Origin: a virus | Taxonomy: Duplodnaviria; Heunggongvirae; Uroviricota; Caudoviricetes | Virus record (IMG/VR): IMGVR_UViG_3300037466_001520 | Direction: 5' to 3' (one strand) | DNA length: 64,000 nt | Shown: in pieces, positions 1 through 64,000 of the stretch | Numbering within the stretch: position 1 is the first letter of the stretch | How the letters are laid out: each line of letters opens with the position of its first letter | Made by a program: the position numbers and the translations under genes | Notes under the pieces: model-generated | Told to the model about the DNA's origin: nothing | The model's database searches: none | The model's input: the letters and a program-made list of their open reading frames with translations, nothing else

Positions 1-273
1 AAGCAGCTCGACTCGCAGTGGATCCGCCTGCAAGGCACGGTAGCCCAGATGATGGAGGTCAGGGACGCCCTCGACAACGGGGCGGATCACCGACTCGTGG
101 CGTACCCGACTCCGGAGATGAGCTGGCGCTGCACCACGACGGGATGTCCGTTCGCGAACATCTGCACGTGGTTCGACGACGGCTCCGCAGCAGAGGACTT
201 CCTCGAAGATCACTTCCGTGTCGGCAACCCGAACGAGCGCTACGGCTCGGACGATGAAGTTGACACTGTATAG
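1..273 (+). CDS. 3' end of a gene that starts upstream of the window; hypothetical protein with Cys-rich C-terminus (CPFANIC)
   Basis: Frame 1 is open from nt 1 to TAG 271-273 and is GC3-rich; it lies directly upstream of a P-loop ATPase. A nuclease partner role is a guess. Confidence 0.55.
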   Translation, partial: KQLDSQWIRLQGTVAQMMEVRDALDNGADHRLVAYPTPEMSWRCTTTGCPFANICTWFDDGSAAEDFLEDHFRVGNPNERYGSDDEVDTV

Positions 274-305
274 CTTTACCGTAAAACACTATCAAGAAAG
301 ACACA

Positions 306-1208
306 ATGGCAGAAGAAGCCCTAGGTATCCTTGTCCACGGACCGGCTGGAGCCGGTAAGACGACGCTGGGGATGACCGGTCTCCCTCCGATCCTCCTCAT
401 GGACGCCGAGCGAGCTGCGCGCTTCGTCCAGCTCCGCAAGATCAAGTGGAACCCGATGACCGAGGCCCCTCCGGTCTGGGACGGCTCGTGGGACGTGGCG
501 GTAGTCAAGACCCGCGACTGGCCCACCGCCCAGAAGGCTCTGGAGTGGCTCCGCTCCGGGAACCACCCGTTCCGCACCGTCGTGGTCGACTCCATCTCCG
601 AGATCCAGATCAAGGTACAGGAGGCGATCAATGGTCGCAATGAGATGAAGACCCAGCACTGGGGCAAGCTGCTCCAGAACATGGGATCCTTCCTCCGTGA
701 CCTCCGAGACGTCACCGACGAAGAGGACAACCCGCTCCACATCCTTTGCCTCATCTCGACGTCGAAGGACTACGACGGGACGTTCAAGCCGTACCTGCAA
801 GGCTCCATCGCCTCTCAGGTGCCGTACCTGTTCGACATGACGGCGTATCTCTACGTCAATCAGGTCGCCGACGAGCAGGGCGTCGTCTCGGACCACCGCT
901 TCCTGTTCACCGGAAACCACCCGCAGTACGAGGCCAAGAGCCGCGTCCCGGGCGTCCCTCCGACGATTCAGGACCCCAACCTGACCCAGATGATGTACGC
1001 CATCTTCCCGGGTCTCCGCGAGCGCGATGCTGCCGCCTACGCAGCCTTTGCGCAAGCACAGGCGGAAGCCGCTGCTGCGGCAATTCCGGCCCCTCAGGAA
1101 GAGGCCGCTCCAGTGGCCCCTGCCGAGGAAATTCCAGCCCCGCAGGCAGAGCCGATTCCGCCTGTAGAGGATTCTCAGGAATTCAATTTCGAACTCCCCG
1201 AGAATTGA
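306..1208 (+). CDS. RecA-like/AAA P-loop ATPase (recombination-type)
   Basis: Walker A GPAGAGKTT and Walker B-like VVVDSISE; 300 aa; RBS AAGAAAGACACA upstream. Confidence 0.75.
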   Translation: MAEEALGILVHGPAGAGKTTLGMTGLPPILLMDAERAARFVQLRKIKWNPMTEAPPVWDGSWDVAVVKTRDWPTAQKALEWLRSGNHPFRTVVVDSISEIQIKVQEAINGRNEMKTQHWGKLLQNMGSFLRDLRDVTDEEDNPLHILCLISTSKDYDGTFKPYLQGSIASQVPYLFDMTAYLYVNQVADEQGVVSDHRFLFTGNHPQYEAKSRVPGVPPTIQDPNLTQMMYAIFPGLRERDAAAYAAFAQAQAEAAAAAIPAPQEEAAPVAPAEEIPAPQAEPIPPVEDSQEFNFELPEN

Positions 1209-1234
1209 CATTCAAAGCTGTAGAGCTTAGAATA
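1206..1234 (+). promoter_or_regulatory. sigma-70/SigA-type promoter TTGACA-N17-TAGAAT
   Basis: Intergenic position upstream of ORF 1272. Confidence 0.5.
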
Positions 1235-1271
1235 AAAACACAAAGTAACCACCGGAAGGTAACAATACACA

Positions 1272-1874
1272 ATGTCTCCCGCAATGGACTGGGCCGCACG
1301 CAAGAAGATCGCCGCTGAGGCTCCATCCTTCGCACTTCTGGACCCGGGCGTCTACTCCTTCATCGTCAAGGAGAAGCCCACGGCCAAGGACCGCAACGGC
1401 TGGCCGAGCTACACCATCAACCCCTCGGTCGAGGCCGGTCCTCGCGCCAACGCCCGCGTCTTCCACACCTTCTACACCACGGAGAAGCCCGGTGGCATGC
1501 GCTTCTTCTTCGAGTCGCTCAAGGCTCTCGGCATCCCCGAGGAGTTCTTCGACTCCAACCCGTCCGACGAGCAGGTCATCGCGGCGCTCCACGGCAAGCG
1601 CTTCACCGCTGAGGTGACTCACGAGGACTACAACGGCAAGCCGCAGCAGCGTCTTGGCAAGTTCGCACCGGCTGTCGGTGTCGCTGCCGCAGCGGGCACT
1701 CCTGCTGCTGGCGGACCGGGTGTTCCGGCTGCTGCTCCTGCGGCTCAGTTCGCACCCGCTGCACCGGTCGCTCCGGCTGCTCCTGCTCAGCCTGTCGCGG
1801 CTGCTGCCGCTCCGGCAAACCCGTGGGGCACGACGGTAACTCCGCCTCCGGGCAACCCGTTCGCGCAGCAGTAA
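1272..1874 (+). CDS. hypothetical protein with Ala/Pro-rich C-terminal tail
   Basis: 200-aa ORF, GC3-rich; TTGACA-N17-TAGAAT promoter at 1206-1234 upstream. Confidence 0.6.
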   Translation: MSPAMDWAARKKIAAEAPSFALLDPGVYSFIVKEKPTAKDRNGWPSYTINPSVEAGPRANARVFHTFYTTEKPGGMRFFFESLKALGIPEEFFDSNPSDEQVIAALHGKRFTAEVTHEDYNGKPQQRLGKFAPAVGVAAAAGTPAAGGPGVPAAAPAAQFAPAAPVAPAAPAQPVAAAAAPANPWGTTVTPPPGNPFAQQ

Positions 1875-1898
1875 TTCCTGCCGGACAAAACTAACGGT

Positions 1899-1927
1899 GC
1901 GCCCCGTAGTGCGATACTACGGGGCGC
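1899..1927 (+). terminator. stem-loop GCGCCCCGTAG-tgcgata-CTACGGGGCGC
   Basis: 11-bp perfect stem after the stop at 1874, followed by ATCTTTA. Confidence 0.5.
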
Positions 1928-1953
1928 ATCTTTACCCAGCCTTGGAGTCAAAA

Positions 1954-2556
1954 TTGTCTGAAATCACCAAGAAGCACTCCGGAACTACCACGCTGGAAAA
2001 GGTCCGTGAGTTCCACAAGATCTACGACCAGCCAATTCGCGAAAACCGCAGCCTCCGCGTTCTGGAGAAGAAGCTGCGCTTCGACCTCATCTACGAAGAG
2101 ATCGAAGAACTCCGCACCGCTATTGCACGCCGCGATCCCGTCGAGATGTTCGACGCCCTCGGTGACATCGACTACGTCGTGCAGGGAGCCGTCCTCACCT
2201 TCGGCCTCAACCTTTCCAAGGGATACCAGAAGGCGACTGACGGTGCAAAGATCAGCACCCTCACAGCCGAGCTGGCCTATCTCGCGGACGCCCTCGAACG
2301 CGAGGACATCGCCGACACCGAGGACTCGCTCGCAGCCATCTCGAAGACCGTCCACCTCATGTCGGACTCCTTCGGGGTCGACCTCGACGACATCATCGAG
2401 ATCATTCACAAGTCGAACCTGACCAAGCTCGCGGAGGACGGCAGCGTCCTTCGCAACGAGGCCGGGAAGGTCATCAAGGGTCCGAACTTCATCCCGCCGA
2501 CCGAGGGCATCAAGGAGTACCTCGCACGGAAGGGCATCGGCGCGGACCGTGTTTGA
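1954..2556 (+). CDS. MazG-like nucleotide pyrophosphohydrolase
   Basis: EEIEELRTAI ... EMFDALGDIDYVV motifs. The track ATG at 1897 lies inside the terminator hairpin 1899-1927, so the in-frame TTG at 1954 after GGAG is preferred. Confidence 0.6.
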   Translation: MSEITKKHSGTTTLEKVREFHKIYDQPIRENRSLRVLEKKLRFDLIYEEIEELRTAIARRDPVEMFDALGDIDYVVQGAVLTFGLNLSKGYQKATDGAKISTLTAELAYLADALEREDIADTEDSLAAISKTVHLMSDSFGVDLDDIIEIIHKSNLTKLAEDGSVLRNEAGKVIKGPNFIPPTEGIKEYLARKGIGADRV

Positions 2557-2965
2557 TTACGCTGAACTCCGGCGTCACTACGAGGCCATCGGATACGGGG
2601 GAGAGATTCTCGAAGCCCTCGTATCCGTGGCCGTCGTGCTGGACAAGTACGACCTCACCGACCGGCAGAAGGACATCGTCTGCAACCTGCTCTCCGAGGC
2701 GGGCAGGGAGACCCTCAAGGCGCTCCCGCAGAAGGTCTACCAAGGCGAGTGGGAGCCGTTCAACTACGGCAACGTGAAGCTCGGGGACTACGTCCGAGTG
2801 CGCCCCGGGACGTACGACTCGGACACCGGCTCGCTCCACAACGGACTTGTCGGAAAACTGGCCCACATGGCGGGCCGACGCTGCCAAGTGGAGTACTTGG
2901 GAGAAGCCTCGGGGAGGTCGATTCGGCACCCGATGGAATCCCTCGACTCCCTCAAAATCAAGTAG
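2549..2965 (+). CDS. hypothetical protein
   Basis: 138-aa ORF; GTG start overlapping upstream stop (GTGTTTGA); GC3-rich. Confidence 0.55.
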   Translation: MFDYAELRRHYEAIGYGGEILEALVSVAVVLDKYDLTDRQKDIVCNLLSEAGRETLKALPQKVYQGEWEPFNYGNVKLGDYVRVRPGTYDSDTGSLHNGLVGKLAHMAGRRCQVEYLGEASGRSIRHPMESLDSLKIK

Positions 2966-2990
2966 AATTGAAAGTCCGACTAAGTTTGAA

Positions 2991-3230
2991 ATGGACAAAA
3001 TAATGAGTGTGACGCTTTACTCAAAGCCAGCCTGCACGCAGTGCAACCAGACCAAGCGAGACCTCCAGAAGTACGGAATCTCCTACACGGAGATCGACGT
3101 GACGGTCGATGAGGAAGCGTTCAATGCGCTCAAGGAGCGCGGCGTCCAGCAGATGCCAGCCGTCGAGACCGGCGACGACTTCTGGACAGGATACAACCGC
3201 GCCAAGATCAAGGCCCTCGCCGGAGCGTGA
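2991..3230 (+). CDS. nrdH: NrdH-like glutaredoxin
   Basis: CxxC-type motif KPACTQC; ~79 aa; immediately upstream of nrdI-nrdE-nrdF. Confidence 0.7.
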
Positions 3231-3619
3231 TCGTCTACTTTAGCTCGGTCTCCGAGTTCACTCACCGGTTCGTCCAGAAGCTCGGGCTCCCGAGCACGAG
3301 GATCCCGCTGAGTGGTTCGGAGGCCGAGCGTTTCTCTGTCTCTGAGCCCTACGTGCTCATCACCCCCACCTACGGTGCCAACGGTCGAGGCTTCGTCCCG
3401 AAGCAGGTCGTCCGCTTTTTGAACACTGAGGGTAATAGGATACTCTGTAGGGGCGTGGTAGCGAGCGGCAATACCAACTTCGGGAGCGAGTTCTGTCTCG
3501 CTGGCCCGATCATCTCTCAGAAGCTCGGAGTTCCGCTCCTCCACACGTTTGAACTTGCCGGGATGCCGGAAGATGTTGAAGCAGTACTAGAAGGAATGAA
3601 ATTTGTCAAAGATCACTGA
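3227..3619 (+). CDS. nrdI: NrdI flavodoxin-like protein
   Basis: [15 protein letters not shown] ... SGNT signature; GTGA start/stop overlap with nrdH. Confidence 0.8.
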
Positions 3620-5756
3620 CGAAAGCCCCGTCACACTCAACGCGCAACTGAACCTATGGTCGGCGGACAGAAAAGTCCAGTTCGACAAGGACAAGGAAGC
3701 CGCTCGCCAATTCTTCTTGCAGGTTGTCAATGCGAAGACCCGCCACTTCTACAGCCTCGAAGAAAAGCTCGACTTCCTCTTCGAGAACGGCTACTACGAA
3801 AAGGCCGTCTGGGACCAGTACCCCTTCCGCGAGGTCAAGAAGCTTTACAAGAAGATCTACGACAAGAAGCACCGCTTCGAGTCGTACTTCTCTGCGTTCA
3901 AGTTCTACGACCAGTACGCCATGAAGTCCTTCGACGGCGAGATCTGGATGGAGCGCTACGAGGACCGCGTCGTCGCCAATGCCCTCTTGCTCGGACAGGG
4001 TGACGTCGAGAAGGCGAACTACATCGCCGAGGAGATCATCTCAGGCCGTCTCCAGCCTGCCACACCGACGTTCTCCAACGCCGGTAAGGTCGCTCGCGGC
4101 GAGTTCGTCTCCTGCTTCCTCCTCCGCATCGAGGACAGCATGGAGTCCATCGGGCGCGGCATCAACTCAGCGCTCCAGCTCTCCAAGCGAGGCGGAGGCG
4201 TGGCCCTGCTGCTCTCCAACATCCGCGAGGCCGGAGCGCCGATCAAGGGCATCCTCAACATGTCCTCGGGAATCATCCCCGTCATGAAGCTGCTGGAGGA
4301 CTCCTTCTCCTACGCCAACCAGCTCGGAACCCGTCAGGGCGCAGGCGCGGTTTATCTGAACGCCTTCCACCCGGACATCATGAAATTCCTTGACACCAAG
4401 CGCGAGAACGCCGACGAGAAGGTCCGCATCAAGACGCTCTCGACCGGTGTCGTCATCCCCGACATCCTCTTCGAGCTGGCGAAGAACAACGAGGAGATGT
4501 ATCTCTTCTCTCCGTACGACGTCCAGCGCGAGTACGGCGTCCCGTTCGCTGACATCTCGATCTCCGAGAAGTACCGCGAGATGGTCAACAACCCCCGCAT
4601 CAAGAAGACCAAGCCGAAGATCGACGGCGAGCGCACCATCAACGCGCGCGAGTTCTTCACCCAGCTCGCGGAGATCCAGTTCGAGTCCGGCTACCCGTAC
4701 TCGCTCTTCGAGGACAACGCCAACCGCGACCACGCTATCGCAGGCGGACGCATCAACATGTCCAACCTCTGCACGGAGATCTTGCAGGTCAACACCGCGT
4801 CGAAGTACAACAACGACCTCTCCTACTCCGAGGTCGGGCGCGACATCTCATGCAACCTCGCCTCGTTGAACGTGGCGAAGACCATGGAGGGCGGGAACCT
4901 CCGTCGTACGGTGGAGACCGCGATCAACGCGCTCACGACCGTCTCGGACATCTCGAACATGGACTCCGTCCCGTCCATCGTCAACGGCAACGACAAGTCG
5001 CACTCGGTCGGGCTCGGGCAGATGAACCTAGCCGGGTTCTTCATCAAGGAGGGCATGAAGTACGGCGACGAGAACTCGCTGAACTTCACGAACATCTACT
5101 TCATGACGGTGGCTTTCGAGGCTCTCCGCGCGTCGGCACGCATCGCCAAGCGCTACGGGAAGACCTTCGAGGGCTTCGAGGAGTCGAAGTACGCCGACCG
5201 CGCCTACCTCACGGAGAAGTACTCCAACCCGGAGCTGATCACTCCGAACGAGAACACTTCTGCAATTTTTGCAAAATACGGGATCCCGATCCCGACCGAG
5301 GACGACTGGGCGGGGCTCGCGTGCTTCATCGAGTGGCACGGCCTCTACAACGCCTACTTGCAGGCGATCCCGCCGACCGGCTCGATCTCCTACATCAACT
5401 ACTCGACGTCGTCGATCCACCCGGTCGCGGCAGCCGTCGAGGCCCGCAAGGAAGGCCGCTCAGGGCGCGTGTACTTCCCGCAGCCGTACGTGACCAACGA
5501 GAACTTCCATCTCGTGGAGGATGCGTATCAGGTCGGGTGGAAAAGGGTAATCGACGTCTACGCGGAAGCCACGAAGCACGTCGATCAGGGTCTCTCGTTG
5601 ACCTTGTTCTACGCCAACGACGCAACCACCAAGACGATCAACCAAGCCCAGATCTACGCATGGCGCAAGGGGATCAAGACGCTCTACTACGCCCGAGTCC
5701 GTCAGGACGACCTCAAGGGCACGGAGATGGAAGAGTGCGTGGCCTGCTCGCTCTGA
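3603..5756 (+). CDS. nrdE: ribonucleotide reductase class Ib alpha subunit
   Basis: 717 aa; catalytic-site NLCTEI and a C-terminal Cys pair; gene order nrdHIEF. Confidence 0.9.
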
Positions 5757-5770
5757 CCTAGCCTCACTGG

Positions 5771-5794
5771 AGGGCGGGCTTCGGCCCGCCCTTC
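5771..5794 (+). terminator. hairpin GGGCGGGC-ttcg-GCCCGCCC followed by TTCC
   Basis: After the nrdE stop. Confidence 0.45.
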
Positions 5795-5822
5795 CTCGGC
5801 CATTCGACACTGTATCTGATAG

Positions 5823-6788
<966 letters not shown>

Positions 6789-6818
6789 TTTGACAGTGTG
6801 AATCAAGTCGGATAGAAT
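6789..6818 (+). promoter_or_regulatory. promoter TTGACA-N18-TAGAAT
   Basis: Immediately after the nrdF stop and before hairpin 6831-6865. Confidence 0.45.
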
Positions 6819-6864
6819 TATGAATGTCAAGGGGGTCGACCTTGCTGATACCTCCTTCGGCCCC

Positions 6865-6893
6865 CTTGACACTCCTGATTTTTATGATATACT
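6865..6893 (+). promoter_or_regulatory. promoter CTTGAC-N17-TATACT driving the tRNA-Trp/Pro/Gly cluster
   Basis: 14 nt upstream of tRNA-Trp. Confidence 0.5.
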
Positions 6894-6906
6894 GGTGAAA
6901 CCACTT

Positions 6907-6977
6907 AGGTTCAAAGTGTTACGGTAGCACGGTGGTCTCCAAAACCGCAAGCGAAGGTTCGACTCCTTCTGGGCCTG
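6907..6977 (+). tRNA. tRNA-Trp (CCA)
   Basis: Acceptor AGGTTCA/TGGGCCT; anticodon stem GTGGT/ACCGC with loop CTCCAAA; T-arm GAAGG-TTCGACT-CCTTC. Confidence 0.65.
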
Positions 6978-7020
6978 CTTTACAATTTAATATCTTGTGA
7001 TACACTTAGTATCATAATAA

Positions 7021-7095
7021 CGGGGTGTAGCTCAGCTTGGTCAGAGCGCCTGCTTTGGGAGCAGGAAGTCGCACGTTCGAATCGTGTCTCCCCGA
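7021..7095 (+). tRNA. tRNA-Pro (TGG)
   Basis: D-arm GCTCAGCTTGGTCAGAGC; anticodon stem-loop CCTGC-TTTGGGA-GCAGG; T-loop TTCGAAT; acceptor has one mismatch. Confidence 0.7.
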
Positions 7096-7197
7096 CGCTA
7101 GAGAAGTGTTGTTTGCAGTTACTTCATTTGACTCTTAATCAAAAGCGAACTCCCCGTGTTGGGAAATACTGCGAACGCTTTTTCTCTCTAGTTCTTT

Positions 7198-7268
7198 GCG
7201 TCTATGATGTAGTGGTAACATATCAGTCTTCCAAACTGAGTTCGCGGGTTCGAGTCCCGCTAGACGCT
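7198..7268 (+). tRNA. tRNA-Gly (TCC)
   Basis: Acceptor GCGTCTA/TAGACGC is perfect; anticodon loop CTTCCAA; T-arm GCGGG-TTCGAGT-CCCGC. Confidence 0.75.
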
Positions 7269-7397
7269 CTGGTCGCAGATGCGCTCGCTATCCGGTTACT
7301 TCATTCGGCGAAAAATCACCGGACGCGGTTATTTCTCTGCGGCCTTTATCATCCCCGCCCGGGGATGAAGTGACAAACGACGACAGGACAAACAGAC

Positions 7398-8960
7398 ATG
7401 GGTAAGTTCAACACGCCTACTCTCGCGAAGGCCCGCAACGGGTACTCGCCCCTCACAACTTCTTACACTCGCGCCATCAACCACAATGGCGGTGTCGGTG
7501 CGCTCCGTGACCCCAAGTCCGAGCTGTTCCTCACCATCGTCAACGAGTTCGGCGGCGAGAAGCTCTTCCACGAAAACTCGGCTCAGCGTCAGGCACGCCT
7601 CGCGAAGCTCATCCCTGAGGTCGCCGTGGCGGATCCTGCGTGGATCGAGAACCTCGTCGGCTGGCTCCGCAAGGAGTCCAACCTCCGCTCGGCACCGATC
7701 ATCCTCGCGCTGACCGCTGCCAAGGCGCTCAACGACGCCGGGTACGAGGGCGTCCGCAAGATCGTCTCCAACGCGATCCTGCGCGCCGACGAGCCGGGAG
7801 AGGCGCTCGCCTTCTGGTATGCCAACTACGGGCGCAAGCTTCCAATCGGAGTCAAGCGCGGAATCGCTGACGGCGTGGTCCGCACCTACAACGAGTACTC
7901 CCTCGGGAAGTACGACGGCGGAGACAACAAGGGGTTCAGCTTCGCTGACGTCATCAAGCTTGTCCACCCAACGCCCAAGGACGAGCGCCAGTCGGCGCTG
8001 TTCAAGTTCGCGATGGACCGTCGCCACGACTCCTCGGCGAAGCCTGCTGAGATCCTGAGCCAGCTCAACAAGCGCGTGGCGTTCCTTGCCCTCTCTACCT
8101 CGGAGAAGCGCGAGTTCGTCACGGGTCCTGAGGGTGCACAGCGCCTCAAGGACGCGGGGCTCACATGGGAGAACGTCGGATCGACTTCGGGCAAGGGAGG
8201 CCTCGACGCCAAGGCGTGGGAGGCTCTCATCCCGGGGCTCGGATACATGGCGCTCATCCGCAACCTCCGCAACTTCGAGGACGCGGGAGTCTCCGACGAG
8301 ATCCTCGACCTCGTCGCGAAGCGCCTTGCGGACCCGGAGGAGGTTGCACGCTCGCGTCAGCTCCCATTCCGCTTCCTCTCGGCGGCTCGTGCGATCCGCA
8401 GCTACCGCTTCGCGCACCCTCTTGAGCGCGCGCTGGATGCTTCGCTTGCGAATATCCCGTCGCTCAAGGGCCGTACGCTGGTGATGGTCGACCGCTCGCA
8501 GTCGATGGAGTGGTACCGTTCGGAGAACACGCAGATGACATGGGCGGACACCGCTGCCCTGTTCGGAACCGCGCTCTCCATGCGTGCGGAGAGCGCTGAC
8601 CTCGTCGCGTTCGGCTCGACGTCGGAGAAGGTCGACTTCCACAAGAGGGGCTCCGTGCTCAAGACTGTGGAGTCCTTCCAGAACCTCGGCGGGACCGAGA
8701 CCGCTGCGGCCATCGAGCAGCACCTTCGCGGCCACGACCGCGTCGTGCTTCTCACGGACGACCAGCACAACGGACGCTCGCCGTACGACGTGGTCCCTTC
8801 GAACACGCCGATCTACGTCTGGAACTTCGCCGGATACAAGTACGGCGCTGGGGTCTCCGGCCCGAACCGCATCTACATGGGCGGTCTCTCCGACCAGAGC
8901 TTCTCGACGATCCCGCTCATCGAGACGGGGCGCGACTCGAAGTGGCCTTGGGAGTCGTAA
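7398..8960 (+). CDS. Ro60-like (TROVE domain + C-terminal vWA/MIDAS) protein
   Basis: 520 aa; N-terminal TROVE-like region; C-terminal vWA with MIDAS motif DRSQS (TLVMVDRSQSM); followed by Y-RNA-like modules. Confidence 0.7.
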   Translation: MGKFNTPTLAKARNGYSPLTTSYTRAINHNGGVGALRDPKSELFLTIVNEFGGEKLFHENSAQRQARLAKLIPEVAVADPAWIENLVGWLRKESNLRSAPIILALTAAKALNDAGYEGVRKIVSNAILRADEPGEALAFWYANYGRKLPIGVKRGIADGVVRTYNEYSLGKYDGGDNKGFSFADVIKLVHPTPKDERQSALFKFAMDRRHDSSAKPAEILSQLNKRVAFLALSTSEKREFVTGPEGAQRLKDAGLTWENVGSTSGKGGLDAKAWEALIPGLGYMALIRNLRNFEDAGVSDEILDLVAKRLADPEEVARSRQLPFRFLSAARAIRSYRFAHPLERALDASLANIPSLKGRTLVMVDRSQSMEWYRSENTQMTWADTAALFGTALSMRAESADLVAFGSTSEKVDFHKRGSVLKTVESFQNLGGTETAAAIEQHLRGHDRVVLLTDDQHNGRSPYDVVPSNTPIYVWNFAGYKYGAGVSGPNRIYMGGLSDQSFSTIPLIETGRDSKWPWES

Positions 8961-8969
8961 GATACAAAG

Positions 8970-9008
8970 AGTTGACACCAGCTCTGGCTATGCTATACTG
9001 GTGTCAAC
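8970..9008 (+). promoter_or_regulatory. promoter TTGACA-N16-TATACT embedded in an inverted repeat (GTTGACAC...GTGTCAAC)
   Basis: The -35 element is part of the left arm and the -10 lies in the spacer; transcription would run into the YrlA-like/tRNA array. Confidence 0.5.
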
Positions 9009-9030
9009 ACGAAGTTGCTTGATAACTTAA

Positions 9031-9164
9031 CATGACCGAAGCGTAGAGGAAGCTTACTTCTTCTGGTAAAAGAGAGGTTGCGGGTTCGAGTCCCGTCCAG
9101 CCCACGGGTTGGTAGCTCAATCGGCAGAGCGCTATGTTAGCTTCTTCGATCTTTCTCGGTCATG
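9031..9164 (+). ncRNA. YrlA/Y-RNA-like module 1: circularly permuted tRNA-like core closed by a long terminal helix
   Basis: Order: T-arm (GCGGG-TTCGAGT-CCCGT, 9080-9096), then acceptor-like hairpin (CCAGCC/GGTTGG, 9097-9112), then D-arm (GCTC-AATCGGCA-GAGC, 9115-9130). The ends pair: CATGACCGA (9031-9039) with TCGGTCATG (9156-9164), plus a second helix GAGGAAGCT / AGCTTCTTC. Confidence 0.6.
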
Positions 9165-9169
9165 TTATT

Positions 9170-9244
9170 GCCTGCTTAGCTCAGTCCGGCCAGAGCATCT
9201 GTCTTGTAAACAGAGGGTCGTCGGTTCGAATCCGACAGCAGGCT
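9170..9244 (+). tRNA. tRNA-Thr (TGT)
   Basis: Acceptor GCCTGCT/AGCAGGC; anticodon loop CTTGTAA; T-arm GTCGG-TTCGAAT-CCGAC. Confidence 0.8.
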
Positions 9245-9245
9245 C

Positions 9246-9381
9246 GCGTTCAGAAGTGAAGAGATCCGTTACTTCTCCTTCCACGAGACAGGCGCAGGTT
9301 CGATTCCTGCACGCCCTTCCATGGGGCGTTGGTGTAATGGCAGCACGGTTATATACGGAACTCGACTTTTTCTCTGAACAC
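9246..9381 (+). ncRNA. YrlA/Y-RNA-like module 2 (permuted tRNA-like)
   Basis: T-arm GCAGG-TTCGATT-CCTGC (9294-9310); acceptor-like hairpin ACGCCCT-tccat-GGGGCGT (9311-9329, 3' strand followed by TCCA); D-arm GTGTAATGGCAGCAC. End helices GTTCAGA (9248-54) / TCTGAAC (9373-79) and GAG-A-TCCGT / ACGGA-A-CTC. Confidence 0.6.
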
Positions 9382-9384
9382 TCC

Positions 9385-9534
9385 GCTTCACGTGAAGCGT
9401 AGGTGCCGGATACTTCTGGGAGACTGTAGGTCGCAGGTTCGAGTCCTGCCCTCCCGCCTTTTCATGCGGGAGGTAGCTCAGTGGAAAGAGCGACAGTATA
9501 TTTGTTACCGGACCGATTTTTTCTCACGTGATTT
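9385..9534 (+). ncRNA. YrlA/Y-RNA-like module 3 (permuted tRNA-like)
   Basis: T-arm GCAGG-TTCGAGT-CCTGC (9433-49); acceptor-like 7-bp hairpin CCTCCCG-ccttttcatg-CGGGAGG (9450-9473); D-arm GCTC-AGTGGAAA-GAGC. 'Anticodon-stem' equivalent ACTGT (9423-27) / ACAGT (9493-97), then GGT(G)CCGG / CCGGACC, and outer CACGTG (9389-94) / CACGTG (9525-30). Confidence 0.6.
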
Positions 9535-9607
9535 GCCGCTCAAGCTCAGATGGAAGAGCGCCTGATTGAAGCTCAGGAGGCTGTCGGTTCGACCCCGACG
9601 AGTGGCA
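9535..9607 (+). tRNA. tRNA-Phe (GAA)
   Basis: D-arm GCTCAGATGGAAGAGC; anticodon loop TTGAAGC; T-arm GTCGG-TTCGACC-CCGAC. Confidence 0.75.
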
Positions 9608-9612
9608 CGCTT

Positions 9613-9683
9613 TGTCCCATAGTGTAACGGCAGCACGCAGCGCTTTGACCGCTGGCGACTAGGTTCGAATCCTAGTGGGACAG
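9613..9683 (+). tRNA. tRNA-Gln (TTG)
   Basis: U1-A72 acceptor TGTCCCA/TGGGACA; anticodon loop CTTTGAC; T-loop TTCGAAT. Confidence 0.7.
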
Positions 9684-9702
9684 CTCGGGAGTGATCCCGT
9701 AT

Positions 9703-9773
9703 TCCCCGTTGGTGTAACGGCAGCACGACTAGCTCTGACCTAGTCGGACGAGGTTCGAATCCTCGATGGGGAG
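9703..9773 (+). tRNA. tRNA-Gln (CTG)
   Basis: Acceptor TCCCCGT/ATGGGGA; anticodon stem-loop ACTAG-CTCTGAC-CTAGT; T-loop TTCGAAT. Confidence 0.7.
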
Positions 9774-9899
9774 CAATGCCGAGGAATGGAGTGCGCACTC
9801 CAAGTCCTCCCGTCCGGGGAAGTCCTAGGAACCTTCTCTAGACGGCGCGTGAGTGGAACCACCGCCAGTATGTCGAAGTCTGGGGGCGCGGCATTTTAA

Positions 9900-9973
9900 T
9901 GGAGAGTAGCTCAGCAGGTTAGAGCGCCGTCCTGATAAGACGGAGGTCGCGGGTTCGAGTCCCGCCTTTCCAA
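9900..9973 (+). tRNA. tRNA-Ile (GAT)
   Basis: D-arm GCTCAGCAGGTTAGAGC; anticodon stem-loop CCGTC-CTGATAA-GACGG; T-arm GCGGG-TTCGAGT-CCCGC. Confidence 0.7.
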
Positions 9974-9977
9974 CTCT

Positions 9978-10049
9978 GGCTCGGTCTGTGTTGGTACGGA
10001 GCCCGGATTTTCACTCCGGGTGACGCGGGTTCGATTCCCGTCCGAGCTG
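9978..10049 (+). tRNA. tRNA-Glu (TTC)
   Basis: Acceptor GGCTCGG/CCGAGCT; anticodon stem-loop CCGGA-TTTTCAC-TCCGG; T-loop TTCGATT. Confidence 0.6.
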
Positions 10050-10072
10050 CGCAAGAAGCAACTAGGAGAACA

Positions 10073-10351
10073 ATGTCGGATCAGACGGTCATCGACCTCT
10101 ACATCAACGATCTCGCGTCCACGACGCACCAACTCTATCAGGAGAAGGGCCTCAACGCAGATCTGACCAAGGAGAACGCAGACCTCAAGTCGGCGGTCGA
10201 GAGCTTGACGCAGAACAACACTGACCTCAAGTTCGAGATCACCACGCTCCAGCAGAAGTACAACGACCTCAAAAGCGGAGCTGGCGACACTCCTATCGAG
10301 GGACAGGTTGTCCAGCCTGCCACGCCGCCTACTCCGTCATCTCACTTCTAG
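10073..10351 (+). CDS. hypothetical coiled-coil protein
   Basis: 92-aa ORF with RBS AGGAG; terminator hairpin CCCCGCAAGGGG downstream. Confidence 0.5.
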   Translation: MSDQTVIDLYINDLASTTHQLYQEKGLNADLTKENADLKSAVESLTQNNTDLKFEITTLQQKYNDLKSGAGDTPIEGQVVQPATPPTPSSHF

Positions 10352-10361
10352 CAACTAGCCC

Positions 10362-10380
10362 CGCAAGGGGTCTTGTCCCT
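10362..10380 (+). terminator. hairpin CCCCGCAAGGGG followed by TCTTGT
   Basis: After ORF 10073-10351. Confidence 0.4.
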
Positions 10381-10451
10381 ATCGTATAGTCGGTTAGTAC
10401 GCCACCCTCTCAAGGTGGTAGCCGGGGTTCGAGTCCCCGTAGGGATACTGA
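10379..10451 (+). tRNA. tRNA-Glu (CTC)
   Basis: Anticodon stem-loop CCACC-CTCTCAA-GGTGG; T-arm CGGGG-TTCGAGT-CCCCG; acceptor GTCCCTA/TAGGGAT. Confidence 0.7.
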
Positions 10452-10519
10452 GCAGGCCCGTCACGCACTAACCATGCTAGGCAGTCGGAGTGGTTATCCG
10501 GCTAGCGGGAAGCTCATTT

Positions 10520-10605
10520 GGCTAGTAACCCTGCCCGGTGGTAGGCCACGCTTGGAAAGCGTGTGGCAGGCGAAGGTCTGTGAGGTTCGATTCCTCTGCT
10601 AGCCG
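10520..10605 (+). tRNA. tRNA-Ser (GGA), class II
   Basis: Anticodon stem-loop CACGC-TTGGAAA-GCGTG; long variable arm; T-loop TTCGATT; acceptor GGCTAGT/GCTAGCC. Confidence 0.7.
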
Positions 10606-10610
10606 CTTTT

Positions 10611-10696
10611 GGATAGTGACCCCTCCCGGTGGCGGGCCTCGTCTTGAAAACGAGTGGCGGGTGAAAGTCCGTTCGGTTCGACACCGACGCTATCCG
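10611..10696 (+). tRNA. tRNA-Ser (TGA), class II
   Basis: Anticodon stem-loop CTCGT-CTTGAAA-ACGAG; long variable arm; acceptor GGATAGT/GCTATCC. Confidence 0.7.
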
Positions 10697-10749
10697 CAGG
10701 GCCGGTGCATGTTGATCCGAGTGCAGCCGGAGCCGAAGTCCGGCAGGCC

Positions 10750-10835
10750 ACCGGGCAATCGGATTTATGGAAGTTGTTCTCGTCAGGTGACGAGCGCCGT
10801 TTCGAAAGCGGCTGATACTCGAAAGGGTATGGGGT
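10750..10835 (+). tRNA. tRNA-Ser (CGA), class II
   Basis: D-arm CTCG-TCAGGTGA-CGAG; anticodon stem-loop GCCGT-TTCGAAA-GCGGC; long variable arm; T-loop TTCGATA; acceptor pairing imperfect. Confidence 0.55.
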
Positions 10836-10901
10836 TCGATACCTCCTGCTTCCGCGTTAGGCCTCAGGGCTCGCCGAAAGGACCCCTGAGGTCGAATGAT
10901 T

Positions 10902-10969
10902 GGACGGGGCGCTGGGCGCAGTCGAGTCTTACACACTCTTCGCGCAGGGTTCGATCCCCTGACCGTCCA
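10902..10969 (+). tRNA. tRNA-Val (TAC), atypical (short D-loop, mismatches)
   Basis: T-arm CAGGG-TTCGATC-CCCTG; anticodon loop CTTACAC; acceptor GGACGGG/ACCGTCC with 7:66 mismatch. Confidence 0.45.
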
Positions 10970-10970
10970 C

Positions 10971-11044
10971 GGCTGCGTGGCGGAAGTGGTATACGCGCCC
11001 ATTTCAAAAATGGGATGCTGTGGGTTCGAGTCCCACCGTGGCTA
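10971..11044 (+). tRNA. tRNA-like gene, anticodon CAA with a short (type I) variable arm; identity uncertain
   Basis: Anticodon stem-loop CCCAT-TTCAAAA-ATGGG; T-arm GTGGG-TTCGAGT-CCCAC; acceptor with three G-U pairs; a CAA anticodon normally implies a class II tRNA-Leu. Confidence 0.4.
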
Positions 11045-11102
11045 CAATTGGTCCAATTCTGAACGGTAAACTTGTAATACCGTTTCAGAAAAAGGATCCC
11101 CC

Positions 11103-11789
11103 ATGGAACCACGCCTACTTAACTGGTCCCCTCGTCACGATCACCGATCCAAGAACTTCGCAATCGCGGACATCGTCCCATCGGACGTCCGGAAGAATGT
11201 TCTCTGGGGCACAGGCCCCATCCTCGATCAGGGCAAGGAAGGCGCTTGTGTCGGCTTCGGCTGGACAGCACAGCTCCTCTCCACTCCGGAGCCCGTCAAC
11301 CTCGCTCTCACGGCAGCAGCGGTCCCTCACGACCCCACACAGTTCGCCCTGAGCCTCTACCACACCGCCCAGACGCTCGACGACCAGCCCGGGGAGAACT
11401 ACTCCGGAACCTCGGTCCTCGCAGGAGCCAAGGCCGTCACCAACCTCGGATTCCTCAAAGAGTATCACTGGGCGTTCAACGTCGACGACGTCATCAACGC
11501 GCTCATCCACGTCGGCCCTGTCGTCCTTGGAATCGAGTGGCACGAGGGCATGTATGAGGCCCCTGCCGGTCAGCTCACGGTCTCCGGGCCTGTCGTCGGA
11601 GGCCACTGCATCACCGCTGTCGGCTACCGAGATGCGGCATCGTCGATCTCGGGCAAGGAGGCCATCATCCTCCAGAACTCGTGGGGACGTGACTGGGGAA
11701 TGGGCGGACTCGGCCAGATCACCAAGGACGATCTCGCCTCGCTCCTCGCCAACGGAGGAGAGGCCTGCGTCCCGACAAAGCGCGGCTAG
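11103..11789 (+). CDS. papain-like (C1) cysteine peptidase
   Basis: QGKEGACVGFGW resembles the QGxCGSCW Cys motif and GGHCITAVGY the His motif; 228 aa. Confidence 0.6.
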   Translation: MEPRLLNWSPRHDHRSKNFAIADIVPSDVRKNVLWGTGPILDQGKEGACVGFGWTAQLLSTPEPVNLALTAAAVPHDPTQFALSLYHTAQTLDDQPGENYSGTSVLAGAKAVTNLGFLKEYHWAFNVDDVINALIHVGPVVLGIEWHEGMYEAPAGQLTVSGPVVGGHCITAVGYRDAASSISGKEAIILQNSWGRDWGMGGLGQITKDDLASLLANGGEACVPTKRG

Positions 11790-11827
11790 ACTCATTCAAC
11801 ACTGTATGCTATAATCAATAGCATACC

Positions 11828-11853
11828 GCCTAGAGGGCTCAGCCCCTAGGTTT
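11828..11853 (+). terminator. intrinsic terminator CCTAGAGGGCTCAGCCCCTAGG-TTTTG
   Basis: After the protease gene; its U-tract abuts tRNA-Arg. Confidence 0.55.
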
Positions 11854-11926
11854 TGCCTCTATAGCTCAGCGGATAGAGCGCTTCGCTACGAACGAAGAGG
11901 TCGGGGGTTCGAATCCCTCTGGAGGC
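11854..11926 (+). tRNA. tRNA-Arg (ACG)
   Basis: D-arm GCTCAGCGGATAGAGC; anticodon stem-loop CTTCG-CTACGAA-CGAAG; T-loop TTCGAAT. Confidence 0.75.
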
Positions 11927-11955
11927 ACGCAAGACGCAACGAAGGAAATGACGCA

Positions 11956-12111
11956 TGGAACAGCAGGTAATCGAGGCCGTCAGGGAAGCTGTCCGCCAGA
12001 TCAAGTGGAACCTCCCGGATGGCAAGGTACGCTCGAACGCCTACTCCGCAGCCCTCGAAGCTCTGCTCTGGGTCACCAAGGGCAGGGAAGTCGAGCAGTC
12101 AATCGACTAAC
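11956..12111 (+). CDS. small hypothetical protein (51 aa), not in ORF track
   Basis: ATG after AAGGAAA RBS; very strong GC3 bias (MEQQVIEAVREAVRQIKW...); ends just before tRNA-Ser(GCT). Confidence 0.4.
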
Positions 12112-12116
12112 ACATG

Positions 12117-12201
12117 GAGCCGTGGCCGAGTGGTCGATGGCAGCACTTTGCTAAAGTGTAGGGCGTCACAGCCCCGCAGGTTCGAATCCTGTCGGCTCCG
12201 C
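12117..12201 (+). tRNA. tRNA-Ser (GCT), class II
   Basis: Anticodon stem-loop GCACT-TTGCTAA-AGTGT; long variable arm; T-arm GCAGG-TTCGAAT-CCTGT; acceptor GGAGCCG/CGGCTCC. Confidence 0.75.
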
Positions 12202-12209
12202 AGATTACA

Positions 12210-12473
12210 ATGGATACCGTGATGCAACCCGAGATCTTTGAGGTACAGCTCGTCGACAAGAGCCAGATGGCCTCGCAACTCACCGAGGCTTCCTCCGAAT
12301 ACTGGACCGAACAACTCTGCGGATCCTTCGGCAGCGGAGTCCTCAAGTTCGCCACCGGAGGCTACCTCCACGAGGCCGAGGTAGGAGACTGGCTGGTCTT
12401 CTTCGGAGGCAAGGAAGTCTTCGTGATGCCAGACCGCCAGTTCCGCAGACTCTACATCGGAGAGACGCAGTGA
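12210..12473 (+). CDS. hypothetical protein
   Basis: 87-aa ORF, GC3-rich. Confidence 0.5.
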   Translation: MDTVMQPEIFEVQLVDKSQMASQLTEASSEYWTEQLCGSFGSGVLKFATGGYLHEAEVGDWLVFFGGKEVFVMPDRQFRRLYIGETQ

Positions 12474-12600
12474 AGAAGACGCATTTCAGGATCCGAGGGT
12501 TCTACTGTAAGCGCGCGGTCCCTCACGAGGGGCCGTGCCCAATGGAGATGACTCTGTTGGAGAAGATCAAGTACCGACTCAAGACAGGACACTGGCACGC

Positions 12601-12990
12601 ATGACTGGTCCGAAGATCCCCGAGATCGATCAGAAGTTCCGCGACCGCTACACCACGCCGCATTGCGACTCCTCGGTCCTTCACGCTCCCGGAGTCTGTC
12701 AGTACTGCGACAAGTACCCGGACTGGCAGTACTACCGCTCCCTCGCCAACATCGCCTTCACGGGGGCTGAGAACGAGCTTGGCGGAGAGCACACGGCACC
12801 TTGCCCTTCGACGCACTTCCGCAAGCCGGAGGCGAGAGACCAGTGGCCCGGGAACACCACCACTGGGTACACTTTGCCGCCTCTCTACGATCCTTGGGTG
12901 GACGTGGTCGCCGGTCCGGGCTACGACAGGTGGTACAGTTTCAAGAAACGGTTTGCAAAGTTCTTCGGAGTTGACAAGGGCTCGAAGTAG
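12601..12990 (+). CDS. hypothetical Cys-containing protein
   Basis: The ORF track starts it at 12535; ATG 12601 overlaps the stop of a 20-codon uORF (GCATGA). Confidence 0.5.
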   Translation: MTGPKIPEIDQKFRDRYTTPHCDSSVLHAPGVCQYCDKYPDWQYYRSLANIAFTGAENELGGEHTAPCPSTHFRKPEARDQWPGNTTTGYTLPPLYDPWVDVVAGPGYDRWYSFKKRFAKFFGVDKGSK

Positions 12991-12998
12991 TGTATAAT
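12971..12998 (+). promoter_or_regulatory. consensus promoter TTGACA-N16-TATAAT upstream of the tRNA-Leu/Arg/Lys/Val cluster
   Basis: Perfect -35 and -10 hexamers. Confidence 0.6.
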
Positions 12999-13009
12999 TG
13001 AATCTGTAA

Positions 13010-13092
13010 GTCAGGGTGGCGGAATGGTAGACGCGCTACGTTGAGGACGTAGTGGGCGAAAGCTCGTGTGGGTTCGACTCCCATCCTTGATA
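13010..13092 (+). tRNA. tRNA-Leu (GAG), class II
   Basis: D-arm GCGGAATGGTAGACGCG; anticodon stem-loop CTACG-TTGAGGA-CGTAG; long variable arm; T-loop TTCGACT. Confidence 0.7.
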
Positions 13093-13109
13093 CGCAGTAA
13101 ATTTAATAT

Positions 13110-13192
13110 GGGTCCGTGGCGGAACGGCGAGACGCGCTGGTCTTAGGAACCAGTACTTTGATACACTGTGGGTTCGAATCCCACCGGGCCTA
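13110..13192 (+). tRNA. tRNA-Leu (TAG), class II
   Basis: Anticodon stem-loop CTGGT-CTTAGGA-ACCAG; long variable arm; T-arm GTGGG-TTCGAAT-CCCAC. Confidence 0.7.
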
Positions 13193-13193
13193 C

Positions 13194-13266
13194 GCTTTCA
13201 TAGCTCAGCGGATAGAGCAACTGCCTTCTAAGCAGGAGGTCGGGGGTTCGAATCCCTCTGGGAGCA
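13194..13266 (+). tRNA. tRNA-Arg (TCT)
   Basis: D-arm GCTCAGCGGATAGAGC; anticodon stem-loop ACTGC-CTTCTAA-GCAGG; T-loop TTCGAAT. Confidence 0.7.
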
Positions 13267-13282
13267 CGTTACAACTAAACAA

Positions 13283-13363
13283 GCCGGTATCCTAGTGGTC
13301 TAGGGGCGAGTCTGTAAAACTCGTGTCATTGCGACAATGTGGGATCGTAACCCTCTGCCGGTA
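13283..13363 (+). pseudogene. tRNA-Tyr(GTA)-like element with non-pairing acceptor ends and atypical T-loop (ATCGTAA); probable pseudo-tRNA
   Basis: D-arm CTAG-TGGT-CTAG; anticodon stem-loop CGAGT-CTGTAAA-ACTCG; long variable arm; both ends carry the direct repeat GCCGGTA instead of complementary strands. Confidence 0.35.
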
Positions 13364-13446
13364 CGCATCGGAGAGAGCGCGGCGCGCTTTCCGAACAGGG
13401 CTTCGGCTCCGAAATACCGAGATAACACAGCTCGGACGCCGCATTT

Positions 13447-13518
13447 GTCTCTATGGTCCAAAGGCTACGACTTCTGACTCTTACTCAGAAAATCAGGGTT
13501 CGAATCCCTGTGGGGACA
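13447..13518 (+). tRNA. tRNA-Lys (CTT)
   Basis: Anticodon stem-loop TCTGA-CTCTTAC-TCAGA; T-arm CAGGG-TTCGAAT-CCCTG; acceptor GTCTCTA/TGGGGAC (two G-U pairs). Confidence 0.65.
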
Positions 13519-13634
13519 CGCTGCAAGAATACAGGTTCCGGAGCCTAGTTTCGCCAAATAGGCACCCGCTGGTTAGAGTGATGCGAAGCGGCGTGCGGAT
13601 GATTCCAGTATGAAGCACGTATCTTGCGGCATTT

Positions 13635-13709
13635 GCACTTGTAGCTCAGTGGTAGAGCGCTAGTATGACTCACTAGTGGTCGGGGGTTCGAATCCCTCCG
13701 AGTGCACCA
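13635..13709 (+). tRNA. tRNA-Val (GAC), CCA encoded
   Basis: D-arm GCTCAGTGGTAGAGC; anticodon stem-loop CTAGT-ATGACTC-ACTAG; T-loop TTCGAAT; 3' ACCA. Confidence 0.75.
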
Positions 13710-13712
13710 TTT

Positions 13713-13784
13713 GCCTCCGTGGTCCAATGGCTACGACTTCCGGCTTTTACCCGGAAAATCAGAGTTCGAATCTCTGCGGGGGCA
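13713..13784 (+). tRNA. tRNA-Lys (TTT)
   Basis: Anticodon stem-loop TCCGG-CTTTTAC-CCGGA; T-arm CAGAG-TTCGAAT-CTCTG; acceptor GCCTCCG/CGGGGGC. Confidence 0.7.
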
Positions 13785-13786
13785 CG

Positions 13787-13812
13787 GAACCGGACATTCT
13801 GTCCGGTTTTTC
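13787..13812 (+). terminator. intrinsic terminator CCGGACA-ttc-TGTCCGG-TTTTTCT
   Basis: Ends the tRNA cluster. Confidence 0.6.
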
Positions 13813-13826
13813 TGCATATAGGGGGT

Positions 13827-14035
13827 GTCCGATGCCTAAGTCCCGATCCGAACTCATCAACCTCGCCTACGAGTCGACGAAACGGCGACTCGTCAAGGAC
13901 GGCACGGACCCCATGATCGCCTCCTTGCAGGCAAAGATCCACGTTGCAAAACTGTATAATCTGAATAGCTTCCTCGACGTGAACACCCACATCAACGCGG
14001 CCCGTCGAGCAGGACGGTCGACGGACAAGGCTTAG
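13827..14035 (+). CDS. hypothetical protein (69 aa)
   Basis: ATG after RBS AGGGGG; follows terminator 13787-13812. Confidence 0.5.
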
Positions 14036-14137
14036 GACGGTGACCGAGATCACTCAGGTGGGAGGCCTCTGGCCGCTTTGACCACGGAGTTTTGTCGGAA
14101 CAGACGTGTGGGACGCGAGTGGTCGAACCTGCGAAAC

Positions 14138-14165
14138 CCCTGCTCAGCAGGGGCTTTTGCATGTC
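14138..14165 (+). terminator. intrinsic terminator CCCCTGCT-cagc-AGGGGC-TTTTG
   Basis: Upstream of the endolysin promoter motif. Confidence 0.55.
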
Positions 14166-14253
14166 CAAGGTATTTTCCTCAAACAGTTTGAAACATTTGC
14201 CCCTGCCTGCCCAACTAGACTTGAAGGTGTATATCTCTAGTTTGAGGTGAGCT

Positions 14254-16326
14254 TTGAGCACCAACCAGTACCAAGAGGCGTGGATCGCGTCAGCGCCGGG
14301 TCGCAAGGTCGACCGTGACAACGACGCCTCCTTCGACTGCGTCGACGTCCCCAAGGACTACGCGATCAACATCTGGGCTAACACCACTTGGAAGGACGCT
14401 TGGCCGGGAGCAGGCAACGCCTGTGACATGATCAACACCTACAACCCCGAGTACTTCGACCGAATCGACAACGATCCGAACAACCCAGCTCAGATCCCAG
14501 AGCGCGGCGACGTCATCGTCTACGGGGGCGCACCTATCAATCCAGCCGGTCACATCGCGGTCGTCCTCGACGCCGACCAGAACGGCGTGGATGTCGTCCA
14601 AGAGGACTCCTTCATGCAGTGCCCGATGTATGTCGGACGCCTCGGATACACCAACGCCGGAACCGGCGAGTGCACCGGATGGCTGCGCCCCAAGTTCGAC
14701 GCCACCGAGCAGCCCGTCGTCACGACAGCCGGGAACATCACCTTCTCCCAGCGCGTCGTCGGCCAGTACGGCGTCACCGAGCGCGATGCCCCGTCCGCAC
14801 ACGGCAATGCACTTCGCACCTTCGACCCGGGGACCCCTCTCGACTTCAAGGGATACGTTCACGGGGATGCTGCTAACGGCACGGACATCTGGTTCGTCGG
14901 CGCGTACGCAGGGAACTACTTCTCCGCGTCGGCCTTCGACGACTCCTCGGTTGCCGGTCTCTCGGACATCACGCCAGCGCCAACCCCGGCTCCGGCTCTC
15001 CAGCCGTACCAGCGCGTCGTCGGCGTCGACTCGGCGATCTACCGTGACGCCTCGAACACCTCTGGGAACGTCCTCGCCACCTTCAAGAAGGGCGACACGC
15101 TCAACTTCAAGGGCTACGTGCACGGCCAGAACGTCAACGGGACCGACATCTGGTTCGTCGGATCGTACTCGAACGGCTACATCTCTGCCTCCAACTTCGA
15201 CGACTCGTCCACCAATGGCCTCTCCGACCTGACACCTCCCGCCCCGGCTCCTGTCCCCGCTCCCGCACCGGCCCCAGCAGCTTCGGCCACACGCACCGTG
15301 GGAAGCCAGCTCAACGTCCGTGATGCGCCCTACCTCAACGGAAACCTCGTCACCACCGAGCCAGCCGGGACTGTCGTCACCGTCAAGGGCTACGTCCCGA
15401 ACGGCGACTCCGTCAACGGCAACGCGGTCTGGTTCAACATCGACAAGGGCTGGATCTGGTCCGGAGGCGTCGACTCCCAGTCGACCGCAGGCCTCATCCT
15501 CCTGCCGACCCAAGCACGTCCGTCCGCACCGCAGTATTCGGGTCTGAACGGCATCGACATCTCCGGAGCCCAGAAGGGCATCGACCTCACCAAGATCTCG
15601 CTTGACTTCGTGATCGTCAAGGCGACCGAGGGCGTCGGCTGGTCCGACCCGGAGTTCCAGAACAACCTAGGGACCGCGCGGAAGACCGGTAAGCCGGTAG
15701 GCTTCTACCACTTCGCCCGTCCGCTCGCTCAGGCCGGGAACACCGCTCAGGCCGAGGCTGACAGCTTCGTCTCCGTCGTCAAGCCGATCCTCCAGCCCGG
15801 AGACTTCGTCGCGCTAGACTGGGAGGCTGAGAACACCAGCAACGTCGCTTGGGCGAAGGAGTGGCTCGACCGGGTCTCCGCAGCTCTGGGAGTGAAGCCG
15901 CTCTTCTACTCCTACCTGAACGTCCTGTCGGCGAACGACTTCTCGTCGATCTCCTCGGACTACGGGCTCTGGTACGCGCAGTACCCGACCGCAGCGACCC
16001 AGCAGGGCTACGGCCCGGTCGCAGCGCACGCAGCGGTTCCGGGCAACTGGAAGATCGTGGTTTGGCAATACAGTTCAGCGGGTATCCTGCCCGGTTGGAC
16101 AGAAAAGCTAGATCTTGATATCTTGTTTGGTAACGAGGCTGACCTCGCGGCGATTGGATACAAGGCTCCGGCCCCAAGTCCGCAGCCCGCACCGGCCCCG
16201 ACCACGACAACTGACCCGGCTCCGGCTCCGTCCGGGACAGGGACAGGCCCCGACAAGGCCACCATCGTGAGCGTCCTGTCGAGCTTCTTCAAGTGGCTCA
16301 CAGACCTCTTCGTGGCGTCGAGGTAA
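14254..16326 (+). CDS. modular endolysin: N-terminal Cys/His peptidase, three SH3b-like repeats, C-terminal GH25 muramidase
   Basis: TTG start after GAGGTGA; GH25 signature GIDISGAQKGIDL...VIVKATEG; three ~80-aa tandem repeats (QRVVG...FKGYVHG...DIWFVG). Confidence 0.8.
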   Translation: MSTNQYQEAWIASAPGRKVDRDNDASFDCVDVPKDYAINIWANTTWKDAWPGAGNACDMINTYNPEYFDRIDNDPNNPAQIPERGDVIVYGGAPINPAGHIAVVLDADQNGVDVVQEDSFMQCPMYVGRLGYTNAGTGECTGWLRPKFDATEQPVVTTAGNITFSQRVVGQYGVTERDAPSAHGNALRTFDPGTPLDFKGYVHGDAANGTDIWFVGAYAGNYFSASAFDDSSVAGLSDITPAPTPAPALQPYQRVVGVDSAIYRDASNTSGNVLATFKKGDTLNFKGYVHGQNVNGTDIWFVGSYSNGYISASNFDDSSTNGLSDLTPPAPAPVPAPAPAPAASATRTVGSQLNVRDAPYLNGNLVTTEPAGTVVTVKGYVPNGDSVNGNAVWFNIDKGWIWSGGVDSQSTAGLILLPTQARPSAPQYSGLNGIDISGAQKGIDLTKISLDFVIVKATEGVGWSDPEFQNNLGTARKTGKPVGFYHFARPLAQAGNTAQAEADSFVSVVKPILQPGDFVALDWEAENTSNVAWAKEWLDRVSAALGVKPLFYSYLNVLSANDFSSISSDYGLWYAQYPTAATQQGYGPVAAHAAVPGNWKIVVWQYSSAGILPGWTEKLDLDILFGNEADLAAIGYKAPAPSPQPAPAPTTTTDPAPAPSGTGTGPDKATIVSVLSSFFKWLTDLFVASR
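14743..15500 (+). repeat. three tandem ~240-bp coding repeats (SH3b-like cell-wall-binding modules) inside the endolysin gene
   Basis: Repeated protein blocks QRVVGQYGV...FKGYVHG...DIWFVG...DDSS..GLSD, each followed by a PAP linker. Confidence 0.6.
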
Positions 16327-16423
16327 GGATTCACGGCGGGCGCGGATTCGACAGATTCGCGCCCGCTGTCTATCCTTGACGGATTGCCGGAGGGTCCGGC
16401 TCCGACCCAACGTAAGGCAGATT

Positions 16424-17146
16424 ATGACGGTAAAAGAAAATGTAACTACGTTTGGGGCTGCGGCTGGAATCTTCCTCTCCATGCTCAACGTCCCCGCCAC
16501 CATCGACACACCAGCCAAGCCGGTAACTCCTCCGGTGTCCATTGAGCAGGCCACGCCGATCTCTGCTCCGACCAACGCCGTTGTCCAGTTCGAGACAGCG
16601 TCGATCTCTTCGACCCCCGCTCCAGTAGCTCCGGTGGCCGAGCCTCAGTCCGACGAAACGACGACCCCTGAGTCTGCGCCCATCGAATCTCCCGTAGTCA
16701 AGCCCGTGGCTCCGGTTGCTAAGAAGACGACCCCGACGATTGTTCCCGCTGCTGCGACAGCAAACGTGCCCGCAACCACGCAGGCTCCGGCAGCTCCGGT
16801 CATCGGCTCGGTCTCTGGGCTAGGTTCGAGGATCGCCTCGGCAGCGCTCGCGCAGCTCGGCGTCGATCAGGACTGCACGATGCTCGTCACCAACTCGCTC
16901 GCGGCAGTGGGGATCCACTTCCACGGCTGGCCCGCAGGCTACCTCTCGCTCGGTCGCACCGTCCCGGCGTCTCAAGCCCAGCCCGGAGACCTCGTGTACT
17001 ACCAGAACGGCGGGATGGGCCTCGCGCACATCGCGGTCTACATCGGCAATGGTCAGGCCGTGCACGGAGGCTGGAACGGATTCACCACGGCGATTGCCTC
17101 GGTAAACATCGGATCAGGGCCAGTCTTCATCCGAGTTGGCGGATAA
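16424..17146 (+). CDS. NlpC/P60-family peptidase with N-terminal TM/signal anchor and Pro/Ala-rich linker
   Basis: C-terminal Cys...His...His pattern (DCTMLV ... AHIAVYIGNGQAVHGG); alternative start 16376. Confidence 0.65.
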   Translation: MTVKENVTTFGAAAGIFLSMLNVPATIDTPAKPVTPPVSIEQATPISAPTNAVVQFETASISSTPAPVAPVAEPQSDETTTPESAPIESPVVKPVAPVAKKTTPTIVPAAATANVPATTQAPAAPVIGSVSGLGSRIASAALAQLGVDQDCTMLVTNSLAAVGIHFHGWPAGYLSLGRTVPASQAQPGDLVYYQNGGMGLAHIAVYIGNGQAVHGGWNGFTTAIASVNIGSGPVFIRVGG

Positions 17147-17164
17147 GGCTACACTTGGTATAAT
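17136..17164 (+). promoter_or_regulatory. promoter TTGGCG-N17-TGgTATAAT (extended -10) followed by a structured leader
   Basis: Perfect extended -10; 10-bp perfect hairpin at 17185-17214. Confidence 0.55.
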
Positions 17165-17287
17165 AGATCGGTAGTTGATTTACCGGAGGGGCTCTGTTGG
17201 CGCGGAGCCCCTCCACCTTGGCAGTAGGACAGGGTCCAACCAGCTCTCATAAGGCCGGTCGCCGGGATCGTTACCCGGTTCTGCTAC

Positions 17288-17641
17288 GTGCTTATCCTAG
17301 AACCAGTCATGGACACGGACGATGACCCGCTCCTCTTCCTCGCGCTGGACTTCGATCTGGAAGATCTGAAAGTCCCCTGCTTCCAAGCGGAAGCCCACGA
17401 CGATCCGTCGAACGAGATTCACACCGGACCGTCCCACGCAGAGTACTACGTCCGCTTCGAGTGTCAGCACTGTGACACTGGAGGCCACGTTGTGCCTGCC
17501 TGCTCATCGTGGACCCTCTTCCTGACCGAGCTGATGCTCGACCGGCAGTACGGATGGCCCCACGACCCCGGGTGCCAAGGATTCAACCCATACGCGGACT
17601 CGATCACCATCGAGCCGATGAGCCCGAACTCCCATCTGTAA
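17288..17641 (+). CDS. hypothetical Cys/His-rich protein
   Basis: 117-aa ORF (alternative start ATG 17309); follows a structured leader. Confidence 0.45.
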   Translation: MLILEPVMDTDDDPLLFLALDFDLEDLKVPCFQAEAHDDPSNEIHTGPSHAEYYVRFECQHCDTGGHVVPACSSWTLFLTELMLDRQYGWPHDPGCQGFNPYADSITIEPMSPNSHL

Positions 17642-17659
17642 ACTGTATATCGTAGGAAA

Positions 17660-18355
17660 ATGAATCCTCTACTCACCGTCCCGCTCCTCGCACTCGATAC
17701 CGAGACGACCGGCGTCAACTCCTTCGAGGACCGCGTGGTCACGTGCTGCATGGTCTACGACAACGGTCAGGGAGACCAGCAGATCCGCAACTGGGTCATC
17801 GACCCGGGCATAGAGATTCCCGAGGGCGCGTCAGCGGTCCACGGAGTCACGACGGAGATCGCGCGAGCGACCGGCACCAGCCCCGTAGACGGCCTCGCGA
17901 GCATCGCGGCTAGTCTGATGCCCATGCTCGATGCCAAGATCCCTCTCGTTATATATAATGCCGCCTTCGACCTCACGCTGCTCAACAACGAGTTCGCTCG
18001 CCACGGGATCAACTTCCCATACGACTTCGACGAGCACATCGTCATCGACCCGTACGTCATCGACAAGGCCTTCAACCCGTACCGCAAGGGCAAGCGCATT
18101 CTGACGATGACCGCCTCGCTTTACGGTTACGAGCTGATCAACGCGCACAACGCGGAGGCCGACTGCCTCGCGGCCATCGGAGCATTCCGTGGGATGACAA
18201 CGGCCTATGACATCCAGTATTCTCTGGAGGAGCTTCACCAAAAACAGAAGATCTGGAAGTATCAGCAGGCCGAGGGTCTTGAGCAGCATTTCCGGAAGAC
18301 CGATCCGGAGAAGTGCGTCAACCGCGAGTGGCCGTACCAGACGGTTCCGGGATGA
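17660..18355 (+). CDS. DnaQ-like 3'-5' exonuclease (DEDD family)
   Basis: ALDTETTG Exo I motif, HNAEADC Exo III motif. Confidence 0.75.
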   Translation: MNPLLTVPLLALDTETTGVNSFEDRVVTCCMVYDNGQGDQQIRNWVIDPGIEIPEGASAVHGVTTEIARATGTSPVDGLASIAASLMPMLDAKIPLVIYNAAFDLTLLNNEFARHGINFPYDFDEHIVIDPYVIDKAFNPYRKGKRILTMTASLYGYELINAHNAEADCLAAIGAFRGMTTAYDIQYSLEELHQKQKIWKYQQAEGLEQHFRKTDPEKCVNREWPYQTVPG

Positions 18356-18392
18356 TTTGACACTGTTCCAAAGTGTGGTACACTAGATATAT

Positions 18393-18467
18393 CGCAGGGT
18401 AGAGGAGTTCGGAGTCCTCGCTGGCCTCATAAGCCAGAGATCGCAGGTTCAAATCCTGCCCCAGCAA
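18393..18467 (+). tRNA. tRNA-Met (CAT), initiator-like C1-A72 mismatch
   Basis: Anticodon stem-loop CTGGC-CTCATAA-GCCAG; T-arm GCAGG-TTCAAAT-CCTGC; acceptor CGCAGGG/CCCAGCA with C1·A72 and A4·A69 mismatches. Confidence 0.5.
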
Positions 18468-18539
18468 CGTTGTGCTCGTCAGGTACCGTGTGTGGTCGAG
18501 CCAAGCCGAGGTAACTTCTCGGCGACAAAACCTGAGCAT

Positions 18540-18610
18540 TCCCTCATAGCTCAAAGGCAGAGCGACCGGCTGTTAACCGGCAGATCGAGGTTCGAATCCT
18601 TGTGGGGGAG
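18540..18610 (+). tRNA. tRNA-Asn (GTT)
   Basis: D-arm GCTCAAAGGCAGAGC; anticodon loop CTGTTAA; T-loop TTCGAAT. Confidence 0.7.
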
Positions 18611-18667
18611 CTGGACGGGTAGTCCTCTGGCGTCAATGCTTCGGCAGGCGCTAAGCGCCGTTCTATT

Positions 18668-18739
18668 GGGGCCGCATGTACCAAGGTGGCGACGGATCCT
18701 TGCAAGATCTGTGGGCGCGTTCGATTCGCGTCGGCTCCA
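18668..18739 (+). tRNA. tRNA-Ala (TGC), G3-U70 present, non-canonical D-arm
   Basis: Acceptor GGGGCCG/CGGCTCC (G3·U70); anticodon stem-loop GGATC-CTTGCAA-GATCT; T-arm GCGCG-TTCGATT-CGCGT; D region TGTACCAAGGTGGCG lacks a clean stem. Confidence 0.55.
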
Positions 18740-18825
18740 CGCAATTTAATGCCGCGAGGCCGTTAAACATCCCAACAGTGTAGTGAACCAGCCACTCGGT
18801 CCGGTTGAACCGTAATCAACCTCAA

Positions 18826-18897
18826 GGGGCCACATGTACCAAGGTGGCGAAGATCCTCGGCAGGGATCTTGGGTGGATTCGATTTCCACTGGCTCCA
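18826..18897 (+). tRNA. tRNA-Ala (GGC), G3-U70 present, non-canonical D-arm, C33
   Basis: Acceptor GGGGCCA/TGGCTCC; anticodon stem-loop GATCC-TCGGCAG-GGATC; T-arm GTGGA-TTCGATT-TCCAC. Confidence 0.5.
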
Positions 18898-18993
18898 CGT
18901 GTGTTTGAGATTAACCGCACTGACGACTGTGACTCTTCGGTGCGGCTGTATTCTCGTTCCGGATTCGTCACAGCAGACCGGGCGCACACGCAA

Positions 18994-19066
18994 GGCCCTG
19001 TAGAGCAGCGGAGTGCTCGCCACCCTGTCACGGTGGAGGTCGGCGGTTCGAATCCGCTCAGGGTCG
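18994..19066 (+). tRNA. tRNA-Asp (GTC)
   Basis: D-arm GAGC-AGCGGAGT-GCTC; anticodon stem-loop CCACC-CTGTCAC-GGTGG; T-loop TTCGAAT. Confidence 0.75.
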
Positions 19067-19251
19067 CTCGGGAAAATCACAGCCTCGGGAAGTCCAGTGG
19101 TCAGCATAAACTGGGTGGACCGGTGTGAGGATATCGGGAAGTTAACTTAAGTGAGCGGTTCGTGCTGAGAGCCGCCGAATTAGGTCCGGAACGGGGTTAG
19201 GCTCCCGTCCACCCCGAACCGTTTGAAAGTATATATGGTATACTTTCTCTT

Positions 19252-19329
19252 GGTGGGTATAGCTCAGCAGGTTAGAGCGCCGGTTTGTGGCACCGGAGGT
19301 CGCGGGTTCAAATCCCGTTACTCACCCCA
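19252..19329 (+). tRNA. tRNA-His (GTG) with G-1 and encoded CCA
   Basis: Extra 5' G; acceptor GTGGGTA/TACTCAC; discriminator C; anticodon loop TTGTGGC; T-loop TTCAAAT. Confidence 0.75.
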
Positions 19330-19338
19330 AGGAGCTTC

Positions 19339-19959
19339 ATGGACGTCATCAACGCTGGCATCATCTCTGCCTCAAGCATCGCGGCATCGACAACTATCGC
19401 TGCACCCCTTTCTTCGCCGCTAATCGGGACCACTCTGGATCTCGACGGCTTCCGCCACGGGCCATGGGGTCCACCTCAGCAGGGTCACCCCCAGTTCATC
19501 CGCACGCTCTGGGCACCGTACGACAACGTCCACGAGGCCCTCGTATCACTCGTCAACTCGGCCCGTCGTTCCCTCGTGATCGCCATGTTCGGCTTCACCG
19601 ACCGCGAGCTGGCAGCAGCCGTCAAGCGCAAGTTGGACGATCCCAACATCTTCGTCCAGATCACCCTCGATTCCCGTCAAGCGGCAGGCCCTACGGAGAA
19701 GAAGATGCTCGACGAGTTCGGCCTCCTCGACTCGAACCGCGTGGTCGTCGGAAACTCGGAGCACGGCGACATCATGCACAGAAAGATCATGATCATCGAC
19801 GGAGTCTGGCGCATCTCGGGGTCGACCAACTGGTCCCTCGCCGGGGAGCAGAAGCAGGACAACGAGCTTACCGTGATCTACGACGCCATCATGGCGGCTG
19901 AGGCTCGCGCGGTCGTCGACCTTGAGCACAACAAGGCCCTCACCAAGGCCGGTCGCTGA
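19339..19959 (+). CDS. PLD-like (single HKD motif) nuclease
   Basis: HRKIMIIDGVWRISGSTNWS HKD motif; RBS AAGGAG overlaps the 3' CCA of tRNA-His. Confidence 0.7.
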   Translation: MDVINAGIISASSIAASTTIAAPLSSPLIGTTLDLDGFRHGPWGPPQQGHPQFIRTLWAPYDNVHEALVSLVNSARRSLVIAMFGFTDRELAAAVKRKLDDPNIFVQITLDSRQAAGPTEKKMLDEFGLLDSNRVVVGNSEHGDIMHRKIMIIDGVWRISGSTNWSLAGEQKQDNELTVIYDAIMAAEARAVVDLEHNKALTKAGR

Positions 19960-20002
19960 CACCTCGTTTGACACTGGATATCATTTAGATTAGACTGGGC
20001 GA

Positions 20003-20398
20003 ATGGCCCAGTCATACATTCATGCCGAGGCGAGCGCCCGCCACTTCAAGGCTGGCACGCCCGAGGACTACCTGCCGATCCACGAGTGGATCGACCAGTT
20101 CAAGAAGTCCTTCGGTGACGTCCGGCACCGAGCCATGCTGCACAACACCCACGGCCCTTGGATGGCACAGGACGTCTTCGGCCCTTTCATTGAAGTGTTC
20201 GATGAAAAGAACCAGAAGACCAAGAAAGTCCTCGTCCGAGAGATCGCGGAGAACCACATCATCGAAGACCTCGGATGCCTTCCGTCGCCCGAGAAGTGGC
20301 TCGACTGCATGGACTGCAAGGTCTGGATGGGCGGCAAGCGCAACAAGTTCATCGGTCGGGAAGAGTTCCTCGACCAAACCGTGATCAAAGGACAATAG
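20003..20398 (+). CDS. hypothetical protein
   Basis: 131-aa ORF. Confidence 0.5.
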   Translation: MAQSYIHAEASARHFKAGTPEDYLPIHEWIDQFKKSFGDVRHRAMLHNTHGPWMAQDVFGPFIEVFDEKNQKTKKVLVREIAENHIIEDLGCLPSPEKWLDCMDCKVWMGGKRNKFIGREEFLDQTVIKGQ

Positions 20399-20403
20399 AC
20401 ACA

Positions 20404-20865
20404 GTGACAGATTTCCTCGGCGTTCCCGTTACCGGCGAGCCGTCCCGCTTCACCTCGGCTCGCGTCAAGCAGGACGACCCGGCAAAGCTCCTCGAAGCCA
20501 TCAACCGCGTCCTCGACCACCCGCTCGTCCTCTCCCTCAAGTGGACGCAGTACACCCCGTATTTCAATGACGGGGACGCCTGCGAGTTCGGCCTTCACCG
20601 CGAGCCAGCGGTCTCCATCGAAGGCGGAGACGAGGACGAGGGCGACTACGAGGACGGCTTCTACTCGGCGTGGGACCTCGACGGCCACTACTACGAGGGC
20701 CTCAAGAAGCTCGAACTCGGCGACCTCTACGACCGCCTCCGCGCTGCGACCGATGAGCTGTATTCAGGTCGCCACTACGACATCCTCGCCGAGAAGTTCG
20801 GCGATCCGGCTGAGGTCGTGGCGACCAAAGAAGGCTTTCACATCGAGTTCTACGACCACGAGTAG
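20404..20865 (+). CDS. hypothetical acidic protein
   Basis: GTG after AAAGGA RBS, in frame with track ORF 20275; the track's earlier start would overlap the upstream gene by 124 nt. Confidence 0.5.
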   Translation: MTDFLGVPVTGEPSRFTSARVKQDDPAKLLEAINRVLDHPLVLSLKWTQYTPYFNDGDACEFGLHREPAVSIEGGDEDEGDYEDGFYSAWDLDGHYYEGLKKLELGDLYDRLRAATDELYSGRHYDILAEKFGDPAEVVATKEGFHIEFYDHE

Positions 20866-20883
20866 TCCCACCCACTAGAACGG

Positions 20884-20912
20884 CCCGGAGAAATCCGGGC
20901 CGTTTCTGTTTG
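20884..20912 (+). terminator. intrinsic terminator GGCCCGGA-gaaa-TCCGGGCC-GTTTCTGTTT
   Basis: After ORF 20404-20865. Confidence 0.55.
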
Positions 20913-20914
20913 AC

Positions 20915-20943
20915 ACTTCATTGGACGCTGTGTATCGTAGGAT
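20915..20943 (+). promoter_or_regulatory. promoter TTGACA-N17-TATCGT upstream of the GHKL ATPase gene
   Basis: Follows terminator 20884-20912. Confidence 0.5.
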
Positions 20944-20973
20944 CAGAAGCACGAACCGACGAAAGGAAAAACG

Positions 20974-23142
20974 ATGATCATCGAAGCCGAGACCACCGAA
21001 GTAGTCACAAACATCCCTGAGGGCCGGACGAAGCCCATGTTCATCAGCCAAGAGGGTCTGGCGCACATCATGTCGACGCTGACCAACCTCTACCACGACC
21101 CGGAGCTGGCTGTCATCCGCGAGATCACCGCCAACGCCATCGACTCGCACATCGCCTCAGGCCAGACCCGCAAGATCGAGATCTCGCTCCCAGACCGGTA
21201 CACGAACCAGTTCATCGTCGAAGACTGGGGAGTCGGCATGTCCTACGAGGATCTGGACAACCTCTGCCGGGGCTACGGCGAGTCCACCAAGCGCAAGCGG
21301 AACGACCAGATCGGCGCGTTCGGCCTCGGCTTCAAGTCCCCGCTCGCCATCGCGAACTCCTTCACCGTGCGCGGCATCAAGGACGGACGCCTCACGACTG
21401 TCATCATCGCGAAGTCCGCTGACGGCCTCAACAACGTCACCACTGTCGCCAAACAGGACACCGACCTGCCCAACGGCGTCAAGGTCTCCATCCCGGTCCC
21501 CGCCGACAAGCGCATCAGCTTCAACGAGAAGGCCAAGCGATTCTTCCGCTTCTCCGAGCCCAGCCTGCTCTCCGTCGACGGCGTGGAGCCGACGAGCGTC
21601 TACACCTCGGCCCGCAAGGTGACCGACCCCGACAACCCGGACTTCGTCGCATACATCGGCGACGAGACCATGAACGAGTCCGTCGTGGTCATGGGCGGTG
21701 TGCCCTACGCGATGACCTACTCCGAGATGTGCGATTCTCTGGAGCGTCAGGGCCTCACGGCTGGGTCCGCCTTCTACCGGCTCCCCAAGATCTTCCCTAT
21801 CGGCATCGGCGAGGTCGAGCTGACCCCGAACCGCGAGGGGCTCCGCTACACGGACAAGACCATCGAAGTTGTGGACCGCCTGCTCGCCGGATTCCTCCGG
21901 GGCTACACCAAGTCCGCTCAGGAGGCCATCGACGCCATCGACGAGCGCTCGGAGGTCTACGACGAGATCCGCACGTGGGCCGAGAAGCTCGACATCCCGG
22001 CCAAGGACATCCAGTGGCGCGGCGAGGACGTCGTGCGCGAGATCCGTCTGGAGAAGCCCGTCGCGACCGTCCGCCCCAATGTCGGGTGGACGTCCCGCAA
22101 CGAGCACGCGACCCGCTACTCCATCGAACTCGACCGCAAGATCCCGGTCCTGATCATCACCGGGCGCGGCACCGACAAGTACCGCCGAGTCGCCACCTAC
22201 ATCAACGACTACATGGCGCTCAAGAACCACCGCTACCGCGATCTGACCTTCACCTTCGTCGAAGAGCTGACCGAGGAGATGAAGACCCCGTGGCTCATCG
22301 AGAACTCCAACTTCTCCTTCATCGACGCCGAGGCCTTCATGGCAGAGGTCAAGGAGTACCGCAAGTCTCTCAAGCCCGAGAAGGAACCGGCTGAGAAGAA
22401 GGAGCGGGTGAAGATCACCTACCCGGTCTTCGACATCGAGAACAACGCTCTCACCTACGCCGAGCCCAAGGACATCCCGGAGGACGCCTACCTCGTCCGA
22501 CCCGAGGACTTCACCTCGACGACCGCCGAGATCGTCCGGATCTTCGAGGCACCGAGCGGCTGGGGCAAGATGCTCAAGGAGGACCGCAAGGAGATCTGCG
22601 AGGCGTTCGCCGAGGCGATGCCGAACGTCAAGCACCTCGTCTTCCTCAGCTCCACGCGCAAGCTGGAGACGCTGGAGCGCAAGTCCAAGATGACCTTCCC
22701 GGCCCTCGCCGACCTCGCCCCGACGTTCCTCGACGAGATCGAGACAGCGATGGAGGACGCCGACCTCCACCACTACCGCTACTGCAAGAAGATGGCCGAG
22801 TACGACTTCTTCTACGGCCTCGCGGAGGAGGACGGCATCCTCGACCCGCAGTTTGCACAGCTCCGCGCGGACGAGTCCCTCGCACCCAAGGCAGAGCGGC
22901 TGGAGCGCTTCCTCAAGGCCTACAACACGCTTCGTCGTCCCGGAGACCGGTTTGCCCCGGACAACGCGGGACGCAAGCCGGAGTCCATCGAGTTCGACGA
23001 TGACGAGATCCGCAACAGGTACATCCTCATGCGGAGCATGGGCCTCCACAGCAGGAAGAACGACGCGACATTCCGGGAGCACCTGATCTCCTACATGAAC
23101 ACTGTGTACTCGTCGACCCTTGTCGAGTCCGAAGATAACTGA
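20974..23142 (+). CDS. GHKL-superfamily ATPase (HSP90/MutL/TopoVI-like Bergerat fold)
   Basis: N box REITANAIDS, G1 box VEDWGVGMS, G2 box GAFGLGFKS; 722 aa; RBS AAAGGAAAAACG. Confidence 0.7.
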   Translation: MIIEAETTEVVTNIPEGRTKPMFISQEGLAHIMSTLTNLYHDPELAVIREITANAIDSHIASGQTRKIEISLPDRYTNQFIVEDWGVGMSYEDLDNLCRGYGESTKRKRNDQIGAFGLGFKSPLAIANSFTVRGIKDGRLTTVIIAKSADGLNNVTTVAKQDTDLPNGVKVSIPVPADKRISFNEKAKRFFRFSEPSLLSVDGVEPTSVYTSARKVTDPDNPDFVAYIGDETMNESVVVMGGVPYAMTYSEMCDSLERQGLTAGSAFYRLPKIFPIGIGEVELTPNREGLRYTDKTIEVVDRLLAGFLRGYTKSAQEAIDAIDERSEVYDEIRTWAEKLDIPAKDIQWRGEDVVREIRLEKPVATVRPNVGWTSRNEHATRYSIELDRKIPVLIITGRGTDKYRRVATYINDYMALKNHRYRDLTFTFVEELTEEMKTPWLIENSNFSFIDAEAFMAEVKEYRKSLKPEKEPAEKKERVKITYPVFDIENNALTYAEPKDIPEDAYLVRPEDFTSTTAEIVRIFEAPSGWGKMLKEDRKEICEAFAEAMPNVKHLVFLSSTRKLETLERKSKMTFPALADLAPTFLDEIETAMEDADLHHYRYCKKMAEYDFFYGLAEEDGILDPQFAQLRADESLAPKAERLERFLKAYNTLRRPGDRFAPDNAGRKPESIEFDDDEIRNRYILMRSMGLHSRKNDATFREHLISYMNTVYSSTLVESEDN

Positions 23143-23182
23143 TACAGTTTCAAGAACCAACACCAGACAGGAGAAAACCACT

Positions 23183-24328
23183 ATGACCATGTACCACTCG
23201 ATCATCGGGCGGACTCCGGGACGCACGCTCTCCGTCACCTATTCTGACGGAGACATCGCGACGGTCCCGGAGAGCCACGAATCCTTCGAACAGCTCCTCA
23301 ACCTCATCAACTCCGGCGCGGAGGAGGACGAGGTCCGCAACCTCATCGACATCATCCTCGGCGCAGGGAAGCGCCTGACCCAGCTCTCCGAGCGCGTGTC
23401 CTTCAAGGGCCGCACGCTGTTCTTCGACGGCGACCCCATCGACGGCGCGCTCGTGGATACGATCATCGAACTGGTCGCTGCGGGCACGGACGACGAGAAG
23501 CTCCACTCCGTCGTGAACTTCCTTGAGAAGGTCAAGACGAACCCGAACATCACGACCATCGACGGCCTCTACAAGTGGATCACCAACGGCGACCTCGTCA
23601 TCCACCCAGACGGAGACTTCATCGCCTACAAGGGTTGCCAAGGAAAGGGTGACCAGCGTACGTCGCAGTCCTTCGGCACGGCATTCGTCGACGGCGAGGA
23701 GATCACCGGCTACATCCCCAACCCGGATGGCGCTGTCGTCTCCATGCCTCGCTCAACCGTCGACGACGGCAGCTACAACATGTGCTCGACGGGCCTCCAC
23801 ATCGCCACCCACGGCTTCGCGCAAGGCTTCGCCCACGGCGAGGTCATCCTCGTCAAGGTCAACCCTCGCGACGTCGTCTCGGTTCCATCCGACGAGAGCT
23901 TCAAGAAGCTGCGCGTGTGCCGCTACAAGGTGCTGCACGCCGTTGCCGGTCGCCTCGACGGTCGCGTCTACGTTCAGCCCGAGCTGGAGCCGGAGACAGA
24001 GGACCAGACCCCTGAGGAGTTCAAAGCAGCAGCCGAGGAGGTCATCGACGAGGAGACGTGGAACGCGGCTCACGACGCTGTCGGAGACACACCGTTCACC
24101 GTCACCCCGGCTGACGAGGACAATGACGAGGAGATCGCCGAGATCGAGGATCTGCTCAAGCCGGTCCACGAGTACGGCACGGTTGACGCTGAGGAGCCCG
24201 AGAAGGCCCCTGAGGAGCCACAGGAGCCTCTCAGGGAGTCTAACGGGCGCTTCACGAAGGCTGGTGCTGCCCATGAGGCGAAAGCCGCTCTGAGGGACGC
24301 TCTGGGGCGTTTCATCAAGAACAAGTAA
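23183..24328 (+). CDS. hypothetical protein (381 aa, acidic C-terminus), GHKL-ATPase partner
   Basis: ATG after AGGAGAAAA; the track start 23120 would overlap the upstream gene. Confidence 0.55.
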   Translation: MTMYHSIIGRTPGRTLSVTYSDGDIATVPESHESFEQLLNLINSGAEEDEVRNLIDIILGAGKRLTQLSERVSFKGRTLFFDGDPIDGALVDTIIELVAAGTDDEKLHSVVNFLEKVKTNPNITTIDGLYKWITNGDLVIHPDGDFIAYKGCQGKGDQRTSQSFGTAFVDGEEITGYIPNPDGAVVSMPRSTVDDGSYNMCSTGLHIATHGFAQGFAHGEVILVKVNPRDVVSVPSDESFKKLRVCRYKVLHAVAGRLDGRVYVQPELEPETEDQTPEEFKAAAEEVIDEETWNAAHDAVGDTPFTVTPADEDNDEEIAEIEDLLKPVHEYGTVDAEEPEKAPEEPQEPLRESNGRFTKAGAAHEAKAALRDALGRFIKNK

Positions 24329-24369
24329 ACAAACGTGTATACTGGTCTGGCGGGAAACCGCCAGATCTA

Positions 24370-24442
24370 GTCTCCATAGCTCAACGGATAGAGCAGGGCT
24401 TTCCTAAAGCCAAGGTTCCGGGTTCGAATCCCGGTGGGGGCA
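24370..24442 (+). tRNA. tRNA-Arg (CCT)
   Basis: D-arm GCTCAACGGATAGAGC; anticodon loop TTCCTAA; T-arm CCGGG-TTCGAAT-CCCGG. Confidence 0.65.
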
Positions 24443-24608
24443 CGTGGTCCGAAACGGCAGGATACCCAAGAACTCGGGTCACCGGACTGGCCGTGTTGGG
24501 TCCGAACTCCCTTAGTGGGCCGAGTCGCCACATCTACCTCAGGAGGTGAAGTATGGACGCATTCGAGAACAGGTAAGCGGAAGTACCGCTTAGCTGAGGA
24601 GAATAACC

Positions 24609-24983
24609 ATGTCCCGTACCTACAAAGACCGACCCTTCTGGGTCAAGCGTAACGACCGCTCACGTCCCGGACGAGAACGCCACTTCCACGGCGAGTGGGT
24701 TCACCCTTGGAAGAAGGATCCGCACCAGAGCGGGCCTTGCACCATGGGCGAAGAAGTAACTCGCGACAACGTCCACGACATCCTCTGCTACTGGGAGCCC
24801 TTTGATCTTCACTCGGGCTGCTCATGCAACGGCTGGATGGCCGGGAACGAAGGCCCGCGACGTTCCGAAGAGCGCGATGTTTTGCAGCAGTACAAAAAGG
24901 AGCACAACTCGGGAGAGGATGAACTTTCTTTCGAGGATGACGTGTTCTCGACCAACAAGCGACACGATGAGAACTGGTGGTAA
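24609..24983 (+). CDS. hypothetical protein
   Basis: RBS GAGGAG; preceded by a 7-codon uORF (24552-24575, MDAFENR) with perfect RBS and a hairpin. Confidence 0.5.
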   Translation: MSRTYKDRPFWVKRNDRSRPGRERHFHGEWVHPWKKDPHQSGPCTMGEEVTRDNVHDILCYWEPFDLHSGCSCNGWMAGNEGPRRSEERDVLQQYKKEHNSGEDELSFEDDVFSTNKRHDENWW

Positions 24984-25051
24984 CGCCGCCGAGTTGAAAT
25001 CAAAGAATACGCAGTGTAGAATAAGACCCGAAGCACTATCGGGTCTTTTCT

Positions 25052-25474
25052 ATGCCTCCTCGAAACCGTGCAGGTGATGTCTGCGCTGCCTGCCCTGAGC
25101 CAGTAAAGTTGGCTGGAGCAAAATACTGTTCCAATACCTGTCAAATGCAGTACCAGCGTGACCGCTACATCGAGAGATGGTTGGCCGGTGAGATCTCTGG
25201 GAACAGCTCCAAGTTCGACGTACCGGGGCAGATTCGTGCGTGGATCTACTCCAGATACGGGATGATGTGTTGGGAGTGTGGTTGGAGCAAGCCTCATCCG
25301 GATACCGGCATACCTCCGCTACAAGTGGACCACATCGACGGTGATGCAAAGAACAATAGACCCGAGAACCTTCGGCTCCTCTGTGGGAGCTGCCACTCAC
25401 TTACCCCTACTTACGGGAATCGGGGTGGTAGAGTTAGCTCTAGAACACATAGGTATGCTAAAATAGACAAGTAG
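25052..25474 (+). CDS. HNH endonuclease
   Basis: VDHIDGDAKNNRPENLRLLCGSCHS HNH motif. Confidence 0.7.
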   Translation: MPPRNRAGDVCAACPEPVKLAGAKYCSNTCQMQYQRDRYIERWLAGEISGNSSKFDVPGQIRAWIYSRYGMMCWECGWSKPHPDTGIPPLQVDHIDGDAKNNRPENLRLLCGSCHSLTPTYGNRGGRVSSRTHRYAKIDK

Positions 25475-25479
25475 CCAAC

Positions 25480-25555
25480 GCCTGCATAGCTCAGTCGGTA
25501 GAGTGTCACTATGGTAAAGTGAAGGTCCCGGGTTCGAATCCCGGTGTAGGCTCCA
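25480..25555 (+). tRNA. tRNA-Thr (GGT), CCA encoded
   Basis: D-arm GCTCAGTCGGTAGAGT; anticodon stem-loop TCACT-ATGGTAA-AGTGA; T-arm CCGGG-TTCGAAT-CCCGG. Confidence 0.75.
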
Positions 25556-25556
25556 T

Positions 25557-25630
25557 GACCCTATGGCCGAATGGTTAGGCAGCAGCCTGCAAAGCTGTGT
25601 ATACCGGTTCGAATCCGGTTAGGGTCTCCA
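25557..25630 (+). tRNA. tRNA-Cys (GCA), CCA encoded
   Basis: Acceptor GACCCTA/TAGGGTC perfect; anticodon loop CTGCAAA; T-loop TTCGAAT. Confidence 0.7.
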
Positions 25631-25687
25631 CAGGTTGTTTGACACTGTCTATCCTGATATACTTGCCCTAGAAGGGAGGTGGACAGT

Positions 25688-26200
25688 GTGAACACCACAA
25701 TTGCAACGATGTCGGTCGAGGTGCTCAACAGCAGCTACCTCCCGCTCGGCAACACCAGCATGGCTCGCGCGCTAGCGCTCGTCCTCAGGGGAGCCGCTGT
25801 CGTCGAGAAGGCCGACCTTTCCCGCGAGATCCGCTCAGCCGGAAACGTCCTCGCAACCCCCAAGGTGATCCGACTCATCAAGTTTGTCGACGTGCCGTTC
25901 GCCGTCGCGCCTGAGCACTTCACCCGTCTCGGAGTACTCCGCAGGGACAACTACATCTGCGGGTACTGCGGCGAGAAGGGCACGGCTCAGGACATGACGC
26001 ACGACCACATCCTGCCCCGCTCGCGCGGAGGCCTCGACGAGTGGTCGAACGCGATCACCGCTTGCAAATCTTGCAATTCCCTCAAGGCGGACCGGACTCC
26101 CGAGGAGGCCGGTATGGTCCTCCTCTTCGAGCCGACAACCCCCTACAAGATGTACCTCAAGTCGGGGAAGTCCCGTCCGAAGAAGAGAAAGAGGAAGTAG
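25688..26200 (+). CDS. HNH endonuclease
   Basis: CGYCG ... HDHILPRSRGG ... NAITACKSCNSLK; GTG 25688 has RBS GGGAGG 8 nt upstream (track start 25679). Confidence 0.7.
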   Translation: MNTTIATMSVEVLNSSYLPLGNTSMARALALVLRGAAVVEKADLSREIRSAGNVLATPKVIRLIKFVDVPFAVAPEHFTRLGVLRRDNYICGYCGEKGTAQDMTHDHILPRSRGGLDEWSNAITACKSCNSLKADRTPEEAGMVLLFEPTTPYKMYLKSGKSRPKKRKRK

Positions 26201-26685
26201 TGCTCAAAGTCAACGTCGGGTGCGGAGAGTTTCGCGCCGAGGGCTGGGTCAACGTCGATATGACGAAGGTCGAAGGTGGCCCTCAGCCAGATATCATCGC
26301 CTCCGCAACCGACCTGCCCTTTGATTACGCCTCCGTCGACCGCCTCTACGCGGGCCACGTGCTCGAACACCTCACCCCGGAGGACGCTGTCACAGCGATC
26401 CGGGAGTTCATGCGCGTGGTCCGCGCTGACGGCAAGATCATGATCGTCATGCCTGACCTCGACGTCGCCGAGGCGAAGTATCCGGAGCTGGTCGAGTCCG
26501 TCCGCTACGGTGCAGACCGCTGGGGAGGCGACCAGCACCTCTGGGAGAGCCGTCCTGCGACCTGCGCACAGCTTCTTGTGGAGGCCGGGGCACCAGAGGC
26601 TCGACTGATCCCGATCACGTCCCTCATCGGCTCTGAGTGGCCCGTCACTGCGTTCGTCGACTGGCAGTACGCCTTCGAGATCTAG
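26200..26685 (+). CDS. class I SAM-dependent methyltransferase
   Basis: VNVGCGEFRAEGWVNVD glycine-rich SAM motif; GTG overlapping upstream TAG. Confidence 0.65.
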   Translation: MLKVNVGCGEFRAEGWVNVDMTKVEGGPQPDIIASATDLPFDYASVDRLYAGHVLEHLTPEDAVTAIREFMRVVRADGKIMIVMPDLDVAEAKYPELVESVRYGADRWGGDQHLWESRPATCAQLLVEAGAPEARLIPITSLIGSEWPVTAFVDWQYAFEI

Positions 26686-26734
26686 TTCCGCATACGGAAT
26701 CACGCAACAGGCCGTTGCGTAAAAGGAAAGGCCC

Positions 26735-26765
26735 CTCCGAAGAGGGGCCTTTCGCTTTGCCTGAC
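26735..26765. terminator. bidirectional terminator AGGCCCCTC-cgaa-GAGGGGCCT-TTCGCTTTG between convergent genes
   Basis: Lies between the plus-strand methyltransferase gene and the minus-strand gene. Confidence 0.55.
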
Positions 26766-28228
26766 TAGAGAACGGTGAAGCTCTGGATGTCGAGGCCGAT
26801 CTCCTTGTCGACCACGAAGGCGATGAGGCCGGGGTCGGAGTCGGAGCCGGTCTTGTTGGCCCACCAGTCCGAGCCGTTGTCGAGCGTCGGGGCGGCGATC
26901 CAGTACTTCTGCTTTCCGGTGCGCAGCGAGCGTCCCGTGGGCTTGAGCCCGAGGGTGTGGTAGTGCCCGGTGAGCAGGATGTCGGCCTTGGCGAGGGCGC
27001 TGGCCCCGTGGACGTGCTTGGCCCAGAAGTCCTCCATGCGCGCGAGCGTGGACTCGTCTCCGTGCACCGCGCCGATGCCCATTCCCTGAGCCTCGATGTA
27101 GAGCGCCTTCTCCCACTCCTCCGGGTAGGCGAACTCGACGTGGTCGTAGATGCCCGGGTGGAGCGAGTACGCGCGCTCGATCTGCTTGAGCGCGAACAGG
27201 CCCCAGTCGTCGGACGGACGCCCGAGATAGTCCTTGCCCTTACGCCACGCGGCATGGTTCGAGGGGACGCCTCCGACCGTGACCTTGTCGTGCGTCCCGG
27301 CGAGCAGAGCGATGAACTCCTGCTCAAGGGTGACCGCGAGGTCGAGCTGCTGCATCGGCGTGAGGTCGTTCGTGAAGCGCTGCTGCTCGGTGTTCTCGAA
27401 GCCCTCGATGACATCGCCGAGGTCGAGGAAGATCGCCTCGGAGCAGGACTGCTCGGAGATGTAGTCCGCGAGCTTGTCGCGCTTCTCCAGCACGCGCTCG
27501 ATGAGGTCCAGCGAGTCGCCACGGGATCCGACCTTGCCGACCTGCAAGTCAGCGAACGGGATCACGAGCGTGCGATCCGGGTTCCGGTCGACCTTGGGCT
27601 TCTCGTCGACGAAGCGGAGCTGGGTCTTGATCTCCTGCATGAGAGTGGGGAGGTCGATGTCCTCGCCGACGCGCTTCTCGACCTGCACCCGGTACGACGT
27701 GAGCCACTCCCCGTCGTTCCGCTGCTGCCACTTCGAGATGCGGGCCGGTCCGACAACGCGGAACGCCTCCGGGTCGAGACCCATTTCTGCAAGAATTTCA
27801 GAAAAGTCCGAGATGGTGTCGGTCTTCTGCGGAGTGGAGACAAGATACCCAGTGTCACCGTCCAGCTCAACGCGAGGCTCCCAGCCCTTGGGCGGCTTGG
27901 GAGGCGGAGCCACCACTCCGAGGACGGGCTCCTTGGTGCCGGTCCATTGGTACCCGTTGTCGATGCGGATCTGTCCCGGGCTGTAGAAGCCGGGAGTCAG
28001 CGCGGGGTTCAGGGCGAGGTTTGTCCTGATAGTGTGGGACTTGAGGTGGTTGCCTACCGCGTCTGCGGAGATGCCGAGTTCCTTGCCAATCTTGTCGTAG
28101 CTGAGGCCTGCGACCTCGCGCTGCGCGTGAACCCTGCGAACCACGTCCTCCGGCATGTTGCAGATGTAGCACTGCCGGTTGTAGGAGATCAGCCCGTAGA
28201 GCTGGCCTCCGGATTTGGTTTCTGTCAT
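26765..28228 (-). CDS. HTH-domain protein fused to calcineurin-like metallophosphoesterase
   Basis: N-terminal LSYDKIGKELGISADAVGNHL (HTH); phosphoesterase motifs GDVIEG, GTHD, GHYHT; only gene on the minus strand in this neighbourhood. Confidence 0.7.
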   Translation of the reverse strand: MTETKSGGQLYGLISYNRQCYICNMPEDVVRRVHAQREVAGLSYDKIGKELGISADAVGNHLKSHTIRTNLALNPALTPGFYSPGQIRIDNGYQWTGTKEPVLGVVAPPPKPPKGWEPRVELDGDTGYLVSTPQKTDTISDFSEILAEMGLDPEAFRVVGPARISKWQQRNDGEWLTSYRVQVEKRVGEDIDLPTLMQEIKTQLRFVDEKPKVDRNPDRTLVIPFADLQVGKVGSRGDSLDLIERVLEKRDKLADYISEQSCSEAIFLDLGDVIEGFENTEQQRFTNDLTPMQQLDLAVTLEQEFIALLAGTHDKVTVGGVPSNHAAWRKGKDYLGRPSDDWGLFALKQIERAYSLHPGIYDHVEFAYPEEWEKALYIEAQGMGIGAVHGDESTLARMEDFWAKHVHGASALAKADILLTGHYHTLGLKPTGRSLRTGKQKYWIAAPTLDNGSDWWANKTGSDSDPGLIAFVVDKEIGLDIQSFTVL

Positions 28229-28324
28229 GCTTGGATACTAACATACAAAGTGTTGACTGTCTATTAGACACTGTGTATCATAGGAATTTGACCATGCGAC
28301 ACTGGATATGGTAGTATCGCTTTT
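28229..28324. promoter_or_regulatory. divergent promoter region: TAGACA-N17-TAGTAT on minus strand; TTGACT-N17-TATCAT and TTGACC-N18-TAGTAT on plus strand
   Basis: Lies between the minus-strand HTH-phosphoesterase gene and plus-strand gene 28325; contains two GACACTG motif copies. Confidence 0.45.
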
Positions 28325-28768
28325 GTGACACAGACGCAAGACGCGATCAACCCCTCGCACTACAAATCACATCCCAGCGGCCTAGAGGCCATCGAGATCA
28401 TCGAGAACTACATGGTGAACCTCGGCAACGCGATCAAGTACCTCTGGCGACTCGGCCAGAAGGACGCCTCGGCTCAGGAACTCAATAAGGCCCGATGGTA
28501 CGTGCGGCGCGAGACCAAGTACCTCAACGAGACCCAGCAGGGAGCGCACTACAAGGTCTCCTACGTCAACCCCATCACGAAGGGTCTGACGCTCGGCCTC
28601 ATCGAGAGGTACCTCAGCTTCGAGCCCGAGGGGACTCTCAGGGATGCAAAGGAACTCATCATGAGAGCCCCGTTCTACGTCCAGTCTCTCGACGCCCTAG
28701 AGGTTGCCGACAACCTGCTCGCCCGCCTCATCGACGAAATCAATCTCAAGGAATTCAAGTCAGCATGA
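28325..28768 (+). CDS. DUF3310-like phage protein
   Basis: SHYKSHPSGLEAIEIIE N-terminal signature (from memory of the family); GTG start. Confidence 0.5.
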   Translation: MTQTQDAINPSHYKSHPSGLEAIEIIENYMVNLGNAIKYLWRLGQKDASAQELNKARWYVRRETKYLNETQQGAHYKVSYVNPITKGLTLGLIERYLSFEPEGTLRDAKELIMRAPFYVQSLDALEVADNLLARLIDEINLKEFKSA

Positions 28769-28971
28769 CCCCCGCACTGCCCAACAAGGACTCACAGAAG
28801 TTCACAGCGACGATCAACCTCACGTGGGACGCGGAGCTGTTCCCCGGCGATCCGGACGACATGTTCGAGATCGCTGACCTTGAGAAGGAGGCCCTCTACG
28901 ACGGCCTCCGTGGTGCCCTCGGCTCCAGCTTCGACATCCAGATCCGAAAGGTCGTCCCGGTCTACTCATGA
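28765..28971 (+). CDS. hypothetical protein (68 aa)
   Basis: ATGA overlap with upstream stop; RBS AGGAA. Confidence 0.45.
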   Translation: MTPALPNKDSQKFTATINLTWDAELFPGDPDDMFEIADLEKEALYDGLRGALGSSFDIQIRKVVPVYS

Positions 28972-30080
28972 AGGTTCTCTCGCTCGTTGCAGACCAAGGT
29001 GGCTGTGCCTTCTACCGCATGAAGGAACCCGCACGCATCGCGCGGATGCTCGGGGTCGACGTCACCATCGACACGAACATCAACGTCCATGCGACCACGG
29101 ACCCGGCGACGAAGATCACCACAGTCAACGAGGTCTACTCCGACGCGGACCTGATCATCATCCAGCGCCCGCTGAACAACGCCTTCGCCAGCATGGTCAA
29201 GCAGGCCAACCGGCAGGGCATCGCGACCATCGTCGAGCTGGATGACGACTTCGAGATGCTCCACCGGAACAACATGGCGTGGGACGCGACGTTCAACACC
29301 AAGGGCTACGGTCCGGAGTGGATCAAGGCGGCAGCGGAGGAAGCTGACCTCTTCACCGTCTCCACCCCGGCTCTCTCCCGTTACGTCCGCCACGACCGCG
29401 TCGAGGTACTCCGCAACAGCCTCCCGGCCTCCATCTTCGACAACACCCCGGCCTACGAGCGCGAGCGCGATACCGACCTGCCCGTCATCGGCTGGACCGG
29501 GACCATCCAGACCCACCCGGGCGACCTTGAGATGACCCGAGGTGCGCTCCGGACCCTGTCCGGCGTCGACGAGGAGGCCAAGGCTGCGGCTGAGTGCAGG
29601 ACGGTCGACATCTCGACCAAGTTCCACCTCCACATCGTCGGGGACGGAGGGGGCGTCCTCAACGCGCTCAACCTGCCTCAGACCCAGTCGCACCACTTCA
29701 CCGGATGGCTCGACATGAAGGACTACTACGACGCCATCGCCTCGATGGACATCGGGATCGTCCCGCTGGAGCTGAGCCCGTTCAATCAGGCCAAGAGCGC
29801 ACTCAAGGGCATGGAGATGGCGGCGATGGGCGTACCGTTCATCGCCAGCCCCACGCAGGAGTACGAGCGCCTCGCGCTCTACGGAGTCGGTAAGACGGCC
29901 TCAGGCCCCTCGGCGTGGACCAAGCAGCTCTCCCGGCTCATCGAGCGGCCCAAGGAGCGGATCAAACTCGCAAAACAGTATCGAGAAACTGTATATAATG
30001 AGATGGTCTACGAGCGCACAGCTCACGGCTGGATCCGCGCATGGGAGAAGGCCATCGCACACAGGAAGTCCCTCTCATGA
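28968..30080 (+). CDS. GT-B fold glycosyltransferase (GT1/GT4-like)
   Basis: C-terminal nucleotide-sugar-binding region GMEMAAMGVPFIAS ... E; 370 aa. Confidence 0.6.
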   Translation: MKVLSLVADQGGCAFYRMKEPARIARMLGVDVTIDTNINVHATTDPATKITTVNEVYSDADLIIIQRPLNNAFASMVKQANRQGIATIVELDDDFEMLHRNNMAWDATFNTKGYGPEWIKAAAEEADLFTVSTPALSRYVRHDRVEVLRNSLPASIFDNTPAYERERDTDLPVIGWTGTIQTHPGDLEMTRGALRTLSGVDEEAKAAAECRTVDISTKFHLHIVGDGGGVLNALNLPQTQSHHFTGWLDMKDYYDAIASMDIGIVPLELSPFNQAKSALKGMEMAAMGVPFIASPTQEYERLALYGVGKTASGPSAWTKQLSRLIERPKERIKLAKQYRETVYNEMVYERTAHGWIRAWEKAIAHRKSLS

Positions 30081-30304
30081 AGGCTGAAAAGCTAGCCGCG
30101 ATCCTCACCAAGCGGCATGCAGGCAAAGAAGTCCTCGTCTACGACACGCAGACGTCCGAGTTCATCTCACTCGAACCGGAGGACGTGACCCCGGCGTTCA
30201 CCAGCGGAGGAGACACCCTCGGCGTCCACGACCTCGTCGTATTCGAGGATGACGATGAAGACTCGGACGGCCTCGCGAAGGCCGTCGTTCTCTGGAAGTC
30301 ATAG
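30077..30304 (+). CDS. hypothetical acidic protein
   Basis: ATGA overlap; 75 aa. Confidence 0.45.
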   Translation: MKAEKLAAILTKRHAGKEVLVYDTQTSEFISLEPEDVTPAFTSGGDTLGVHDLVVFEDDDEDSDGLAKAVVLWKS

Positions 30305-30397
30305 TCTTCCAAAGATTTTTCTCGGAAGTGCTTGACGGATTTCTCCAAAGTGTTCTACTGTAACCATACAAGGTTGAACACAGGGAAAGGAACCGCA

Positions 30398-31342
30398 ATG
30401 CACGATATCGAAATCCTCGAAGACGGCACCGCCAGCATGTTCTCCGGCGAGGGCATCATGCCTTGGCACCGGCTCGTCGAGCCGGTCGAAGGCCTGCTCA
30501 CCGCCAAGGAAGCGCTCAAGAAAGCGCACCTCGACTGGGAGGTCATCAAGGAGCCCATCTCCTTCGGAGCCGACAACCAGTCGTTCCCGGGATGGCACGC
30601 CACGGTGCGCAAGCACGACCGCAAGCCCCTCGGCATCGTCTCGGACGGCTATCACATCTTCCAGAACCACGAGGCCTTCGACTTCATGGACATCGTCACC
30701 GCCACGGGCGAGGCGAAGTACACCTCAGCCGGATCGCTGGCTGGCGGCAAGAAGATCTTCATCTGCGTCAAGATCGGCGACCGGTTCATGGTCGCAGGCG
30801 AGGACGCGCACGACCTCTACGGCCTCATGTTCAACTCCTTCCACGGCAAGGAGTCCTTCACCATAGCGACGACAGCGATCCGCGCCGTCTGCGCGAACAC
30901 GGTCACCCTCGGCCTCCGCACGGCCAAGACCAAGTGGACGATCCGCCACAAGTCCTCCTTCGAGGGCAAGGCTCAGGACGCCCGCGACACGCTCAAGATC
31001 AGCTTCAAGTACGTCGAGGCCTTCCAGAAGGAGGTCGAGAAGATGATGCAGATCCAGATCGACAAGGACAAGTTCAACAAGATCGTCGAGCAGATCGTCC
31101 CCGAGTCGAAGTTCCAGCACGACAAGGACGTTGCCCAGCTCATGGACATCTTCGAGAACGAGACGACGGTCAACGACACCAACGCCAAGGGCACCGGATG
31201 GGGCGCATTCAACGCGATCACCTTCTTCGGCGACCACCGCAAGCGCTACGTCACCGACGAGTCCCGCTTCAAGTCCATCACGAGCGAAGGCTACGCCGAG
31301 AAGATGCGCAACAAGGCCCACGGCCTCATCCTCGCCGCATGA
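30398..31342 (+). CDS. DUF932-like phage/plasmid protein
   Basis: ~314 aa; IRAVCANTV-type region; RBS GGGAAAGGAA; TTGACG-N18-TACTGT promoter upstream. Confidence 0.5.
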   Translation: MHDIEILEDGTASMFSGEGIMPWHRLVEPVEGLLTAKEALKKAHLDWEVIKEPISFGADNQSFPGWHATVRKHDRKPLGIVSDGYHIFQNHEAFDFMDIVTATGEAKYTSAGSLAGGKKIFICVKIGDRFMVAGEDAHDLYGLMFNSFHGKESFTIATTAIRAVCANTVTLGLRTAKTKWTIRHKSSFEGKAQDARDTLKISFKYVEAFQKEVEKMMQIQIDKDKFNKIVEQIVPESKFQHDKDVAQLMDIFENETTVNDTNAKGTGWGAFNAITFFGDHRKRYVTDESRFKSITSEGYAEKMRNKAHGLILAA

Positions 31343-31491
31343 GTTCGCCGATGTTCGACCTGCCGGACCACTTCCCCATCGACCTCGATGCTCAGGGACG
31401 TGGTCCGGCAGATCCGTTCGACGCCGTACGCACGGTCTGCTGGACATGCTGGCCCCCGGAAAACTGGCCCTGCGAGGCGAGTAGACAGTGA
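31339..31491 (+). CDS. small Cys/Trp-rich protein (50 aa)
   Basis: ATGA overlap; GC3-rich; CWTCWPPENWPC. Confidence 0.35.
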   Translation: MSSPMFDLPDHFPIDLDAQGRGPADPFDAVRTVCWTCWPPENWPCEASRQ

Positions 31492-31573
31492 GTATCTTAT
31501 GATGTAGGCTGAGTCTCAGCTCAACAGCAAAGGTAGGACCCAAAACGACACAACGACAGAAAGACGAAACAAT

Positions 31574-32497
31574 ATGTTCCTTTTCGTAGTATCACTGATC
31601 CTGCTTCTCCTCGCCCTCGGCCTCTTCGTCGCAGCCAAGCTCGCCGGATCCCCGATCCCGGCGATCATCGGAGGGGTGCTCGTCCTGATAGGCGGCTTCT
31701 TCCTCTGGAACCAGTCGACTTACACGCAGGGTCCGGGCTCTGCGAGCGTGATCAAGTCCTTCACCGGAGCCGTCGTCGGCTTCAACGACAAGGCCGGACT
31801 CTCGTTCAAGGCCCCGTGGGACGACACCATCACCTACAACATCCTCAACCAGCAGGTGCTTTTCTCCAACCCGAACAACGTGCACGACGAGCAGAAGAAC
31901 TTCGTCAAGGGCGGAGAGATCTCGATCACCGACAAGGACGGCGTCTCGGCCAACGTCGACATCGCGGTCAACCTCTCGATCCGTGGTGACAAGGTCGTGG
32001 ACATCTACAACCACTACGGCGACGAGAACTCCTTCGAGGCGAAGCTCGTCACGAACGACGTCCGCGCAGTGGTCCGCGAGGTCCCGAACCAGTTCAACAC
32101 CATCGACGTGCTGACCAACCGCTCGGCCATCGAGACCCAGATCCTCAAGGCCCTCCAAGGCCGATGGGAGACTCAGGGCGTGCAGGTCGACTCCGTCTCC
32201 TTGCAGGACATCCGCTACCCGCAGTCCGTGACCGACGCCTACGCGGCAGCGCAGAACTCGCGCACCGCAGCGACGAAGGCTCAGGCTGACCTCGACGCGG
32301 CGAAGATCTCGGCACAACAGCAGGTCGTCTCGGCTCAGGCTCAGGCACAGGCCAACGACATCCTGTCCAAGTCGCTCACGCCGGAGATCCTCCAGCAGCG
32401 CCAGCTCGACGTTCTCTCGCAGTTCGGGGCCAAGGGCAACGCCATCGTGATTCAGGGCGGCTCCGGCACTCCGCTGATTCAGGTTCCCTCCAAGTAA
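31574..32497 (+). CDS. SPFH/band-7 (prohibitin/HflK-like) membrane protein
   Basis: N-terminal TM helices, SPFH core, C-terminal coiled-coil (AQAQAQAND); intrinsic terminator downstream. Confidence 0.75.
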   Translation: MFLFVVSLILLLLALGLFVAAKLAGSPIPAIIGGVLVLIGGFFLWNQSTYTQGPGSASVIKSFTGAVVGFNDKAGLSFKAPWDDTITYNILNQQVLFSNPNNVHDEQKNFVKGGEISITDKDGVSANVDIAVNLSIRGDKVVDIYNHYGDENSFEAKLVTNDVRAVVREVPNQFNTIDVLTNRSAIETQILKALQGRWETQGVQVDSVSLQDIRYPQSVTDAYAAAQNSRTAATKAQADLDAAKISAQQQVVSAQAQAQANDILSKSLTPEILQQRQLDVLSQFGAKGNAIVIQGGSGTPLIQVPSK

Positions 32498-32499
32498 CA

Positions 32500-32540
32500 C
32501 CCTCTGAGGAGGCGGGTCTTCGGACCCGCCTTTTCTTTTG
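32500..32540 (+). terminator. intrinsic terminator GGCGGGTC-ttcg-GACCCGCC-TTTTCTTTTG
   Basis: After the SPFH gene. Confidence 0.6.
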
Positions 32541-32585
32541 CCTTGAAACTGGATATGATAGCGGAGAAGACCTACCGAGGAACCC

Positions 32586-33017
32586 ATGTCCACCGAGACC
32601 TACCTCTACTTCTCCGATCCGACTGACCTTGACTGGATCCGCGAGCAGCTCTCCCTACGCCTCCGCAGCACGTCCAGCTCTGACGACTGCTTCTTCGACG
32701 ACCGCGTCACCGTCTGGCTGGAGCACGGCAACGGAGACTACCTCGTCGAGGAGGATGTCTGGTCGACCGAAGGTCCGTACCTCGACGAGACCGCCTGCTG
32801 GGCTAGGCTCCGCATCTTCGCCTACAACTCTCCGGGGGCTTCCGAAGCCAGCAACGCGCTTCTGCCCATTATGTGGTTCGCGGACTCCCTCGACTTCTTG
32901 GGCAAGGGGTTCCGCTGGTTCGACCCGTTCAGCATGAACACCAACGAGGGGCTCGACTTCCTAGACATCATCCGCTACCACGAGGACGCCGAGTGGAAGG
33001 CCACGCAGGGCGTTTGA
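32586..33017 (+). CDS. hypothetical protein
   Basis: 143-aa ORF. Confidence 0.5.
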   Translation: MSTETYLYFSDPTDLDWIREQLSLRLRSTSSSDDCFFDDRVTVWLEHGNGDYLVEEDVWSTEGPYLDETACWARLRIFAYNSPGASEASNALLPIMWFADSLDFLGKGFRWFDPFSMNTNEGLDFLDIIRYHEDAEWKATQGV

Positions 33018-33049
33018 CAACTGTAGATCTTTACTCTTAGGATAGACAC

Positions 33050-34003
33050 ATGACAACGACATTCGACGAAAACACAAGGACAAAACAACTGGTCCTCCTC
33101 CGAGGACTCCCCGGTTCCGGCAAGTCGACCTTCGCCCGAGCTTGGGTGGACGAGGACCCCGACTTCCGCGTTCGCGTGAACCGCGACGACATCCGCTTCG
33201 CGCTCTTCGGCAAGTACTGGGACCTCTCCCAGCATCAGGAAGAGACGGTCTCGACCATCGAGCACGCGACCTCCACGGCTGCGCTCAAGTCCGGTCTCTC
33301 CGTCATCATCGACGCGACCAACTTCAAGGCCTCGGGCAACAAGGACTGGATCTCGGCAGCGGACCGGCACAAGGCCGAGTTCGTGGTCGTCGACATCGAG
33401 ACGCCGGTCGAGGAGTGCATCCGACGAGACCGGGAGCGTATCTCCCGTCAGGTCGGCGAGCAGGTCATCCGCGACTTCGCCAAGCGCTACCTCCAGAAGG
33501 GCAAGTTCCCGCCAAAGCCTGTGAAGATGGAGCAGAAGATCGCAGAGGTGGGCGCTCCCTACGAGCACACCGAGGGACTGCCCTTCGTCTGGCTCTTCGA
33601 CGTCGACGGCACACTTGCCCGGATGCAGGGCCGCTCACCGTTCGCATGGCACCGCGTCGGCGAGGACACCGTGATCGAGGACGTCGCCCGCGTGGCGCGC
33701 ATCCTCTCGGAGACGTACCCGATCATCATCTTCTCGGGGCGCGACGAGGTGTGCAAGCCCGAAACGTCCGATTGGCTGCGCGAGGTGGCGAACGTGGACT
33801 TCAAGGAGATCCACATGCGCCCCACCTCGACGAACGGGGTCGACCTTCCTGACGACGTCGTGAAGCTGGATCTGTTCGAGCAGCACATCCGAGGCAAGTA
33901 CAACGTCGCCGGAGTGTTCGACGACCGCCTGCGTGTGTGCCGCGCTTGGGAGAACCTCGGCCTGACGCTGTTCCGAGTCGGACCGCTCGACTCGGCCTTC
34001 TAG
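33050..34003 (+). CDS. polynucleotide kinase-phosphatase (T4 Pnkp-like)
   Basis: P-loop LLRGLPGSGKST (kinase) plus HAD phosphatase motif VWLFDVDGTLA. Confidence 0.75.
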   Translation: MTTTFDENTRTKQLVLLRGLPGSGKSTFARAWVDEDPDFRVRVNRDDIRFALFGKYWDLSQHQEETVSTIEHATSTAALKSGLSVIIDATNFKASGNKDWISAADRHKAEFVVVDIETPVEECIRRDRERISRQVGEQVIRDFAKRYLQKGKFPPKPVKMEQKIAEVGAPYEHTEGLPFVWLFDVDGTLARMQGRSPFAWHRVGEDTVIEDVARVARILSETYPIIIFSGRDEVCKPETSDWLREVANVDFKEIHMRPTSTNGVDLPDDVVKLDLFEQHIRGKYNVAGVFDDRLRVCRAWENLGLTLFRVGPLDSAF

Positions 34004-34005
34004 TG

Positions 34006-34036
34006 TAAGCCCCGGGCGAAACCCCGGGGCTTACGC
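34006..34036 (+). terminator. hairpin GTAAGCCCCGGG-cgaaa-CCCCGGGGCTTAC
   Basis: After the Pnkp gene. Confidence 0.45.
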
Positions 34037-34088
34037 TTCACCTCGACACTTTCAAAGATATAATGAGTCAACACCCTAGGAGGCTCTC

Positions 34089-34364
34089 ATGACCACTGCC
34101 ACGCTCGCTCCTCAGCTTCCCTGCGAGATCGTCGACTTCGACGTCGAGGGAACGGAGCCCGTCAAGCTCGACACGACGTTCCGCTGCGACCGATGCCCTG
34201 CGCAGGCGTACGTGCTCGTCACCCTCACCTCCGGGGGCCAGCTCACATTCTGCATGCACCACGCCAACCAGCACCGCGAGGCGCTCCTGCCGATCTCCTC
34301 GGAGTGGTACTCGGAGACCTCGCGCCTGTTCAACGAGAACAAGAAGAAAGGATCGGAGAACTGA
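34089..34364 (+). CDS. hypothetical zinc-finger protein
   Basis: CxxC ... CxH pattern (FRCDRCPAQ ... FCMHHANQH). Confidence 0.5.
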   Translation: MTTATLAPQLPCEIVDFDVEGTEPVKLDTTFRCDRCPAQAYVLVTLTSGGQLTFCMHHANQHREALLPISSEWYSETSRLFNENKKKGSEN

Positions 34365-35095
34365 TGACGACTCTGTCTACTCACGACGTCCGAGCCTACC
34401 TCGTCGGAGGCGCGGTGCGCGATAGGATCCGGGGGATTCCTTCTCACGACTGGGACTTCGCGGTCGAGGCTCGGGACTACGACCACATGGACCGCTGGAT
34501 CCAAGACCTCGGGTTCCGCGTGTTCGTGCGGACCCCGAAGACCTTCACCATCCGCGCCCGCTGCGAGGACTCCGTCAGCTTCGCCGGGATCCAGATGGAG
34601 CACCAGACGTACGACTTCGTCCTCTGCCGCAAGGACGGCGTCTACACAGACGGTCGCCGACCCGACTCGGTCACGGCTGGGACTCTCTACGACGACCTCG
34701 CGCGCCGGGACTTCACGTGCAACGCCATCGCCCTCGCAGAGGACGGGACGTACGTCGACCCGCACAATGGGCAGAAGGCCATCGAGGAGAAGGTTCTTCG
34801 GCTCGTGGGTGGCCGCGAGCGGCTCGTCGAGGACGGCCTAAGGGTGATCCGCGCGCTGCGCTTCTACGTGACCACCGGGTTCACCTTCGACGCCAAGCTG
34901 AGGGTTGCTCTTCGCTCCGACGAGGCGGCGGAGGCGCTGAGCAAGGTCTCTGCGAACCGCATCCGCGACGAGCTGAACAAGATGCTCAAGCACAGCCTGT
35001 TCGATTCCATCGACGTGCTCGCGGAGTTCCCCGACGTCATCGAGATCATCGAGGACAAGGGCGTCTGGCTCAAGGCCACGAGCGAAACGCGCTGA
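34364..35095 (+). CDS. tRNA nucleotidyltransferase (CCA-adding enzyme) / poly(A) polymerase head domain
   Basis: YLVGGAVRDRIRG ... DWDFAV head-domain motif; TGATG overlap with upstream gene. Confidence 0.7.
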   Translation: MTTLSTHDVRAYLVGGAVRDRIRGIPSHDWDFAVEARDYDHMDRWIQDLGFRVFVRTPKTFTIRARCEDSVSFAGIQMEHQTYDFVLCRKDGVYTDGRRPDSVTAGTLYDDLARRDFTCNAIALAEDGTYVDPHNGQKAIEEKVLRLVGGRERLVEDGLRVIRALRFYVTTGFTFDAKLRVALRSDEAAEALSKVSANRIRDELNKMLKHSLFDSIDVLAEFPDVIEIIEDKGVWLKATSETR

Positions 35096-35160
35096 CATTG
35101 GACACTGCGTAAGGTAGAATGTAGGTAGGGCTGATGCCCGCCTAGAGTAAGTGAATAGCG

Positions 35161-36441
35161 ATGACCACTACTTTCGTTCTTGACTCCAGCGTTCTGCTCT
35201 CCGCTGGGAAGAAGGCACTGTATTCGTTCGGTGAGAATGACGTGGTCATTCCATTCACCGTGGTCAAGGAGATCGAGTCCAAGAGGAGCGATCCCGAGAC
35301 CGGCTACCCCGCACGTTCCGTGCTGCGAGCCCTCGACGAGATGAACGACGCCGGAGACCTCAAGGTCGGCGTCCCCCTCGGCGAGGGCTTCGGCACGCTC
35401 AGGGTCGAGGCCAACCACATCGGCGAGACCCCCGACCTCCTGCGCAGCTACCCATCGAACGACACCCGCATCGCGACGGTCGCCTTCAATCTCAAGCTCG
35501 ACGACCCGAACGTCGTGCTCGTCACCAAGGATCTCACGCTCCGCATCGTCGCATCGCTCGTCGACGTCCCGACTCAGGGCTTCGGCGTTGGTGACTTCTC
35601 CACCGAGCACATCGACAAGGTCGAGACCGCGTGGATCGACTCCGAGGTCATCGACCAGATCCACGGCACCGGAGGTGCTCGCCTCAACCTCGACGTTCCG
35701 CTGAACGTGCCGCTGGAGCTTCGCTCGTTCACCGAGCCGAAGAAGACCGCCCTAGTGCTCGCCCAGAAGGAGTACATCTTCCGCAAGGTCGAGGCCCCGA
35801 AGATCTCCGGGCTTGAGTCCCACAGCCGCGAGCAGGCCTTCGCCATCGACTACCTCACGGACGAGGACGTGCAGATCGTCTCTCTCGGAGGCCGCGCCGG
35901 AACCGGCAAGACCACACTGGCCCTCGCAGCAGGCGTCGAGCAGCTCGACAAGCCCTTCAAGAAGATCATCGTCTTCCGCTCCATGCACTCGGTCGGAGGC
36001 GAGGAGCTGGGCTTCCTCCCGGGCACCGAGCAGGAGAAGCTGGACCCGTGGACCAAGGCCATCTTCGACTCACTGGAGAGCTTCCTGACCAAGGGCCAGA
36101 TCGACAAGCTCAAGCGCGAGCAGCGCATCGAAGTCCTGCCGATCACGCACGTTCGCGGACGCACCTTCTCGAACGCCTTCATCGTCATCGACGAGGCCCA
36201 GAACCTCGAACGCGCCACCATCATGACGCTCCTGTCCCGTCTCGGACACAACTCCAAGGCCGTGCTATCGTGGGACGTCTCGCAGCGCGACAACTTCCGC
36301 GTGGGCCGCTTCGACGGCATCTATGAGGTCGTCCGCCGACTCCTCGGCGAAGAGCTGTTCGGGCACGTCTCGCTGCACAAGTCGGAGCGCTCCGCAGTGG
36401 CCGAGCTGGTGTCGCGAAAGCTGGACGACTTCGACAACTGA
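35161..36441 (+). CDS. PIN-domain / PhoH-like ATPase (YlaK-like)
   Basis: N-terminal PIN (FVLDSSVLL ... D); Walker A GRAGTGKTT; VIDEAQN. Confidence 0.8.
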   Translation: MTTTFVLDSSVLLSAGKKALYSFGENDVVIPFTVVKEIESKRSDPETGYPARSVLRALDEMNDAGDLKVGVPLGEGFGTLRVEANHIGETPDLLRSYPSNDTRIATVAFNLKLDDPNVVLVTKDLTLRIVASLVDVPTQGFGVGDFSTEHIDKVETAWIDSEVIDQIHGTGGARLNLDVPLNVPLELRSFTEPKKTALVLAQKEYIFRKVEAPKISGLESHSREQAFAIDYLTDEDVQIVSLGGRAGTGKTTLALAAGVEQLDKPFKKIIVFRSMHSVGGEELGFLPGTEQEKLDPWTKAIFDSLESFLTKGQIDKLKREQRIEVLPITHVRGRTFSNAFIVIDEAQNLERATIMTLLSRLGHNSKAVLSWDVSQRDNFRVGRFDGIYEVVRRLLGEELFGHVSLHKSERSAVAELVSRKLDDFDN

Positions 36442-36477
36442 TTTGTCCGACCCGGGACCCAGTGTTAGCATACACAC

Positions 36478-37149
36478 ATGCAAAACGTCATCCTTCGGGC
36501 CATCACTGGGTCCCGGGCCTACGGGCTGAACCACGCCGACTCCGGCACCGACCGGATGGGTATCTTCGTCGCGCCGACGCTCGACGTCGCTGGCCTCAAC
36601 TGGAGCCAGCACAGGGAGACTTGGTCGAACGCCAGCCCAGACGGGGACGACACTACCTACCATGAGATCGGCAAGTATCTCCGGCTCGTGCTCAAGGGCA
36701 ATCCGACGCTGATCGAGCTGCTCTTCATGAACGAGTACGAGATCCTCGACGAGACCGGGATGGACATCCTGAGCCTGCGCGAGTCAATCGTCTCCGAGAC
36801 GAACATTCGCCCGTCCTACTACGGCTACGCCGCTGCCCAGCTCCGCGAGTTCCAGAACCGCCCCAACCCCAAAGACAAGATGCCCCGGCACTGCCTCCGC
36901 ATCGCGCGTCAGGCCGTCGAGCTGCTGGAGACAGGGACGACGAACGTCCGCGTCTCGGACCCCGAGGAGTACTTCGACCTGACCGAGCTGCCGAAGTACA
37001 GGATCGTCGAGATCCTCGGCGAGGAGGTCGAGAAGATCAAGACCGTCCACACCTCACTACGCCACGAGCCGGACAGGGAGCGGGTCGTCGAGTTCCTCGA
37101 TGCCGTACGGTTCCTCAACACGAAGAACCCCTACGCCTTGACAGTGTAG
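36478..37149 (+). CDS. Pol-beta-superfamily nucleotidyltransferase
   Basis: TGSRAYGLNHADSGTDRMGIF = GS-x9-DxDxD NTase signature. Confidence 0.55.
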   Translation: MQNVILRAITGSRAYGLNHADSGTDRMGIFVAPTLDVAGLNWSQHRETWSNASPDGDDTTYHEIGKYLRLVLKGNPTLIELLFMNEYEILDETGMDILSLRESIVSETNIRPSYYGYAAAQLREFQNRPNPKDKMPRHCLRIARQAVELLETGTTNVRVSDPEEYFDLTELPKYRIVEILGEEVEKIKTVHTSLRHEPDRERVVEFLDAVRFLNTKNPYALTV

Positions 37150-37210
37150 GCTTTACAAATGTAGTATCGTTTGATAAACTGAGGGAGAAGCTTTACCAAG
37201 GACTACCCTC

Positions 37211-37483
37211 ATGATCAATCTGCTCGTCTCCTTCGAGTACGAGACTCTCGGCTCCGAATCCCTGCCTGAGGATCAGCGCACGGGCGTCGGAGCCGTTGAC
37301 GTTTCTGTGGAGAGACTACCGGAAACTATCGAAGAGTTCCGGGAAATCGCCCGCACCATCGGCAAGCTCCGCACACCGGAGAAGACCGAGGACTACAAGT
37401 CCGTGAACATCCTCCAGATCGCCGTCCTCGACAAGATCATCCCGGATAGCGGCGAAGTGCTGGAGGGCGAAATTGTCATCTGA
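37211..37483 (+). CDS. hypothetical acidic protein
   Basis: 90-aa ORF. Confidence 0.45.
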   Translation: MINLLVSFEYETLGSESLPEDQRTGVGAVDVSVERLPETIEEFREIARTIGKLRTPEKTEDYKSVNILQIAVLDKIIPDSGEVLEGEIVI

Positions 37484-37877
37484 CCTCGGACGCTGGTGGG
37501 AGGACGCCGCCTGCCAAGGACAGTGGGCTCTCTTCGACTCCACGAAGCCCACAGACCGCAAGCAGGCAGCAGCCATCTGCGCCGAGTGCCCGGTGCGCTG
37601 GGAGTGCTTGCAGGACTCGCTGAACCGACAGGACCGCCACGGATTCCACGGAGGCGCTGACGAGCTTGAGCTGCGCATCATGCAGTCCGTGAACTCCAAG
37701 GGCGAGACCCACATCTACCCCGGACGCCGGATCCGCTGCGCCTTCTGCGGGCCGCGCTCGACAAAGCACCTGACGGTGCTGGAGCGCCGACGCACCAAGA
37801 CCCACATCCAGTGCTCGCAGTGCGGGCTGGAGTGGTGGACGCGCAAGATCATAAATAAGAAGGCCGACAACTTCTGA
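37473..37877 (+). CDS. WhiB-like Fe-S transcription factor with C-terminal zinc-ribbon extension
   Basis: WWEDAACQGQ ... ICAECPVRWECL (four Cys) plus extra CxxC pairs; TTG start after GGAGGG. Confidence 0.7.
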   Translation: MSSDLGRWWEDAACQGQWALFDSTKPTDRKQAAAICAECPVRWECLQDSLNRQDRHGFHGGADELELRIMQSVNSKGETHIYPGRRIRCAFCGPRSTKHLTVLERRRTKTHIQCSQCGLEWWTRKIINKKADNF

Positions 37878-37943
37878 GTTGACGGTTTGTATCCTGACCT
37901 CGTAAGCTAGCTCCGAAGCTATTACGAAGGCAGGCATACACAC

Positions 37944-40049
37944 TTGAACAACTGGGAGACCCTCTTTGCCCCCGTCCTCGCGAAGGGCAGGCAAGTCCGC
38001 GAGGGTCAGGCATTGCTCGGCAACGCCATCATCAACGCCATCGAGCATGGCGGTAGCCTCCTCGGGGAGGCCGGTACGGGAACCGGTAAGAGCTTCGCAA
38101 CGCTCATCCCGATCATCTCCAAGGTCATCGAGGCCAAGAAGGAGAACAAGCGCTACCGGGGCGTTGTCTCGACCGAGACCAACACCCTGCTCGCCCAGCT
38201 TGTCGACAAGGATCTTCCCTTCCTCGCCAAGCTCTACCCGGGCTTCGAGTACCGCAAGCTCATGGGCCGCTCGAATTACCTGTGCCTCAACGTCGCCAAG
38301 CAGAGTGCGAAGGGTGACCTCCAGCTCGACATGCTCGTCAAGAAGCTGGAGATGCGCAAGGACAGCATCGGGGACGGCGAGAAGGCCGACGTCGAGCGCG
38401 TGCTGAACCGCAAGCTCACCAAGGACGAGTGGGAGTCCATCGCCGGTTCCTCCAAGTTCTGCCCCGAGAACCAGTGCTCCTCGGACGAGTGCTTCACCGC
38501 CAAGGCCCGCACCAAGGCCCTCGAAGCCGACATCGTCATCACCAACCACGCGCTCCTCGCCACCGACACGGAGATGAAGGCCGGGGACGCCCAGTTCAGC
38601 GAAGGCCTGCTCGGGACGATCAACTGCCTCGTGGTGGACGAAGGCCACAAGCTGGAGCCGGTGCTCGTGGACCAGTGGACCAAGCGGCTCTCCGACTGGG
38701 AGCTTCGGGAGATGTCCGCCAGCGTCAACGAGGGCATCTACAACGCCCGCCCGAACTTCACGGACACGGACGGTGTCGCCGATCAGGCAGGGCAAGCCCT
38801 CGCAGGACTCGAAGACATGCTCAAGAACATCCTCCGCTTTTTTGTAAAACTTGCAGAAAAGCGCGGCGAGGAGTGGGACGGCTACTCCGAGGCGCTGTCC
38901 GAGAAGCTCCTCAGCTCCTCGGACTCCTCGACCCTGCTCACGCTCATGGCCGAGTACGAGGTCGAGAACCCCAAGCGGATCGAGGCCGCGATGCTCGCGA
39001 TGATCAACGCCAACGATTACCTCAAGAAGGCTCTCGAAGCAGCCGAGACGCTGGGCACCAAGAGCGTCAAGCGGAAGATCCGCAAGGGCATCACGGCCTC
39101 GAAGAACCTGCTGGAGATCCTCGGGATCATGTCCAACGCACTCCAGACCAAGGAGGGCATCGTCAACCGCTTCGGCACCTTCGGGTGCATCGTGGATGGC
39201 TGGAAGCGCTTCAACGGCGAGCCGGGTCTGACGATCCGCCTCGTGCCGCTGGACGTCTCGGCGCGCGCCCGGTTCATCTGGGAGGGAGTGAAGACCCCGG
39301 TCCTGCTCTCGGCGACCCTGACGGACCTCACGGACCCGTCCAACCCGTTCCGCTACGCTCGCGAGTGCGTGGCCTTCCCTCCGGGGAAGGAGATCCGGGT
39401 GGAAAGCCCCTTCGACCTCAAGACCCAGCAGCTCATCTACGTCACCGCAGGGCAGGACGAGCCAGCCGACGTCAAGGGCGCGCAGTTCTCCTTCAACGAA
39501 CTGCTGCGCCTCGTGGAGGCCTCCAAGGGCCGCGCGCTCGTGCTGTTCACCTCCCGCAAGGAGCTGGACTGGGCGGCGTCTCAGGCCCGCTTCGCACAGG
39601 CTCAGGGGCTCTTCCCGTACCGGATCCTCGTGCAGGAGAAGGACTCGGACAAGGCCCAGCTCGCAGCAGACTTCAAGGAGGACGTGCACTCCGTGCTGTT
39701 CGCCACGAAGAGCTTCTTCACCGGATTCGACGCGCCCGGTGAGACACTGTCTATGGTAGCAATTTGCAAGTTCCCGCTTCCGCGATACAGTGTTGAGTGC
39801 AGGCAGCAGATCGCGCACTGGCGCTCACGAGGGTTCTCCAACTGGTACACACGCGCGGCGCTGACGGACCTTGAGCAGGCCTTCGGTCGGCTCGTCCGCT
39901 CGGACGACTGCCGGGGAGTGCTCGCGCTCCTCGACCAGCGGGCCATGGACTCCAAGTCCAACGTCTTCAAGACGGCCCACCTCGGGCTGACCTCGGTCGG
40001 CTCACCCATCACGCAGGACATCAACCAAGTCTCCGCCTTCTTCAACTAG
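37944..40049 (+). CDS. DinG/Rad3-family Fe-S helicase
   Basis: Walker A GTGKS; DEGH box (VVDEGHKLE); 4-Cys Fe-S segment (CLNV ... CPENQCSSDEC). Confidence 0.8.
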   Translation: MNNWETLFAPVLAKGRQVREGQALLGNAIINAIEHGGSLLGEAGTGTGKSFATLIPIISKVIEAKKENKRYRGVVSTETNTLLAQLVDKDLPFLAKLYPGFEYRKLMGRSNYLCLNVAKQSAKGDLQLDMLVKKLEMRKDSIGDGEKADVERVLNRKLTKDEWESIAGSSKFCPENQCSSDECFTAKARTKALEADIVITNHALLATDTEMKAGDAQFSEGLLGTINCLVVDEGHKLEPVLVDQWTKRLSDWELREMSASVNEGIYNARPNFTDTDGVADQAGQALAGLEDMLKNILRFFVKLAEKRGEEWDGYSEALSEKLLSSSDSSTLLTLMAEYEVENPKRIEAAMLAMINANDYLKKALEAAETLGTKSVKRKIRKGITASKNLLEILGIMSNALQTKEGIVNRFGTFGCIVDGWKRFNGEPGLTIRLVPLDVSARARFIWEGVKTPVLLSATLTDLTDPSNPFRYARECVAFPPGKEIRVESPFDLKTQQLIYVTAGQDEPADVKGAQFSFNELLRLVEASKGRALVLFTSRKELDWAASQARFAQAQGLFPYRILVQEKDSDKAQLAADFKEDVHSVLFATKSFFTGFDAPGETLSMVAICKFPLPRYSVECRQQIAHWRSRGFSNWYTRAALTDLEQAFGRLVRSDDCRGVLALLDQRAMDSKSNVFKTAHLGLTSVGSPITQDINQVSAFFN

Positions 40050-40054
40050 GACCC

Positions 40055-41215
40055 ATGAAACTCTCTGACGTCAGGGGCGAGGTAGACCTCGACCCCGAGG
40101 CCGCTATTTCCTTCATCACCAACTGGTTCCACGCCGAAGACCTCATCACCTTCGTCGGTCGGCGCTCCGTCGCCGAGGACCGCTACAACACCCTCTCCGC
40201 GTCCATGACGGCCATGGAGTTCGTCCAGCTCGTCCGAGAGGACCCCGAGTCCTTCCGGGGGCTGGTCTTCGACTCCGAGGGCGGCACGTGGAACCTCTAC
40301 GTCGGGGTCTGCCCCGTCAAGGAGCCCGCAGCTCCCACCCAGCGCGGGACCGAGGACAACGTCCTCTACGTGCCCGGGGTCTGGGCAGACATCGACGTGA
40401 AGGCCGGGAGCTTCGAGTCGACCGAGGACATCATCGAATTCCTCGGCGAACTCGAACTCGAACCCACGATGATCTGCGGATCAGGCTCGGGCGGCGTGCA
40501 CGCCTACTGGCGTCTGCACTGGGGGACCGCTGGCGACAAGCAGCTCATCGAGCAGTGGTGGAGCTACCTCGCGGAGAAGTCCGCGCCGCGCGTGATCGAC
40601 AAGCTCATCGACGTCACGCGCATCCTCCGTGTGCCCGGGTCGGTCAACTTCCCCAAGCAGACCGGCAAGGCGGACGCAGACACCCGCCTAAAGCCCGTGG
40701 TGCTCTACAGGGCGACCGGAAAGACCTACTCGGCAGAGGAGATCCGGGCAGTCTCCAATGACGCCTTCGAGAGGCGCAGGGCGGCTCGCAAGGCGCTGAT
40801 CCACGCGGACTCGCAGCGCCGCTTCCAGACCGACGCGCTCATGCGTCAGGTGCTCTCGACCGGGCTGCACAACCGCTGGCGGATGTTCCGGGCCATCGCT
40901 TTCATGGAAGACTATTACAACTCCGAGCTGACGTGGGACGAGATCCTCACGCCCTACGGTTGGCAGTGGCTTCGCACACTCCGGGACGGCTCCAACGAGT
41001 GGGCTCGCCCGGGTCGCGCAGAGCGCTCGGCAGTGGTGGATTTCGAGGACAGCCCGGTCATGAGCCTGCTCTCCTCCTCGGAGGAGACCGGCCTGAGCGA
41101 CCTCAAGGATGCCGGGATCGCGCTGACCAAGTTCCGCGTGCTCCTCCGGCTACACTTCGACGACAACCACGAGGCGCTCGTGCAGGACTTCCTCGCAAGG
41201 ATGGACAACAAGTGA
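40055..41215 (+). CDS. primase-polymerase (PrimPol/AEP-like) protein
   Basis: N-terminal region with VPGVWADIDVK-type acidic catalytic motif; 386 aa; placement next to the helicase-primase. Confidence 0.5.
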   Translation: MKLSDVRGEVDLDPEAAISFITNWFHAEDLITFVGRRSVAEDRYNTLSASMTAMEFVQLVREDPESFRGLVFDSEGGTWNLYVGVCPVKEPAAPTQRGTEDNVLYVPGVWADIDVKAGSFESTEDIIEFLGELELEPTMICGSGSGGVHAYWRLHWGTAGDKQLIEQWWSYLAEKSAPRVIDKLIDVTRILRVPGSVNFPKQTGKADADTRLKPVVLYRATGKTYSAEEIRAVSNDAFERRRAARKALIHADSQRRFQTDALMRQVLSTGLHNRWRMFRAIAFMEDYYNSELTWDEILTPYGWQWLRTLRDGSNEWARPGRAERSAVVDFEDSPVMSLLSSSEETGLSDLKDAGIALTKFRVLLRLHFDDNHEALVQDFLARMDNK

Positions 41216-41526
41216 CCAAGCGAGGAACCTCCAACACCAACGACCGGGGGTCCTCCTACGCGAGGCGTGCCCGGAAGCAGTGGCTCCTCGATGAGTTCGG
41301 CGACGGGACCGAGGCGGAGTGCTCATTTTGTCACCGTACGGTGACATTTTCGACGATCAGCGTTGACCGCTATCCCATCCCCGGATGCGAGGGCGGTCGC
41401 TACGTCAAGGGCAACATCCGACCTAGTTGCAATTCTTGCAATTCCAAGGATGGCGGCTTGCTAGGGAACGCAAGGCGACTTGCCCGGTCCGCCGATTCGA
41501 CACTGTTGATGGTAGCCTCCGCTTGA
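41211..41526 (+). CDS. HNH endonuclease
   Basis: CSFCH ... PIPGCEGGRY ... NIRPSCNSCNSK; GTGA overlap. Confidence 0.65.
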
Positions 41527-41562
41527 GGTATGCTGGAACGAGAACGCAAAAAAGGCTACTGA

Positions 41563-43245
41563 ATGTCTGAACAGGAAATCCTCGACCAAATCGTGGTCGA
41601 GATGAATTTGGCCGAATGGTGGACCGAGCTTATCGGCAACCAGAAGATCACCGACAAATTCGACGACGAAGAGGCAGCAAAGGGACTGCCGCGCACCGAG
41701 GTAACGGCAGCGCAGAAGATCAAGGAGAAGTTCGAGAACATCCTCTCCTACACGGAGCGGGACGAGCGCTGGTACATCTGGGACGGACGGGTCCACACGC
41801 CGTGCGAGGGCACGCTCGTGGCCTTCAACGTCGCCAAGCTGTACTACGCGGCCACCTGTGATGCTCTCGACTTCATCGAGAACGCCATCGAGACCGAGGC
41901 CGAAGCGGTCCGCAAGTCGGGCGCTCAGGACTCGGAGAAGAACGCTCAGGCGATCAGGGATAAGTACAACAAGACAATCTTCCCGAAGCACCGTAACTTC
42001 CGCGACCGCATGGCGACCGAGGCCGGTCTGTCCGCACTCGTCCGCATCATGCGATCCGAACTCGTCGTCGACCCCACCAAGTACGAGAACGACCAGAAGT
42101 ACTTCGTCATGCGCGACTGGGTCCTCGACCTCGAAGCGTTCCGCGAGAACGGCGGAAAGGTCACCAAGGGAACCTTCATCCCGCACTCCGCCGACATGCC
42201 GATCACCCGGTACTTCGACGCCGACTACAACCCCAACCTCAACCTCGGCTGGTGGGACCAGTACCTTGAACGGTCGATCCCGTCCAAGGCCCAGCGCGAC
42301 TACCTCCAGATGGTGGCAGGAGCGGCTTACATGGGCATGTCCAAACTTCGCTGCATCATCAACCTCTCGGGCATGCCGGGTACCGGCAAGTCGGTGTTCG
42401 TCGACACCCTGCACAGCCTCGGAAGCGGTGGCGCAGGGTACTCGGAGTTCCCCGACTCCCGGGCGCTGACCAAGGTCTCGGGGCAGAACTTCGAACAGGA
42501 CATGCTGCGCTCCAAGCGCTTCATCGCCATCTCGGAGCCTGCCAGCACCGAACGCATCGACGACGACTTCCTCAAGAAGTTCTCCGGCGACGACTACGTC
42601 ATGACGCGAACGCTGAACGTCAAGTCCTCCGGCTGGATCCCTCAGGGGATCATCTTCGTGGCCTCCAACGCCCCGCTCAAGATCAACACGCGGGACAAGG
42701 CAATCGTCGAGCGCGTCCAGATGATCGAGTTCCCGGTGGAGTTCCAGAAGGTCCCGGCAGGGATGGAGCACACCGTCCCGGAGGAGATCCGGGCCATCGA
42801 CGGGCTTGAGGCGAAGATCCGCGAGGACCGCTCGCGCGTCCTGACGTGGATCATCCTCGGCATGCGCGCGTTCATCCAGAACGGGTGCAAGCTCACCCCT
42901 CCCGACGAGGTCGTGCGGATGGGCTCCCAGAACGTCTCGGAGTCCTCCACGGCGCTGCGCTTCATCGAGGAGTACATGGAGGACGGCCTCATCGAGTTCG
43001 ACCCCGAGGAGGACCCCGAGTACATGATCGGCGAGCAGGAGCTTTACGGTCGGTACCAGATCTGGTGCTCCCTCGTGGGGGAGCGCCGACACCTCAGCAA
43101 GAAATTCTTCGTGCAGGACGTGAATAGGCACTACAATGTAGGTAATAAGACTGCGAAGCACGGAACGATCAAAAAGCTCTTCGGGTTCAGACCGACTCTG
43201 GAGTACCGCGCCCAGTTCGCGATCAAGACGCAGCTTGTGGATTGA
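41563..43245 (+). CDS. D5/P4-type primase-helicase (SF3 NTPase)
   Basis: Walker A GMPGTGKSV; 560 aa. Confidence 0.65.
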   Translation: MSEQEILDQIVVEMNLAEWWTELIGNQKITDKFDDEEAAKGLPRTEVTAAQKIKEKFENILSYTERDERWYIWDGRVHTPCEGTLVAFNVAKLYYAATCDALDFIENAIETEAEAVRKSGAQDSEKNAQAIRDKYNKTIFPKHRNFRDRMATEAGLSALVRIMRSELVVDPTKYENDQKYFVMRDWVLDLEAFRENGGKVTKGTFIPHSADMPITRYFDADYNPNLNLGWWDQYLERSIPSKAQRDYLQMVAGAAYMGMSKLRCIINLSGMPGTGKSVFVDTLHSLGSGGAGYSEFPDSRALTKVSGQNFEQDMLRSKRFIAISEPASTERIDDDFLKKFSGDDYVMTRTLNVKSSGWIPQGIIFVASNAPLKINTRDKAIVERVQMIEFPVEFQKVPAGMEHTVPEEIRAIDGLEAKIREDRSRVLTWIILGMRAFIQNGCKLTPPDEVVRMGSQNVSESSTALRFIEEYMEDGLIEFDPEEDPEYMIGEQELYGRYQIWCSLVGERRHLSKKFFVQDVNRHYNVGNKTAKHGTIKKLFGFRPTLEYRAQFAIKTQLVD

Positions 43246-43260
43246 AAGGTTTGTATCATA

Positions 43261-43578
43261 ATGGCACAGATTGACGTCGACGCACTCACCAATCTGCTCT
43301 GGGCCGAGGGCTTCGAGTACGAGATTCTTGAGGACGAGGCCTGCCAGATCGGCGCTCTGCGGATCTACGGCACGGAGGTCCGGCTGACCATCGAGGAGCT
43401 ATACCCCGAGGCCGATGGCTGGGTTCTCGACCCCACCGTCCTGAGGGTCGAGTACCGCTCCGGGGACCCGTTCTGGGGGTCCGGGGACTATCAGGAGATC
43501 GACATCTACGAGGTCGAGACCGAGGCCGAGCTGTTTCTCCTCATCGACAACGTACTGCTGGCGGAGGCGGCACGATGA
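43261..43578 (+). CDS. hypothetical protein
   Basis: 105-aa ORF. Confidence 0.5.
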   Translation: MAQIDVDALTNLLWAEGFEYEILEDEACQIGALRIYGTEVRLTIEELYPEADGWVLDPTVLRVEYRSGDPFWGSGDYQEIDIYEVETEAELFLLIDNVLLAEAAR

Positions 43579-43769
43579 GGCCGCTCTACGCCCGCACCCA
43601 CAAGCGGCTCCGCAAGCGCCGGAACAAGCTGGAGGCCCAGATCCTCCAGCTCCGGTCGCTGCGCGATGACCTCAGGAGCGAGATCAACCGTAAGCTGGTG
43701 GCACTCGATCAGGTGGCCGAGGCTCAGGAGGCCCTCGAAGAGGAGGAGAAACTCCTCGACGAGGAGTAG
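43575..43769 (+). CDS. hypothetical coiled-coil protein
   Basis: 64-aa ORF; ATGA overlap. Confidence 0.45.
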   Translation: MRPLYARTHKRLRKRRNKLEAQILQLRSLRDDLRSEINRKLVALDQVAEAQEALEEEEKLLDEE

Positions 43770-43847
43770 TTGACAGGTCGTTGGACACGGTACTACGATG
43801 TGTATATGTTAGCCGGACAGGCCGGAAACCACAGACAGGAGAGACCG

Positions 43848-44213
43848 ATGACCGAGACCCTCACCCCCGCAGCAGCCGAAATCCTCGAACAGCTCACCGA
43901 GGAGGAGCTTCTCGCCCAGTTCCACGAGGGTGCTGCCCCTGCCAGTCAGGACATCCTCGACCTGATCGCCGAGTACAAGGCGGCGCACGAGGCCGAGAAG
44001 GAGGCCAAGGCGGCGAAGGAAGCGGCCAAGAAGCTCATCCTCGAAGAGATGGACAAGCAGGACGTCAACATCTTCACCAAGAACGGCGTCCCCGTCGTGC
44101 AGGACATCCACTACCTGCAAGAGGACTGGGACAAGAAGTCCATCCTCAAGGCCTTCCCCGGCGTGATGAAGTTCATCACCAAGTCCGCCCACACCCGCTT
44201 CTCGGTGAAGTAG
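43848..44213 (+). CDS. hypothetical protein
   Basis: ATG after CAGGAGAGACC; TTGACA-N18-TACGAT promoter at 43770-43800 makes the track start 43770 unlikely; two hairpin terminators downstream. Confidence 0.5.
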   Translation: MTETLTPAAAEILEQLTEEELLAQFHEGAAPASQDILDLIAEYKAAHEAEKEAKAAKEAAKKLILEEMDKQDVNIFTKNGVPVVQDIHYLQEDWDKKSILKAFPGVMKFITKSAHTRFSVK

Positions 44214-44216
44214 ACA

Positions 44217-44315
44217 TCCGAAACGTCCGCTGGTAGCGTTGATCTCCAGCGGACGTTTCCCTGTCTGGTCCGTGTTGGAGAAAGGCCCCCGGTTGGATAA
44301 CCTCGGGGGCCTTTC
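44217..44315 (+). terminator. two consecutive hairpins (13-bp stem AAACGTCCGCTGG...; GGCCCCC-...-GGGGGCC-TTTCTTG)
   Basis: After ORF 43848-44213. Confidence 0.5.
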
Positions 44316-44371
44316 TTGCGCTTTGGCATTTGACACTGTATGCTGTTACGGAAGTCTATCTAGGATCCATC

Positions 44372-44581
44372 GTGAAAGAACTTGTAAAGACAACCTCGGC
44401 AGTCCTCATCCCCAAGCGCGACAACTGGCGCTGGGTCATCCGCGAACTCACCGCTGGCCTCGACGTCGAATACTGGCCGCAGAGGCGCACCGCCTCGGGG
44501 AACACCCTCGTCGGCATCTCCTCCTACCGCAAGTCGGACATCGACAAGGTGCTCGAACGGGCCGTCGAGAAGCTCTCCTAG
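44372..44581 (+). CDS. hypothetical protein
   Basis: The track ORF starts at the TTG of the TTGACACTG motif; GTG 44372 is preferred. Confidence 0.4.
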   Translation: MKELVKTTSAVLIPKRDNWRWVIRELTAGLDVEYWPQRRTASGNTLVGISSYRKSDIDKVLERAVEKLS

Positions 44582-46035
44582 CGCCCTCTGAGCGTGCTGC
44601 GCTGGGCGCGGAAGTGCTGGCGGTACGACCCCATACCCACGCCCGGAGAAGGCAGGCGACGGCCCACAGGGCTCGTGGCGCGGAAGCCTCCCGGGTGGAG
44701 TCCCTCGGGCGGGGAGATGAGCACGGAGATGATGCCCCAGACCATCGCGTCCATGCGGTCGGGCGAGGTCGACGTGTCCATGGGATCGTAGAAGAGGAGC
44801 TGGTCCTCAAGCTCGGGGAAGGTGTCCGCCAGCGCCACACGGCCCTGCTGCATCGCGATCACGACCGGCTCGGAGCGCGTTACCTTGCCCTGCTTGGCGT
44901 GGACGAACATGACCTTGAGCGAGGGGTCCTCGGCGTTGATCGCCATTTGGAGGAGCTGACCTCCTTGGTTCTTCTCGACCACGACGAACTTGGTCCGGTG
45001 GGCACGGGCCGCGTCGGCAACCTGACGCGCCCACACGTCCGGAGAGGCGTTGAGCGAGTAGTCCGCGAGGACGGCAGCTCGGCGCTTGGTGAGGTCGCGC
45101 TCGACGGTCGAGCCGATAGCCATGATGCCGCACTCGTCTCGCTGCTTCGGGTCCCCGGAGACGGACGGGTCGACGGCGATGATGCGCAGCGGCCACGTCG
45201 AGGGTACGACCAGACTCTTCGCGGACTCGATCATGTCGGTGGTGAAGACGATTCCCTCGGCGTCGTCGATCATCTCGCCCATAAGCTCCTGCTTGGCGAG
45301 GTCCGAGTTGCCGTATTGACGCACCATGAAGTCGAGGTAGTCCTTGGAGAGCGAGGAGTTCTCGAAGGTGTTTCCTCGAACAATTACGATTTTCTCTTCG
45401 GGGTTCTTCGAGCGCTCGATCAGCTCGCGCATGACCTTCGTACGCTTCGGCGTGGTCGCGAGGAGCACCTGACCACCGCCACCTCCGGGGAGCTGGAGAC
45501 GGGTCGCCATGAGCAGGTTGGAGTACAGGGTCGCGCCGGAGGCGTCGGCTGTGGTGTTCCACGCCGCGAACTCGTCGCCGACCGCGAAGTGGAACTGCGG
45601 ACCACGCGCGGCGTCGGGGGACTCGGAGGAGAGGAGCTGGGCGTAGGAGCCGTTGGGCCAATGCAGCGACGTTGTGGAGGGCTTGTACTCTGGCCGCTCG
45701 TGCTCCGGGTGGACGGCGAGGATTCCGGACTCACCGGTCACGACGGTGTTACGGATGTCCATAACCGTCTTCGCCGCGATGCCGATACGGCACCCCGGAT
45801 ACTTGATCGCCATCTTGCGCACCCACTGGGTCATCGCCAGCGTCTTGCCGAAGCCTCGGCCAGCGATGAGCGCCGTGACGCGCCAGTTCCCTTCGGGAAT
45901 GAGCTGCTCCGGGCGGAGCCAGAACTCCGCGTCGTAGTTGAGCAGCGCCAGCTCTTCTTCTGTGTACTGCGCATAGATCTCCTCCTGCTGCTCAGGAGTG
46001 AGTTCTGCTACCTGCTCGGCAACTGACTTGCCCAT
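44578..46035 (-). CDS. terminase large subunit
   Basis: 485 aa; Walker A-like GRGFGKT; terminase_6-like nuclease C-terminal half; minus strand. Confidence 0.8.
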   Translation of the reverse strand: MGKSVAEQVAELTPEQQEEIYAQYTEEELALLNYDAEFWLRPEQLIPEGNWRVTALIAGRGFGKTLAMTQWVRKMAIKYPGCRIGIAAKTVMDIRNTVVTGESGILAVHPEHERPEYKPSTTSLHWPNGSYAQLLSSESPDAARGPQFHFAVGDEFAAWNTTADASGATLYSNLLMATRLQLPGGGGGQVLLATTPKRTKVMRELIERSKNPEEKIVIVRGNTFENSSLSKDYLDFMVRQYGNSDLAKQELMGEMIDDAEGIVFTTDMIESAKSLVVPSTWPLRIIAVDPSVSGDPKQRDECGIMAIGSTVERDLTKRRAAVLADYSLNASPDVWARQVADAARAHRTKFVVVEKNQGGQLLQMAINAEDPSLKVMFVHAKQGKVTRSEPVVIAMQQGRVALADTFPELEDQLLFYDPMDTSTSPDRMDAMVWGIISVLISPPEGLHPGGFRATSPVGRRLPSPGVGMGSYRQHFRAQRSTLRGR

Positions 46036-46039
46036 ATGT

Positions 46040-46261
46040 CTACCTCGGGGTTAGGACCGCGTAGAGGCTCTTCCCGAGGGACGTCAGGTGGTAGTAGGAG
46101 GACTGCGTCAGGCCTGCGGGGAGATCCTCGCTCACCGTCGCGTCAAGCTCCGCGCCTCGGAAGTATCGAGCAGAGTACTGCTCGGTGATCTGGGTCAGCT
46201 CGTCGGCTGATGGTGGGGCGTCGAGTGCGACAACGGCTCCGCGAAATCGTGCGTCTATCAT
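46040..46261 (-). CDS. hypothetical protein (possible small terminase partner)
   Basis: 73-aa minus-strand ORF immediately upstream of the terminase in the same orientation. Confidence 0.4.
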   Translation of the reverse strand: MIDARFRGAVVALDAPPSADELTQITEQYSARYFRGAELDATVSEDLPAGLTQSSYYHLTSLGKSLYAVLTPR

Positions 46262-46355
46262 ATATACATTCTACCGTCAAACCACACCACACCTGTTGAC
46301 ATCAGGTTTGACACTGTGTACCGTTGGTGGAGTGAAAATCGAAGAGTACAACTCA

Positions 46356-46559
46356 ATGAAGTTGAACGTGCTGCTCGCCTTCTTCTGGATCGTCATCGCC
46401 TTCATCGTGGCGTCGTTCATCATCGTCGGGGGCTACCTCATCGGCAAGAGCGTGCACGACGGAGACGTCCTCCACCAGCAGCAACAGGTCGACTGCATCA
46501 AGGCAGGCGGCGCTCCCAACATTTCCCGCGACAACGGATTGGTCTGCATCAAATCATGA
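46356..46559 (+). CDS. small membrane protein
   Basis: TM helix LLAFFWIVIAFIVASFIIVGG. Confidence 0.5.
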   Translation: MKLNVLLAFFWIVIAFIVASFIIVGGYLIGKSVHDGDVLHQQQQVDCIKAGGAPNISRDNGLVCIKS

Positions 46560-46756
46560 CACAGCGTGAATACCTCATCAGAAAAATCAGGGAAAGCTGG
46601 CCCGACGCGGCAGTCGGCGAGTACCCGGCACGGCATGGATACATCGCACCCGGAGACATCCCGCCCGTGCGAGACGGAGGGCTGACCGAGCGCCTCATCG
46701 AGCACGCCGTCGACACCGTCCTCGCGTCCCTGCTGCTGACGGAGGCGGCAGAGTGA
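46556..46756 (+). CDS. hypothetical protein
   Basis: ATGA overlap; 66 aa. Confidence 0.45.
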   Translation: MTQREYLIRKIRESWPDAAVGEYPARHGYIAPGDIPPVRDGGLTERLIEHAVDTVLASLLLTEAAE

Positions 46757-47238
46757 AGGTCTACATCGGAGGCCGCGCGAGCGGCAAGACACTCCTGACC
46801 GTCAACTGGTACCGAAAGAACCCGGGCGCGAAGATCCTCGTCGCCAGCGGCCAGCGCAAGTATCAGCTCTGGCAGCGGTTCGGCGTCCCGTTCGAGGACA
46901 TCATCACCCCGACCGATCTGGAGTTGCAGAAGCATCGGAGAATCCCTCGGGACACCAAGATCGCCATGGACGGGGTCGAGGAGATCTTCATCAGCCTGTG
47001 GCAGAATCTCCTCAGCCAGATCGGCCCCCACGCGGAGGTCGTCCAGACCACCTTCGACACCACATGGTTTGACAACCACTTCGACACTGTATATCTTACG
47101 GAGGAGAAGACAAGAGGAATCGTTAAGGAGTTCGAGAAGAATGACCAACCAGAAGTTCACGCACAAGAACGGCATGCCCGTGCCCTTTCGCGCGAAGTAC
47201 TACGCCGAGCAGATGCGTCGGCACAAGCGGCGGTTTAG
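46753..47238 (+). CDS. hypothetical P-loop protein (GGRASGKT)
   Basis: Its 3' ~100 nt reads through a promoter-like motif and overlaps the next gene, so the C-terminus is uncertain. Confidence 0.4.
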   Translation: MKVYIGGRASGKTLLTVNWYRKNPGAKILVASGQRKYQLWQRFGVPFEDIITPTDLELQKHRRIPRDTKIAMDGVEEIFISLWQNLLSQIGPHAEVVQTTFDTTWFDNHFDTVYLTEEKTRGIVKEFEKNDQPEVHAQERHARALSREVLRRADASAQAAV

Positions 47239-47578
47239 GATGCGGGTCCTCGGGGGGCTCCTCGTCGTGGTGCTTCTCGTCGGAGGGTACATCGGAATCG
47301 AGTCCTCATGGATCTCGAACACGCGGCAGACGGTTACCTGTACGGTCAACGGCAAGGATCACTCGGTCGCCTCCGACTCGTCGCCGGTCTACCGGGTCTA
47401 CACGGACGAGTGCGACGTCCTCGACATCAAGGACAATGGGTTCACCGGCACGTTCAACTCGGCCTCGATCTACGGCAAGATCCAGACGGGCAAGAAGTAC
47501 ACATTCGTCACGGTCGGACAGCGGATTCCATTCCTGTCTCTGTTCCCCGACATTATCGAAGTTCAGGCGGCAAACTAA
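47141..47578 (+). CDS. membrane protein
   Basis: ATG after AAGGAG; TM helix LLVVVLLVGGYIG. Confidence 0.5.
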   Translation: MTNQKFTHKNGMPVPFRAKYYAEQMRRHKRRFRMRVLGGLLVVVLLVGGYIGIESSWISNTRQTVTCTVNGKDHSVASDSSPVYRVYTDECDVLDIKDNGFTGTFNSASIYGKIQTGKKYTFVTVGQRIPFLSLFPDIIEVQAAN

Positions 47579-47863
47579 ATGCAAGCTATCGACCTCCAGC
47601 CAGCAGTCCACGCCTCGGCCAAGGAGTACTGGAACCTCCGGACCATGCTCGACGGGCGTCCGGAGTGGGACGACCTCGACGCGATCACCCGGCAGGAGGT
47701 CCAGAACCACGCGATCCCGTTCATTTCGCACGCGGTGCCGGAACTATTCAAACAATTCACGCAGCAGATTCTTGATCTGATTATCATGAGCGAGGAGAAG
47801 GGCGTCGACCCGTACCTCATTCTGACGGACATAAAGATGAAGCTGGAGGACCATTCGGCCTAG
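47579..47863 (+). CDS. hypothetical protein
   Basis: 94-aa ORF. Confidence 0.5.
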   Translation: MQAIDLQPAVHASAKEYWNLRTMLDGRPEWDDLDAITRQEVQNHAIPFISHAVPELFKQFTQQILDLIIMSEEKGVDPYLILTDIKMKLEDHSA

Positions 47864-47910
47864 CCGGATCAGGTGCGCTATCATCAAGCTACAGATAGGG
47901 AAGGACAGCT

Positions 47911-48192
47911 ATGCCAGACACTCGTGACCTCGCACTCGGAGCTACCGTCAAGATCTTCCGCTCACAGCGGAGGCTCACCCAGCAGAACGTCTCCAAGCTC
48001 ATGAAGATCCATGGGCACCACACGTGGCACACCTCTACGGTGTCCATGATCGAGCACGGACGGCGACGTCTCCGCATGTCGGAGGCGGGGGCGCTGTCGA
48101 AGACCCTCGGCGTGCCCGTCAAGAAGCTGCTCGAAGCAGCCAACGCGGTCGACCGAGGCTTGACAGGGATCGTCGACGAACGCAAGCGCTAA
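47911..48192 (+). CDS. XRE-family helix-turn-helix regulator
   Basis: LTQQNVSKLMKIHGHHTWHTSTVSMIEHGRR HTH; terminator downstream. Confidence 0.7.
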   Translation: MPDTRDLALGATVKIFRSQRRLTQQNVSKLMKIHGHHTWHTSTVSMIEHGRRRLRMSEAGALSKTLGVPVKKLLEAANAVDRGLTGIVDERKR

Positions 48193-48225
48193 CCCGAGGG
48201 GGCCGAAAGGCCCCCTTTCGCTTGA
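48193..48225 (+). terminator. intrinsic terminator GGGGGCC-gaaa-GGCCCCC-TTTCGCTTG
   Basis: After the XRE regulator gene. Confidence 0.55.
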
Positions 48226-48278
48226 CAGTCGATTGGACATCTGTATATGCTTGCTTCACCAACGACGGAAGGAACGCC

Positions 48279-48521
48279 ATGAAAGACCTCACCGACTTCA
48301 CCGGATTCGACTTCGACGCATGGAAGCTCGACCCCGACCGGATGCGCCCGAAGACCTTCTCCTTCGAGAAGTCCGACTGGGAGCCGCTCCCGGTCAACCT
48401 GCGGATCCACCACAACGCGATGCAGTCGACGTCCATCGGCATGACGCCAGCGGAGCTGGTCGACCTCTACGACACCATCGGGAGGTTCATCCTCGCCCAC
48501 AACCTGCGCGACCACGTCTAG
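48279..48521 (+). CDS. hypothetical protein
   Basis: RBS GGAAGGAACGCC. Confidence 0.5.
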   Translation: MKDLTDFTGFDFDAWKLDPDRMRPKTFSFEKSDWEPLPVNLRIHHNAMQSTSIGMTPAELVDLYDTIGRFILAHNLRDHV

Positions 48522-48559
48522 ACACAAAGCGTTCACTTGAGTATAGTAGGAGGTACGGA

Positions 48560-48790
48560 ATGGCCCAGCTCACACGGGAAGTCATCGAGACGCTCGTCGC
48601 GGAAGCCGAGATGGACATGGTCGACGCGATCATCCACAACGAACAGCTCCACTACCAGCAGTTGAAGGAGACCAGATCATGGTTGCTGAACTTGTTGAAT
48701 CAGCCGTCGAGGATGACCTCGACCTCGAACGACTCATCGAGGACACTGAGATCTACAAACGGATCCATCGAGGAGTCGGAGAATGAGTGA
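48560..48790 (+). CDS. hypothetical protein
   Basis: RBS GGAGGTACGGA. Confidence 0.45.
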   Translation: MAQLTREVIETLVAEAEMDMVDAIIHNEQLHYQQLKETRSWLLNLLNQPSRMTSTSNDSSRTLRSTNGSIEESENE

Positions 48791-49037
48791 GACCCTAGTC
48801 CCAGACCTCAAGCGGGTCACCATTGGGGACGTCATCGGAGGAGTAGAGCGGACACTCGGCGACGAGGGGCTCGAATATCTCCAGACCCTCTTGGAGCTGC
48901 TCGGGCTTGTCGCCCGCACCGACTCCATCGAGGACAAGTCAAAGTCAGGCAGGGACGCCGCGATCTACTCGGAGCTGTGGCTCAAGGTCCAGCGCGAGGC
49001 GGTCCGGGCGGCACGAGAAGGGAACACCGCTTCATGA
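48783..49037 (+). CDS. hypothetical protein
   Basis: ATGA overlap. Confidence 0.45.
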   Translation: MSETLVPDLKRVTIGDVIGGVERTLGDEGLEYLQTLLELLGLVARTDSIEDKSKSGRDAAIYSELWLKVQREAVRAAREGNTAS

Positions 49038-49318
49038 GCAACGTCATCACCGTCAAGCCTCGCGTGCGGAAGCGCCGCGCGATGCAGTACACCGGGACTC
49101 CGGAAAACCTCAAGGAGGTGCAGGAGTTCACCGGGGCAGAGGTCATGGAGCGCAACCACCTCATGGCCCGCCTGCTGCTCCCGGGCAAGACCGAGGTGTT
49201 GACGGTGTACCGCAAGGACTGGATCCTCGAATCGCACGGGGTGGGGCCGAAGTTCTTCGCCCAGAACGACGTCGTGTTCCAGAAGACGTTCAAGGTGGCG
49301 GCTCGTGGGGACGACTAA
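49034..49318 (+). CDS. hypothetical protein
   Basis: ATGA overlap; 94 aa. Confidence 0.5.
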   Translation: MSNVITVKPRVRKRRAMQYTGTPENLKEVQEFTGAEVMERNHLMARLLLPGKTEVLTVYRKDWILESHGVGPKFFAQNDVVFQKTFKVAARGDD

Positions 49319-49550
49319 GCGGCGCATGCGCCTCCGCAAGGCAGAGGCGCGCCCCGAGCTGGCCTGCCCGCACCCGGAGAAGACCCCGTTCAAGACCGAG
49401 GTCGAGGCCTACCACTGCGTGCTCAAGCGCAGCAAGGTCACCGGTCGCGCCTTCCGGGTCTACGAATGCTACACTGCGGATGGTAAGAAGCACTTCCACA
49501 TGACCAAGAAGCTCAACCGAGTTGACAGGTCTCCGGCCCTTGCGGCATAA
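49305..49550 (+). CDS. hypothetical Cys/His-containing protein
   Basis: GTG start; CPHPEK ... HC ... ECY ... HFH. Confidence 0.5.
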   Translation: MGTTKRRMRLRKAEARPELACPHPEKTPFKTEVEAYHCVLKRSKVTGRAFRVYECYTADGKKHFHMTKKLNRVDRSPALAA

Positions 49551-49557
49551 TGGTTGA

Positions 49558-49839
49558 GTGGACACTGTAAACCATACGAATCTGGATCGAGACCCCGAGG
49601 TGTTCATCCACACCTCGACCGAGAAGGAGATCCGCGAGCGGATCCTGCGGCGCGAGGCGACTACCGAGGACGCCGAATGGCTCGCCAACGTCCTCGACCT
49701 CACCCGCGAGATGTACTCGATCCTCAAGCAGATCAACGAGCGGCTCATCGACCGCGCATATACCCCGCCACAACCGGTGCCAATGCCAGTCTGGCCCGCC
49801 CCTAATCCCTACCCTTGGGGCCAACAGATCTGGTGCTGA
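49558..49839 (+). CDS. hypothetical protein
   Basis: The track GTG lies inside a TGGACACTGTAAAC motif and the first 8 codons are GC3-poor; alternative start GTG 49600. Confidence 0.4.
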   Translation: MDTVNHTNLDRDPEVFIHTSTEKEIRERILRREATTEDAEWLANVLDLTREMYSILKQINERLIDRAYTPPQPVPMPVWPAPNPYPWGQQIWC

Positions 49840-49869
49840 CACACCTATGATCTAGAACTGGAGGCAGGC

Positions 49870-50259
49870 GTGAGCCTTGCTTCATACTGCAACAACATAC
49901 ACCCCCACTTCCTCTCCGTCTGGTGGGACGAGCACGGAGAGATCAACTGGAACTCCGAGTGCCCCGGCTACGACGACTGCCAAGTCTGGTACGAGTGCGA
50001 GGCCTGCCCCCACGAGCCATCTCGCGAGGAGCAATTGGAAGGTGTATATATTAGCCACGGCTACGCCCACTTCCTCATCGACGGCTTCTGGGCCATCGAC
50101 GACGGAAACCACCACTGCGCCCTCGTCGCCGATGACGGCGCGATCAACCAAGCAGCTTCGCTCGCCAAGCGCCTCAAGGGAGGCATCTGGCCGGTCTCGG
50201 TCAGGAGCCAGCTCGGCAAGTGGAACGTCCATCACGCCCCCGGAGAATACAGGAAATGA
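49870..50259 (+). CDS. hypothetical Cys-rich protein
   Basis: 129 aa; CPGYDDCQVWYECEACPHE. Confidence 0.5.
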   Translation: MSLASYCNNIHPHFLSVWWDEHGEINWNSECPGYDDCQVWYECEACPHEPSREEQLEGVYISHGYAHFLIDGFWAIDDGNHHCALVADDGAINQAASLAKRLKGGIWPVSVRSQLGKWNVHHAPGEYRK

Positions 50260-50642
50260 CAGACAAGATCCGCACCCACATCGCAGCCACCGACTCTACC
50301 AACACCCTCATGGTCACGGAGAACAACGACGGGGAGCTGGAGGTCAAGATCCTCTGCGCGTACGGCAAGACCGTTGCCAAGATCAACGTCAAGAAGCAGC
50401 ACCTCTTCTCCAGCGTCCCGGTGCCGTTCGGCCAGTTCGAATTCCCCACCACCCCGGGGACCAAGTTCACCGCGTTCGACCCCGACGACCTCGACACCTA
50501 CACCTACGAGACCTTCACGAACGGCTCGGGCGGAACACTCTACGGCCTCTTGAACGATGTCGGCGGGCTGAACTCCGATTACATCTACACCGTCCCGGAG
50601 CTACGCAATCACAGCGAGTTCCTGCTCGTGGCGCAGGACTGA
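50256..50642 (+). CDS. hypothetical protein
   Basis: ATGA overlap. Confidence 0.5.
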   Translation: MTDKIRTHIAATDSTNTLMVTENNDGELEVKILCAYGKTVAKINVKKQHLFSSVPVPFGQFEFPTTPGTKFTAFDPDDLDTYTYETFTNGSGGTLYGLLNDVGGLNSDYIYTVPELRNHSEFLLVAQD

Positions 50643-50711
50643 GAAATCCTTGGGCTGGTCCGGTTGAAAGGTGTATACTTTAGCCAGCCGGACCAGACGA
50701 AAGGACCCACG

Positions 50712-50879
50712 ATGACAGATCCCAGACAGAAGAAGCGCTGGTGGCAGCGCGACAGCATCCACATCCCGCAGTTCAGCTTCTCAGACCTGATCATGTTCGA
50801 CCTCCTCTCCGAGGTCATCGGAGACCTGATCGAGGGCATCGTCGTCATCGTCGCCGAGATCGTCGAGGGGATCTGGTGA
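50712..50879 (+). CDS. small hydrophobic protein (55 aa)
   Basis: RBS AAAGGACCC. Confidence 0.4.
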   Translation: MTDPRQKKRWWQRDSIHIPQFSFSDLIMFDLLSEVIGDLIEGIVVIVAEIVEGIW

Positions 50880-51376
50880 AGCGCCTGATCGCGGTCCTCG
50901 GGATCGCCGTCCTCGCGGGCATCGGCGTCACCGCCTGCGACAACACCACGACGGTCAACTGCCTCGACCGTCAGGCCTACGTCGTCCCGCTGGACGATGT
51001 GCAGGAGGCAGTCCCGGAGAAGGGCGCGGCCCCTCCAGCACCCAAGCCACCGCCCCCGGCACCCAAGTCCGGAACCATCGCGGGCAAGTCGAACACCTCG
51101 GGCGGAACCACCACGAGCACGGTCAAGACCCCGACGACGCGCTTCACCTCTACAGCGCCGAGGACGTACTCCTCGACGACGGCGAGGACCAATTACTACT
51201 ACACCGCCCACTTCTACGACAACGTCCACTACGGCGTCAGCATCAACCCATACGTCCCGCTCCGCCCGTACTACATCGGCTGGGGCTACGTCGGTCCGCA
51301 CCCGTTCCTGACCTACAACTACCTCTACGGCTGGGACGCCGGGTACGTCGCCGGGTCGATGAACAACCAGTGCTAG
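50876..51376 (+). CDS. putative lipoprotein (Pro/Ser/Thr-rich, Tyr-rich C-terminus)
   Basis: GTGA overlap; signal peptide LIAVLGIAVLAGIGVTAC with lipobox-like VTAC. Confidence 0.55.
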   Translation: MKRLIAVLGIAVLAGIGVTACDNTTTVNCLDRQAYVVPLDDVQEAVPEKGAAPPAPKPPPPAPKSGTIAGKSNTSGGTTTSTVKTPTTRFTSTAPRTYSSTTARTNYYYTAHFYDNVHYGVSINPYVPLRPYYIGWGYVGPHPFLTYNYLYGWDAGYVAGSMNNQC

Positions 51377-51389
51377 GAGGCACGAGCAA

Positions 51390-51770
51390 ATGAGCAACTC
51401 CCAATACGGCTGGGTCGGCGGGACGTTCTACTACCGCGACTACGACATGGACGGCTTCGAGTTCTCTCCCCACGAGGAGGGGATCAGCGTCACCGAGTGC
51501 CTCGAAGGCTTCTCCCTGATCCCGTTCGAGGACATCCACCACGTCGCCGCAGCGATGCTGGAATTCAGCAGGCCGCTGGACGAGGACCAGATGACCCACC
51601 TCCCGGTCGGCTCCATCGCGCTCGCCAAGCTCGGCCACCGGACGACCGCCTTCAAGAAGATCGGCTGGGGCCACTGGCTCATCCCGGGCGACAACGAGAG
51701 CATCTCCACGCAGGAGATCCTCCTCGACGGCTGGACGCTCACGCTCATCCACCTCGCCACCGGAGTTTGA
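51390..51770 (+). CDS. hypothetical protein
   Basis: 126-aa ORF. Confidence 0.5.
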   Translation: MSNSQYGWVGGTFYYRDYDMDGFEFSPHEEGISVTECLEGFSLIPFEDIHHVAAAMLEFSRPLDEDQMTHLPVGSIALAKLGHRTTAFKKIGWGHWLIPGDNESISTQEILLDGWTLTLIHLATGV

Positions 51771-51801
51771 CACTGCGGATGATGTGTGCGAGGATGGCGG
51801 T

Positions 51802-51996
51802 ATGACAGAAGAGACCCAGAACGGGCTGCTGAACGCCATGGGCCAGATCGCGACACTCGTCGCGCTCTACTCCGGGTTCAAGCAGCAGTTCCTCGACGCG
51901 GGCTGGTCCCCCGAGGCAGCGGAGCAGCTAGTCATCATCTCGATCAAGCAGAACTTCGCGGAGCAGAACGCTGCGAAAGGCATCGCCAATGGCTAA
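51802..51996 (+). CDS. hypothetical protein
   Basis: ATG 51802 (track 51784). Confidence 0.45.
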   Translation: MTEETQNGLLNAMGQIATLVALYSGFKQQFLDAGWSPEAAEQLVIISIKQNFAEQNAAKGIANG

Positions 51997-52162
51997 TACA
52001 CCGCTGACCATGCAGATCCCGCTCAAGGGCACGCTCTACCTGCGCCTCGACGGACAGGAGCAGGTGATCGAGCTAGGTAAGGTCACCTACCATGCGGACG
52101 TGAACGTCCAGCTCCAGCCGAGCACCATCTCGCCCACCACCTTCGAGTTCAAGAAGAACTGA
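51989..52162 (+). CDS. small hypothetical protein (57 aa), not in ORF track
   Basis: ATG overlapping upstream TAA; nearly all codons end in G/C. Confidence 0.4.
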   Translation: MANTPLTMQIPLKGTLYLRLDGQEQVIELGKVTYHADVNVQLQPSTISPTTFEFKKN

Positions 52163-52179
52163 TGAGCACGATCTTTTGC

Positions 52180-52195
52180 AAGAATTGCAAAAACC
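52180..52195 (+). promoter_or_regulatory. TTGCAA-GAA-TTGCAA dyad (putative operator or mRNA hairpin) just upstream of the RBS
   Basis: TTTTGCAAGAATTGCAAAA; same element at 54461-54475 and 59582-59597. Confidence 0.45.
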
Positions 52196-52215
52196 TACCG
52201 AGGAAGCTCTACTAA

Positions 52216-52551
52216 ATGGGATACGGATTCTACACACTGCCCGATGGCCGGGAGGCCGGGTACCTCGTCGACGCCGAGTGCGACAAGGAGGGCTGCACCG
52301 AGGAGATCGACAGGGGCTTCGACTACCTCTGCGGAGACGCCCCGGACGGGCACCGCTCCTTCGACGAGCCCGGGTGCGGCCTGTACTTCTGCTGGACGCA
52401 CCAAGACGACCACGACTGCCCCAACCCCGAGTGCGGCAAGTACAGCACGGACGGCCACCACTACTGCCAGCTCCCCGCCGACCACGACGAGGGGCACTTC
52501 GACCGGGACTCCGGGGCGTACTTCACCAAGACCGAGGAGGATCTCGTCTGA
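52216..52551 (+). CDS. Cys/His-rich zinc-binding protein
   Basis: Multiple CxxC/HxxC pairs; preceded by a TTGCAAGAATTGCAA dyad. Confidence 0.5.
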   Translation: MGYGFYTLPDGREAGYLVDAECDKEGCTEEIDRGFDYLCGDAPDGHRSFDEPGCGLYFCWTHQDDHDCPNPECGKYSTDGHHYCQLPADHDEGHFDRDSGAYFTKTEEDLV

Positions 52552-53027
52552 TGCGTATCTGGTATGACGCCGAATTCTTGGAGGATGGAAAAACCATCGA
52601 CCTGATCTCAATCGGCATGGTGCGCGAGGACGGCGCTGAGCTGCACCTCGTGAACTTCGACGCCGACTGGCACCGGATCAGCCGCGACGAGTGGCTGATG
52701 GAGAACGTCATCCCGCAGATACAGGGCATGTTCCCGGTGCCCAAAGACCAGCTCGCCGAGGAGGTCCGCCAGTTCGTCACCGAGGGCCTCGCCCCGGGCG
52801 AGACGGCAGAGCTATGGGCTTGGTACGGAGCGTACGACCACGTCGTCCTGTGCCAGCTCTACGGGAAGATGATCAACCTTCCCAAGGGCTTCCCGATGTT
52901 CACCCACGACCTCAGGCAGCTCGCCAAATCCCGGGACCTGCCCAAGCAGGAGGAGGGCAAGCACGACGCCTTGGAGGACGCCCGGTGGGTCCAGAGGGCA
53001 TGGACCCACAACCTGATCTGGAACTAG
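52551..53027 (+). CDS. DEDDh 3'-5' exonuclease (RNase T/oligoribonuclease-like)
   Basis: WYDAEF (Exo I) and HDALEDA (Exo III with His); TGATG overlap. Confidence 0.65.
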   Translation: MRIWYDAEFLEDGKTIDLISIGMVREDGAELHLVNFDADWHRISRDEWLMENVIPQIQGMFPVPKDQLAEEVRQFVTEGLAPGETAELWAWYGAYDHVVLCQLYGKMINLPKGFPMFTHDLRQLAKSRDLPKQEEGKHDALEDARWVQRAWTHNLIWN

Positions 53028-53099
53028 CAGAGAGCGCTCGGTTGACACCGGGCGCTCTTCTGTATATGGTAAGACTACCAACAAGGAAAGGTAGACACC

Positions 53100-53447
53100 A
53101 TGCACCGTATCAAAGTAGACGACCTCCGAGGGATCCGCCCGGGATACGACGTCCGGGTCCCGTACTTCGGCGCTGTCCTCGAAGGGCCGTACGACGACAT
53201 CCTCCTGATCAACGGGGACGAGATCACCTTCAAGGTCGGGGCCAACGACGTCACCCTCACCCGAGACACCGAGATCGGCATCTTCAACGCCTTCGAGCGG
53301 CTCAACGTCTCCGACGCCGTCTGCCTCTGGGAGGACACGGTCGGGGACTCGGGCGATGCACCCAGCAGCAAGGAGCTGCACGATTACACCATCGCCGTCT
53401 TCGAGGACATCAAAGTAGACAAGTGGGCCTCGACCCAGCACTACTGA
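53100..53447 (+). CDS. hypothetical protein
   Basis: 115-aa ORF; TTGACA-N17-TATGGT promoter at ~53039. Confidence 0.5.
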   Translation: MHRIKVDDLRGIRPGYDVRVPYFGAVLEGPYDDILLINGDEITFKVGANDVTLTRDTEIGIFNAFERLNVSDAVCLWEDTVGDSGDAPSSKELHDYTIAVFEDIKVDKWASTQHY

Positions 53448-53488
53448 CCGTGATAGACAGGACGGGCAGGCCGACAGACAGGGACGAC

Positions 53489-53719
53489 ATGCAGACGACA
53501 GCTTGGTTCGTGCGCCACGGGATCGACCTCGGCAGGGTAGTCGAGGTTGGATCTACATCGTTCGAGCGCTTCGGGGCGCTGTCCCGGGTGGGCGCGGCGA
53601 AGCTCGTCGAGACCGTCTTCCCCAGCATCATCGAGGCGCTTGAGCAGCAGGCCCGACGCGAGGGTTCGGAGGCCGCAGCCGACTGGCTCAAGGCGCTCCA
53701 GCAGCGCCCCTTCAAGTAA
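53489..53719 (+). CDS. hypothetical protein
   Basis: In-frame ATG (alternative GTG 53450). Confidence 0.4.
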   Translation: MQTTAWFVRHGIDLGRVVEVGSTSFERFGALSRVGAAKLVETVFPSIIEALEQQARREGSEAAADWLKALQQRPFK

Positions 53720-53811
53720 CGCTCAGAACACGGCAGAAAACCGGCTCAGAGCGCTTGTGTAACTCTGTATATGCTGATAGTCTTTCCATACCAACAGGGG
53801 AGGAGAAAGCC

Positions 53812-54243
53812 ATGGTCAAGACCTACAGGCCGAAGGACCGGGACGTCCAAGCAGCACAGTGGACCGGGGACCTGCAATCGGCCAACGAAATCATCCGGTG
53901 GGCGGAGCGCCTTTCAATCCCAGCCGAATACCGGCTGGCCGAGGACAGCGGGTTCCTCGACGACGTGCTCGTCATCAAGCAGTTCGACACAGAGGTCGTC
54001 TACGTCCACAAGGACTGGTGGCTCGCCTTCGACGGGACGTGGTTCCAAGCCTACGACCCGCACTACTTCCCGGCGCTGTTCGAGGAGGTCGAGGAGGATC
54101 CGCGCATCGAGAGGCTCAAGGCCATGCGCGACGAGTTGGCCGCGATGATCGACGAGCACAAGAACACCCTGCTCGGGCCAGTCCTCATGGCCTACGAAGG
54201 GACGCTGCGCGCGCTCAACTACGCCCTGCTGGAGACCGAATGA
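53812..54243 (+). CDS. hypothetical protein
   Basis: RBS GGAGGAGAAAGCC. Confidence 0.5.
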   Translation: MVKTYRPKDRDVQAAQWTGDLQSANEIIRWAERLSIPAEYRLAEDSGFLDDVLVIKQFDTEVVYVHKDWWLAFDGTWFQAYDPHYFPALFEEVEEDPRIERLKAMRDELAAMIDEHKNTLLGPVLMAYEGTLRALNYALLETE

Positions 54244-54459
54244 TCAAGGAGTGGTGGGAGGACTACTGGGGCATGATCGTCCTGACCGTCGTGGTGGTAG
54301 TCCTCTTCGTGGCGGGCGGGTTCTCTGTCTCAAGCTACTACGACGCCCGCAACTCCTGCATCAACCACGACGGACTCCCGGAGCCCACCGGCTGGTTCGG
54401 GATGGGGATCCAGTGCGTGGACTACCACGGAACAGTCATCAAAGCCGTCCAACAATAAA
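54241..54459 (+). CDS. small membrane protein
   Basis: ATGA overlap; TM helix. Confidence 0.45.
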
Positions 54460-54489
54460 CTGCAAGAATTGCAAGAAGGAAACCAGACA

Positions 54490-54732
54490 GTGGCAATCGG
54501 AGCTACCCTCAAGAAGAACGTCCACGCCCTCACCCGTCGCCGGGACTTCCTCGTGGAGCGGGTGAAGTGCTATCAGGGGAACAGCCCGTCCTACGACAAG
54601 GCAGAGGCCGGGGCGATCAGCTTCGCCCTGCGGATGATCGAGGAGTACCCCGAGGAGGCCCGACAGGTGCTCCACAAGCTCCAGATCGACAAGGGCATCT
54701 ACAAGGCCATGCACGGGGTCGAGGGTGTCTGA
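54490..54732 (+). CDS. hypothetical protein
   Basis: GTG after AAGGAAA; a TTGCAAGAATTGCAA dyad sits immediately upstream (track start 54469 lies inside the dyad). Confidence 0.45.
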   Translation: MAIGATLKKNVHALTRRRDFLVERVKCYQGNSPSYDKAEAGAISFALRMIEEYPEEARQVLHKLQIDKGIYKAMHGVEGV

Positions 54733-54877
54733 GGCCGAGGGAGCGGTGCTGCTCACCGCACTGGCCGGGATCGGGGTCGTCGTCATCATCGCCGGACTCT
54801 CCTTCGTGGGAATGATCTCGGCCTACGTCGTGCTGACGTTCAGCGCGTTCCTGAACAGGTTCCGGCGCAGAATCTAG
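54725..54877 (+). CDS. small membrane protein (50 aa), not in ORF track
   Basis: GTG overlapping upstream TGA; hydrophobic LLTALAGIGVVVIIAGLSFVGMISAYVVL. Confidence 0.35.
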   Translation: MSEAEGAVLLTALAGIGVVVIIAGLSFVGMISAYVVLTFSAFLNRFRRRI

Positions 54878-54949
54878 CCGCGACTTGCGCAGTTGACACA
54901 GCCTGTATATGCTAGACAAACCAACCGACAGACACGGGAGACCAAAGCT

Positions 54950-55207
54950 ATGACCGAACTGAGCAAGAACGAAGCACGCGAGCACGCCCGACGCATCATC
55001 GAGAACGCCAAGGAGGACTCGACCCTCGCCATCGCCGACAAGGCGATCATCGCGGAGGGGCTCTTCCCCGAGGATCTCTCCGAGGTGCTCGCCCAGATGA
55101 GGACGGCGCACGTCCTCGTCACGTGGGACGATGAGGTCGTCGCCGAGCCCGCGAAGGATAAGGACGAGAAGTCCAAGAACCAGACCTCTGCCTCGCCCAA
55201 GGGCTGA
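54950..55207 (+). CDS. hypothetical protein
   Basis: RBS GGGAGACCAAAGC; terminator downstream. Confidence 0.5.
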   Translation: MTELSKNEAREHARRIIENAKEDSTLAIADKAIIAEGLFPEDLSEVLAQMRTAHVLVTWDDEVVAEPAKDKDEKSKNQTSASPKG

Positions 55208-55221
55208 CGATTCGCGCTGAG

Positions 55222-55255
55222 AAGGCCCGCTCCTCAGGGGGCGGGCCTTCGCTTG
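55222..55255 (+). terminator. hairpin GGCCCGC-tcctcaggg-GGCGGGCC-TTCGCTTGG
   Basis: After ORF 54950-55207. Confidence 0.45.
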
Positions 55256-55324
55256 GACAAGGAGTGTAAGACTGTGTATGATTACTACACCGACAGATAT
55301 CAGAGGAGGCAGCAGTTGCTAGAA

Positions 55325-55339
55325 CTTCACTTCACTTCA
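55325..55339 (+). repeat. (TTCAC)x3 pentanucleotide tandem repeat at the 5' edge of a start-less coding-like region
   Basis: ACTTCACTTCACTTCACG read directly from the sequence. Confidence 0.6.
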
Positions 55340-55446
55340 CGTGCCAGTCCGGAGCTAACTACCAGACCTTCGGCGCACACGTCGCCGACAACATCGGGGC
55401 CGTCGTCGAGCGCTACACGCACTGGGGGGAGGGCGGATCCGACCGG

Positions 55447-55599
55447 ATGGCCGTCGTCCTCCAGTTCGACCTCGGCCAGCTCGCGTGGACCATCTGGGAC
55501 ACAAATGCCGAACTGTTCGAGGATTCCGCGTTCCACGGCACCGAGGCCGAGAAGAAGGAGATCGGCGTCGACAACATCCTCTGGAAGGAGACCCACTGA
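55447..55599 (+). CDS. hypothetical protein; the coding-like signal extends upstream to ~55282 without a canonical start
   Basis: First in-frame ATG; the same frame is strongly GC3-biased from ~55342. Confidence 0.35.
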   Translation: MAVVLQFDLGQLAWTIWDTNAELFEDSAFHGTEAEKKEIGVDNILWKETH

Positions 55600-55898
55600 T
55601 GGCCCAAGCAGCAGTCATGGAGTTCGAGGCCGACGACAACCTAGTGCAGGTCCAAGCCCTCTCAGCGGCCATCACGCGCCACCACGAGTCGCTGGAGGCC
55701 GTGCTGGAGCATTACAACCCTTGGGAGGGTCGGGCTAAGTTCACCATCTACATATACCTCCGAGGCGAGAGCCGGAGATACCAGTGGGAATACGAGCGGG
55801 ACTACTTCAAGAACATGATCCTGTGGCCTCTGGACGAGCGGCTCGACCGGCTCAACGTCGAGAACTCGGAGATCACGTGGTACGGAGGCTTTGAGTGA
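55599..55898 (+). CDS. hypothetical protein
   Basis: ATG overlapping TGA. Confidence 0.5.
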   Translation: MAQAAVMEFEADDNLVQVQALSAAITRHHESLEAVLEHYNPWEGRAKFTIYIYLRGESRRYQWEYERDYFKNMILWPLDERLDRLNVENSEITWYGGFE

Positions 55899-56110
55899 TG
55901 GTGGAGAAGAAGCGCAACACCGAGCGTCGGCACGTTCCCGGCGTCGGCAAGGACGTCAAGGTGACCCGGGACGGCGAGGTCTTCGTGAACGACCGAGAGG
56001 TGCACAACCTCCCGGTCATCACGGCCCTTGACGGGACGAGGATGACGCTCCAGATGGCGATCCACAAGTCCTTCCCGGACATACCCATGAGGAGGGTGCC
56101 GACATGGTGA
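55895..56110 (+). CDS. hypothetical protein
   Basis: Overlap coupling. Confidence 0.45.
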   Translation: MMVEKKRNTERRHVPGVGKDVKVTRDGEVFVNDREVHNLPVITALDGTRMTLQMAIHKSFPDIPMRRVPTW

Positions 56111-56364
56111 CGGAGCCGGAGTTCAAGTCGCAGACCCGCGAGGAGCGCCGGAAGAAGGCCGAGTTCCGCAGGGCTCTGGAGCGCAACGCCGAGGCCGCGC
56201 TCGTCCGCAGCGGGGTCAAGTCGCCGTCCATGGGCTTCTTCGAGAAGGACGGCAAGACCTACATGTACCACATCCACCTCAACGAGGAGGGGCGGATGAA
56301 GGAGCGCGTCTACCAAGTGCACGTGAGCCTCCGCCCCATCGTCGAGCACGTAGACAAGGACTGA
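56104..56364 (+). CDS. hypothetical protein
   Basis: 86-aa ORF. Confidence 0.5.
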   Translation: MVTEPEFKSQTREERRKKAEFRRALERNAEAALVRSGVKSPSMGFFEKDGKTYMYHIHLNEEGRMKERVYQVHVSLRPIVEHVDKD

Positions 56365-56365
56365 C

Positions 56366-56653
56366 ATGCACATCGAATTCTCCTGCAACATCACGAAGAA
56401 CCCGGCCCTCGACGACTTCGACGACCTGACACTCCAGATGGACCGCAACTGCGGCGGGGGAGCGAACGCGGAGTTCCGCCACGACCCGCAGAAGAATCAT
56501 CTCATCGTCCTGCTCGACCCCTGCCCAGTCGCCCTCCAGACGTGGGACGCCGAGGACTGGCACCCGTGGGGCATGGCCTGCCTCGACAAGTGCCTCCCGA
56601 TCCTCGACCGGCTGGAGGCCGAGGACATGTTCTTCAAGCTGGTCGACGAGTGA
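56366..56653 (+). CDS. hypothetical Cys-containing protein
   Basis: 95-aa ORF. Confidence 0.5.
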   Translation: MHIEFSCNITKNPALDDFDDLTLQMDRNCGGGANAEFRHDPQKNHLIVLLDPCPVALQTWDAEDWHPWGMACLDKCLPILDRLEAEDMFFKLVDE

Positions 56654-56835
56654 AGGCTTGGGTGCTCAAGTTCCGGAGCTACCGGGGCGGCGACTCGGTC
56701 ATCTGGGACTACGACACGGAGGACGAGGCCAAGGCCGAGGCCGACAGGCGCAACGAGGCCTACCAGTCCGACACCTTCTACGTCGAGCGCTGGGACCCGG
56801 AGAAGTACGGTCCGTGGTTGACACGAACTGAGTAG
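56650..56835 (+). CDS. hypothetical protein
   Basis: GTGA overlap. Confidence 0.4.
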   Translation: MKAWVLKFRSYRGGDSVIWDYDTEDEAKAEADRRNEAYQSDTFYVERWDPEKYGPWLTRTE

Positions 56836-56886
56836 CTGTGTATCTTTATATCTGTCAGCAGGAAGCAGGCAGAAAGGGGGCGCAGG

Positions 56887-57189
56887 ATGCCCGCACAGAT
56901 CAGGAACCTCCAGTGGTGCAAGCCCGGGATGAAGGTCTTCATCCGGGTCGTCGGAGCGGCGGGCGAGAGGCTCGACCCCGCCACTGTCATCCGGTGGACC
57001 AAGACCCGCGTCTACGTCGTGGACGAGCGCGGCAACGAGCGGTCCTTCTACCAGCCCACATGGGCACTCAAGCTCATCGAGTGGAAGAAGCTGCGGCCCG
57101 GACAGGGATTCCGCGAGCTGGTCTCCGAGAACTACCCGACATTCAAGGCCGAGGTTGAGGCCGCACGAGAGGCAGGGATCACCGAATGA
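56887..57189 (+). CDS. hypothetical protein
   Basis: RBS GAAAGGGGG; TTGACA-N17-TATCTT promoter upstream. Confidence 0.5.
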   Translation: MPAQIRNLQWCKPGMKVFIRVVGAAGERLDPATVIRWTKTRVYVVDERGNERSFYQPTWALKLIEWKKLRPGQGFRELVSENYPTFKAEVEAAREAGITE

Positions 57190-57353
57190 CCAAGGTAAAG
57201 TACACCATCGACCTCGACATCGACGAGGAGTCGTGGGACCTCCAGTTCTCCACCGGCAGGGACGCCAAGTCCATCCGGGAGGACGTCAAGAGCTACCTCG
57301 ACACCGTCGTGATCGAGCAGCTCCACGCCATCGACGCACTCAAGACCGCCTGA
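57186..57353 (+). CDS. small hypothetical protein (55 aa), not in ORF track
   Basis: ATGA overlap; GC3-rich. Confidence 0.4.
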   Translation: MTKVKYTIDLDIDEESWDLQFSTGRDAKSIREDVKSYLDTVVIEQLHAIDALKTA

Positions 57354-57413
57354 GCTTGACGCCAGCATTCACAACTTTGTATCTTTAGACCAAACCTACG
57401 GAAGGAACCACCC

Positions 57414-58022
57414 ATGACGACAGTCGGCAGCACGCTCAACAGCGCCCTCACCGGAGCCAACCGCTCCCTCGAAGTCCACAACCCCTCGGACAGTCTGATC
57501 AACTTCACCATCCTGCGCCAAGATACCGGAGCGTTCCTCCCGACCCCGGAGAAGCTCGGGATCACGGTCAACAAGGCCGACTTCCTCGCACTCCCGGAGG
57601 TTGCTGCGGTCACCAAGGAGCGCGCGCTGGCGATGGTCGAGAAGGAGCGCGAGCACTGCCACGAGATGAAGGCTCGCGCCGAGACAGCGGAGGCCAAGCT
57701 GGAGAAGGTCGAGAAGGCCGTCGCCAAGCTGCGCAAGGAGGTCCGCCAGCAGTTCTTCAACGAAGCCAACAAGACCTATGTCGAGGGCGTGATCACCTTC
57801 CTCGAAGAGGCACTCTCCGACGAGCCCGAGTTCGTACTGCCGACCGAGGAGGGCGAGGAGTTCGTCGCCTACATGGGCTCAACCGAGATGCGCTTCAAGA
57901 CGGTCAGGTATCAAGGTGACGGCTCCTACCAGATCTACTACCTCACCGACGCCTCGCTCTGGAACGCCGAGCAGGTCTTGGGCTACCTCAGCGGCCACAA
58001 GAACATCGAGAAGGCCGCTTGA
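57414..58022 (+). CDS. hypothetical coiled-coil protein
   Basis: RBS GGAAGGAACC; TTGACG-N18-TATCTT promoter upstream. Confidence 0.55.
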   Translation: MTTVGSTLNSALTGANRSLEVHNPSDSLINFTILRQDTGAFLPTPEKLGITVNKADFLALPEVAAVTKERALAMVEKEREHCHEMKARAETAEAKLEKVEKAVAKLRKEVRQQFFNEANKTYVEGVITFLEEALSDEPEFVLPTEEGEEFVAYMGSTEMRFKTVRYQGDGSYQIYYLTDASLWNAEQVLGYLSGHKNIEKAA

Positions 58023-58372
58023 GCACGCTCTCGTGGAACCCCAAGGGGCTGCGCGAGTACCTGTGCAGGCAGTCCGTCGTCGCCCCGACCGATGAGGTCG
58101 GGGAGGCGATCTCTGCCCTGATCCGCGTCCTCGACAGCCACAGGCCCCTCGGCTCGGACGGGAAGCACGGAGACAGCCACACCGACTTCTGCGGCTGCAT
58201 CCGGCACTGCGAGCACTGCGACGAGGACGTGGAGATCCGGCCCACCGTCTTCGGCACGACCCGATGGATGCACATCCGGATACTCAAGCTCTGGGACGGG
58301 ACTCCAGTTCGTGCTTCGCTGTGGGAGCGCTGCGAGGGCAAGAACACCACGGCGACCCCGGTCATCGGCTAG
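58019..58372 (+). CDS. zinc-binding protein
   Basis: HTDFCGCIRHCEHCDED. Confidence 0.5.
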   Translation: MSTLSWNPKGLREYLCRQSVVAPTDEVGEAISALIRVLDSHRPLGSDGKHGDSHTDFCGCIRHCEHCDEDVEIRPTVFGTTRWMHIRILKLWDGTPVRASLWERCEGKNTTATPVIG

Positions 58373-58449
58373 GGGTCGGGTTGACACCCGGCCCTTGGCC
58401 GTTCTAATATATACACATGTCAACAAGCACACCGAGCAAGGAGGAAACC

Positions 58450-58743
58450 ATGAAGCTGAACATCGAGTGGACGCAGGACAACGCGGACGAGAAGACCATC
58501 GACCACCTCACCAGCGAGGTCGGGAAGGTCTTCGGCGCTGGCGTCGACTTCCTCGAACTGAGCCGGGGCAAGCTGCGCACCAAGGTCAAGGTCACCGTCG
58601 ACACGGCGCTGCGGCTGCGCGAGGTCGAGGACTTCGCGCACGCTGTCGGAGACAAGCTGAGACGGGAGTTCAAGACCTTCGACGTCCGCAAGCTCACCTT
58701 CACCCCGAGCTTCGCGATCAACCTGCCGGGAGCGGAGGACTGA
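58450..58743 (+). CDS. hypothetical protein
   Basis: RBS AAGGAGGAAACC; TTGACA-N18-TAATAT promoter upstream. Confidence 0.5.
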   Translation: MKLNIEWTQDNADEKTIDHLTSEVGKVFGAGVDFLELSRGKLRTKVKVTVDTALRLREVEDFAHAVGDKLRREFKTFDVRKLTFTPSFAINLPGAED

Positions 58744-58994
58744 TGCCCGAGCACTACCCGCTCAAGCAGAGCCTCGCGAACGAGGTCACCACCATCGTCG
58801 ACGCGGTCCTCGACTTGATCTACAACAAGCCGGTGAGCCCGGACCATGTCGTCTACACGATCTCCAAGTCTCTCGGGAAGGCCTACAACGAGGGCCACAG
58901 CGACGGAGTGATACAGATGAGCCACGCCTCCTACACGGCGAGGGACGTCGCCGAGGCGGTCAAGGAGCACAAGCAGAAGGCGGAGAAGCGATGA
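58743..58994 (+). CDS. hypothetical protein
   Basis: ATG overlapping TGA. Confidence 0.45.
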   Translation: MPEHYPLKQSLANEVTTIVDAVLDLIYNKPVSPDHVVYTISKSLGKAYNEGHSDGVIQMSHASYTARDVAEAVKEHKQKAEKR

Positions 58995-59182
58995 CCATAG
59001 AGTTCTGCGGATGGGAGGTCGGGGACCGCGTGATCGTCGACGCCGGACCGTGGGAGGGCGCAACCGCCACGGTCACCGGGATCGACAGGATGACCGGCCT
59101 GATCTGGTTCACGCCCGACGACCCGGAGTGGTCGACCGGCGAGTGCGCGGTTCGGGCGTGGCAGCTCGTGACGGAGGCATGA
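58991..59182 (+). CDS. hypothetical protein
   Basis: 63-aa ORF. Confidence 0.45.
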   Translation: MTIEFCGWEVGDRVIVDAGPWEGATATVTGIDRMTGLIWFTPDDPEWSTGECAVRAWQLVTEA

Positions 59183-59565
59183 TGGAGGAAGTGAAGAGCA
59201 CCGAGAGGCTCTACACCCACGCCGAGGTCATCGAGGCCGCTATCGCCGGGATCAACTCCTACGAGACCCAGATGCTCCGGATCGCGGACTTGAAGATCAC
59301 CGAGCTAGCCGAGAAGGTCAAGGCCCTCAAGGAGGAGCGCTCGCTGTACTGGTCCCGAGAGGTACACACCGGCTGGACCCGGCTGCGCGAGATCCTCGGG
59401 CAGCACAAGTACATGCACCCGGACCGCAAGCGCGGCATGTGGGAGTGCGAGTGCGGGGACGACATCGGGCCGTTCACCCGGGAGACGACGTACTCTCAGG
59501 GACCGGGTCCCACGCTGCACGAGAAGCACCTCGACCACATCGCCGACAAGCTGACGACAGCATAG
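59179..59565 (+). CDS. hypothetical protein
   Basis: 128-aa ORF. Confidence 0.5.
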   Translation: MMEEVKSTERLYTHAEVIEAAIAGINSYETQMLRIADLKITELAEKVKALKEERSLYWSREVHTGWTRLREILGQHKYMHPDRKRGMWECECGDDIGPFTRETTYSQGPGPTLHEKHLDHIADKLTTA

Positions 59566-59609
59566 CCAGCTTCTCTGCAACAATTGCAAGAATTACAAAA
59601 GGGAGACAC

Positions 59610-59927
59610 ATGCAGACTTTGACCGTATCGCTCGTCGGGATCACGCCGCACGAGGACGAGGAGGAGCACGAGGACTTCCTCTACGGGGTCACGCTCGACG
59701 TCGCCGGGTACGCCATCGCCTCGGTCGGCGGCTGGAGCCACAGCCTCATGCCCAACGGCTGGTCGAGCTTCGACGTCTGGGTCAACGTCCCGGACGGCTT
59801 CGAGTGGTCGGAAGGCCCCAACTGGTGGGCGACCCGGGGCCAGCTCTGGGAGCTGCTCTTCCAGAAGTACGGCATCATGGCGACCGAGTTCATCCTCGAA
59901 ACGATAGAGGACGCCGTCCTTGTCTGA
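59610..59927 (+). CDS. hypothetical protein
   Basis: RBS GGGAGACAC; a TTGCAA dyad sits immediately upstream. Confidence 0.5.
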   Translation: MQTLTVSLVGITPHEDEEEHEDFLYGVTLDVAGYAIASVGGWSHSLMPNGWSSFDVWVNVPDGFEWSEGPNWWATRGQLWELLFQKYGIMATEFILETIEDAVLV

Positions 59928-60225
59928 GTTGCAACTCGTGGACAGAGGCAGGTTCATCACGCCCGTCGCATTCTCCGACCTCGTGTTCGAACCGGTAGAG
60001 GGTCCGGACTGGGGAGACGCGGTCCACTTCACGGCCAAGCAGAGCGTCTCGATGAAGTTCGACGTCGAGGAGATGCACCCCGAGACGCTCGCGATCCTGT
60101 TCGGGTCGTGGGTCTCGGTCGGAGAGCAGCACGCCGCCAAGGAACTCCTCTGGCGGCTCAACCAACACTGGCACGGGAACGACCCGGGCAAGCCTGTCAA
60201 CTGGAAGGGGATCGACGAATCATGA
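59920..60225 (+). CDS. hypothetical protein
   Basis: 101-aa ORF. Confidence 0.45.
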   Translation: MSELQLVDRGRFITPVAFSDLVFEPVEGPDWGDAVHFTAKQSVSMKFDVEEMHPETLAILFGSWVSVGEQHAAKELLWRLNQHWHGNDPGKPVNWKGIDES

Positions 60226-60581
60226 CCCGCACACTAACACTGCCCGAGGCCTTCACCTCATGGCCCGAGGTGCTCACCAACCCGGGCCGGGAGCCGCACG
60301 TGCTCGTGCAGGCACGGCTGCTGGAGCCCGGAGTCGGGATGACCATGAAGGCCACCGAGATCTTCAAGCGCTACTTCACCAAGCCCCTGTTCAACTCCCG
60401 GGTGCCTGACGTCGGAATCGGCGGGGTCATCGGCTACACGAGCCGAGGAGGAGACCATAGGCGGCTGATGCGGGACGAGTACGGCTGGGTCGGGCACGGA
60501 CGCCACTGGACCTCCGGGGACATCTCCAATGACGCCGACGAGTTCGGCGTCAACGTCATCCTCTACGGGATCGGCGGATGA
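60222..60581 (+). CDS. hypothetical protein
   Basis: ATGA overlap. Confidence 0.5.
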   Translation: MTRTLTLPEAFTSWPEVLTNPGREPHVLVQARLLEPGVGMTMKATEIFKRYFTKPLFNSRVPDVGIGGVIGYTSRGGDHRRLMRDEYGWVGHGRHWTSGDISNDADEFGVNVILYGIGG

Positions 60582-60928
60582 CTGGGTCCGCCAAGGTCGA
60601 GGAGCTGATGACGACCCTGCGCCGGTACTTCTACGCCGAGCTGGCCGAGAAGATCGAGAACAGGATCGCCGCGCTACAGTCGGAGCAGAAGCCCGACCAG
60701 AAGGCGGTCCAGATGCTCAACTGCATGCTCGGGTTCATGGACGGATGCGTCGACGGCATCGACAAGGCACCCCACCCGGTCGGAGACCCGGTCCCGAGCA
60801 TGGTCACCGTCGACGGGAAGCGGTTCCGCTGCGAGCGCTGCGGGGCGAACGTCTTCGGCAAGATCCTGCTCTCGGACGGCACCGAGATCTTCCGGTGCGG
60901 CTGCGGGACCGAGTACGGGGCCGAGTAG
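60578..60928 (+). CDS. zinc-ribbon protein
   Basis: CERCGAN ... CGCGTEYG. Confidence 0.5.
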   Translation: MTGSAKVEELMTTLRRYFYAELAEKIENRIAALQSEQKPDQKAVQMLNCMLGFMDGCVDGIDKAPHPVGDPVPSMVTVDGKRFRCERCGANVFGKILLSDGTEIFRCGCGTEYGAE

Positions 60929-60986
60929 CTTGCGCGCTAGTTGAAAGGTGTGTATGGTAAGAGCATCAACCAGACAGGGAGGCAAG

Positions 60987-61268
60987 ATGGCAAAGCTTGA
61001 GATCGAACTACGCACCAAGGAGGGGCGCACCCTCGAAGTCGACGGCCTGCTGCTCAGGATACAGGAGCTAACGCGAGCGAGGTTCAAGAGGGCCAGCGTG
61101 GTCAACCAGATCACGCAGATCGTCACTGCCGAGTACGAGATCGACGTCGACGTCCCATGGCAGACCTACAACGACCTCTGCCTGTCGCTCTACAACTTCC
61201 TGCTGAGTCACATGGAGGTCTCGCTCCGTAAGGCCAATGCCGACTTCGGACGCTGGCGGATCTCTTGA
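60987..61268 (+). CDS. hypothetical protein
   Basis: RBS AGGGAGG; a TTGAAAGGTGTGTATGGTAAG motif upstream. Confidence 0.5.
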   Translation: MAKLEIELRTKEGRTLEVDGLLLRIQELTRARFKRASVVNQITQIVTAEYEIDVDVPWQTYNDLCLSLYNFLLSHMEVSLRKANADFGRWRIS

Positions 61269-61564
61269 GCGGGGTCAGCACGGCCATCTCGGTCTACCTC
61301 ACGCACGGGCATCTCAAGGGCCACAGGGCCGCGAAGACCGAGCTGCTGAGGTCCGCCCGACTGCTGGCCGGGGAGTTCGGCACCAAGGCCAGCCTGCACT
61401 CCGACGCGCCGAGCTGGTGGAAGTTCTGGGAGTCCAAGGGCTCGGTGTCGTTCACCGTCGATGGGCCTGCCGACGAAGAGCTACTCAAGGACCGGCTCGT
61501 CCGGGCGCTGGGGCGGACCAAGTCCGGCTGGCTCGTGTGGCGGGCCGACTGGGAAGAGATCTGA
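61265..61564 (+). CDS. hypothetical protein
   Basis: TTG start; overlap coupling. Confidence 0.45.
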   Translation: MSGVSTAISVYLTHGHLKGHRAAKTELLRSARLLAGEFGTKASLHSDAPSWWKFWESKGSVSFTVDGPADEELLKDRLVRALGRTKSGWLVWRADWEEI

Positions 61565-61566
61565 GA

Positions 61567-61800
61567 ATGTTCGTCCTCAGGCCCGGACTGACGGCCCCTG
61601 CTCCCGGGTCGCAGGACTTCGAGGAGGAGCTTCTCGACGCCCTGTGCACGCCGCTCACCGAGGAGGAGATCACCGACCACGAGAGGTGGATGGCGAACTT
61701 CATGGCGATGGGCAAGCGCAGGCCCGAGCTGTTCGACAAGCCGCCCAAGAGGGTGCGGAAAGTCGAGTTGACATCTGTAGATGATGAAGGTAATCTCTAA
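61567..61800 (+). CDS. hypothetical protein
   Basis: 77-aa ORF. Confidence 0.45.
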   Translation: MFVLRPGLTAPAPGSQDFEEELLDALCTPLTEEEITDHERWMANFMAMGKRRPELFDKPPKRVRKVELTSVDDEGNL

Positions 61801-61830
61801 ACATCAACAGGAAAACTTGAGGAGGCGGCG

Positions 61831-62067
61831 ATGGCGAAGAACGTGAAGTGGACCAATCAGGGGCAGCGCACCGGAAGGCCGTGGCATTGGGCCACTGTCT
61901 ACGTCGGGGATGCCAAGCACGACTTCCTGATCCTCTCGCCCTTCACCGGCTCCGAGTTCTGGACGATGTACCTCTACATCGACCAGCCGAACCACCAGAG
62001 GTTCGACAAGAGCTGGCAGGCCAAGACGCGGGCCGCACTCAAGAAGATCGTACGGGAGGAGTACTGA
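61831..62067 (+). CDS. hypothetical protein
   Basis: RBS GAGGAGG; TTGACA-N17-TAATCT promoter upstream. Confidence 0.5.
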   Translation: MAKNVKWTNQGQRTGRPWHWATVYVGDAKHDFLILSPFTGSEFWTMYLYIDQPNHQRFDKSWQAKTRAALKKIVREEY

Positions 62068-62068
62068 C

Positions 62069-62407
62069 ATGGCACCACAGAGCAGGCTTGAATACCACCA
62101 GCGCAGGGCAGCAGGGGACACAGACTTCTACAAGGAGCGCGCCCTGCTGGCAATCAAGCAACTGGAGTCCAACCTCGACGGGATCAAGGTCGGCATCGAG
62201 AACAACTGGATCCCGGACATCCTGAACTTCGTTGGCAAGACCGGCGACGTCGTCGACTACCTCTCCAAGCTGCAAGGCGCACTCCAGCGCCGGGAGGCCC
62301 TCAAGGACATCGCGGAAGACGACGGCACCGATGGGTACTCCGACGACACCGGACGGTTCGAGTTCATCGAAGACAAGCAGATCGACGTATCGGAGGTTCC
62401 GGATTGA
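62069..62407 (+). CDS. hypothetical protein
   Basis: 112-aa ORF. Confidence 0.5.
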   Translation: MAPQSRLEYHQRRAAGDTDFYKERALLAIKQLESNLDGIKVGIENNWIPDILNFVGKTGDVVDYLSKLQGALQRREALKDIAEDDGTDGYSDDTGRFEFIEDKQIDVSEVPD

Positions 62408-62736
62408 AGACGATAGTGGTCCCCATCGAAGGGGACGTCAGGGTCGAGGACGTATCTAAGATCGACCTCGACTACCTCAGCGGAGTAGTCGGCGGCTACA
62501 TCGAGGCGGTCACCCTGCGGGGCGTGAAGGTCACCATGTATATCAACGAGGAGGGCAAGCTGGACGGGCTCGACGTCAACCGGCGCGCGACCCAGCTCGC
62601 ATGGGCCGGAGGCGGGATCGACTACTCCGACTTCATCGTCGGCAACGTCGTGCTCGTCGGCGCACCGGACACGCTGGGCAACGACACCGGCCTGACCGAG
62701 TGGCAGGTCGAGCGCTTCTCCAAGGCCTTCGAGTGA
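62404..62736 (+). CDS. hypothetical protein
   Basis: TTGA overlap. Confidence 0.5.
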   Translation: MKTIVVPIEGDVRVEDVSKIDLDYLSGVVGGYIEAVTLRGVKVTMYINEEGKLDGLDVNRRATQLAWAGGGIDYSDFIVGNVVLVGAPDTLGNDTGLTEWQVERFSKAFE

Positions 62737-62996
62737 ACGTCGGGACAAGGGTCGTCGAGCTGGAGGGCGTCACGGGCCAGCACCTCTCGGTCGAGCGGAC
62801 CGTGCGGAAGGAGAAGGAGGAGTTCTTCGTCCACCTTACGGGCCTTGATGGCGAGTACTTCGAGAAGAAGGACGCGGTAGTCCTCGCGCTCGGAGTGCTG
62901 GAGGCGGCAGGGTACACGGGGAACCGGCTGAGCTTGGTCGGTCTCGCGATCCGAAGCCTCAGGCAGGCCTCATCGAATGGGCTGGCCGATGGCTGA
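62733..62996 (+). CDS. hypothetical protein
   Basis: GTGA overlap. Confidence 0.4.
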   Translation: MNVGTRVVELEGVTGQHLSVERTVRKEKEEFFVHLTGLDGEYFEKKDAVVLALGVLEAAGYTGNRLSLVGLAIRSLRQASSNGLADG

Positions 62997-63195
62997 GGTG
63001 TACCGCGCCAGCCTGACCGTCCTCGGGGACAAGGCCCACGTGGTCGAGTTCGAGGCCAAGAGCATGAAGGCGCTCAAGGGCGCGATCTACCGCTGGACCT
63101 TCGAGGATCTGGAGGGCGAGAACGTGGAGCAGTTGAACCAGTGGTTCATCGACAACGACATTAAGAGGAGAGTGAAGTGGCAGGGGAAGAAGTAG
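62989..63195 (+). CDS. hypothetical protein
   Basis: ATG overlapping upstream stop (alternative start 62977). Confidence 0.4.
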   Translation: MAEVYRASLTVLGDKAHVVEFEAKSMKALKGAIYRWTFEDLEGENVEQLNQWFIDNDIKRRVKWQGKK

Positions 63196-63518
63196 AAGTC
63201 GACCTCGACATGCACAAGCGGGAGAACCTGATCATCCACATCGAGGGGCTACAGGCGACCCTGACCAAGCGCAACAAGCGCATCGCCGAGCTGGAGGCCA
63301 TGCTAGCCGGGGAGGGTCAGGACGAGCGCCAGCAGCGCGCTCTGGATCGTGCCCGCAAGGAGGGCTGGCAGGCGTGCTCCGAACACCTGATGAGCGTCAC
63401 GGCTGAGGCCGCGCGGCAGCTCGGGAAGGTGCGCCGGGACGCTTGGGACCTCTACCTTGAGAAGGAGCGCGAGGCGACCGCGCGGGCGAGAGGGGAACTC
63501 GATGCTGGATCTGAGTAA
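63177..63518 (+). CDS. hypothetical coiled-coil protein
   Basis: 113-aa ORF. Confidence 0.5.
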   Translation: MAGEEVEVDLDMHKRENLIIHIEGLQATLTKRNKRIAELEAMLAGEGQDERQQRALDRARKEGWQACSEHLMSVTAEAARQLGKVRRDAWDLYLEKEREATARARGELDAGSE

Positions 63519-63726
63519 GGCGATTCTGGCAGGCCAGAGGACGCACATCACCACGCCCCAGAACACGGAGAGGATCATCCGCGCCGCGCTCCCGGAGATC
63601 GAGAAGGCCCTCGCCGATCAGGCCGACACCGAGGCCGACACCGAGGAGAACATGACCATGCGGGTCATCGCCGGGAACGCGGCCACATGGCTGCTGGGAA
63701 AGTCGAAGGAGCACGCCAATGGCTGA
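63500..63726 (+). CDS. hypothetical protein
   Basis: 75-aa ORF. Confidence 0.45.
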
Positions 63727-64000
63727 GGGCAAGGTCTTCATCAACGACGTCGAGTTCCCCACCGGGATCCTGAGGCTGATGTGCGACATGGCCGATCAGG
63801 CGGGTTGGGTCAGGTTCGCCGCACTGCCCGAGCGGGGGCCGATCAAGGTGTCGGAGCCCGAGCCGGGATACCTGCTCATCGACGGGGAGCGGATCGCGGT
63901 CGATGACCTCTTCGCGGACGCGGACAGGCTCTCGGGCCGCGAGACCTACCGCAAGGAAGACGGCGAGTGTATGCCCGAGGTGCTCAGCGACTTCGTCGGC
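63723..64000 (+). CDS. hypothetical protein, 5' part (continues past window end)
   Basis: ATG overlapping upstream TGA; open to nt 64000. Confidence 0.45.

Follow-up and report, generated by a model that had tools for sequence, protein, structure and literature searches.

A Mimi-like RNA-end gene cluster of an uncultured phage without the neighboring RNA ligase and with a substituted RlaP catalytic residue

Organization of the cluster

The cluster lies in a window of 64,000 nucleotides, the whole stretch of DNA analyzed, from the 153.4-kb genome of an uncultured phage that infects high-GC Gram-positive bacteria; 90.4 kb of this genome was surveyed. Four plus-strand open reading frames (33050-34003, 34364-35095, 35161-36441, and 36478-37149; GC3, 0.80-0.90) have identical coordinates in the independent JGI and Logan gene calls, and PHROGs agree with their Pfam assignments. 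The locus and its context comprise the following features:

6907..25630, + strand: tRNA islands with 28 genes, likely the main substrates of the CCA enzyme (context)
32506..32535, + strand: intrinsic-terminator-like hairpin (13 pairs and a T-run) 3' of the Band-7 gene, bounding the cluster on its upstream side
32586..33017, + strand: 143-aa ORF with no family match, in the slot of the relatives' Rnl1 (and small ORF)
33014..33043, + strand: sigma-70-like promoter TTGACA-N18-TAGGAT before Pnkp
33050..34003, + strand: T4-type polynucleotide 5'-kinase/3'-phosphatase (Pnkp), 317 aa (Pfam, PHROGs, motifs)
34005..34034, + strand: perfect GC-rich hairpin GTAAGCCCCGGG-CGAAAC-CCCGGGGCTTAC directly 3' of the Pnkp stop
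34037..34064, + strand: sigma-70-like promoter TTCACC-N16-TATAAT before the DUF7455-CCA gene pair
34089..34364, + strand: DUF7455 small protein, 91 aa (Pfam, 2.8e-22; CxxC ... CxHH)
34364..35095, + strand: short class-II tRNA nucleotidyltransferase (CCA-adding type), 243 aa, head and neck only (Pfam, PHROGs, motifs)
35092..35120, + strand: sigma-70-like promoter CTGACA-N17-TAGAAT before the PhoH2-RlaP gene pair
35161..36441, + strand: PhoH2, a PIN RNase fused to a PhoH ATPase/RNA helicase, 426 aa (Pfam, motifs)
36478..37149, + strand: RlaP-family (PF10127) Pol-beta nucleotidyltransferase, 223 aa (Pfam, 2.9e-23)

The earlier note had described four consecutive genes here, including a Pnkp-like kinase-phosphatase, a CCA-adding enzyme, and a PIN-PhoH protein. 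The ORF list and both gene calls place the genes as claimed on the plus strand, Pfam and PHROGs recover the domains, and the order stands, but the fifth gene, encoding the DUF7455 protein between the first two, was overlooked. Its product is kept in the same slot across all relatives and, judging from its CxxC ... CxHH pattern, appears zinc-ribbon-like; its stop codon shares 1 nt with the start codon of the CCA enzyme (TGATG). With sigma-70-like sites ahead of 33050, 34089, and 35161 and a hairpin after the kinase stop, the genes do not make up a single transcription unit. The cluster instead forms three separately promoted units, namely, Pnkp, DUF7455 with the CCA enzyme, and PhoH2 with RlaP. 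With 6 nt between the end of the first promoter and the Pnkp ATG, the Pnkp mRNA is probably leaderless, and the hairpin at 34005..34034 is likely a transcript end or stabilizer.

Relationship to Arthrobacter phage modules

Comparison with the Arthrobacter phages Mimi (MN234211), Racecar (MN234206), Talia1610 (PQ559666), and Atuin (OK040794) and with uncultured relatives identifies the cluster as a known module of Mimi and Atuin. The Arthrobacter phages share the order GT, DUF932, Band-7 ... Pnkp, DUF7455, CCA enzyme, PIN-PhoH2 ... RlaP, small ORF, WhiB, DinG helicase, and primase, at amino acid identities of 43% (Pnkp), 47% (CCA enzyme), 64% (PhoH2), and 54% (RlaP). RlaP directly follows PhoH2 in the window and in one relative (L030), whereas tail or membrane genes intervene in Mimi and Atuin, and the genome is smaller (153 kb versus ~193 kb). 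Within this known kind of gene cluster, the present one is set apart by the absence of the ligase and by a glycine at RlaP position 23.

This shared ancestry bears on whether Pnkp serves DNA-end repair, readying 5'-OH/3'-P DNA ends for a DNA ligase with the RNA enzymes as passengers. T4-family Pnkp enzymes act on DNA ends too, and the cluster sits between an Mre11-like exonuclease gene (26765-28228) on one side and DinG-helicase and primase genes on the other. The conserved partners in ten relatives are, however, all RNA enzymes (Rnl1, CCA enzyme, PhoH2, and RlaP), no DNA ligase was found in the 90.4 kb, and DNA is not a substrate of RlaP (PMC12776372), which makes this explanation very improbable.

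Absence of the adjacent RNA ligase

An Rnl1 RNA ligase of the T4-Rnl1 type (PF09511, 8.7e-15, within the Mimi/Atuin synteny) lies just upstream of Pnkp, usually with a small ORF between, in all 10 independent relatives outside the sub-clade of our phage (Mimi, Atuin, and, at 42-65% identity to the window, L019 and 7 dereplicated IMG/VR groups). This arrangement is the ancestral one. Between Band-7 and Pnkp, the window and its closest relative, L017, have neither Rnl1 nor the GT-GT-cytidylyltransferase block that also precedes Rnl1 in some relatives. The 143-aa ORF found in this slot is fast-evolving (46% identity to its L017 counterpart; dN/dS, 0.71).

The earlier note's statement that the window encodes no RNA ligase holds. 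Ligase families gave zero matches among window ORFs of at least 150 aa and in the flanks, tblastn with Mimi Rnl1 found nothing in the window, and an Rnl1 HMM detected no remnant over 90 kb (best E, 0.59; positive controls, 1e-13 to 1e-129). The hunt for a ligase in the rest of the genome, also proposed earlier, found none in 90.4 of 153.4 kb. The remaining 63 kb may encode a ligase that has moved or is of another kind (Rnl2, RtcB, etc.); this part begins with tail genes and is probably largely structural.

These results weigh on a complete T4-like repair of tRNA breaks, in which Pnkp would heal anticodon-loop breaks made by host ribotoxins, a phage ligase elsewhere or a host 5'-P ligase would seal them, the CCA enzyme and RlaP would restore lost nucleotides, and the cluster would merely be rearranged. 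We regard this as rather unlikely. The same genes are coupled to Rnl1 in relatives, all Pnkp catalytic residues are kept, with both domains, kinase included, under constraint, and 63 kb remains where a ligase could sit. The phage also encodes a Ro/TROVE protein alongside its 28 tRNAs, as in jumbo-phage repair sets (PMC7824862). Against this, the 90.4 kb without a ligase takes in all of the region with replication, nucleotide, and RNA genes, the ligase-associated partner RlaP lacks a catalytic Asp, and the common bacterial ligase RtcB is unable to join the 3'-OH/5'-P ends made by Pnkp (established chemistry; discussed in PMC12776372). Pnk and RNA ligase always occur together, though unlinked, in mycobacteriophage clusters J, E, and L (PMC3706429), which favors complete repair; this pairing speaks against a ligase-free reading.

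Jumbo-phage RNA repair systems were catalogued by Iyer, Anantharaman, Krishnan, Burroughs, and Aravind (2021; PMC7824862) and contain the same components (tRNA arrays, RlaP, CCA-adding enzyme, ROT/TROVE protein, and PIN-PhoH), together with ATP-grasp RNA ligases with polynucleotide kinase and phosphoesterase. The distribution of RlaP mirrors that of RNA ligases in that survey, as does that of the kinase/phosphatase, whereas our phage, which at 153 kb falls under the usual jumbo cutoff, encodes both without a detectable ligase.

Substitution of a catalytic aspartate in RlaP

The last gene had been described as a minimal nucleotidyltransferase with the motif GS-x9-DxDxD. It is a Pol-beta nucleotidyltransferase, of the RlaP family rather than a generic one, and that motif is absent: the actual arrangement is GS-x8-D-S-G-T-D (residues 11-25, GSRAYGLNHADSGTD). 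The family's metal-binding motif S-D-x-D thus reads S-G-T-D, with Gly (codon GGC, 36544-36546) replacing the first of three catalytic aspartates in this phage alone. Position 23 is Asp in 119 of the 120 closest homologs, relatives of the cluster included, and Gly only in the window protein, where it is the sole deviation among 58 columns conserved at 95% or more; the same Gly recurs in 4 assemblies. Because of this replacement RlaP is probably inactive or impaired, as family conservation and general Pol-beta nucleotidyltransferase chemistry suggest. L017 also lacks the adjacent ligase yet keeps RlaP intact, and ligase loss therefore did not quickly render RlaP dispensable.

Characterized RlaP members add 1-2 NMP to RNA 3'-OH ends and prefer cleaved tRNA (PMC12776372). 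The window protein matches the RlaP family of Pseudomonas RtcB-RlaP-RtcA operons (PF10127, 83 bits), but the window contains no RtcB or RtcA, and those operons do not share the Asp-to-Gly change. Its sequence has no match in the PDB; by fold, the closest solved structure is Hailong HalB (TM ~0.5).

Retained enzymes

In Pnkp, an AAA_33 kinase domain (residues 14-147, 1.7e-24) precedes a HAD_PNKP domain (residues 180-311, 3.7e-36). The P-loop GSGKST (22-27) and DVDGT (184-188) bear out the earlier comparison with T4 Pnkp, and NRDDIR (44-49), SGR (229-231), and DDR (291-293) are also present. Every T4 catalytic residue is kept, with equivalents of K15/S16, D35, R38, D165/D167, R176, R213, and D277/D278, and the domain order is the same despite low identity (phmmer E, 1.2e-26). 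Among solved structures, its best relative is the bacterial Pnkp1 from the Pnkp1-Rnl-Hen1 system (4xrp, 5.5e-36). As in the T4 pathway directed against PrrC, an Rnl1-family ligase pairs with Pnkp, but in relatives of our phage; T4 likewise encodes an RlaP-family protein, NrdC.11 (PMC12776372). Unlike T4, our phage has no detected ligase and has the extra partners CCA enzyme, PhoH2, and DUF7455.

The CCA enzyme combines a PolyA_pol head (9.4e-21) with PolyA_pol_RNAbd (2.9e-05) and carries GGAVRD (15-20), DWD (29-31), RRD (114-116), and EDGLRVIRALRF (156-167). It conserves head/neck motifs A, B, and D of class-II enzymes with a C-terminal HD domain (Escherichia coli Cca and Mycobacterium tuberculosis PcnA/Rv3907c) but, at 243 aa, lacks body, tail, and HD domains and spans just residues 15-204 of the 404 in the Bacillus enzyme. 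Phages often encode such short forms: of 451 matching phage records, 349 span at least 80% of the enzyme, and many IMG/VR ORFs measure ~240-255 aa. Cellular enzymes couple nucleotide addition to a 2',3'-cP/3'-P phosphatase, and in the actinobacterial and E. coli enzymes it is the HD domain that removes 2',3'-cyclic phosphate (PMC10673834); in our phage any such activity would come in trans from the neighboring Pnkp. As for substrates, C follows the discriminator in all 28 phage tRNA genes, and 24 of them have no encoded CCA end; supplying it would be a simpler role, one that was passed over earlier.

PhoH2 contains PIN_4 (1.2e-17; D8, E37, D101, and D124, N-terminal) and PhoH (8e-51; Walker A, 244-252; Walker B, 342-348). 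It is the most conserved protein of the cluster (58-89% identity), with invariant PIN acidic residues and Walker motifs, all of them intact as in mycobacterial PhoH2. It matches NCBIfam NF053827, "RNA 5'-3' helicase PhoH2," end to end (profile 2-425 of 427, 1.1e-118; 397 bits, under the equivalog cutoff of 680). Unlike the mycobacterial protein it is phage encoded with its own promoter, and in place of the partner PhoAT, the CCA enzyme lies directly upstream. The four genes had been viewed as one RNA-end set; they are homologous to real RNA-repair genes of relatives, but the biochemistry of PhoH2 is that of an RNA helicase/RNase and not of end healing (PMC7390352).

A proposed remnant module

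We read the cluster as an ordinary module caught in partial decay, because the neighboring ligase is missing and one enzyme lacks a catalytic residue. With slightly less than even confidence, we favor a Mimi-like RNA-end processing and repair neighborhood surviving as a remnant without its break-sealing branch, the remaining enzymes serving tRNA 3' ends and RNA turnover. Rnl1 and RlaP would have been lost or be decaying, RlaP being left over from the ligase branch and recently inactivated, and since the sealing enzyme is absent, the module would no longer rejoin anticodon-loop breaks. Pnkp, the CCA enzyme, and PhoH2 are still under purifying selection in the ligase-less sub-clade (0.21-0.27, 0.27-0.39, and 0.15-0.32, respectively).

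The CCA enzyme would complete phage tRNA 3' ends and rebuild trimmed or mis-extended acceptor ends, while the Pnkp phosphatase, standing in for the HD domain missing from the phage enzyme, would clear 3'-phosphate or 2',3'-cyclic-phosphate blocks to make nucleotide addition possible. The earlier fallback, that only CCA-end and 3'-phosphate repair is required, is the reading favored here. Constraint on the kinase domain, however, matches that on the phosphatase domain (omega, 0.20-0.30 versus 0.17-0.21), which counts against a pure 3'-end pathway because such a pathway would not need the kinase. This constraint fits ligation or 5'-P-dependent decay; the kinase may phosphorylate fragments with 5'-OH ends so that host RNases can use them as 5'-phosphate substrates, following the precedent of T4 PNK after RegB cleavage (PMC3014915), and PhoH2 would unwind and cut RNA in turnover or processing, not repair.

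Turnover could also be the whole function. PhoH2 would then unwind and cleave host or early phage RNAs, Pnkp would open fragment ends to 3' exonucleases and to RNases that depend on a 5'-P, the nucleotidyltransferases would tail RNAs for decay, and freed nucleotides would feed phage synthesis. The conservation of PhoH2, a documented RNase-helicase (PMC7390352), the host-type, early-looking cluster promoters, and two DEDD 3'-5' exonuclease homologs at other sites in the window, including one of the Rv2179c exoribonuclease type, are in keeping with such a takeover of host RNA. T4 PNK, moreover, has a ligase-independent role in mRNA decay, triggering that of RegB-cut mRNAs (PMC3014915). We nevertheless consider it improbable as the sole role: the 243-aa enzyme scores much higher against CCA-adding profiles than against poly(A) polymerase (135 versus 69 bits) and keeps the EDxxRxxRxxRF template motif, and ancestral linkage to Rnl1 and RlaP indicates repair, not decay. 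In addition, PIN nucleases leave 5'-P/3'-OH ends, which need no Pnkp. Counter-defense against host tRNA-targeting toxins (PrrC, RloC, VapC, or colicin-like) was put too strongly in the earlier note; it is a standard hypothesis for modules of this kind (PMC7824862). PIN cuts of the VapC type would not require healing by Pnkp.

Genome and relatives of the phage

The Pnkp gene lies at ~96.2 kb of the 153,443-bp JGI metagenome contig Ga0395901_0000058, of which the window represents ~63.2-127.2 kb. A contig of exactly equal length from a second sample begins elsewhere and runs in another orientation, which probably means a complete, circularly permuted genome of 153.4 kb. The cluster is 100% identical in three further assemblies. 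No near-identical DNA was found among 50,697 phage records, and the phage is uncultured. Its nearest cultured relatives are the Arthrobacter phages Mimi, Racecar, Talia1610, and Atuin (~193 kb each; 42-65% protein identity). The window carries a WhiB gene and has a GC content of ~61%, and the host is probably an actinobacterium. We examined the window together with its flanks (-9.7 kb and +16.7 kb), or 90.4 of the 153.4 kb.

An RNA end-processing cluster of five genes

Gene calls and domain profiles show that all four open reading frames previously assigned to an RNA end-healing cluster are real and carry the domains ascribed to them. The four-gene description had overlooked a conserved fifth gene, DUF7455, which encodes a CxxC ... 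CxHH protein and whose stop overlaps the start codon of the CCA enzyme gene. The cluster comprises the following genes.

33050-34003, + strand, polynucleotide kinase-phosphatase (Pnkp)
34089-34364, + strand, DUF7455 protein
34364-35095, + strand, class-II tRNA nucleotidyltransferase (CCA enzyme)
35161-36441, + strand, PIN-PhoH RNase/helicase (PhoH2)
36478-37149, + strand, PF10127 nucleotidyltransferase (RlaP)

Pnkp joins an N-terminal AAA_33 kinase (residues 14-147) and a C-terminal HAD_PNKP phosphatase (residues 180-311) in a single polypeptide; alignments with T4 Pnkp (1ltq, residues 2-297; 1.2e-26) and bacterial Pnkp1 (4xrp; 5.5e-36) span the whole protein. The motifs GSGKST (22-27), NRDDIR (44-49), DVDGT (184-188), SGR (229-231), and DDR (291-293) are kept in nine aligned relatives; NRDDIR covers the equivalents of T4 kinase D35 and R38, and DVDGT is the phosphatase nucleophile motif. 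Judged by its sequence, the protein is a T4-type Pnkp that retains every catalytic residue.

The CCA enzyme has only 243 amino acids. Its motifs A (GGxVRD 15-20, DxD 29-31), B (RRD 114-116), and D (EDxxRxxRxxRF 156-167) are invariant in six relatives, and its alignment with the 404-aa Bacillus enzyme is confined to the head and neck (residues 15-204). In the NF009814 profile it covers positions 14-206 of 396 and scores below the 290-bit cut-off. The body and tail that bind the tRNA elbow in the full enzyme of ~400 aa are absent, as is an HD domain. The CCA-type profile scores best (135 bits versus 69 bits for PcnB), and CCA addition is the predicted specificity. Such short forms are common in phages.

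PhoH2 fuses PIN_4 (5-139) to PhoH (220-409), with D8, E37, D101, D124, GRAGTGKTT, and IDEAQN invariant in seven sequences. It matches NF053827, "RNA 5'-3' helicase PhoH2", end to end (1.1e-118), although under the equivalog cut-off; in PhoH2, an ATP-dependent RNA helicase works together with a PIN RNase (PMC7390352). No co-transcribed small partner of the PhoAT kind lies directly 5' of PhoH2: the neighboring gene there encodes the CCA enzyme and is separated from PhoH2 by a promoter-like site, and DUF7455 is two genes 5'. Two GenBank entries named "RecA-like DNA recombinase" are in fact orthologues of PIN-PhoH2 that share 64-65% identity with the window protein, and the cluster thereby flags a recurrent misannotation.

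Mimi gp185, locus L001, 10174-11457
Atuin gp179, locus L013, 11706-12998

A PADLOC search for homology to defense systems gave weak P-loop matches for PhoH2 and no others.

Transcription units

Promoter and hairpin positions, the promoters being consensus matches only, divide the cluster into three units, at odds with a single operon. Sigma-70-like sites precede Pnkp, DUF7455-CCA, and PhoH2-RlaP, and a perfect hairpin lies directly 3' of the Pnkp stop. The scanned 13.5 kb (28000-41500) contains 8 such sites where 1.4 are expected. The site before Pnkp ends 6 nt 5' of the ATG, so the Pnkp mRNA is probably leaderless. Across the whole window, the promoter-like pattern TTGAC-N17/18-TA(G/T)n(A/C)T occurs eight times on the + strand (for example, at 1205, 6790, 19968, 28253, 28288, 33014, 37138, and 48222) and never on the - strand; it may mark a set of phage early promoters for the host sigma-A polymerase.

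Absence of the adjacent RNA ligase

We located relatives by an IMG/VR search anchored on the CCA enzyme and with locally built HMMs. The gene order in Mimi and Atuin runs Mre11-like nuclease, glycosyltransferase, DUF932, (Band-7), ..., T4-type RNA ligase (Rnl1), small ORF, Pnkp, DUF7455, CCA enzyme, PIN-PhoH2, ..., RlaP, small ORF, WhiB, DinG helicase, and primase, with a ligase that matches Pfam RNA_lig_T4_1. Rnl1 lies 1.2-3.7 kb 5' of the CCA gene in all 10 independent genomes (7 dereplicated uncultured IMG/VR relatives, a 157-kb ENA contig [L019], Mimi, and Atuin). Some (loci L030 and L031) hold Rnl1-Pnkp-DUF7455-CCA-PhoH2-RlaP within ~6 kb, with one slot for a small uncharacterized ORF among them.

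The window has the same backbone, except that a terminator-like hairpin and a 143-aa orphan ORF lie between Band-7 (31574-32497) and Pnkp. This acidic ORF (32586-33017) fills the slot of Rnl1, is 46% identical to its counterpart in the uncultured relative L017, and has no Pfam, PHROG, NCBIfam, or PADLOC match. The window phage, L017, and L020 form a tight sub-clade (70-89% identity); Rnl1 is absent from the locus in the first two, and the L020 contig is too short to show the site. No Rnl1 remnant was detected in the 90 kb (best HMM E = 0.59; controls 1e-13 to 1e-129). The earlier note had seen no RNA ligase in the window, and this held: family profiles found no ligase of any family among the window ORFs of at least 150 aa. 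Carried beyond the window, the search found none among the called genes of the flanks either, within the 90.4 of 153.4 kb covered. Two ORFs considered as hidden ligases were rejected: 23120-24328 (402 aa) is rIIB-like, and 40055-41215 (386 aa) is primase-like. A protein-database search with Rnl1 for a ligase on the same contig covered the best 120 of 2617 matches, which do not include the Rnl1-bearing L019. RlaP and a ligase share a neighborhood in Mimi, Atuin, L019, L023-L033, DatBoi, and A3Wally, and do not within the 90.4 kb of the window phage.

Loss of a catalytic aspartate in RlaP

RlaP scores 83.3 bits against the PF10127 cut-off of 23. Members of this family add 1-2 nucleotides to RNA 3'-OH ends and share three strictly conserved catalytic aspartates, in G-S ... 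S-D-x-D plus a downstream D (PMC12776372). The "GS-x9-DxDxD" motif once read in the window protein is absent from it, the one consequential sequence error in an earlier observation that was otherwise largely right and whose interpretation is partly supported. An alignment of the 120 closest homologues (50-100% identity) has G-S-x-A-Y-G-L ... S-D-x-D invariant save position 23, which is Asp in 119 and Gly in the window protein alone. The Gly23 codon, GGC at 36544-36546, is one transition from GAC. D25 and D57/D58 are retained, and of the 58 columns that are at least 95% conserved the protein deviates at position 23 alone; since the protein is otherwise intact, the change appears recent. It is no assembly error, since two assemblies from JGI and two from Logan all have it, although they represent one strain at 100% nucleotide identity. 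Nor does Asp21 compensate for it, because relatives with Asp23 (P0002, P0003, and P0006) carry Asp21 too.

RlaP has no match in the PDB or PADLOC by sequence, and we turned to a fold search for the former. Its AlphaFold (AF2) model (md4f9be212b45; pLDDT 91) combines a beta-sheet at the N terminus with a helical domain at the C terminus, the expected nucleotidyltransferase fold. The nearest solved structure is the Hailong defense nucleotidyltransferase HalB (Foldseek E 1.5e-05, TM ~0.5, 15% identity), with kanamycin nucleotidyltransferase as another neighbor. Among the HalB structures deposited is a D21A/D23A double mutant, altered in the Asp pair equivalent to that of RlaP. Given the general chemistry of Pol-beta nucleotidyltransferases, the Gly23 protein, which has lost the first metal-binding Asp, should be inactive or severely impaired.

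Purifying selection after loss of the adjacent ligase

Within the sub-clade, all cluster genes are under purifying selection.

dN/dS within the sub-clade
Pnkp (whole): 0.21-0.27
Pnkp kinase domain: 0.20-0.30
Pnkp phosphatase domain: 0.17-0.21
CCA enzyme: 0.27-0.39
PhoH2: 0.15-0.32
RlaP: 0.24-0.36
Orphan ORF in the ligase slot: 0.71

By these values, Pnkp continued to be of use once the neighboring ligase had gone. The main rival explanation is that a ligase is hidden in the remaining 63 kb, which starts with tail genes, or is borrowed from the host. Constraint on the Pnkp kinase domain speaks for it, as does the strict co-occurrence of Pnk and ligase in mycobacteriophages, whether or not the two are linked (PMC3706429). 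With no ligase in the 90.4 kb covered, we regard this explanation as possible but rather unlikely.

The sealing branch appears to have been lost in the window lineage, Rnl1 first and then the RlaP catalytic residue, an order that fits the reported co-distribution of RlaP and ligase. Sets of tRNAs, ligase, kinase/phosphatase, RlaP, CCA enzyme, TROVE protein, and PIN-PhoH have already been described in large phages (PMC7824862), and the window cluster is a member of these RNA-repair gene sets. Its presence is not news, since the module is also annotated in the cultured relatives. The cluster has modest value as a natural experiment, in which a lineage lost Rnl1 and one member then lost the RlaP catalytic residue, while Pnkp, the CCA enzyme, and PhoH2 stayed under purifying selection. 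This backs the proposed functional coupling of Rnl and RlaP. A further suggestion is that Pnkp and the CCA enzyme do work in phages that needs no ligase, for instance maturing or repairing tRNA 3' ends and turning over RNA, and these functions are directly testable in the cultured relatives.

tRNA 3' ends and a proposed role of the retained genes

The window contains 28 tRNA genes (6907-25630), only four of which encode CCA: Val (13635-13709), His (19253-19329), Thr-ggt (25480-25555), and Cys (25557-25630). All 28 have C directly after the discriminator, far from chance at ~30% C; this universal C74 may steer 3' processing, or only CA may need to be added. Most mycobacterial tRNA genes likewise lack CCA, and the host enzyme that adds it is essential; when overexpressed, it neutralizes the nucleotidyltransferase toxin MenT3, and its HD domain strips 2',3'-cyclic phosphates off tRNA ends (PMC11541572, PMC10673834). 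T4 PNK has a ligase-independent role, phosphorylating RegB-cut mRNAs and making them degradable by host RNases (PMC3014915).

We tentatively favor, at somewhat short of even odds, a reading in which the retained genes serve tRNA 3' ends and RNA turnover. They would mature the CCA-less tRNAs of the phage and mend blocked or trimmed acceptor ends, with the Pnkp phosphatase standing in, in trans, for the HD domain absent from the phage CCA enzyme; the Pnkp kinase and PhoH2 would act in RNA turnover. Takeover of host RNA is unlikely, and DNA repair very improbable; both are less likely than the 3'-end and turnover reading or a hidden ligase.

A role in counter-defense, as proposed earlier, is a plausible hypothesis. 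A more specific version, which we consider quite doubtful, would make Pnkp and the minimal CCA enzyme of this actinophage sub-clade, together with the coupled DUF7455 protein, a self-sufficient, ligase-independent pathway of acceptor-end repair. The phosphatase would clear 3'-P or 2',3'-cP and the CCA enzyme would rebuild the end, countering host toxins directed at the 3' end of tRNA, for example nucleotidyltransferases of the MenT/AbiEii type or nucleases of the acceptor stem. Gly23 RlaP would then be a catalytically dead RNA-binding factor that is retained, not a decaying gene. A weaker variant, drawn from the modeled likeness to HalB, is that RlaP-like phage nucleotidyltransferases may interfere with Hailong-type nucleotide-polymer signaling.

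Other features of the genome and its relatives

The gene after PhoH2 in Mimi (gp186, L001 11469-11699) encodes an Acb2/Tad1 hairpin domain (9.1e-20), the fold of anti-CBASS/anti-Thoeris sponges, which suggests that this neighborhood collects counter-defense genes in the relatives. Outside the Mimi group, we anchored 58 dereplicated phage loci on a CCA-enzyme homologue (among them the IMG/VR loci L056, L075-L080, L087, L092, L096, and L097); 13 of them have RlaP no more than 10 kb away, 7 no more than 1 kb away, and a lineage-specific HMM detected Rnl1 in none of the 13. CCA enzyme and RlaP may thus be recurrent partners there.

A Ro60/Rsr-like protein (TROVE 7e-20 plus vWA) is encoded between the tRNA islands at 7398-8960; Rfam at the gathering threshold detected neither a Y RNA nor YrlA in any part of the window. 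At 10519-10605, directly 5' of tRNA-Ser (10611-10697), the tRNA-Sec model of Rfam reaches 51.4 bits (gathering score 47) on a stretch that ARAGORN did not call and that may be a 29th tRNA with a long variable arm. Also between the tRNA islands are a DEDD 3'-5' exonuclease homologue (17660-18355; RNase_T/DEDD 5.4e-10, weaker DNA_pol_A_exo1) and, in an actinophage, rIIA-like (HATPase_c_3) and rIIB-like (phrog_609, 1.1e-49) genes (20974-24328). A second DEDD homologue, resembling the Rv2179c exoribonuclease, lies at ~52551-53027 (precomputed Pfam), and a second DUF7455-like ORF lies at 60578-60928, where tblastn with Mimi gp183 gives 1.3e-06 at 60821-60901. Two independent Logan assemblies, L103 and L104, end at the identical base, ~70 nt past a 101-aa gene (window-equivalent ~80,678); the genome may physically end there, or a repeat may have its boundary at this point.

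Follow-up and report, generated by a model that had tools for sequence, protein, structure and literature searches.

Dispersed dyads of the kind described here are already known from other actinobacteriophages. The Cluster O mycobacteriophages (Corndog and its relatives) carry 17-bp dyad repeats of 7-3-7 geometry, TGTTCGG-NNN-CCGAACA, for which dimeric DNA-binding proteins were predicted as binders and which were concluded to serve 'a process other than regulation of transcription initiation' (PMC4351075). Cluster EG Microbacterium phages contain 18-bp inverted repeats, GATCAACCNNGGTTGATC, which are found in short intergenic regions 14–22 bp upstream of the starts of genes in the small-gene arm and are kept across diverged relatives (PMC7302621). 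Also described are the Cluster A stoperators, which are the sites of the L5 gp71 and Bxb1 gp69 repressors (PMC6550527, PMC9283540), and the Start-Associated Sequences (SAS) of Cluster K mycobacteriophages and Cluster EF Microbacterium phages (PMC3203893, PMC7302621).

The genome analysed here is that of an uncultured, Atuin-like actinophage of 153 kb, of which 87.7 kb (~88 kb) was read; the window is the 64,000-nucleotide stretch to which all coordinates refer. The initial annotation of the window had reported three TTGCAA-GAA-TTGCAA strings, each placed immediately upstream of a ribosome-binding site. All three are present, offset by 0–4 nt from the positions first given. Copy 2, AACTGCAAGAATTGCAAGAAGG, lies at exactly 54458–54479; copy 1, TCTTTTGCAAGAATTGCAAAAACC, spans 52172–52195 rather than 52176–52199, its TTGCAA starting at 52176, and copy 3, TGCAACAATTGCAAGAATTACAAAAGG, spans 59576–59602 rather than 59573–59599. 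Each lies in a short gap that runs from an upstream stop codon to the Shine-Dalgarno sequence (SD) of the next gene, and independent gene calls on the source contig gave the same three starts. The dyads and the genes that follow them are:

52174..52192, plus strand: intergenic dyad 1, TTTTGCAA-GAA-TTGCAAAAA, arm pair perfect over 8 bp
52216..52551, plus strand: gene downstream of dyad 1, encoding a 111-aa Cys-rich protein, function not assigned
54458..54476, plus strand: intergenic dyad 2, AACTGCAA-GAA-TTGCAAGAA, abutting the stop codon TAA 54456–58
54490..54732, plus strand: gene downstream of dyad 2, encoding an 80-aa protein, no family hit
59573..59602, plus strand: intergenic dyad 3, TGCAAC AAT TGCAAG AAT TACAA, three TGCAA-like units at 9-bp phase
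59610..59927, plus strand: gene downstream of dyad 3, encoding a 105-aa acidic protein, no family hit

Dyad 1 lies 12 nt past the stop TGA 52160–62 and 26 nt ahead of ATG 52216, while the 3′ flank of dyad 2 merges into the SD (AAGGA, 54476–80) of GTG 54490. Dyad 3, downstream of the stop TAG 59563–65, consists of two overlapping dyads (59576 and 59585), and its 3′ end overlaps the SD of ATG 59610. The 111-aa Cys-rich protein has homologs in Rhodococcus phage E3, Vibrio phage ICP1 and actinobacterial genomes. A search with the 14-mer TGCAAGAATTGCAA at up to 2 mismatches returned 8 matches versus 0.13 expected (0/100 shuffles), and a 15-mer at up to 3 mismatches returned 12 versus 0.43 expected.

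Three copies proved to be an incomplete count. The ~88 kb read contains 14 instances of the core TGCAA-N3-TTGCA (11 exact, 3 with one mismatch), against ~0.04 exact cores expected by chance, a hand estimate from base composition over 87.7 kb. Together these form a family of ~14 near-identical AT-rich dyads of 13–19 bp with the symmetrised consensus ttYTGCAA-nWn-TTGCARaa; seen another way, each is a palindromic TTGCAA box present in two or three units at 9-bp phase. Further strong copies lie inside genes of the window at 5261, 27788 and 38843, copies in HNH genes at 26063 and 41428, and five more just beyond the window end (64219, 68039, 72970, 77180 and 77280). Nine dyads are found in the small-gene early region at 52–78 kb versus five in the remaining 62 kb. 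Positions that were not used for site finding are also constrained, position -7 always being Y and the centre always A or T. The dyad family is real and selected at the nucleotide level. Its suggested link to ribosome-binding sites is not specific, since 10 of the 14 copies lie within coding sequences, leaving four that are intergenic, and copies in relatives adjoin terminators of convergent genes.

Similar strings inside genes had been set aside as coding coincidences. This explanation can hold for at most the two HNH copies (P ≈ 0.047 each); as a class, the in-gene dyads exceed the synonymous-codon expectation ~170-fold, with 7 exact copies, whereas 200 synonymous shuffles averaged 0.04 and never gave more than 1. 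Those in the window are:

5258..5276, in the ribonucleotide reductase (RNR) large subunit gene (3603–5756, plus strand): dyad, codons ACT TCT GCA ATT TTT GCA AAA
27785..27803, in the Mre11-like gene (26765–28228, minus strand): dyad, codons TTT TCT GAA ATT CTT GCA GAA
38836..38862, in the DEAD/Helicase_C_2 helicase gene (37944–40049, plus strand): dyad, codons TTT TTT GTA AAA CTT GCA GAA
26062..26076, in an HNH endonuclease gene (25679–26200, plus strand): core match coding A-C-K-S-C-N, membership ambiguous, P = 0.047
41427..41441, in an HNH endonuclease gene (40933–41526, plus strand; atypical GC3 of 0.58): perfect TTGCAA-TTC-TTGCAA coding S-C-N-S-C-N, membership ambiguous, P = 0.047

In-gene dyads occupy all three reading frames, with peptides C-K-N-C-R, L-Q-E-L-Q, I-A-K-I-A and S-A-I-F-A, and are spelled by 6–7 consecutive rare A/T-ending codons in genes with a GC3 of 0.86–0.89. 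Given the amino acids and codon usage, the probability of the core ranges from 8.5e-6 to 3.5e-3 per site outside the HNH copies. The RNR dyad uses seven A/T-ending codons running in a gene with a GC3 of 0.89 (P = 2.6e-5), the Mre11 dyad has one core mismatch (P = 6.4e-5), and at 13 bp, G-T pairs included, the helicase dyad has the longest palindrome in the family (P = 8.5e-6). Among 23.6k codons, ~21 positions could encode the core synonymously, of which six were counted as realised versus 0.026 expected; an HNH site among the six is mis-framed, which makes 5 of ~20 the safer count. Nucleotide selection at the dyads overrides codon bias.

Conservation, which the initial annotation had expected in related genomes, was found for the family and for two in-gene sites in several relatives, but copy 1 is missing in relative L297, where the ortholog downstream is 74% identical. 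The Mre11 and RNR sites are kept codon-for-codon in some relatives (73–89% aa identity): the Mre11 dyad is unchanged in L303 (73%) and has one change in L300 (77%), and the RNR dyad is identical over 29 nt in L312 (89%). Rare-codon runs stay identical in relatives with diverged flanking synonymous sites. At the Mre11 site of L299 and L301/2 (74–76% aa), 0 of 5–6 codons match versus a background of 0.70–0.73, and the site has all GC-ending codons in L299, L301/2, L304 (68% aa) and Atuin. The RNR dyad is absent at the same place in Atuin, and the helicase dyad is absent from the Atuin and L296 orthologs. The family was not seen in Atuin, the motif is missing in L304, and 22 kb of L296 (a 57% helicase relative) contained only one exact match, in Cys-x-x-Cys-type sequence, and one match with a single mismatch. 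Relatives also bear extra dyads of their own, some beside terminators between convergent genes, and L301 provides a triple-unit example (TGTAGTTC TTGCAAGAA TTGCAG). Some relatives have thus retained the dyad family, whereas in others it has turned over, in an all-or-none manner.

These data bear on the idea that the dyads have no dedicated function, the intergenic copies being duplication or recombination scars at module junctions and the in-gene copies arising incidentally where Cys-x-x-Cys or coiled-coil (LQELQ) peptides are encoded. Gene content between the window and L297 does switch exactly at copy 1, each HNH copy by itself could have arisen by coding chance, and LQELQK coding accounts for many single 19-mer matches in bacterial genomes. 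However, this idea leaves unexplained the 7 in-gene copies where 0.04 are expected, the stretches of seven consecutive rare codons (P ~1e-5) and their identity in relatives despite diverged flanking synonymous sites, as well as the constraint on unselected flank and centre positions. The copies also show no mutual similarity outside the dyad. The absence of function is already disfavoured by these statistics, and we regard it as exceedingly improbable.

All four intergenic copies lie on the sense strand 12–27 nt ahead of a start codon and have a purine-rich central triplet on that strand, and there is therefore room for an RNA-level role in this subset. A hairpin upstream of the SD, with the A-rich triplet as its loop, could serve as a translational operator, a target of an RNA-binding protein or a processing/stability signal that co-regulates the downstream genes, and the dyads of relatives that abut terminator hairpins would then fall in 3′ UTRs. 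Copy 1 folds better than its shuffles (-5.8 kcal/mol, z -3.1), and the helicase copy reaches -14.1 kcal/mol. In copies 1–3, however, the predicted hairpins are weak (-3.1 to -5.8 kcal/mol), and copies 2 (-3.1 kcal/mol, z -1.1; 30/200 shuffles equally good) and 3 (58/200) are like shuffles. Stem mismatches in the second dyad of copy 3 and in the Mre11 copy are uncompensated. Covariation of the arms was absent, with 77.8% pairing cells versus 76.5% in shuffled data (139/500 as high) and a covariation score of 0.138 versus 0.128 shuffled; each arm is conserved independently and without compensatory change, such that sequence is kept rather than pairing. Most copies lie in ORFs distant from starts, no Rfam family matches the dyads, and comparison of the site lists with gene strand gave no orientation rule, the sense-strand triplet, and hence the loop, being GAA, CAA, AAC, UUU, UUC or AUC. 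An RNA element, as the initial annotation had offered for all three copies, is thus very unlikely.

The evidence instead favours its other proposal, a DNA operator for a dimeric regulator, with the binder a matter of prediction. We infer, with a probability of roughly 0.55, that the dyads are dispersed half-site operators of a symmetric DNA-binding protein which act inside operons as an elongation gate. Recognition would be of double-stranded DNA, with each half-site contacted separately by a phage-encoded protein that forms a symmetric oligomer. Sigma70-like promoters are predicted every 1–3 kb; none coincides with a dyad, and the dyads lie 0.7–3.3 kb downstream of a promoter. Since the dyads are inside operons and not at promoters, they probably act there rather than at promoters or ribosomes, and the likeliest target of the bound protein is elongating RNA polymerase, for which it would form a roadblock or gate, a function suggested by analogy with stoperators. 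Such a gate would reduce promoter-distal gene expression and read-through into the next operon, and the four intergenic copies would set it just before the end of an early operon, with one to three genes still to follow. Protein binding and an effect on transcription are inferred, as is the identity of the binder, for which there are two candidates:

47911..48192, plus strand: XRE-type helix-turn-helix protein, 93 aa, candidate binder only
67817..68035 (window-equivalent, 4 kb past the window end): ribbon-helix-helix (RHH) protein, candidate binder

The XRE protein is the sole Pfam DNA-binding domain hit in window 42.5–64 kb; no dyad adjoins its gene, and homologs were found neither in Atuin, L296 or the relatives' fragments nor in IMG/VR. 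The dyad at 68039 starts 2 nt after the stop of the RHH gene, whose product has no detectable homolog in a 5.8-billion-protein collection, even though at least five lineages carry dyads. Equally, the gene for the binder could lie in the other 66 kb of the genome. WhiB, being conserved in Atuin and L296, where the dyad family was not seen (at most two isolated matches in L296), is unlikely to bind the sites sequence-specifically.

The same protein–DNA recognition could serve genome organisation, compaction, replication, packaging or self-marking, in which case the number or density of sites would be selected and not their position relative to genes. The matS/MatP, parS/ParB and Noc sites are scattered through coding sequence, and matS, whose binder is an RHH-containing protein, shares the 5-3-5 geometry of the dyads. 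About a quarter of the positions able to encode the core synonymously are used, as if selection favoured a site at any position that the encoded protein tolerates; sites lie mid-way in long replication genes, far from boundaries; close relatives swap sites while the family persists; and the Cluster O authors came to a similar conclusion. We nevertheless consider a non-transcriptional role unlikely, as the dyads are concentrated in the early small-gene region, four of them fall exactly in the interval from a stop codon to an SD, and no ParA/ParB, MatP-like or other organiser was present among the precomputed Pfam hits for the ~56 kb with gene tables, which lie outside window 10.9–42.5 kb.

The operator reading can be set against known systems. 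Operators of RHH proteins (MetJ met-boxes, Arc, CopG and the omega heptads) are short two-fold symmetric boxes in two to several repeats at 7–11-bp phase, bound cooperatively by dimers and, for known repressors, located at promoters. The dyads resemble them in their palindromic boxes at 9-bp phase, in two or three units (59576–59602; L301), and in the RHH gene that adjoins one copy; they differ in being scattered through coding sequence, and binding here is predicted. Like the SAS, a conserved motif tied to the translation starts of a gene subset, which is in effect what the initial annotation proposed, some dyads precede starts, but SAS are asymmetric and occupy the ribosome-binding site itself, whereas the dyads are symmetric, lie upstream of the SD and are mostly not start-associated. 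Stoperators likewise occur in many copies genome-wide, frequently where genes meet and occasionally inside them, and act on elongation rather than initiation, as may the dyads. They are, however, asymmetric 13–14-bp sites, monomer-bound and oriented with transcription, and occur in temperate phages whose immunity repressor has been identified; no such trait was seen here. The four intergenic dyads, 12–27 bp upstream of starts, recall the Cluster EG repeats; nearly all of the latter are start-associated, with a spacer of 2 bp, whereas most copies here lie in genes. Compared with Cluster O, the arms are AT-rich (TGCAA) rather than GC-rich (TGTTCGG) and unrelated in sequence, the core arm conserved here has fewer base pairs (5, with weak extension to 8), the sites vary more than the invariant Corndog arms, the coding share is 10/14 versus about one third, tandem third units occur at 9-bp phase, and the host is an uncultured 153-kb Atuin-like phage. 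Shared with Cluster O are the short inverted repeat with a 3-bp A/T-rich spacer, copy numbers far above chance (dozens in Cluster O) in both short intergenic gaps and coding regions, the higher density in the arm of small non-structural genes, the location mostly away from promoters, the lack of an orientation rule relative to transcription, and a phage that is not obviously temperate. The Cluster O and Cluster EG repeats are the closest known systems.

The initial annotation had described three TTGCAA-GAA-TTGCAA dyads, each placed 5' of a ribosome-binding site. We found that all three strings exist and that each lies between a stop codon and the next Shine-Dalgarno (SD) sequence, with start codons at 52216, 54490 and 59610 that agree with independent gene calls on the source contig:

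52172-52195, copy 1, TCTTTTGCAAGAATTGCAAAAACC, TTGCAA from 52176; between the stop codon at 52160-62 and the SD and ATG at 52216
54458-54479, copy 2, AACTGCAAGAATTGCAAGAAGG; between the stop codon at 54456-58 and the SD and GTG at 54490
59576-59602, copy 3, TGCAACAATTGCAAGAATTACAAAAGG; between the stop codon at 59563-65 and the SD and ATG at 59610

Copy 3 is composed of three TGCAA-like units in 9-bp phase. The motif is present far above chance, as a 14-mer search allowing up to 2 mismatches returned 8 matches versus 0.13 expected, a count reached by 0 of 100 shuffles, and a 15-mer search allowing up to 3 mismatches returned 12 versus 0.43 expected.

The window has 100% identity to a metagenomic contig of 153,443 bp that is circularly permuted (JGI 3300037312, Ga0395899_0000094), and to several Logan contigs. 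Using proteins encoded at the window ends to extend beyond it, we read 87.7 kb (57% of the genome), starting 9.7 kb before the window and stopping 14 kb past its end; positions above 64,000 are window-equivalent coordinates. The phage is an uncultured actinobacteriophage of ~61% G+C with a GC3 near 0.9. The 194-kb Arthrobacter phages Atuin, Racecar and Mimi are syntenic with it, at amino-acid identities of only 50-72%, and the gene order common to it and the Atuin group runs ribonucleotide reductase, Ro/TROVE protein, 28 tRNA genes, Mre11 (minus strand), WhiB, helicases, primase and terminase (minus strand). The 28 tRNA genes (6907-25627), two of which score as long-arm, tRNA-Sec-like, are grouped around the Ro60/TROVE-domain gene (7398-8960); the layout is the same in Atuin, where this gene is annotated 'Ro-like RNA binding protein'. 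The large terminase gene (44578-46035, minus strand) sits in the middle of the replication/early region, distant from the structural genes, again as in Atuin, and this position, together with the circularly permuted contig, may bear on the packaging strategy.

Within the 87.7 kb, the core TGCAA-N3-TTGCA was found at 14 sites, 11 exact and three with one mismatch, where a hand calculation from base composition gives a chance level of ~0.04 exact cores:

5261, in the ribonucleotide reductase gene, codons ACT TCT GCA ATT TTT GCA AAA
26063, in an HNH gene
27788, in the Mre11-like gene, codons TTT TCT GAA ATT CTT GCA GAA
38843, in a helicase gene, codons TTT TTT GTA AAA CTT GCA GAA
41428, in an HNH gene
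52177, copy 1
54461, copy 2
59576 and 59585, copy 3
64219, core site
68039, intergenic, 2 nt past the stop codon of a ribbon-helix-helix (RHH) gene and 27 nt ahead of the next start
72970, core site
77180, exact core
77280, exact core

Averaged over both orientations, the sites give the consensus ttYTGCAA-nWn-TTGCARaa, in which position -7 is always T or C and the centre base always A or T, neither of which was used in finding the sites. Four loci are intergenic (copies 1-3 and 68039) and 10 sites are in genes. The intergenic cores end 12-27 nt before a start codon, upstream of the SD. The exact dyads at 77180 and 77280 (locus L305, 19364 and 19464) are exactly 100 bp apart on either side of a gene junction, one 78 nt before a stop codon (ATT GCA AAA ATT GCA) and the other 13 nt past the next start codon (TTG CAA GAA TTG CAG); looping or cooperative binding could occur at this pair.

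Similar strings inside the HNH genes had been set aside in the initial annotation as coding coincidences. As the motif is AT-rich and the genome strongly GC3-biased (~0.9), each in-gene copy is visible as a run of rare A/T-ending codons, in genes whose own GC3 is 0.86-0.89. In smaller genes, the runs are GTT GCA AAT CTT GCA GCA and TGC AAG AAT TGC AGA, in addition to the two of the 100-bp-spaced pair, so that the same nucleotides are read in all three frames through unrelated peptides. Synonymous resampling of ~120 genes over 200 rounds produced a mean of 0.04 exact in-gene cores and a maximum of 1, versus 7 observed. Conditioned on the encoded peptide and on codon usage across the genome, P values for single sites ranged from 8.5e-6 to 3.5e-3, apart from the two HNH copies, for which the same model gave P = 0.047 each; the exclusion of look-alikes is therefore defensible for these two copies only. 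Among 23.6k codons, ~21 positions are able to encode the exact core synonymously, of which 0.026 would be expected to do so and 6 were counted by script. Among these 6, the HNH site at 26063 had been put in the wrong frame by a crude gene set, hence 5 of ~20 is the safer figure. These results are unusually clear evidence that the in-gene copies are not coding accidents and that strong selection acts on their nucleotides. With its countable set of capable codon strings, and with the all-or-none state of orthologous sites in relatives, the family is an unusually clean case of nucleotide selection on dyad repeats. It also carries a warning for annotation, in that short palindromes before ribosome-binding sites may be the conspicuous few of a family whose other members mostly lie concealed within genes.

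We looked for the dyads in related genomes, mostly available as fragments, which were found by homology to Mre11, ribonucleotide reductase and the gene downstream of copy 1. With 51.0-60.5 kb as the query, megablast gave no DNA relatives among 50,697 phage records, and the collections searched held none above ~90% identity; relatives found in IMG/VR and JGI metagenomes via the exonuclease (52551-53024) had at most 55% amino-acid identity and were without dyads. The ribonucleotide reductase dyad is kept in relative L312 (89% amino-acid identity) as 29 identical nucleotides. At the Mre11 site, the peptide DFSEIL.E is kept in all relatives found and the DNA occurs in two forms. The rare-codon run is identical in L303 (73%) and has one change in L300 (77%), and is absent from L299 (75%), L301/L302 (74%), L304 (68%) and Atuin (55%). 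Codons there are G/C-ending throughout in L299 and L301/2, and L304 and Atuin retain a few A/T-ending codons and no dyad. In L299 and L301, 0 of 5-6 codons at this site are shared with the window; the background fraction of identical codons is 0.70-0.73. Orthologous sites in the relatives are all-or-none. Since the peptide is conserved even in Atuin and the Mre11 dyad needs seven separate synonymous changes, a mobile 21-bp insertion or cassette was ruled out as the source of the in-gene copies.

Relatives also carry dyads of their own. In L301/2, the triple TGTAGTTC-TTGCAAGAA-TTGCAG separates the Mre11 stop codon from a GC-rich terminator hairpin, a dyad in L303 overlaps the T-tract of a terminator between two convergent genes, and an in-gene dyad in L300 is new, with ordinary codons at the same place in the L299 ortholog. 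In L301 (4440-4500) and L303 (1690-1730), the dyads stand against GC-rich bidirectional terminator hairpins between the convergent Mre11 and methyltransferase genes, just 5' of the stem in L301; the corresponding terminator of the window (about 26700-26760) has no dyad beside it. Lack of conservation in related genomes was one of the refuting conditions in the initial annotation, and the outcome was mixed. Two orthologous in-gene sites are kept and the family was seen in the lineages L300, L301/2, L303 and L312, but L297 lacks copy 1 ahead of its 74%-identical ortholog and has a different gene upstream of it, and Atuin has no dyad motif in all 194 kb, with ordinary sequence at the orthologous in-gene positions. 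Nor was the family found in the fragments of L297, L299 and L304. The 22 kb of L296, a 57% helicase relative, held one exact match, in a Cys-x-x-Cys-type sequence, and one match with a single mismatch; exact 14-mer searches across IMG/VR gave single matches only, mostly in AT-rich contigs, and were uninformative. From this pattern of presence and absence, we infer that the family is kept within a sub-lineage and that individual sites are gained and lost. Gene content swaps exactly at dyad 1 (51784-52162 versus L297 1996-2637): the window has a 70-aa and a 57-aa gene at this junction, and L297, 74-83% identical, has a 45-aa and a 121-aa gene and no dyad. A single dyad at such a mosaic boundary is too few to generalise from.

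Two modes of action had been proposed for the dyads, as a DNA operator or as a translational operator acting through an RNA hairpin. The predicted hairpins of copies 1, 2 and 3 are weak (-5.8, -3.1 and -5.4 kcal/mol, with 3, 30 and 58 of 200 shuffles folding at least as well), which makes two of the three no better than shuffles. Across 17 aligned sites, the arms pair in 77.8% of cells versus 76.5% with shuffled 3' partners (139 of 500 shuffles at least as high), and the covariation score is 0.138 versus 0.128 shuffled. No Rfam family matched at the dyads. On these grounds a structured RNA is unlikely. Instead, conservation in each arm is toward one common sequence, and departures from it go uncompensated, which is the signature of half-site recognition and not of a selected stem. 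The DNA-site half of the original interpretation thus stands; a three-gene regulon linked to ribosome-binding sites does not, with 10 of the 14 copies in genes. By our own reading of the site lists against gene strand, the sense strand has GAA, CAA, AAC, UUU, UUC or AUC as its central triplet. All four intergenic copies have an A-rich triplet 12-27 nt before the start codon, and on account of this common triplet and position an added RNA-level role is possible for this subset.

The dyads were also compared with transcription signals. Strong sigma70-like promoters (TTGACA-N17/18-TAnnnT), often having an extended -10 of TGTATA type, occur on the plus strand of the small-gene region every 1-3 kb (7 versus 1.3 expected in 49.5-61 kb; 10 versus 2.1 in 59.3-78 kb):

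49522, plus strand, sigma70-like promoter
53042, plus strand, sigma70-like promoter
55254, plus strand, sigma70-like promoter
56818, plus strand, sigma70-like promoter
57356, plus strand, sigma70-like promoter
58381, plus strand, sigma70-like promoter

Some promoter motifs are in genes (e.g. 29979), also in rare codons, and AT-rich islands occur at 267, 28262, 33013, 37147, 50032, 50663 and 53760. In the sigma70-like scan of 49.5-61 and 59.3-78 kb, no dyad coincided with a promoter. TTGCAA was rejected as a -35 hexamer, as no -10 lies at the proper distance and the scan places promoters elsewhere. Dyads were found 0.7-3.3 kb downstream of a promoter and, in 5 of 5 cases with both neighbouring promoters mapped, nearer to the following promoter than to the preceding one. 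By this spacing the dyads are internal to operons and come before the final few genes. On the plus strand, there are no terminator-like sites in 49.5-61 kb and three in 59.3-78 kb, none at a dyad. The dyads have neither a GC stem nor a T-run, and those of relatives sit beside a separate GC-rich hairpin; they were not regarded as intrinsic terminators.

We consider it somewhat better than even (a probability of about 0.55) that the dyads are duplex-DNA sites for a symmetric oligomer of a phage protein that gates elongating RNA polymerase within operons. A phage-encoded DNA-binding protein would occupy the dyads as a symmetric oligomer and, once bound, would form a roadblock or gate to polymerase inside the operon; it would act neither at initiation nor at ribosomes. 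The main rival, which we regard as unlikely, keeps the same protein-DNA recognition and assigns it a non-transcriptional role in organisation, insulation or self-marking. What supports it best is that sites seem to have been selected at every place where coding sequence allows; the position of the dyads inside operons bears on gating. A decidedly doubtful version holds that the dyads are genome-wide marks selected for density and not gene switches, by which a symmetric phage protein would organise, insulate or self-label the chromosome in lytic growth, in the manner of matS/MatP or parS/ParB. The phage would then have rewritten about a quarter of every codon string able to carry the mark.

As candidates for a protein that would gate polymerase at the dyads, three proteins only have a precomputed Pfam DNA-binding hit, in gene tables covering ~56 kb of the sequence read and leaving out window 10.9-42.5 kb:

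37473-37877, WhiB-like protein
47911-48192, XRE helix-turn-helix protein, 93 aa
67817-68035, RHH protein

WhiB, one of the regulators suggested at the outset, is an unlikely binder since Atuin and L296, in which the family was not seen, share a conserved WhiB. The protein is long (134 aa) and has a C-terminal extension that is conserved in L296 (58%) and Atuin (45%); a pair of Cys-x-x-Cys motifs in this extension (CAFC...CSQC) is suggestive of an additional zinc-ribbon. The RHH protein, whose RHH_1 gene ends immediately before dyad 68039, is a candidate binder. Classical RHH operators (MetJ, Arc, CopG, omega) consist of tandem two-fold-symmetric boxes in 7-11-bp phase, and the palindromic TTGCAA boxes, in 2-3 units of 9-bp phase, fit this layout. 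Against this candidate, it has no detectable homologs, as searches of every collection returned only itself. The XRE protein has no relatives in IMG/VR, and PDB sequence searches with XRE and RHH gave only weak matches, the BldD N-domain at E = 0.13 and a CopG-family protein at E = 0.07. With two small candidate regulators, defined probes and sites that can be recoded without protein change, the family is a tractable test case.

Several known classes of site were weighed. Stoperators of Cluster A phages are asymmetric 13-14-bp sites, oriented with transcription and bound by the immunity repressor (PMC6550527). We borrow them as a functional analogy for the roadblock mechanism; since the dyad is symmetric and its central triplet mixed relative to the sense strand, it is not itself a stoperator. 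Stoperators also go with a temperate life style, marked by an integrase or parABS, and the gene tables (~56 kb) contain no Pfam hits for either. Start-Associated Sequences (Cluster K / EF) occupy the ribosome-binding site itself, a few bp before the start (PMC7302621), and as the dyad lies upstream of the SD and 10 of the 14 copies are not start-associated, it does not belong with them. A 19-mer scan of 185,579 genomes was dominated by LQELQK coding sequence and unrelated Massilia and Ignavibacteriales repeats and showed no actinobacterial regulon, so a host operator or known regulon was rejected. The exact 19-mer TTCTGCAAGAATTGCAGAA, which is phage site 64219, recurs elsewhere at the apex of a palindromic, REP-like repeat of ~60 bp, GGGGTCAGACCTCAA-19mer-TTGAGGTCTGACCCC, found at least 8 times in the 65% GC chromosome of Massilia sp. 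H-1 (CP087969.1; L325, L326, L362, L367, L386, L395, L399, L401) and at a Telluria locus (L388). TTTTTGCAAGAATTGCAAAAA heads another repeat family in the Ignavibacteriales MAG DAOSVM01 (L338, L346, L350, L363, L378).

To our knowledge, dispersed dyad repeats have been reported from several actinobacteriophage clusters over more than 10 years with no binder or function assigned. Cluster O mycobacteriophages have >30 copies per genome of a 17-bp TGTTCGG-NNN-CCGAACA repeat. Roughly a third of these copies are within coding regions, their density is higher in the arm of small genes, and most are away from promoters; dimeric proteins are predicted to bind them, and their function is not yet known (PMC4351075). 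Cluster EG Microbacterium phages have 18-bp inverted repeats 14-22 bp upstream of start codons (PMC7302621). If the dyads are indeed density-selected marks, they would give a first functional handle on these unexplained repeats. The family described here is likewise a short inverted repeat, with a 3-bp spacer, in many copies between and within ORFs, and belongs to this already described actinophage class. It shares the anatomy and distribution of the Cluster O and EG motifs, whereas its AT-rich sequence is unrelated; it is their analogue and not their homolog.
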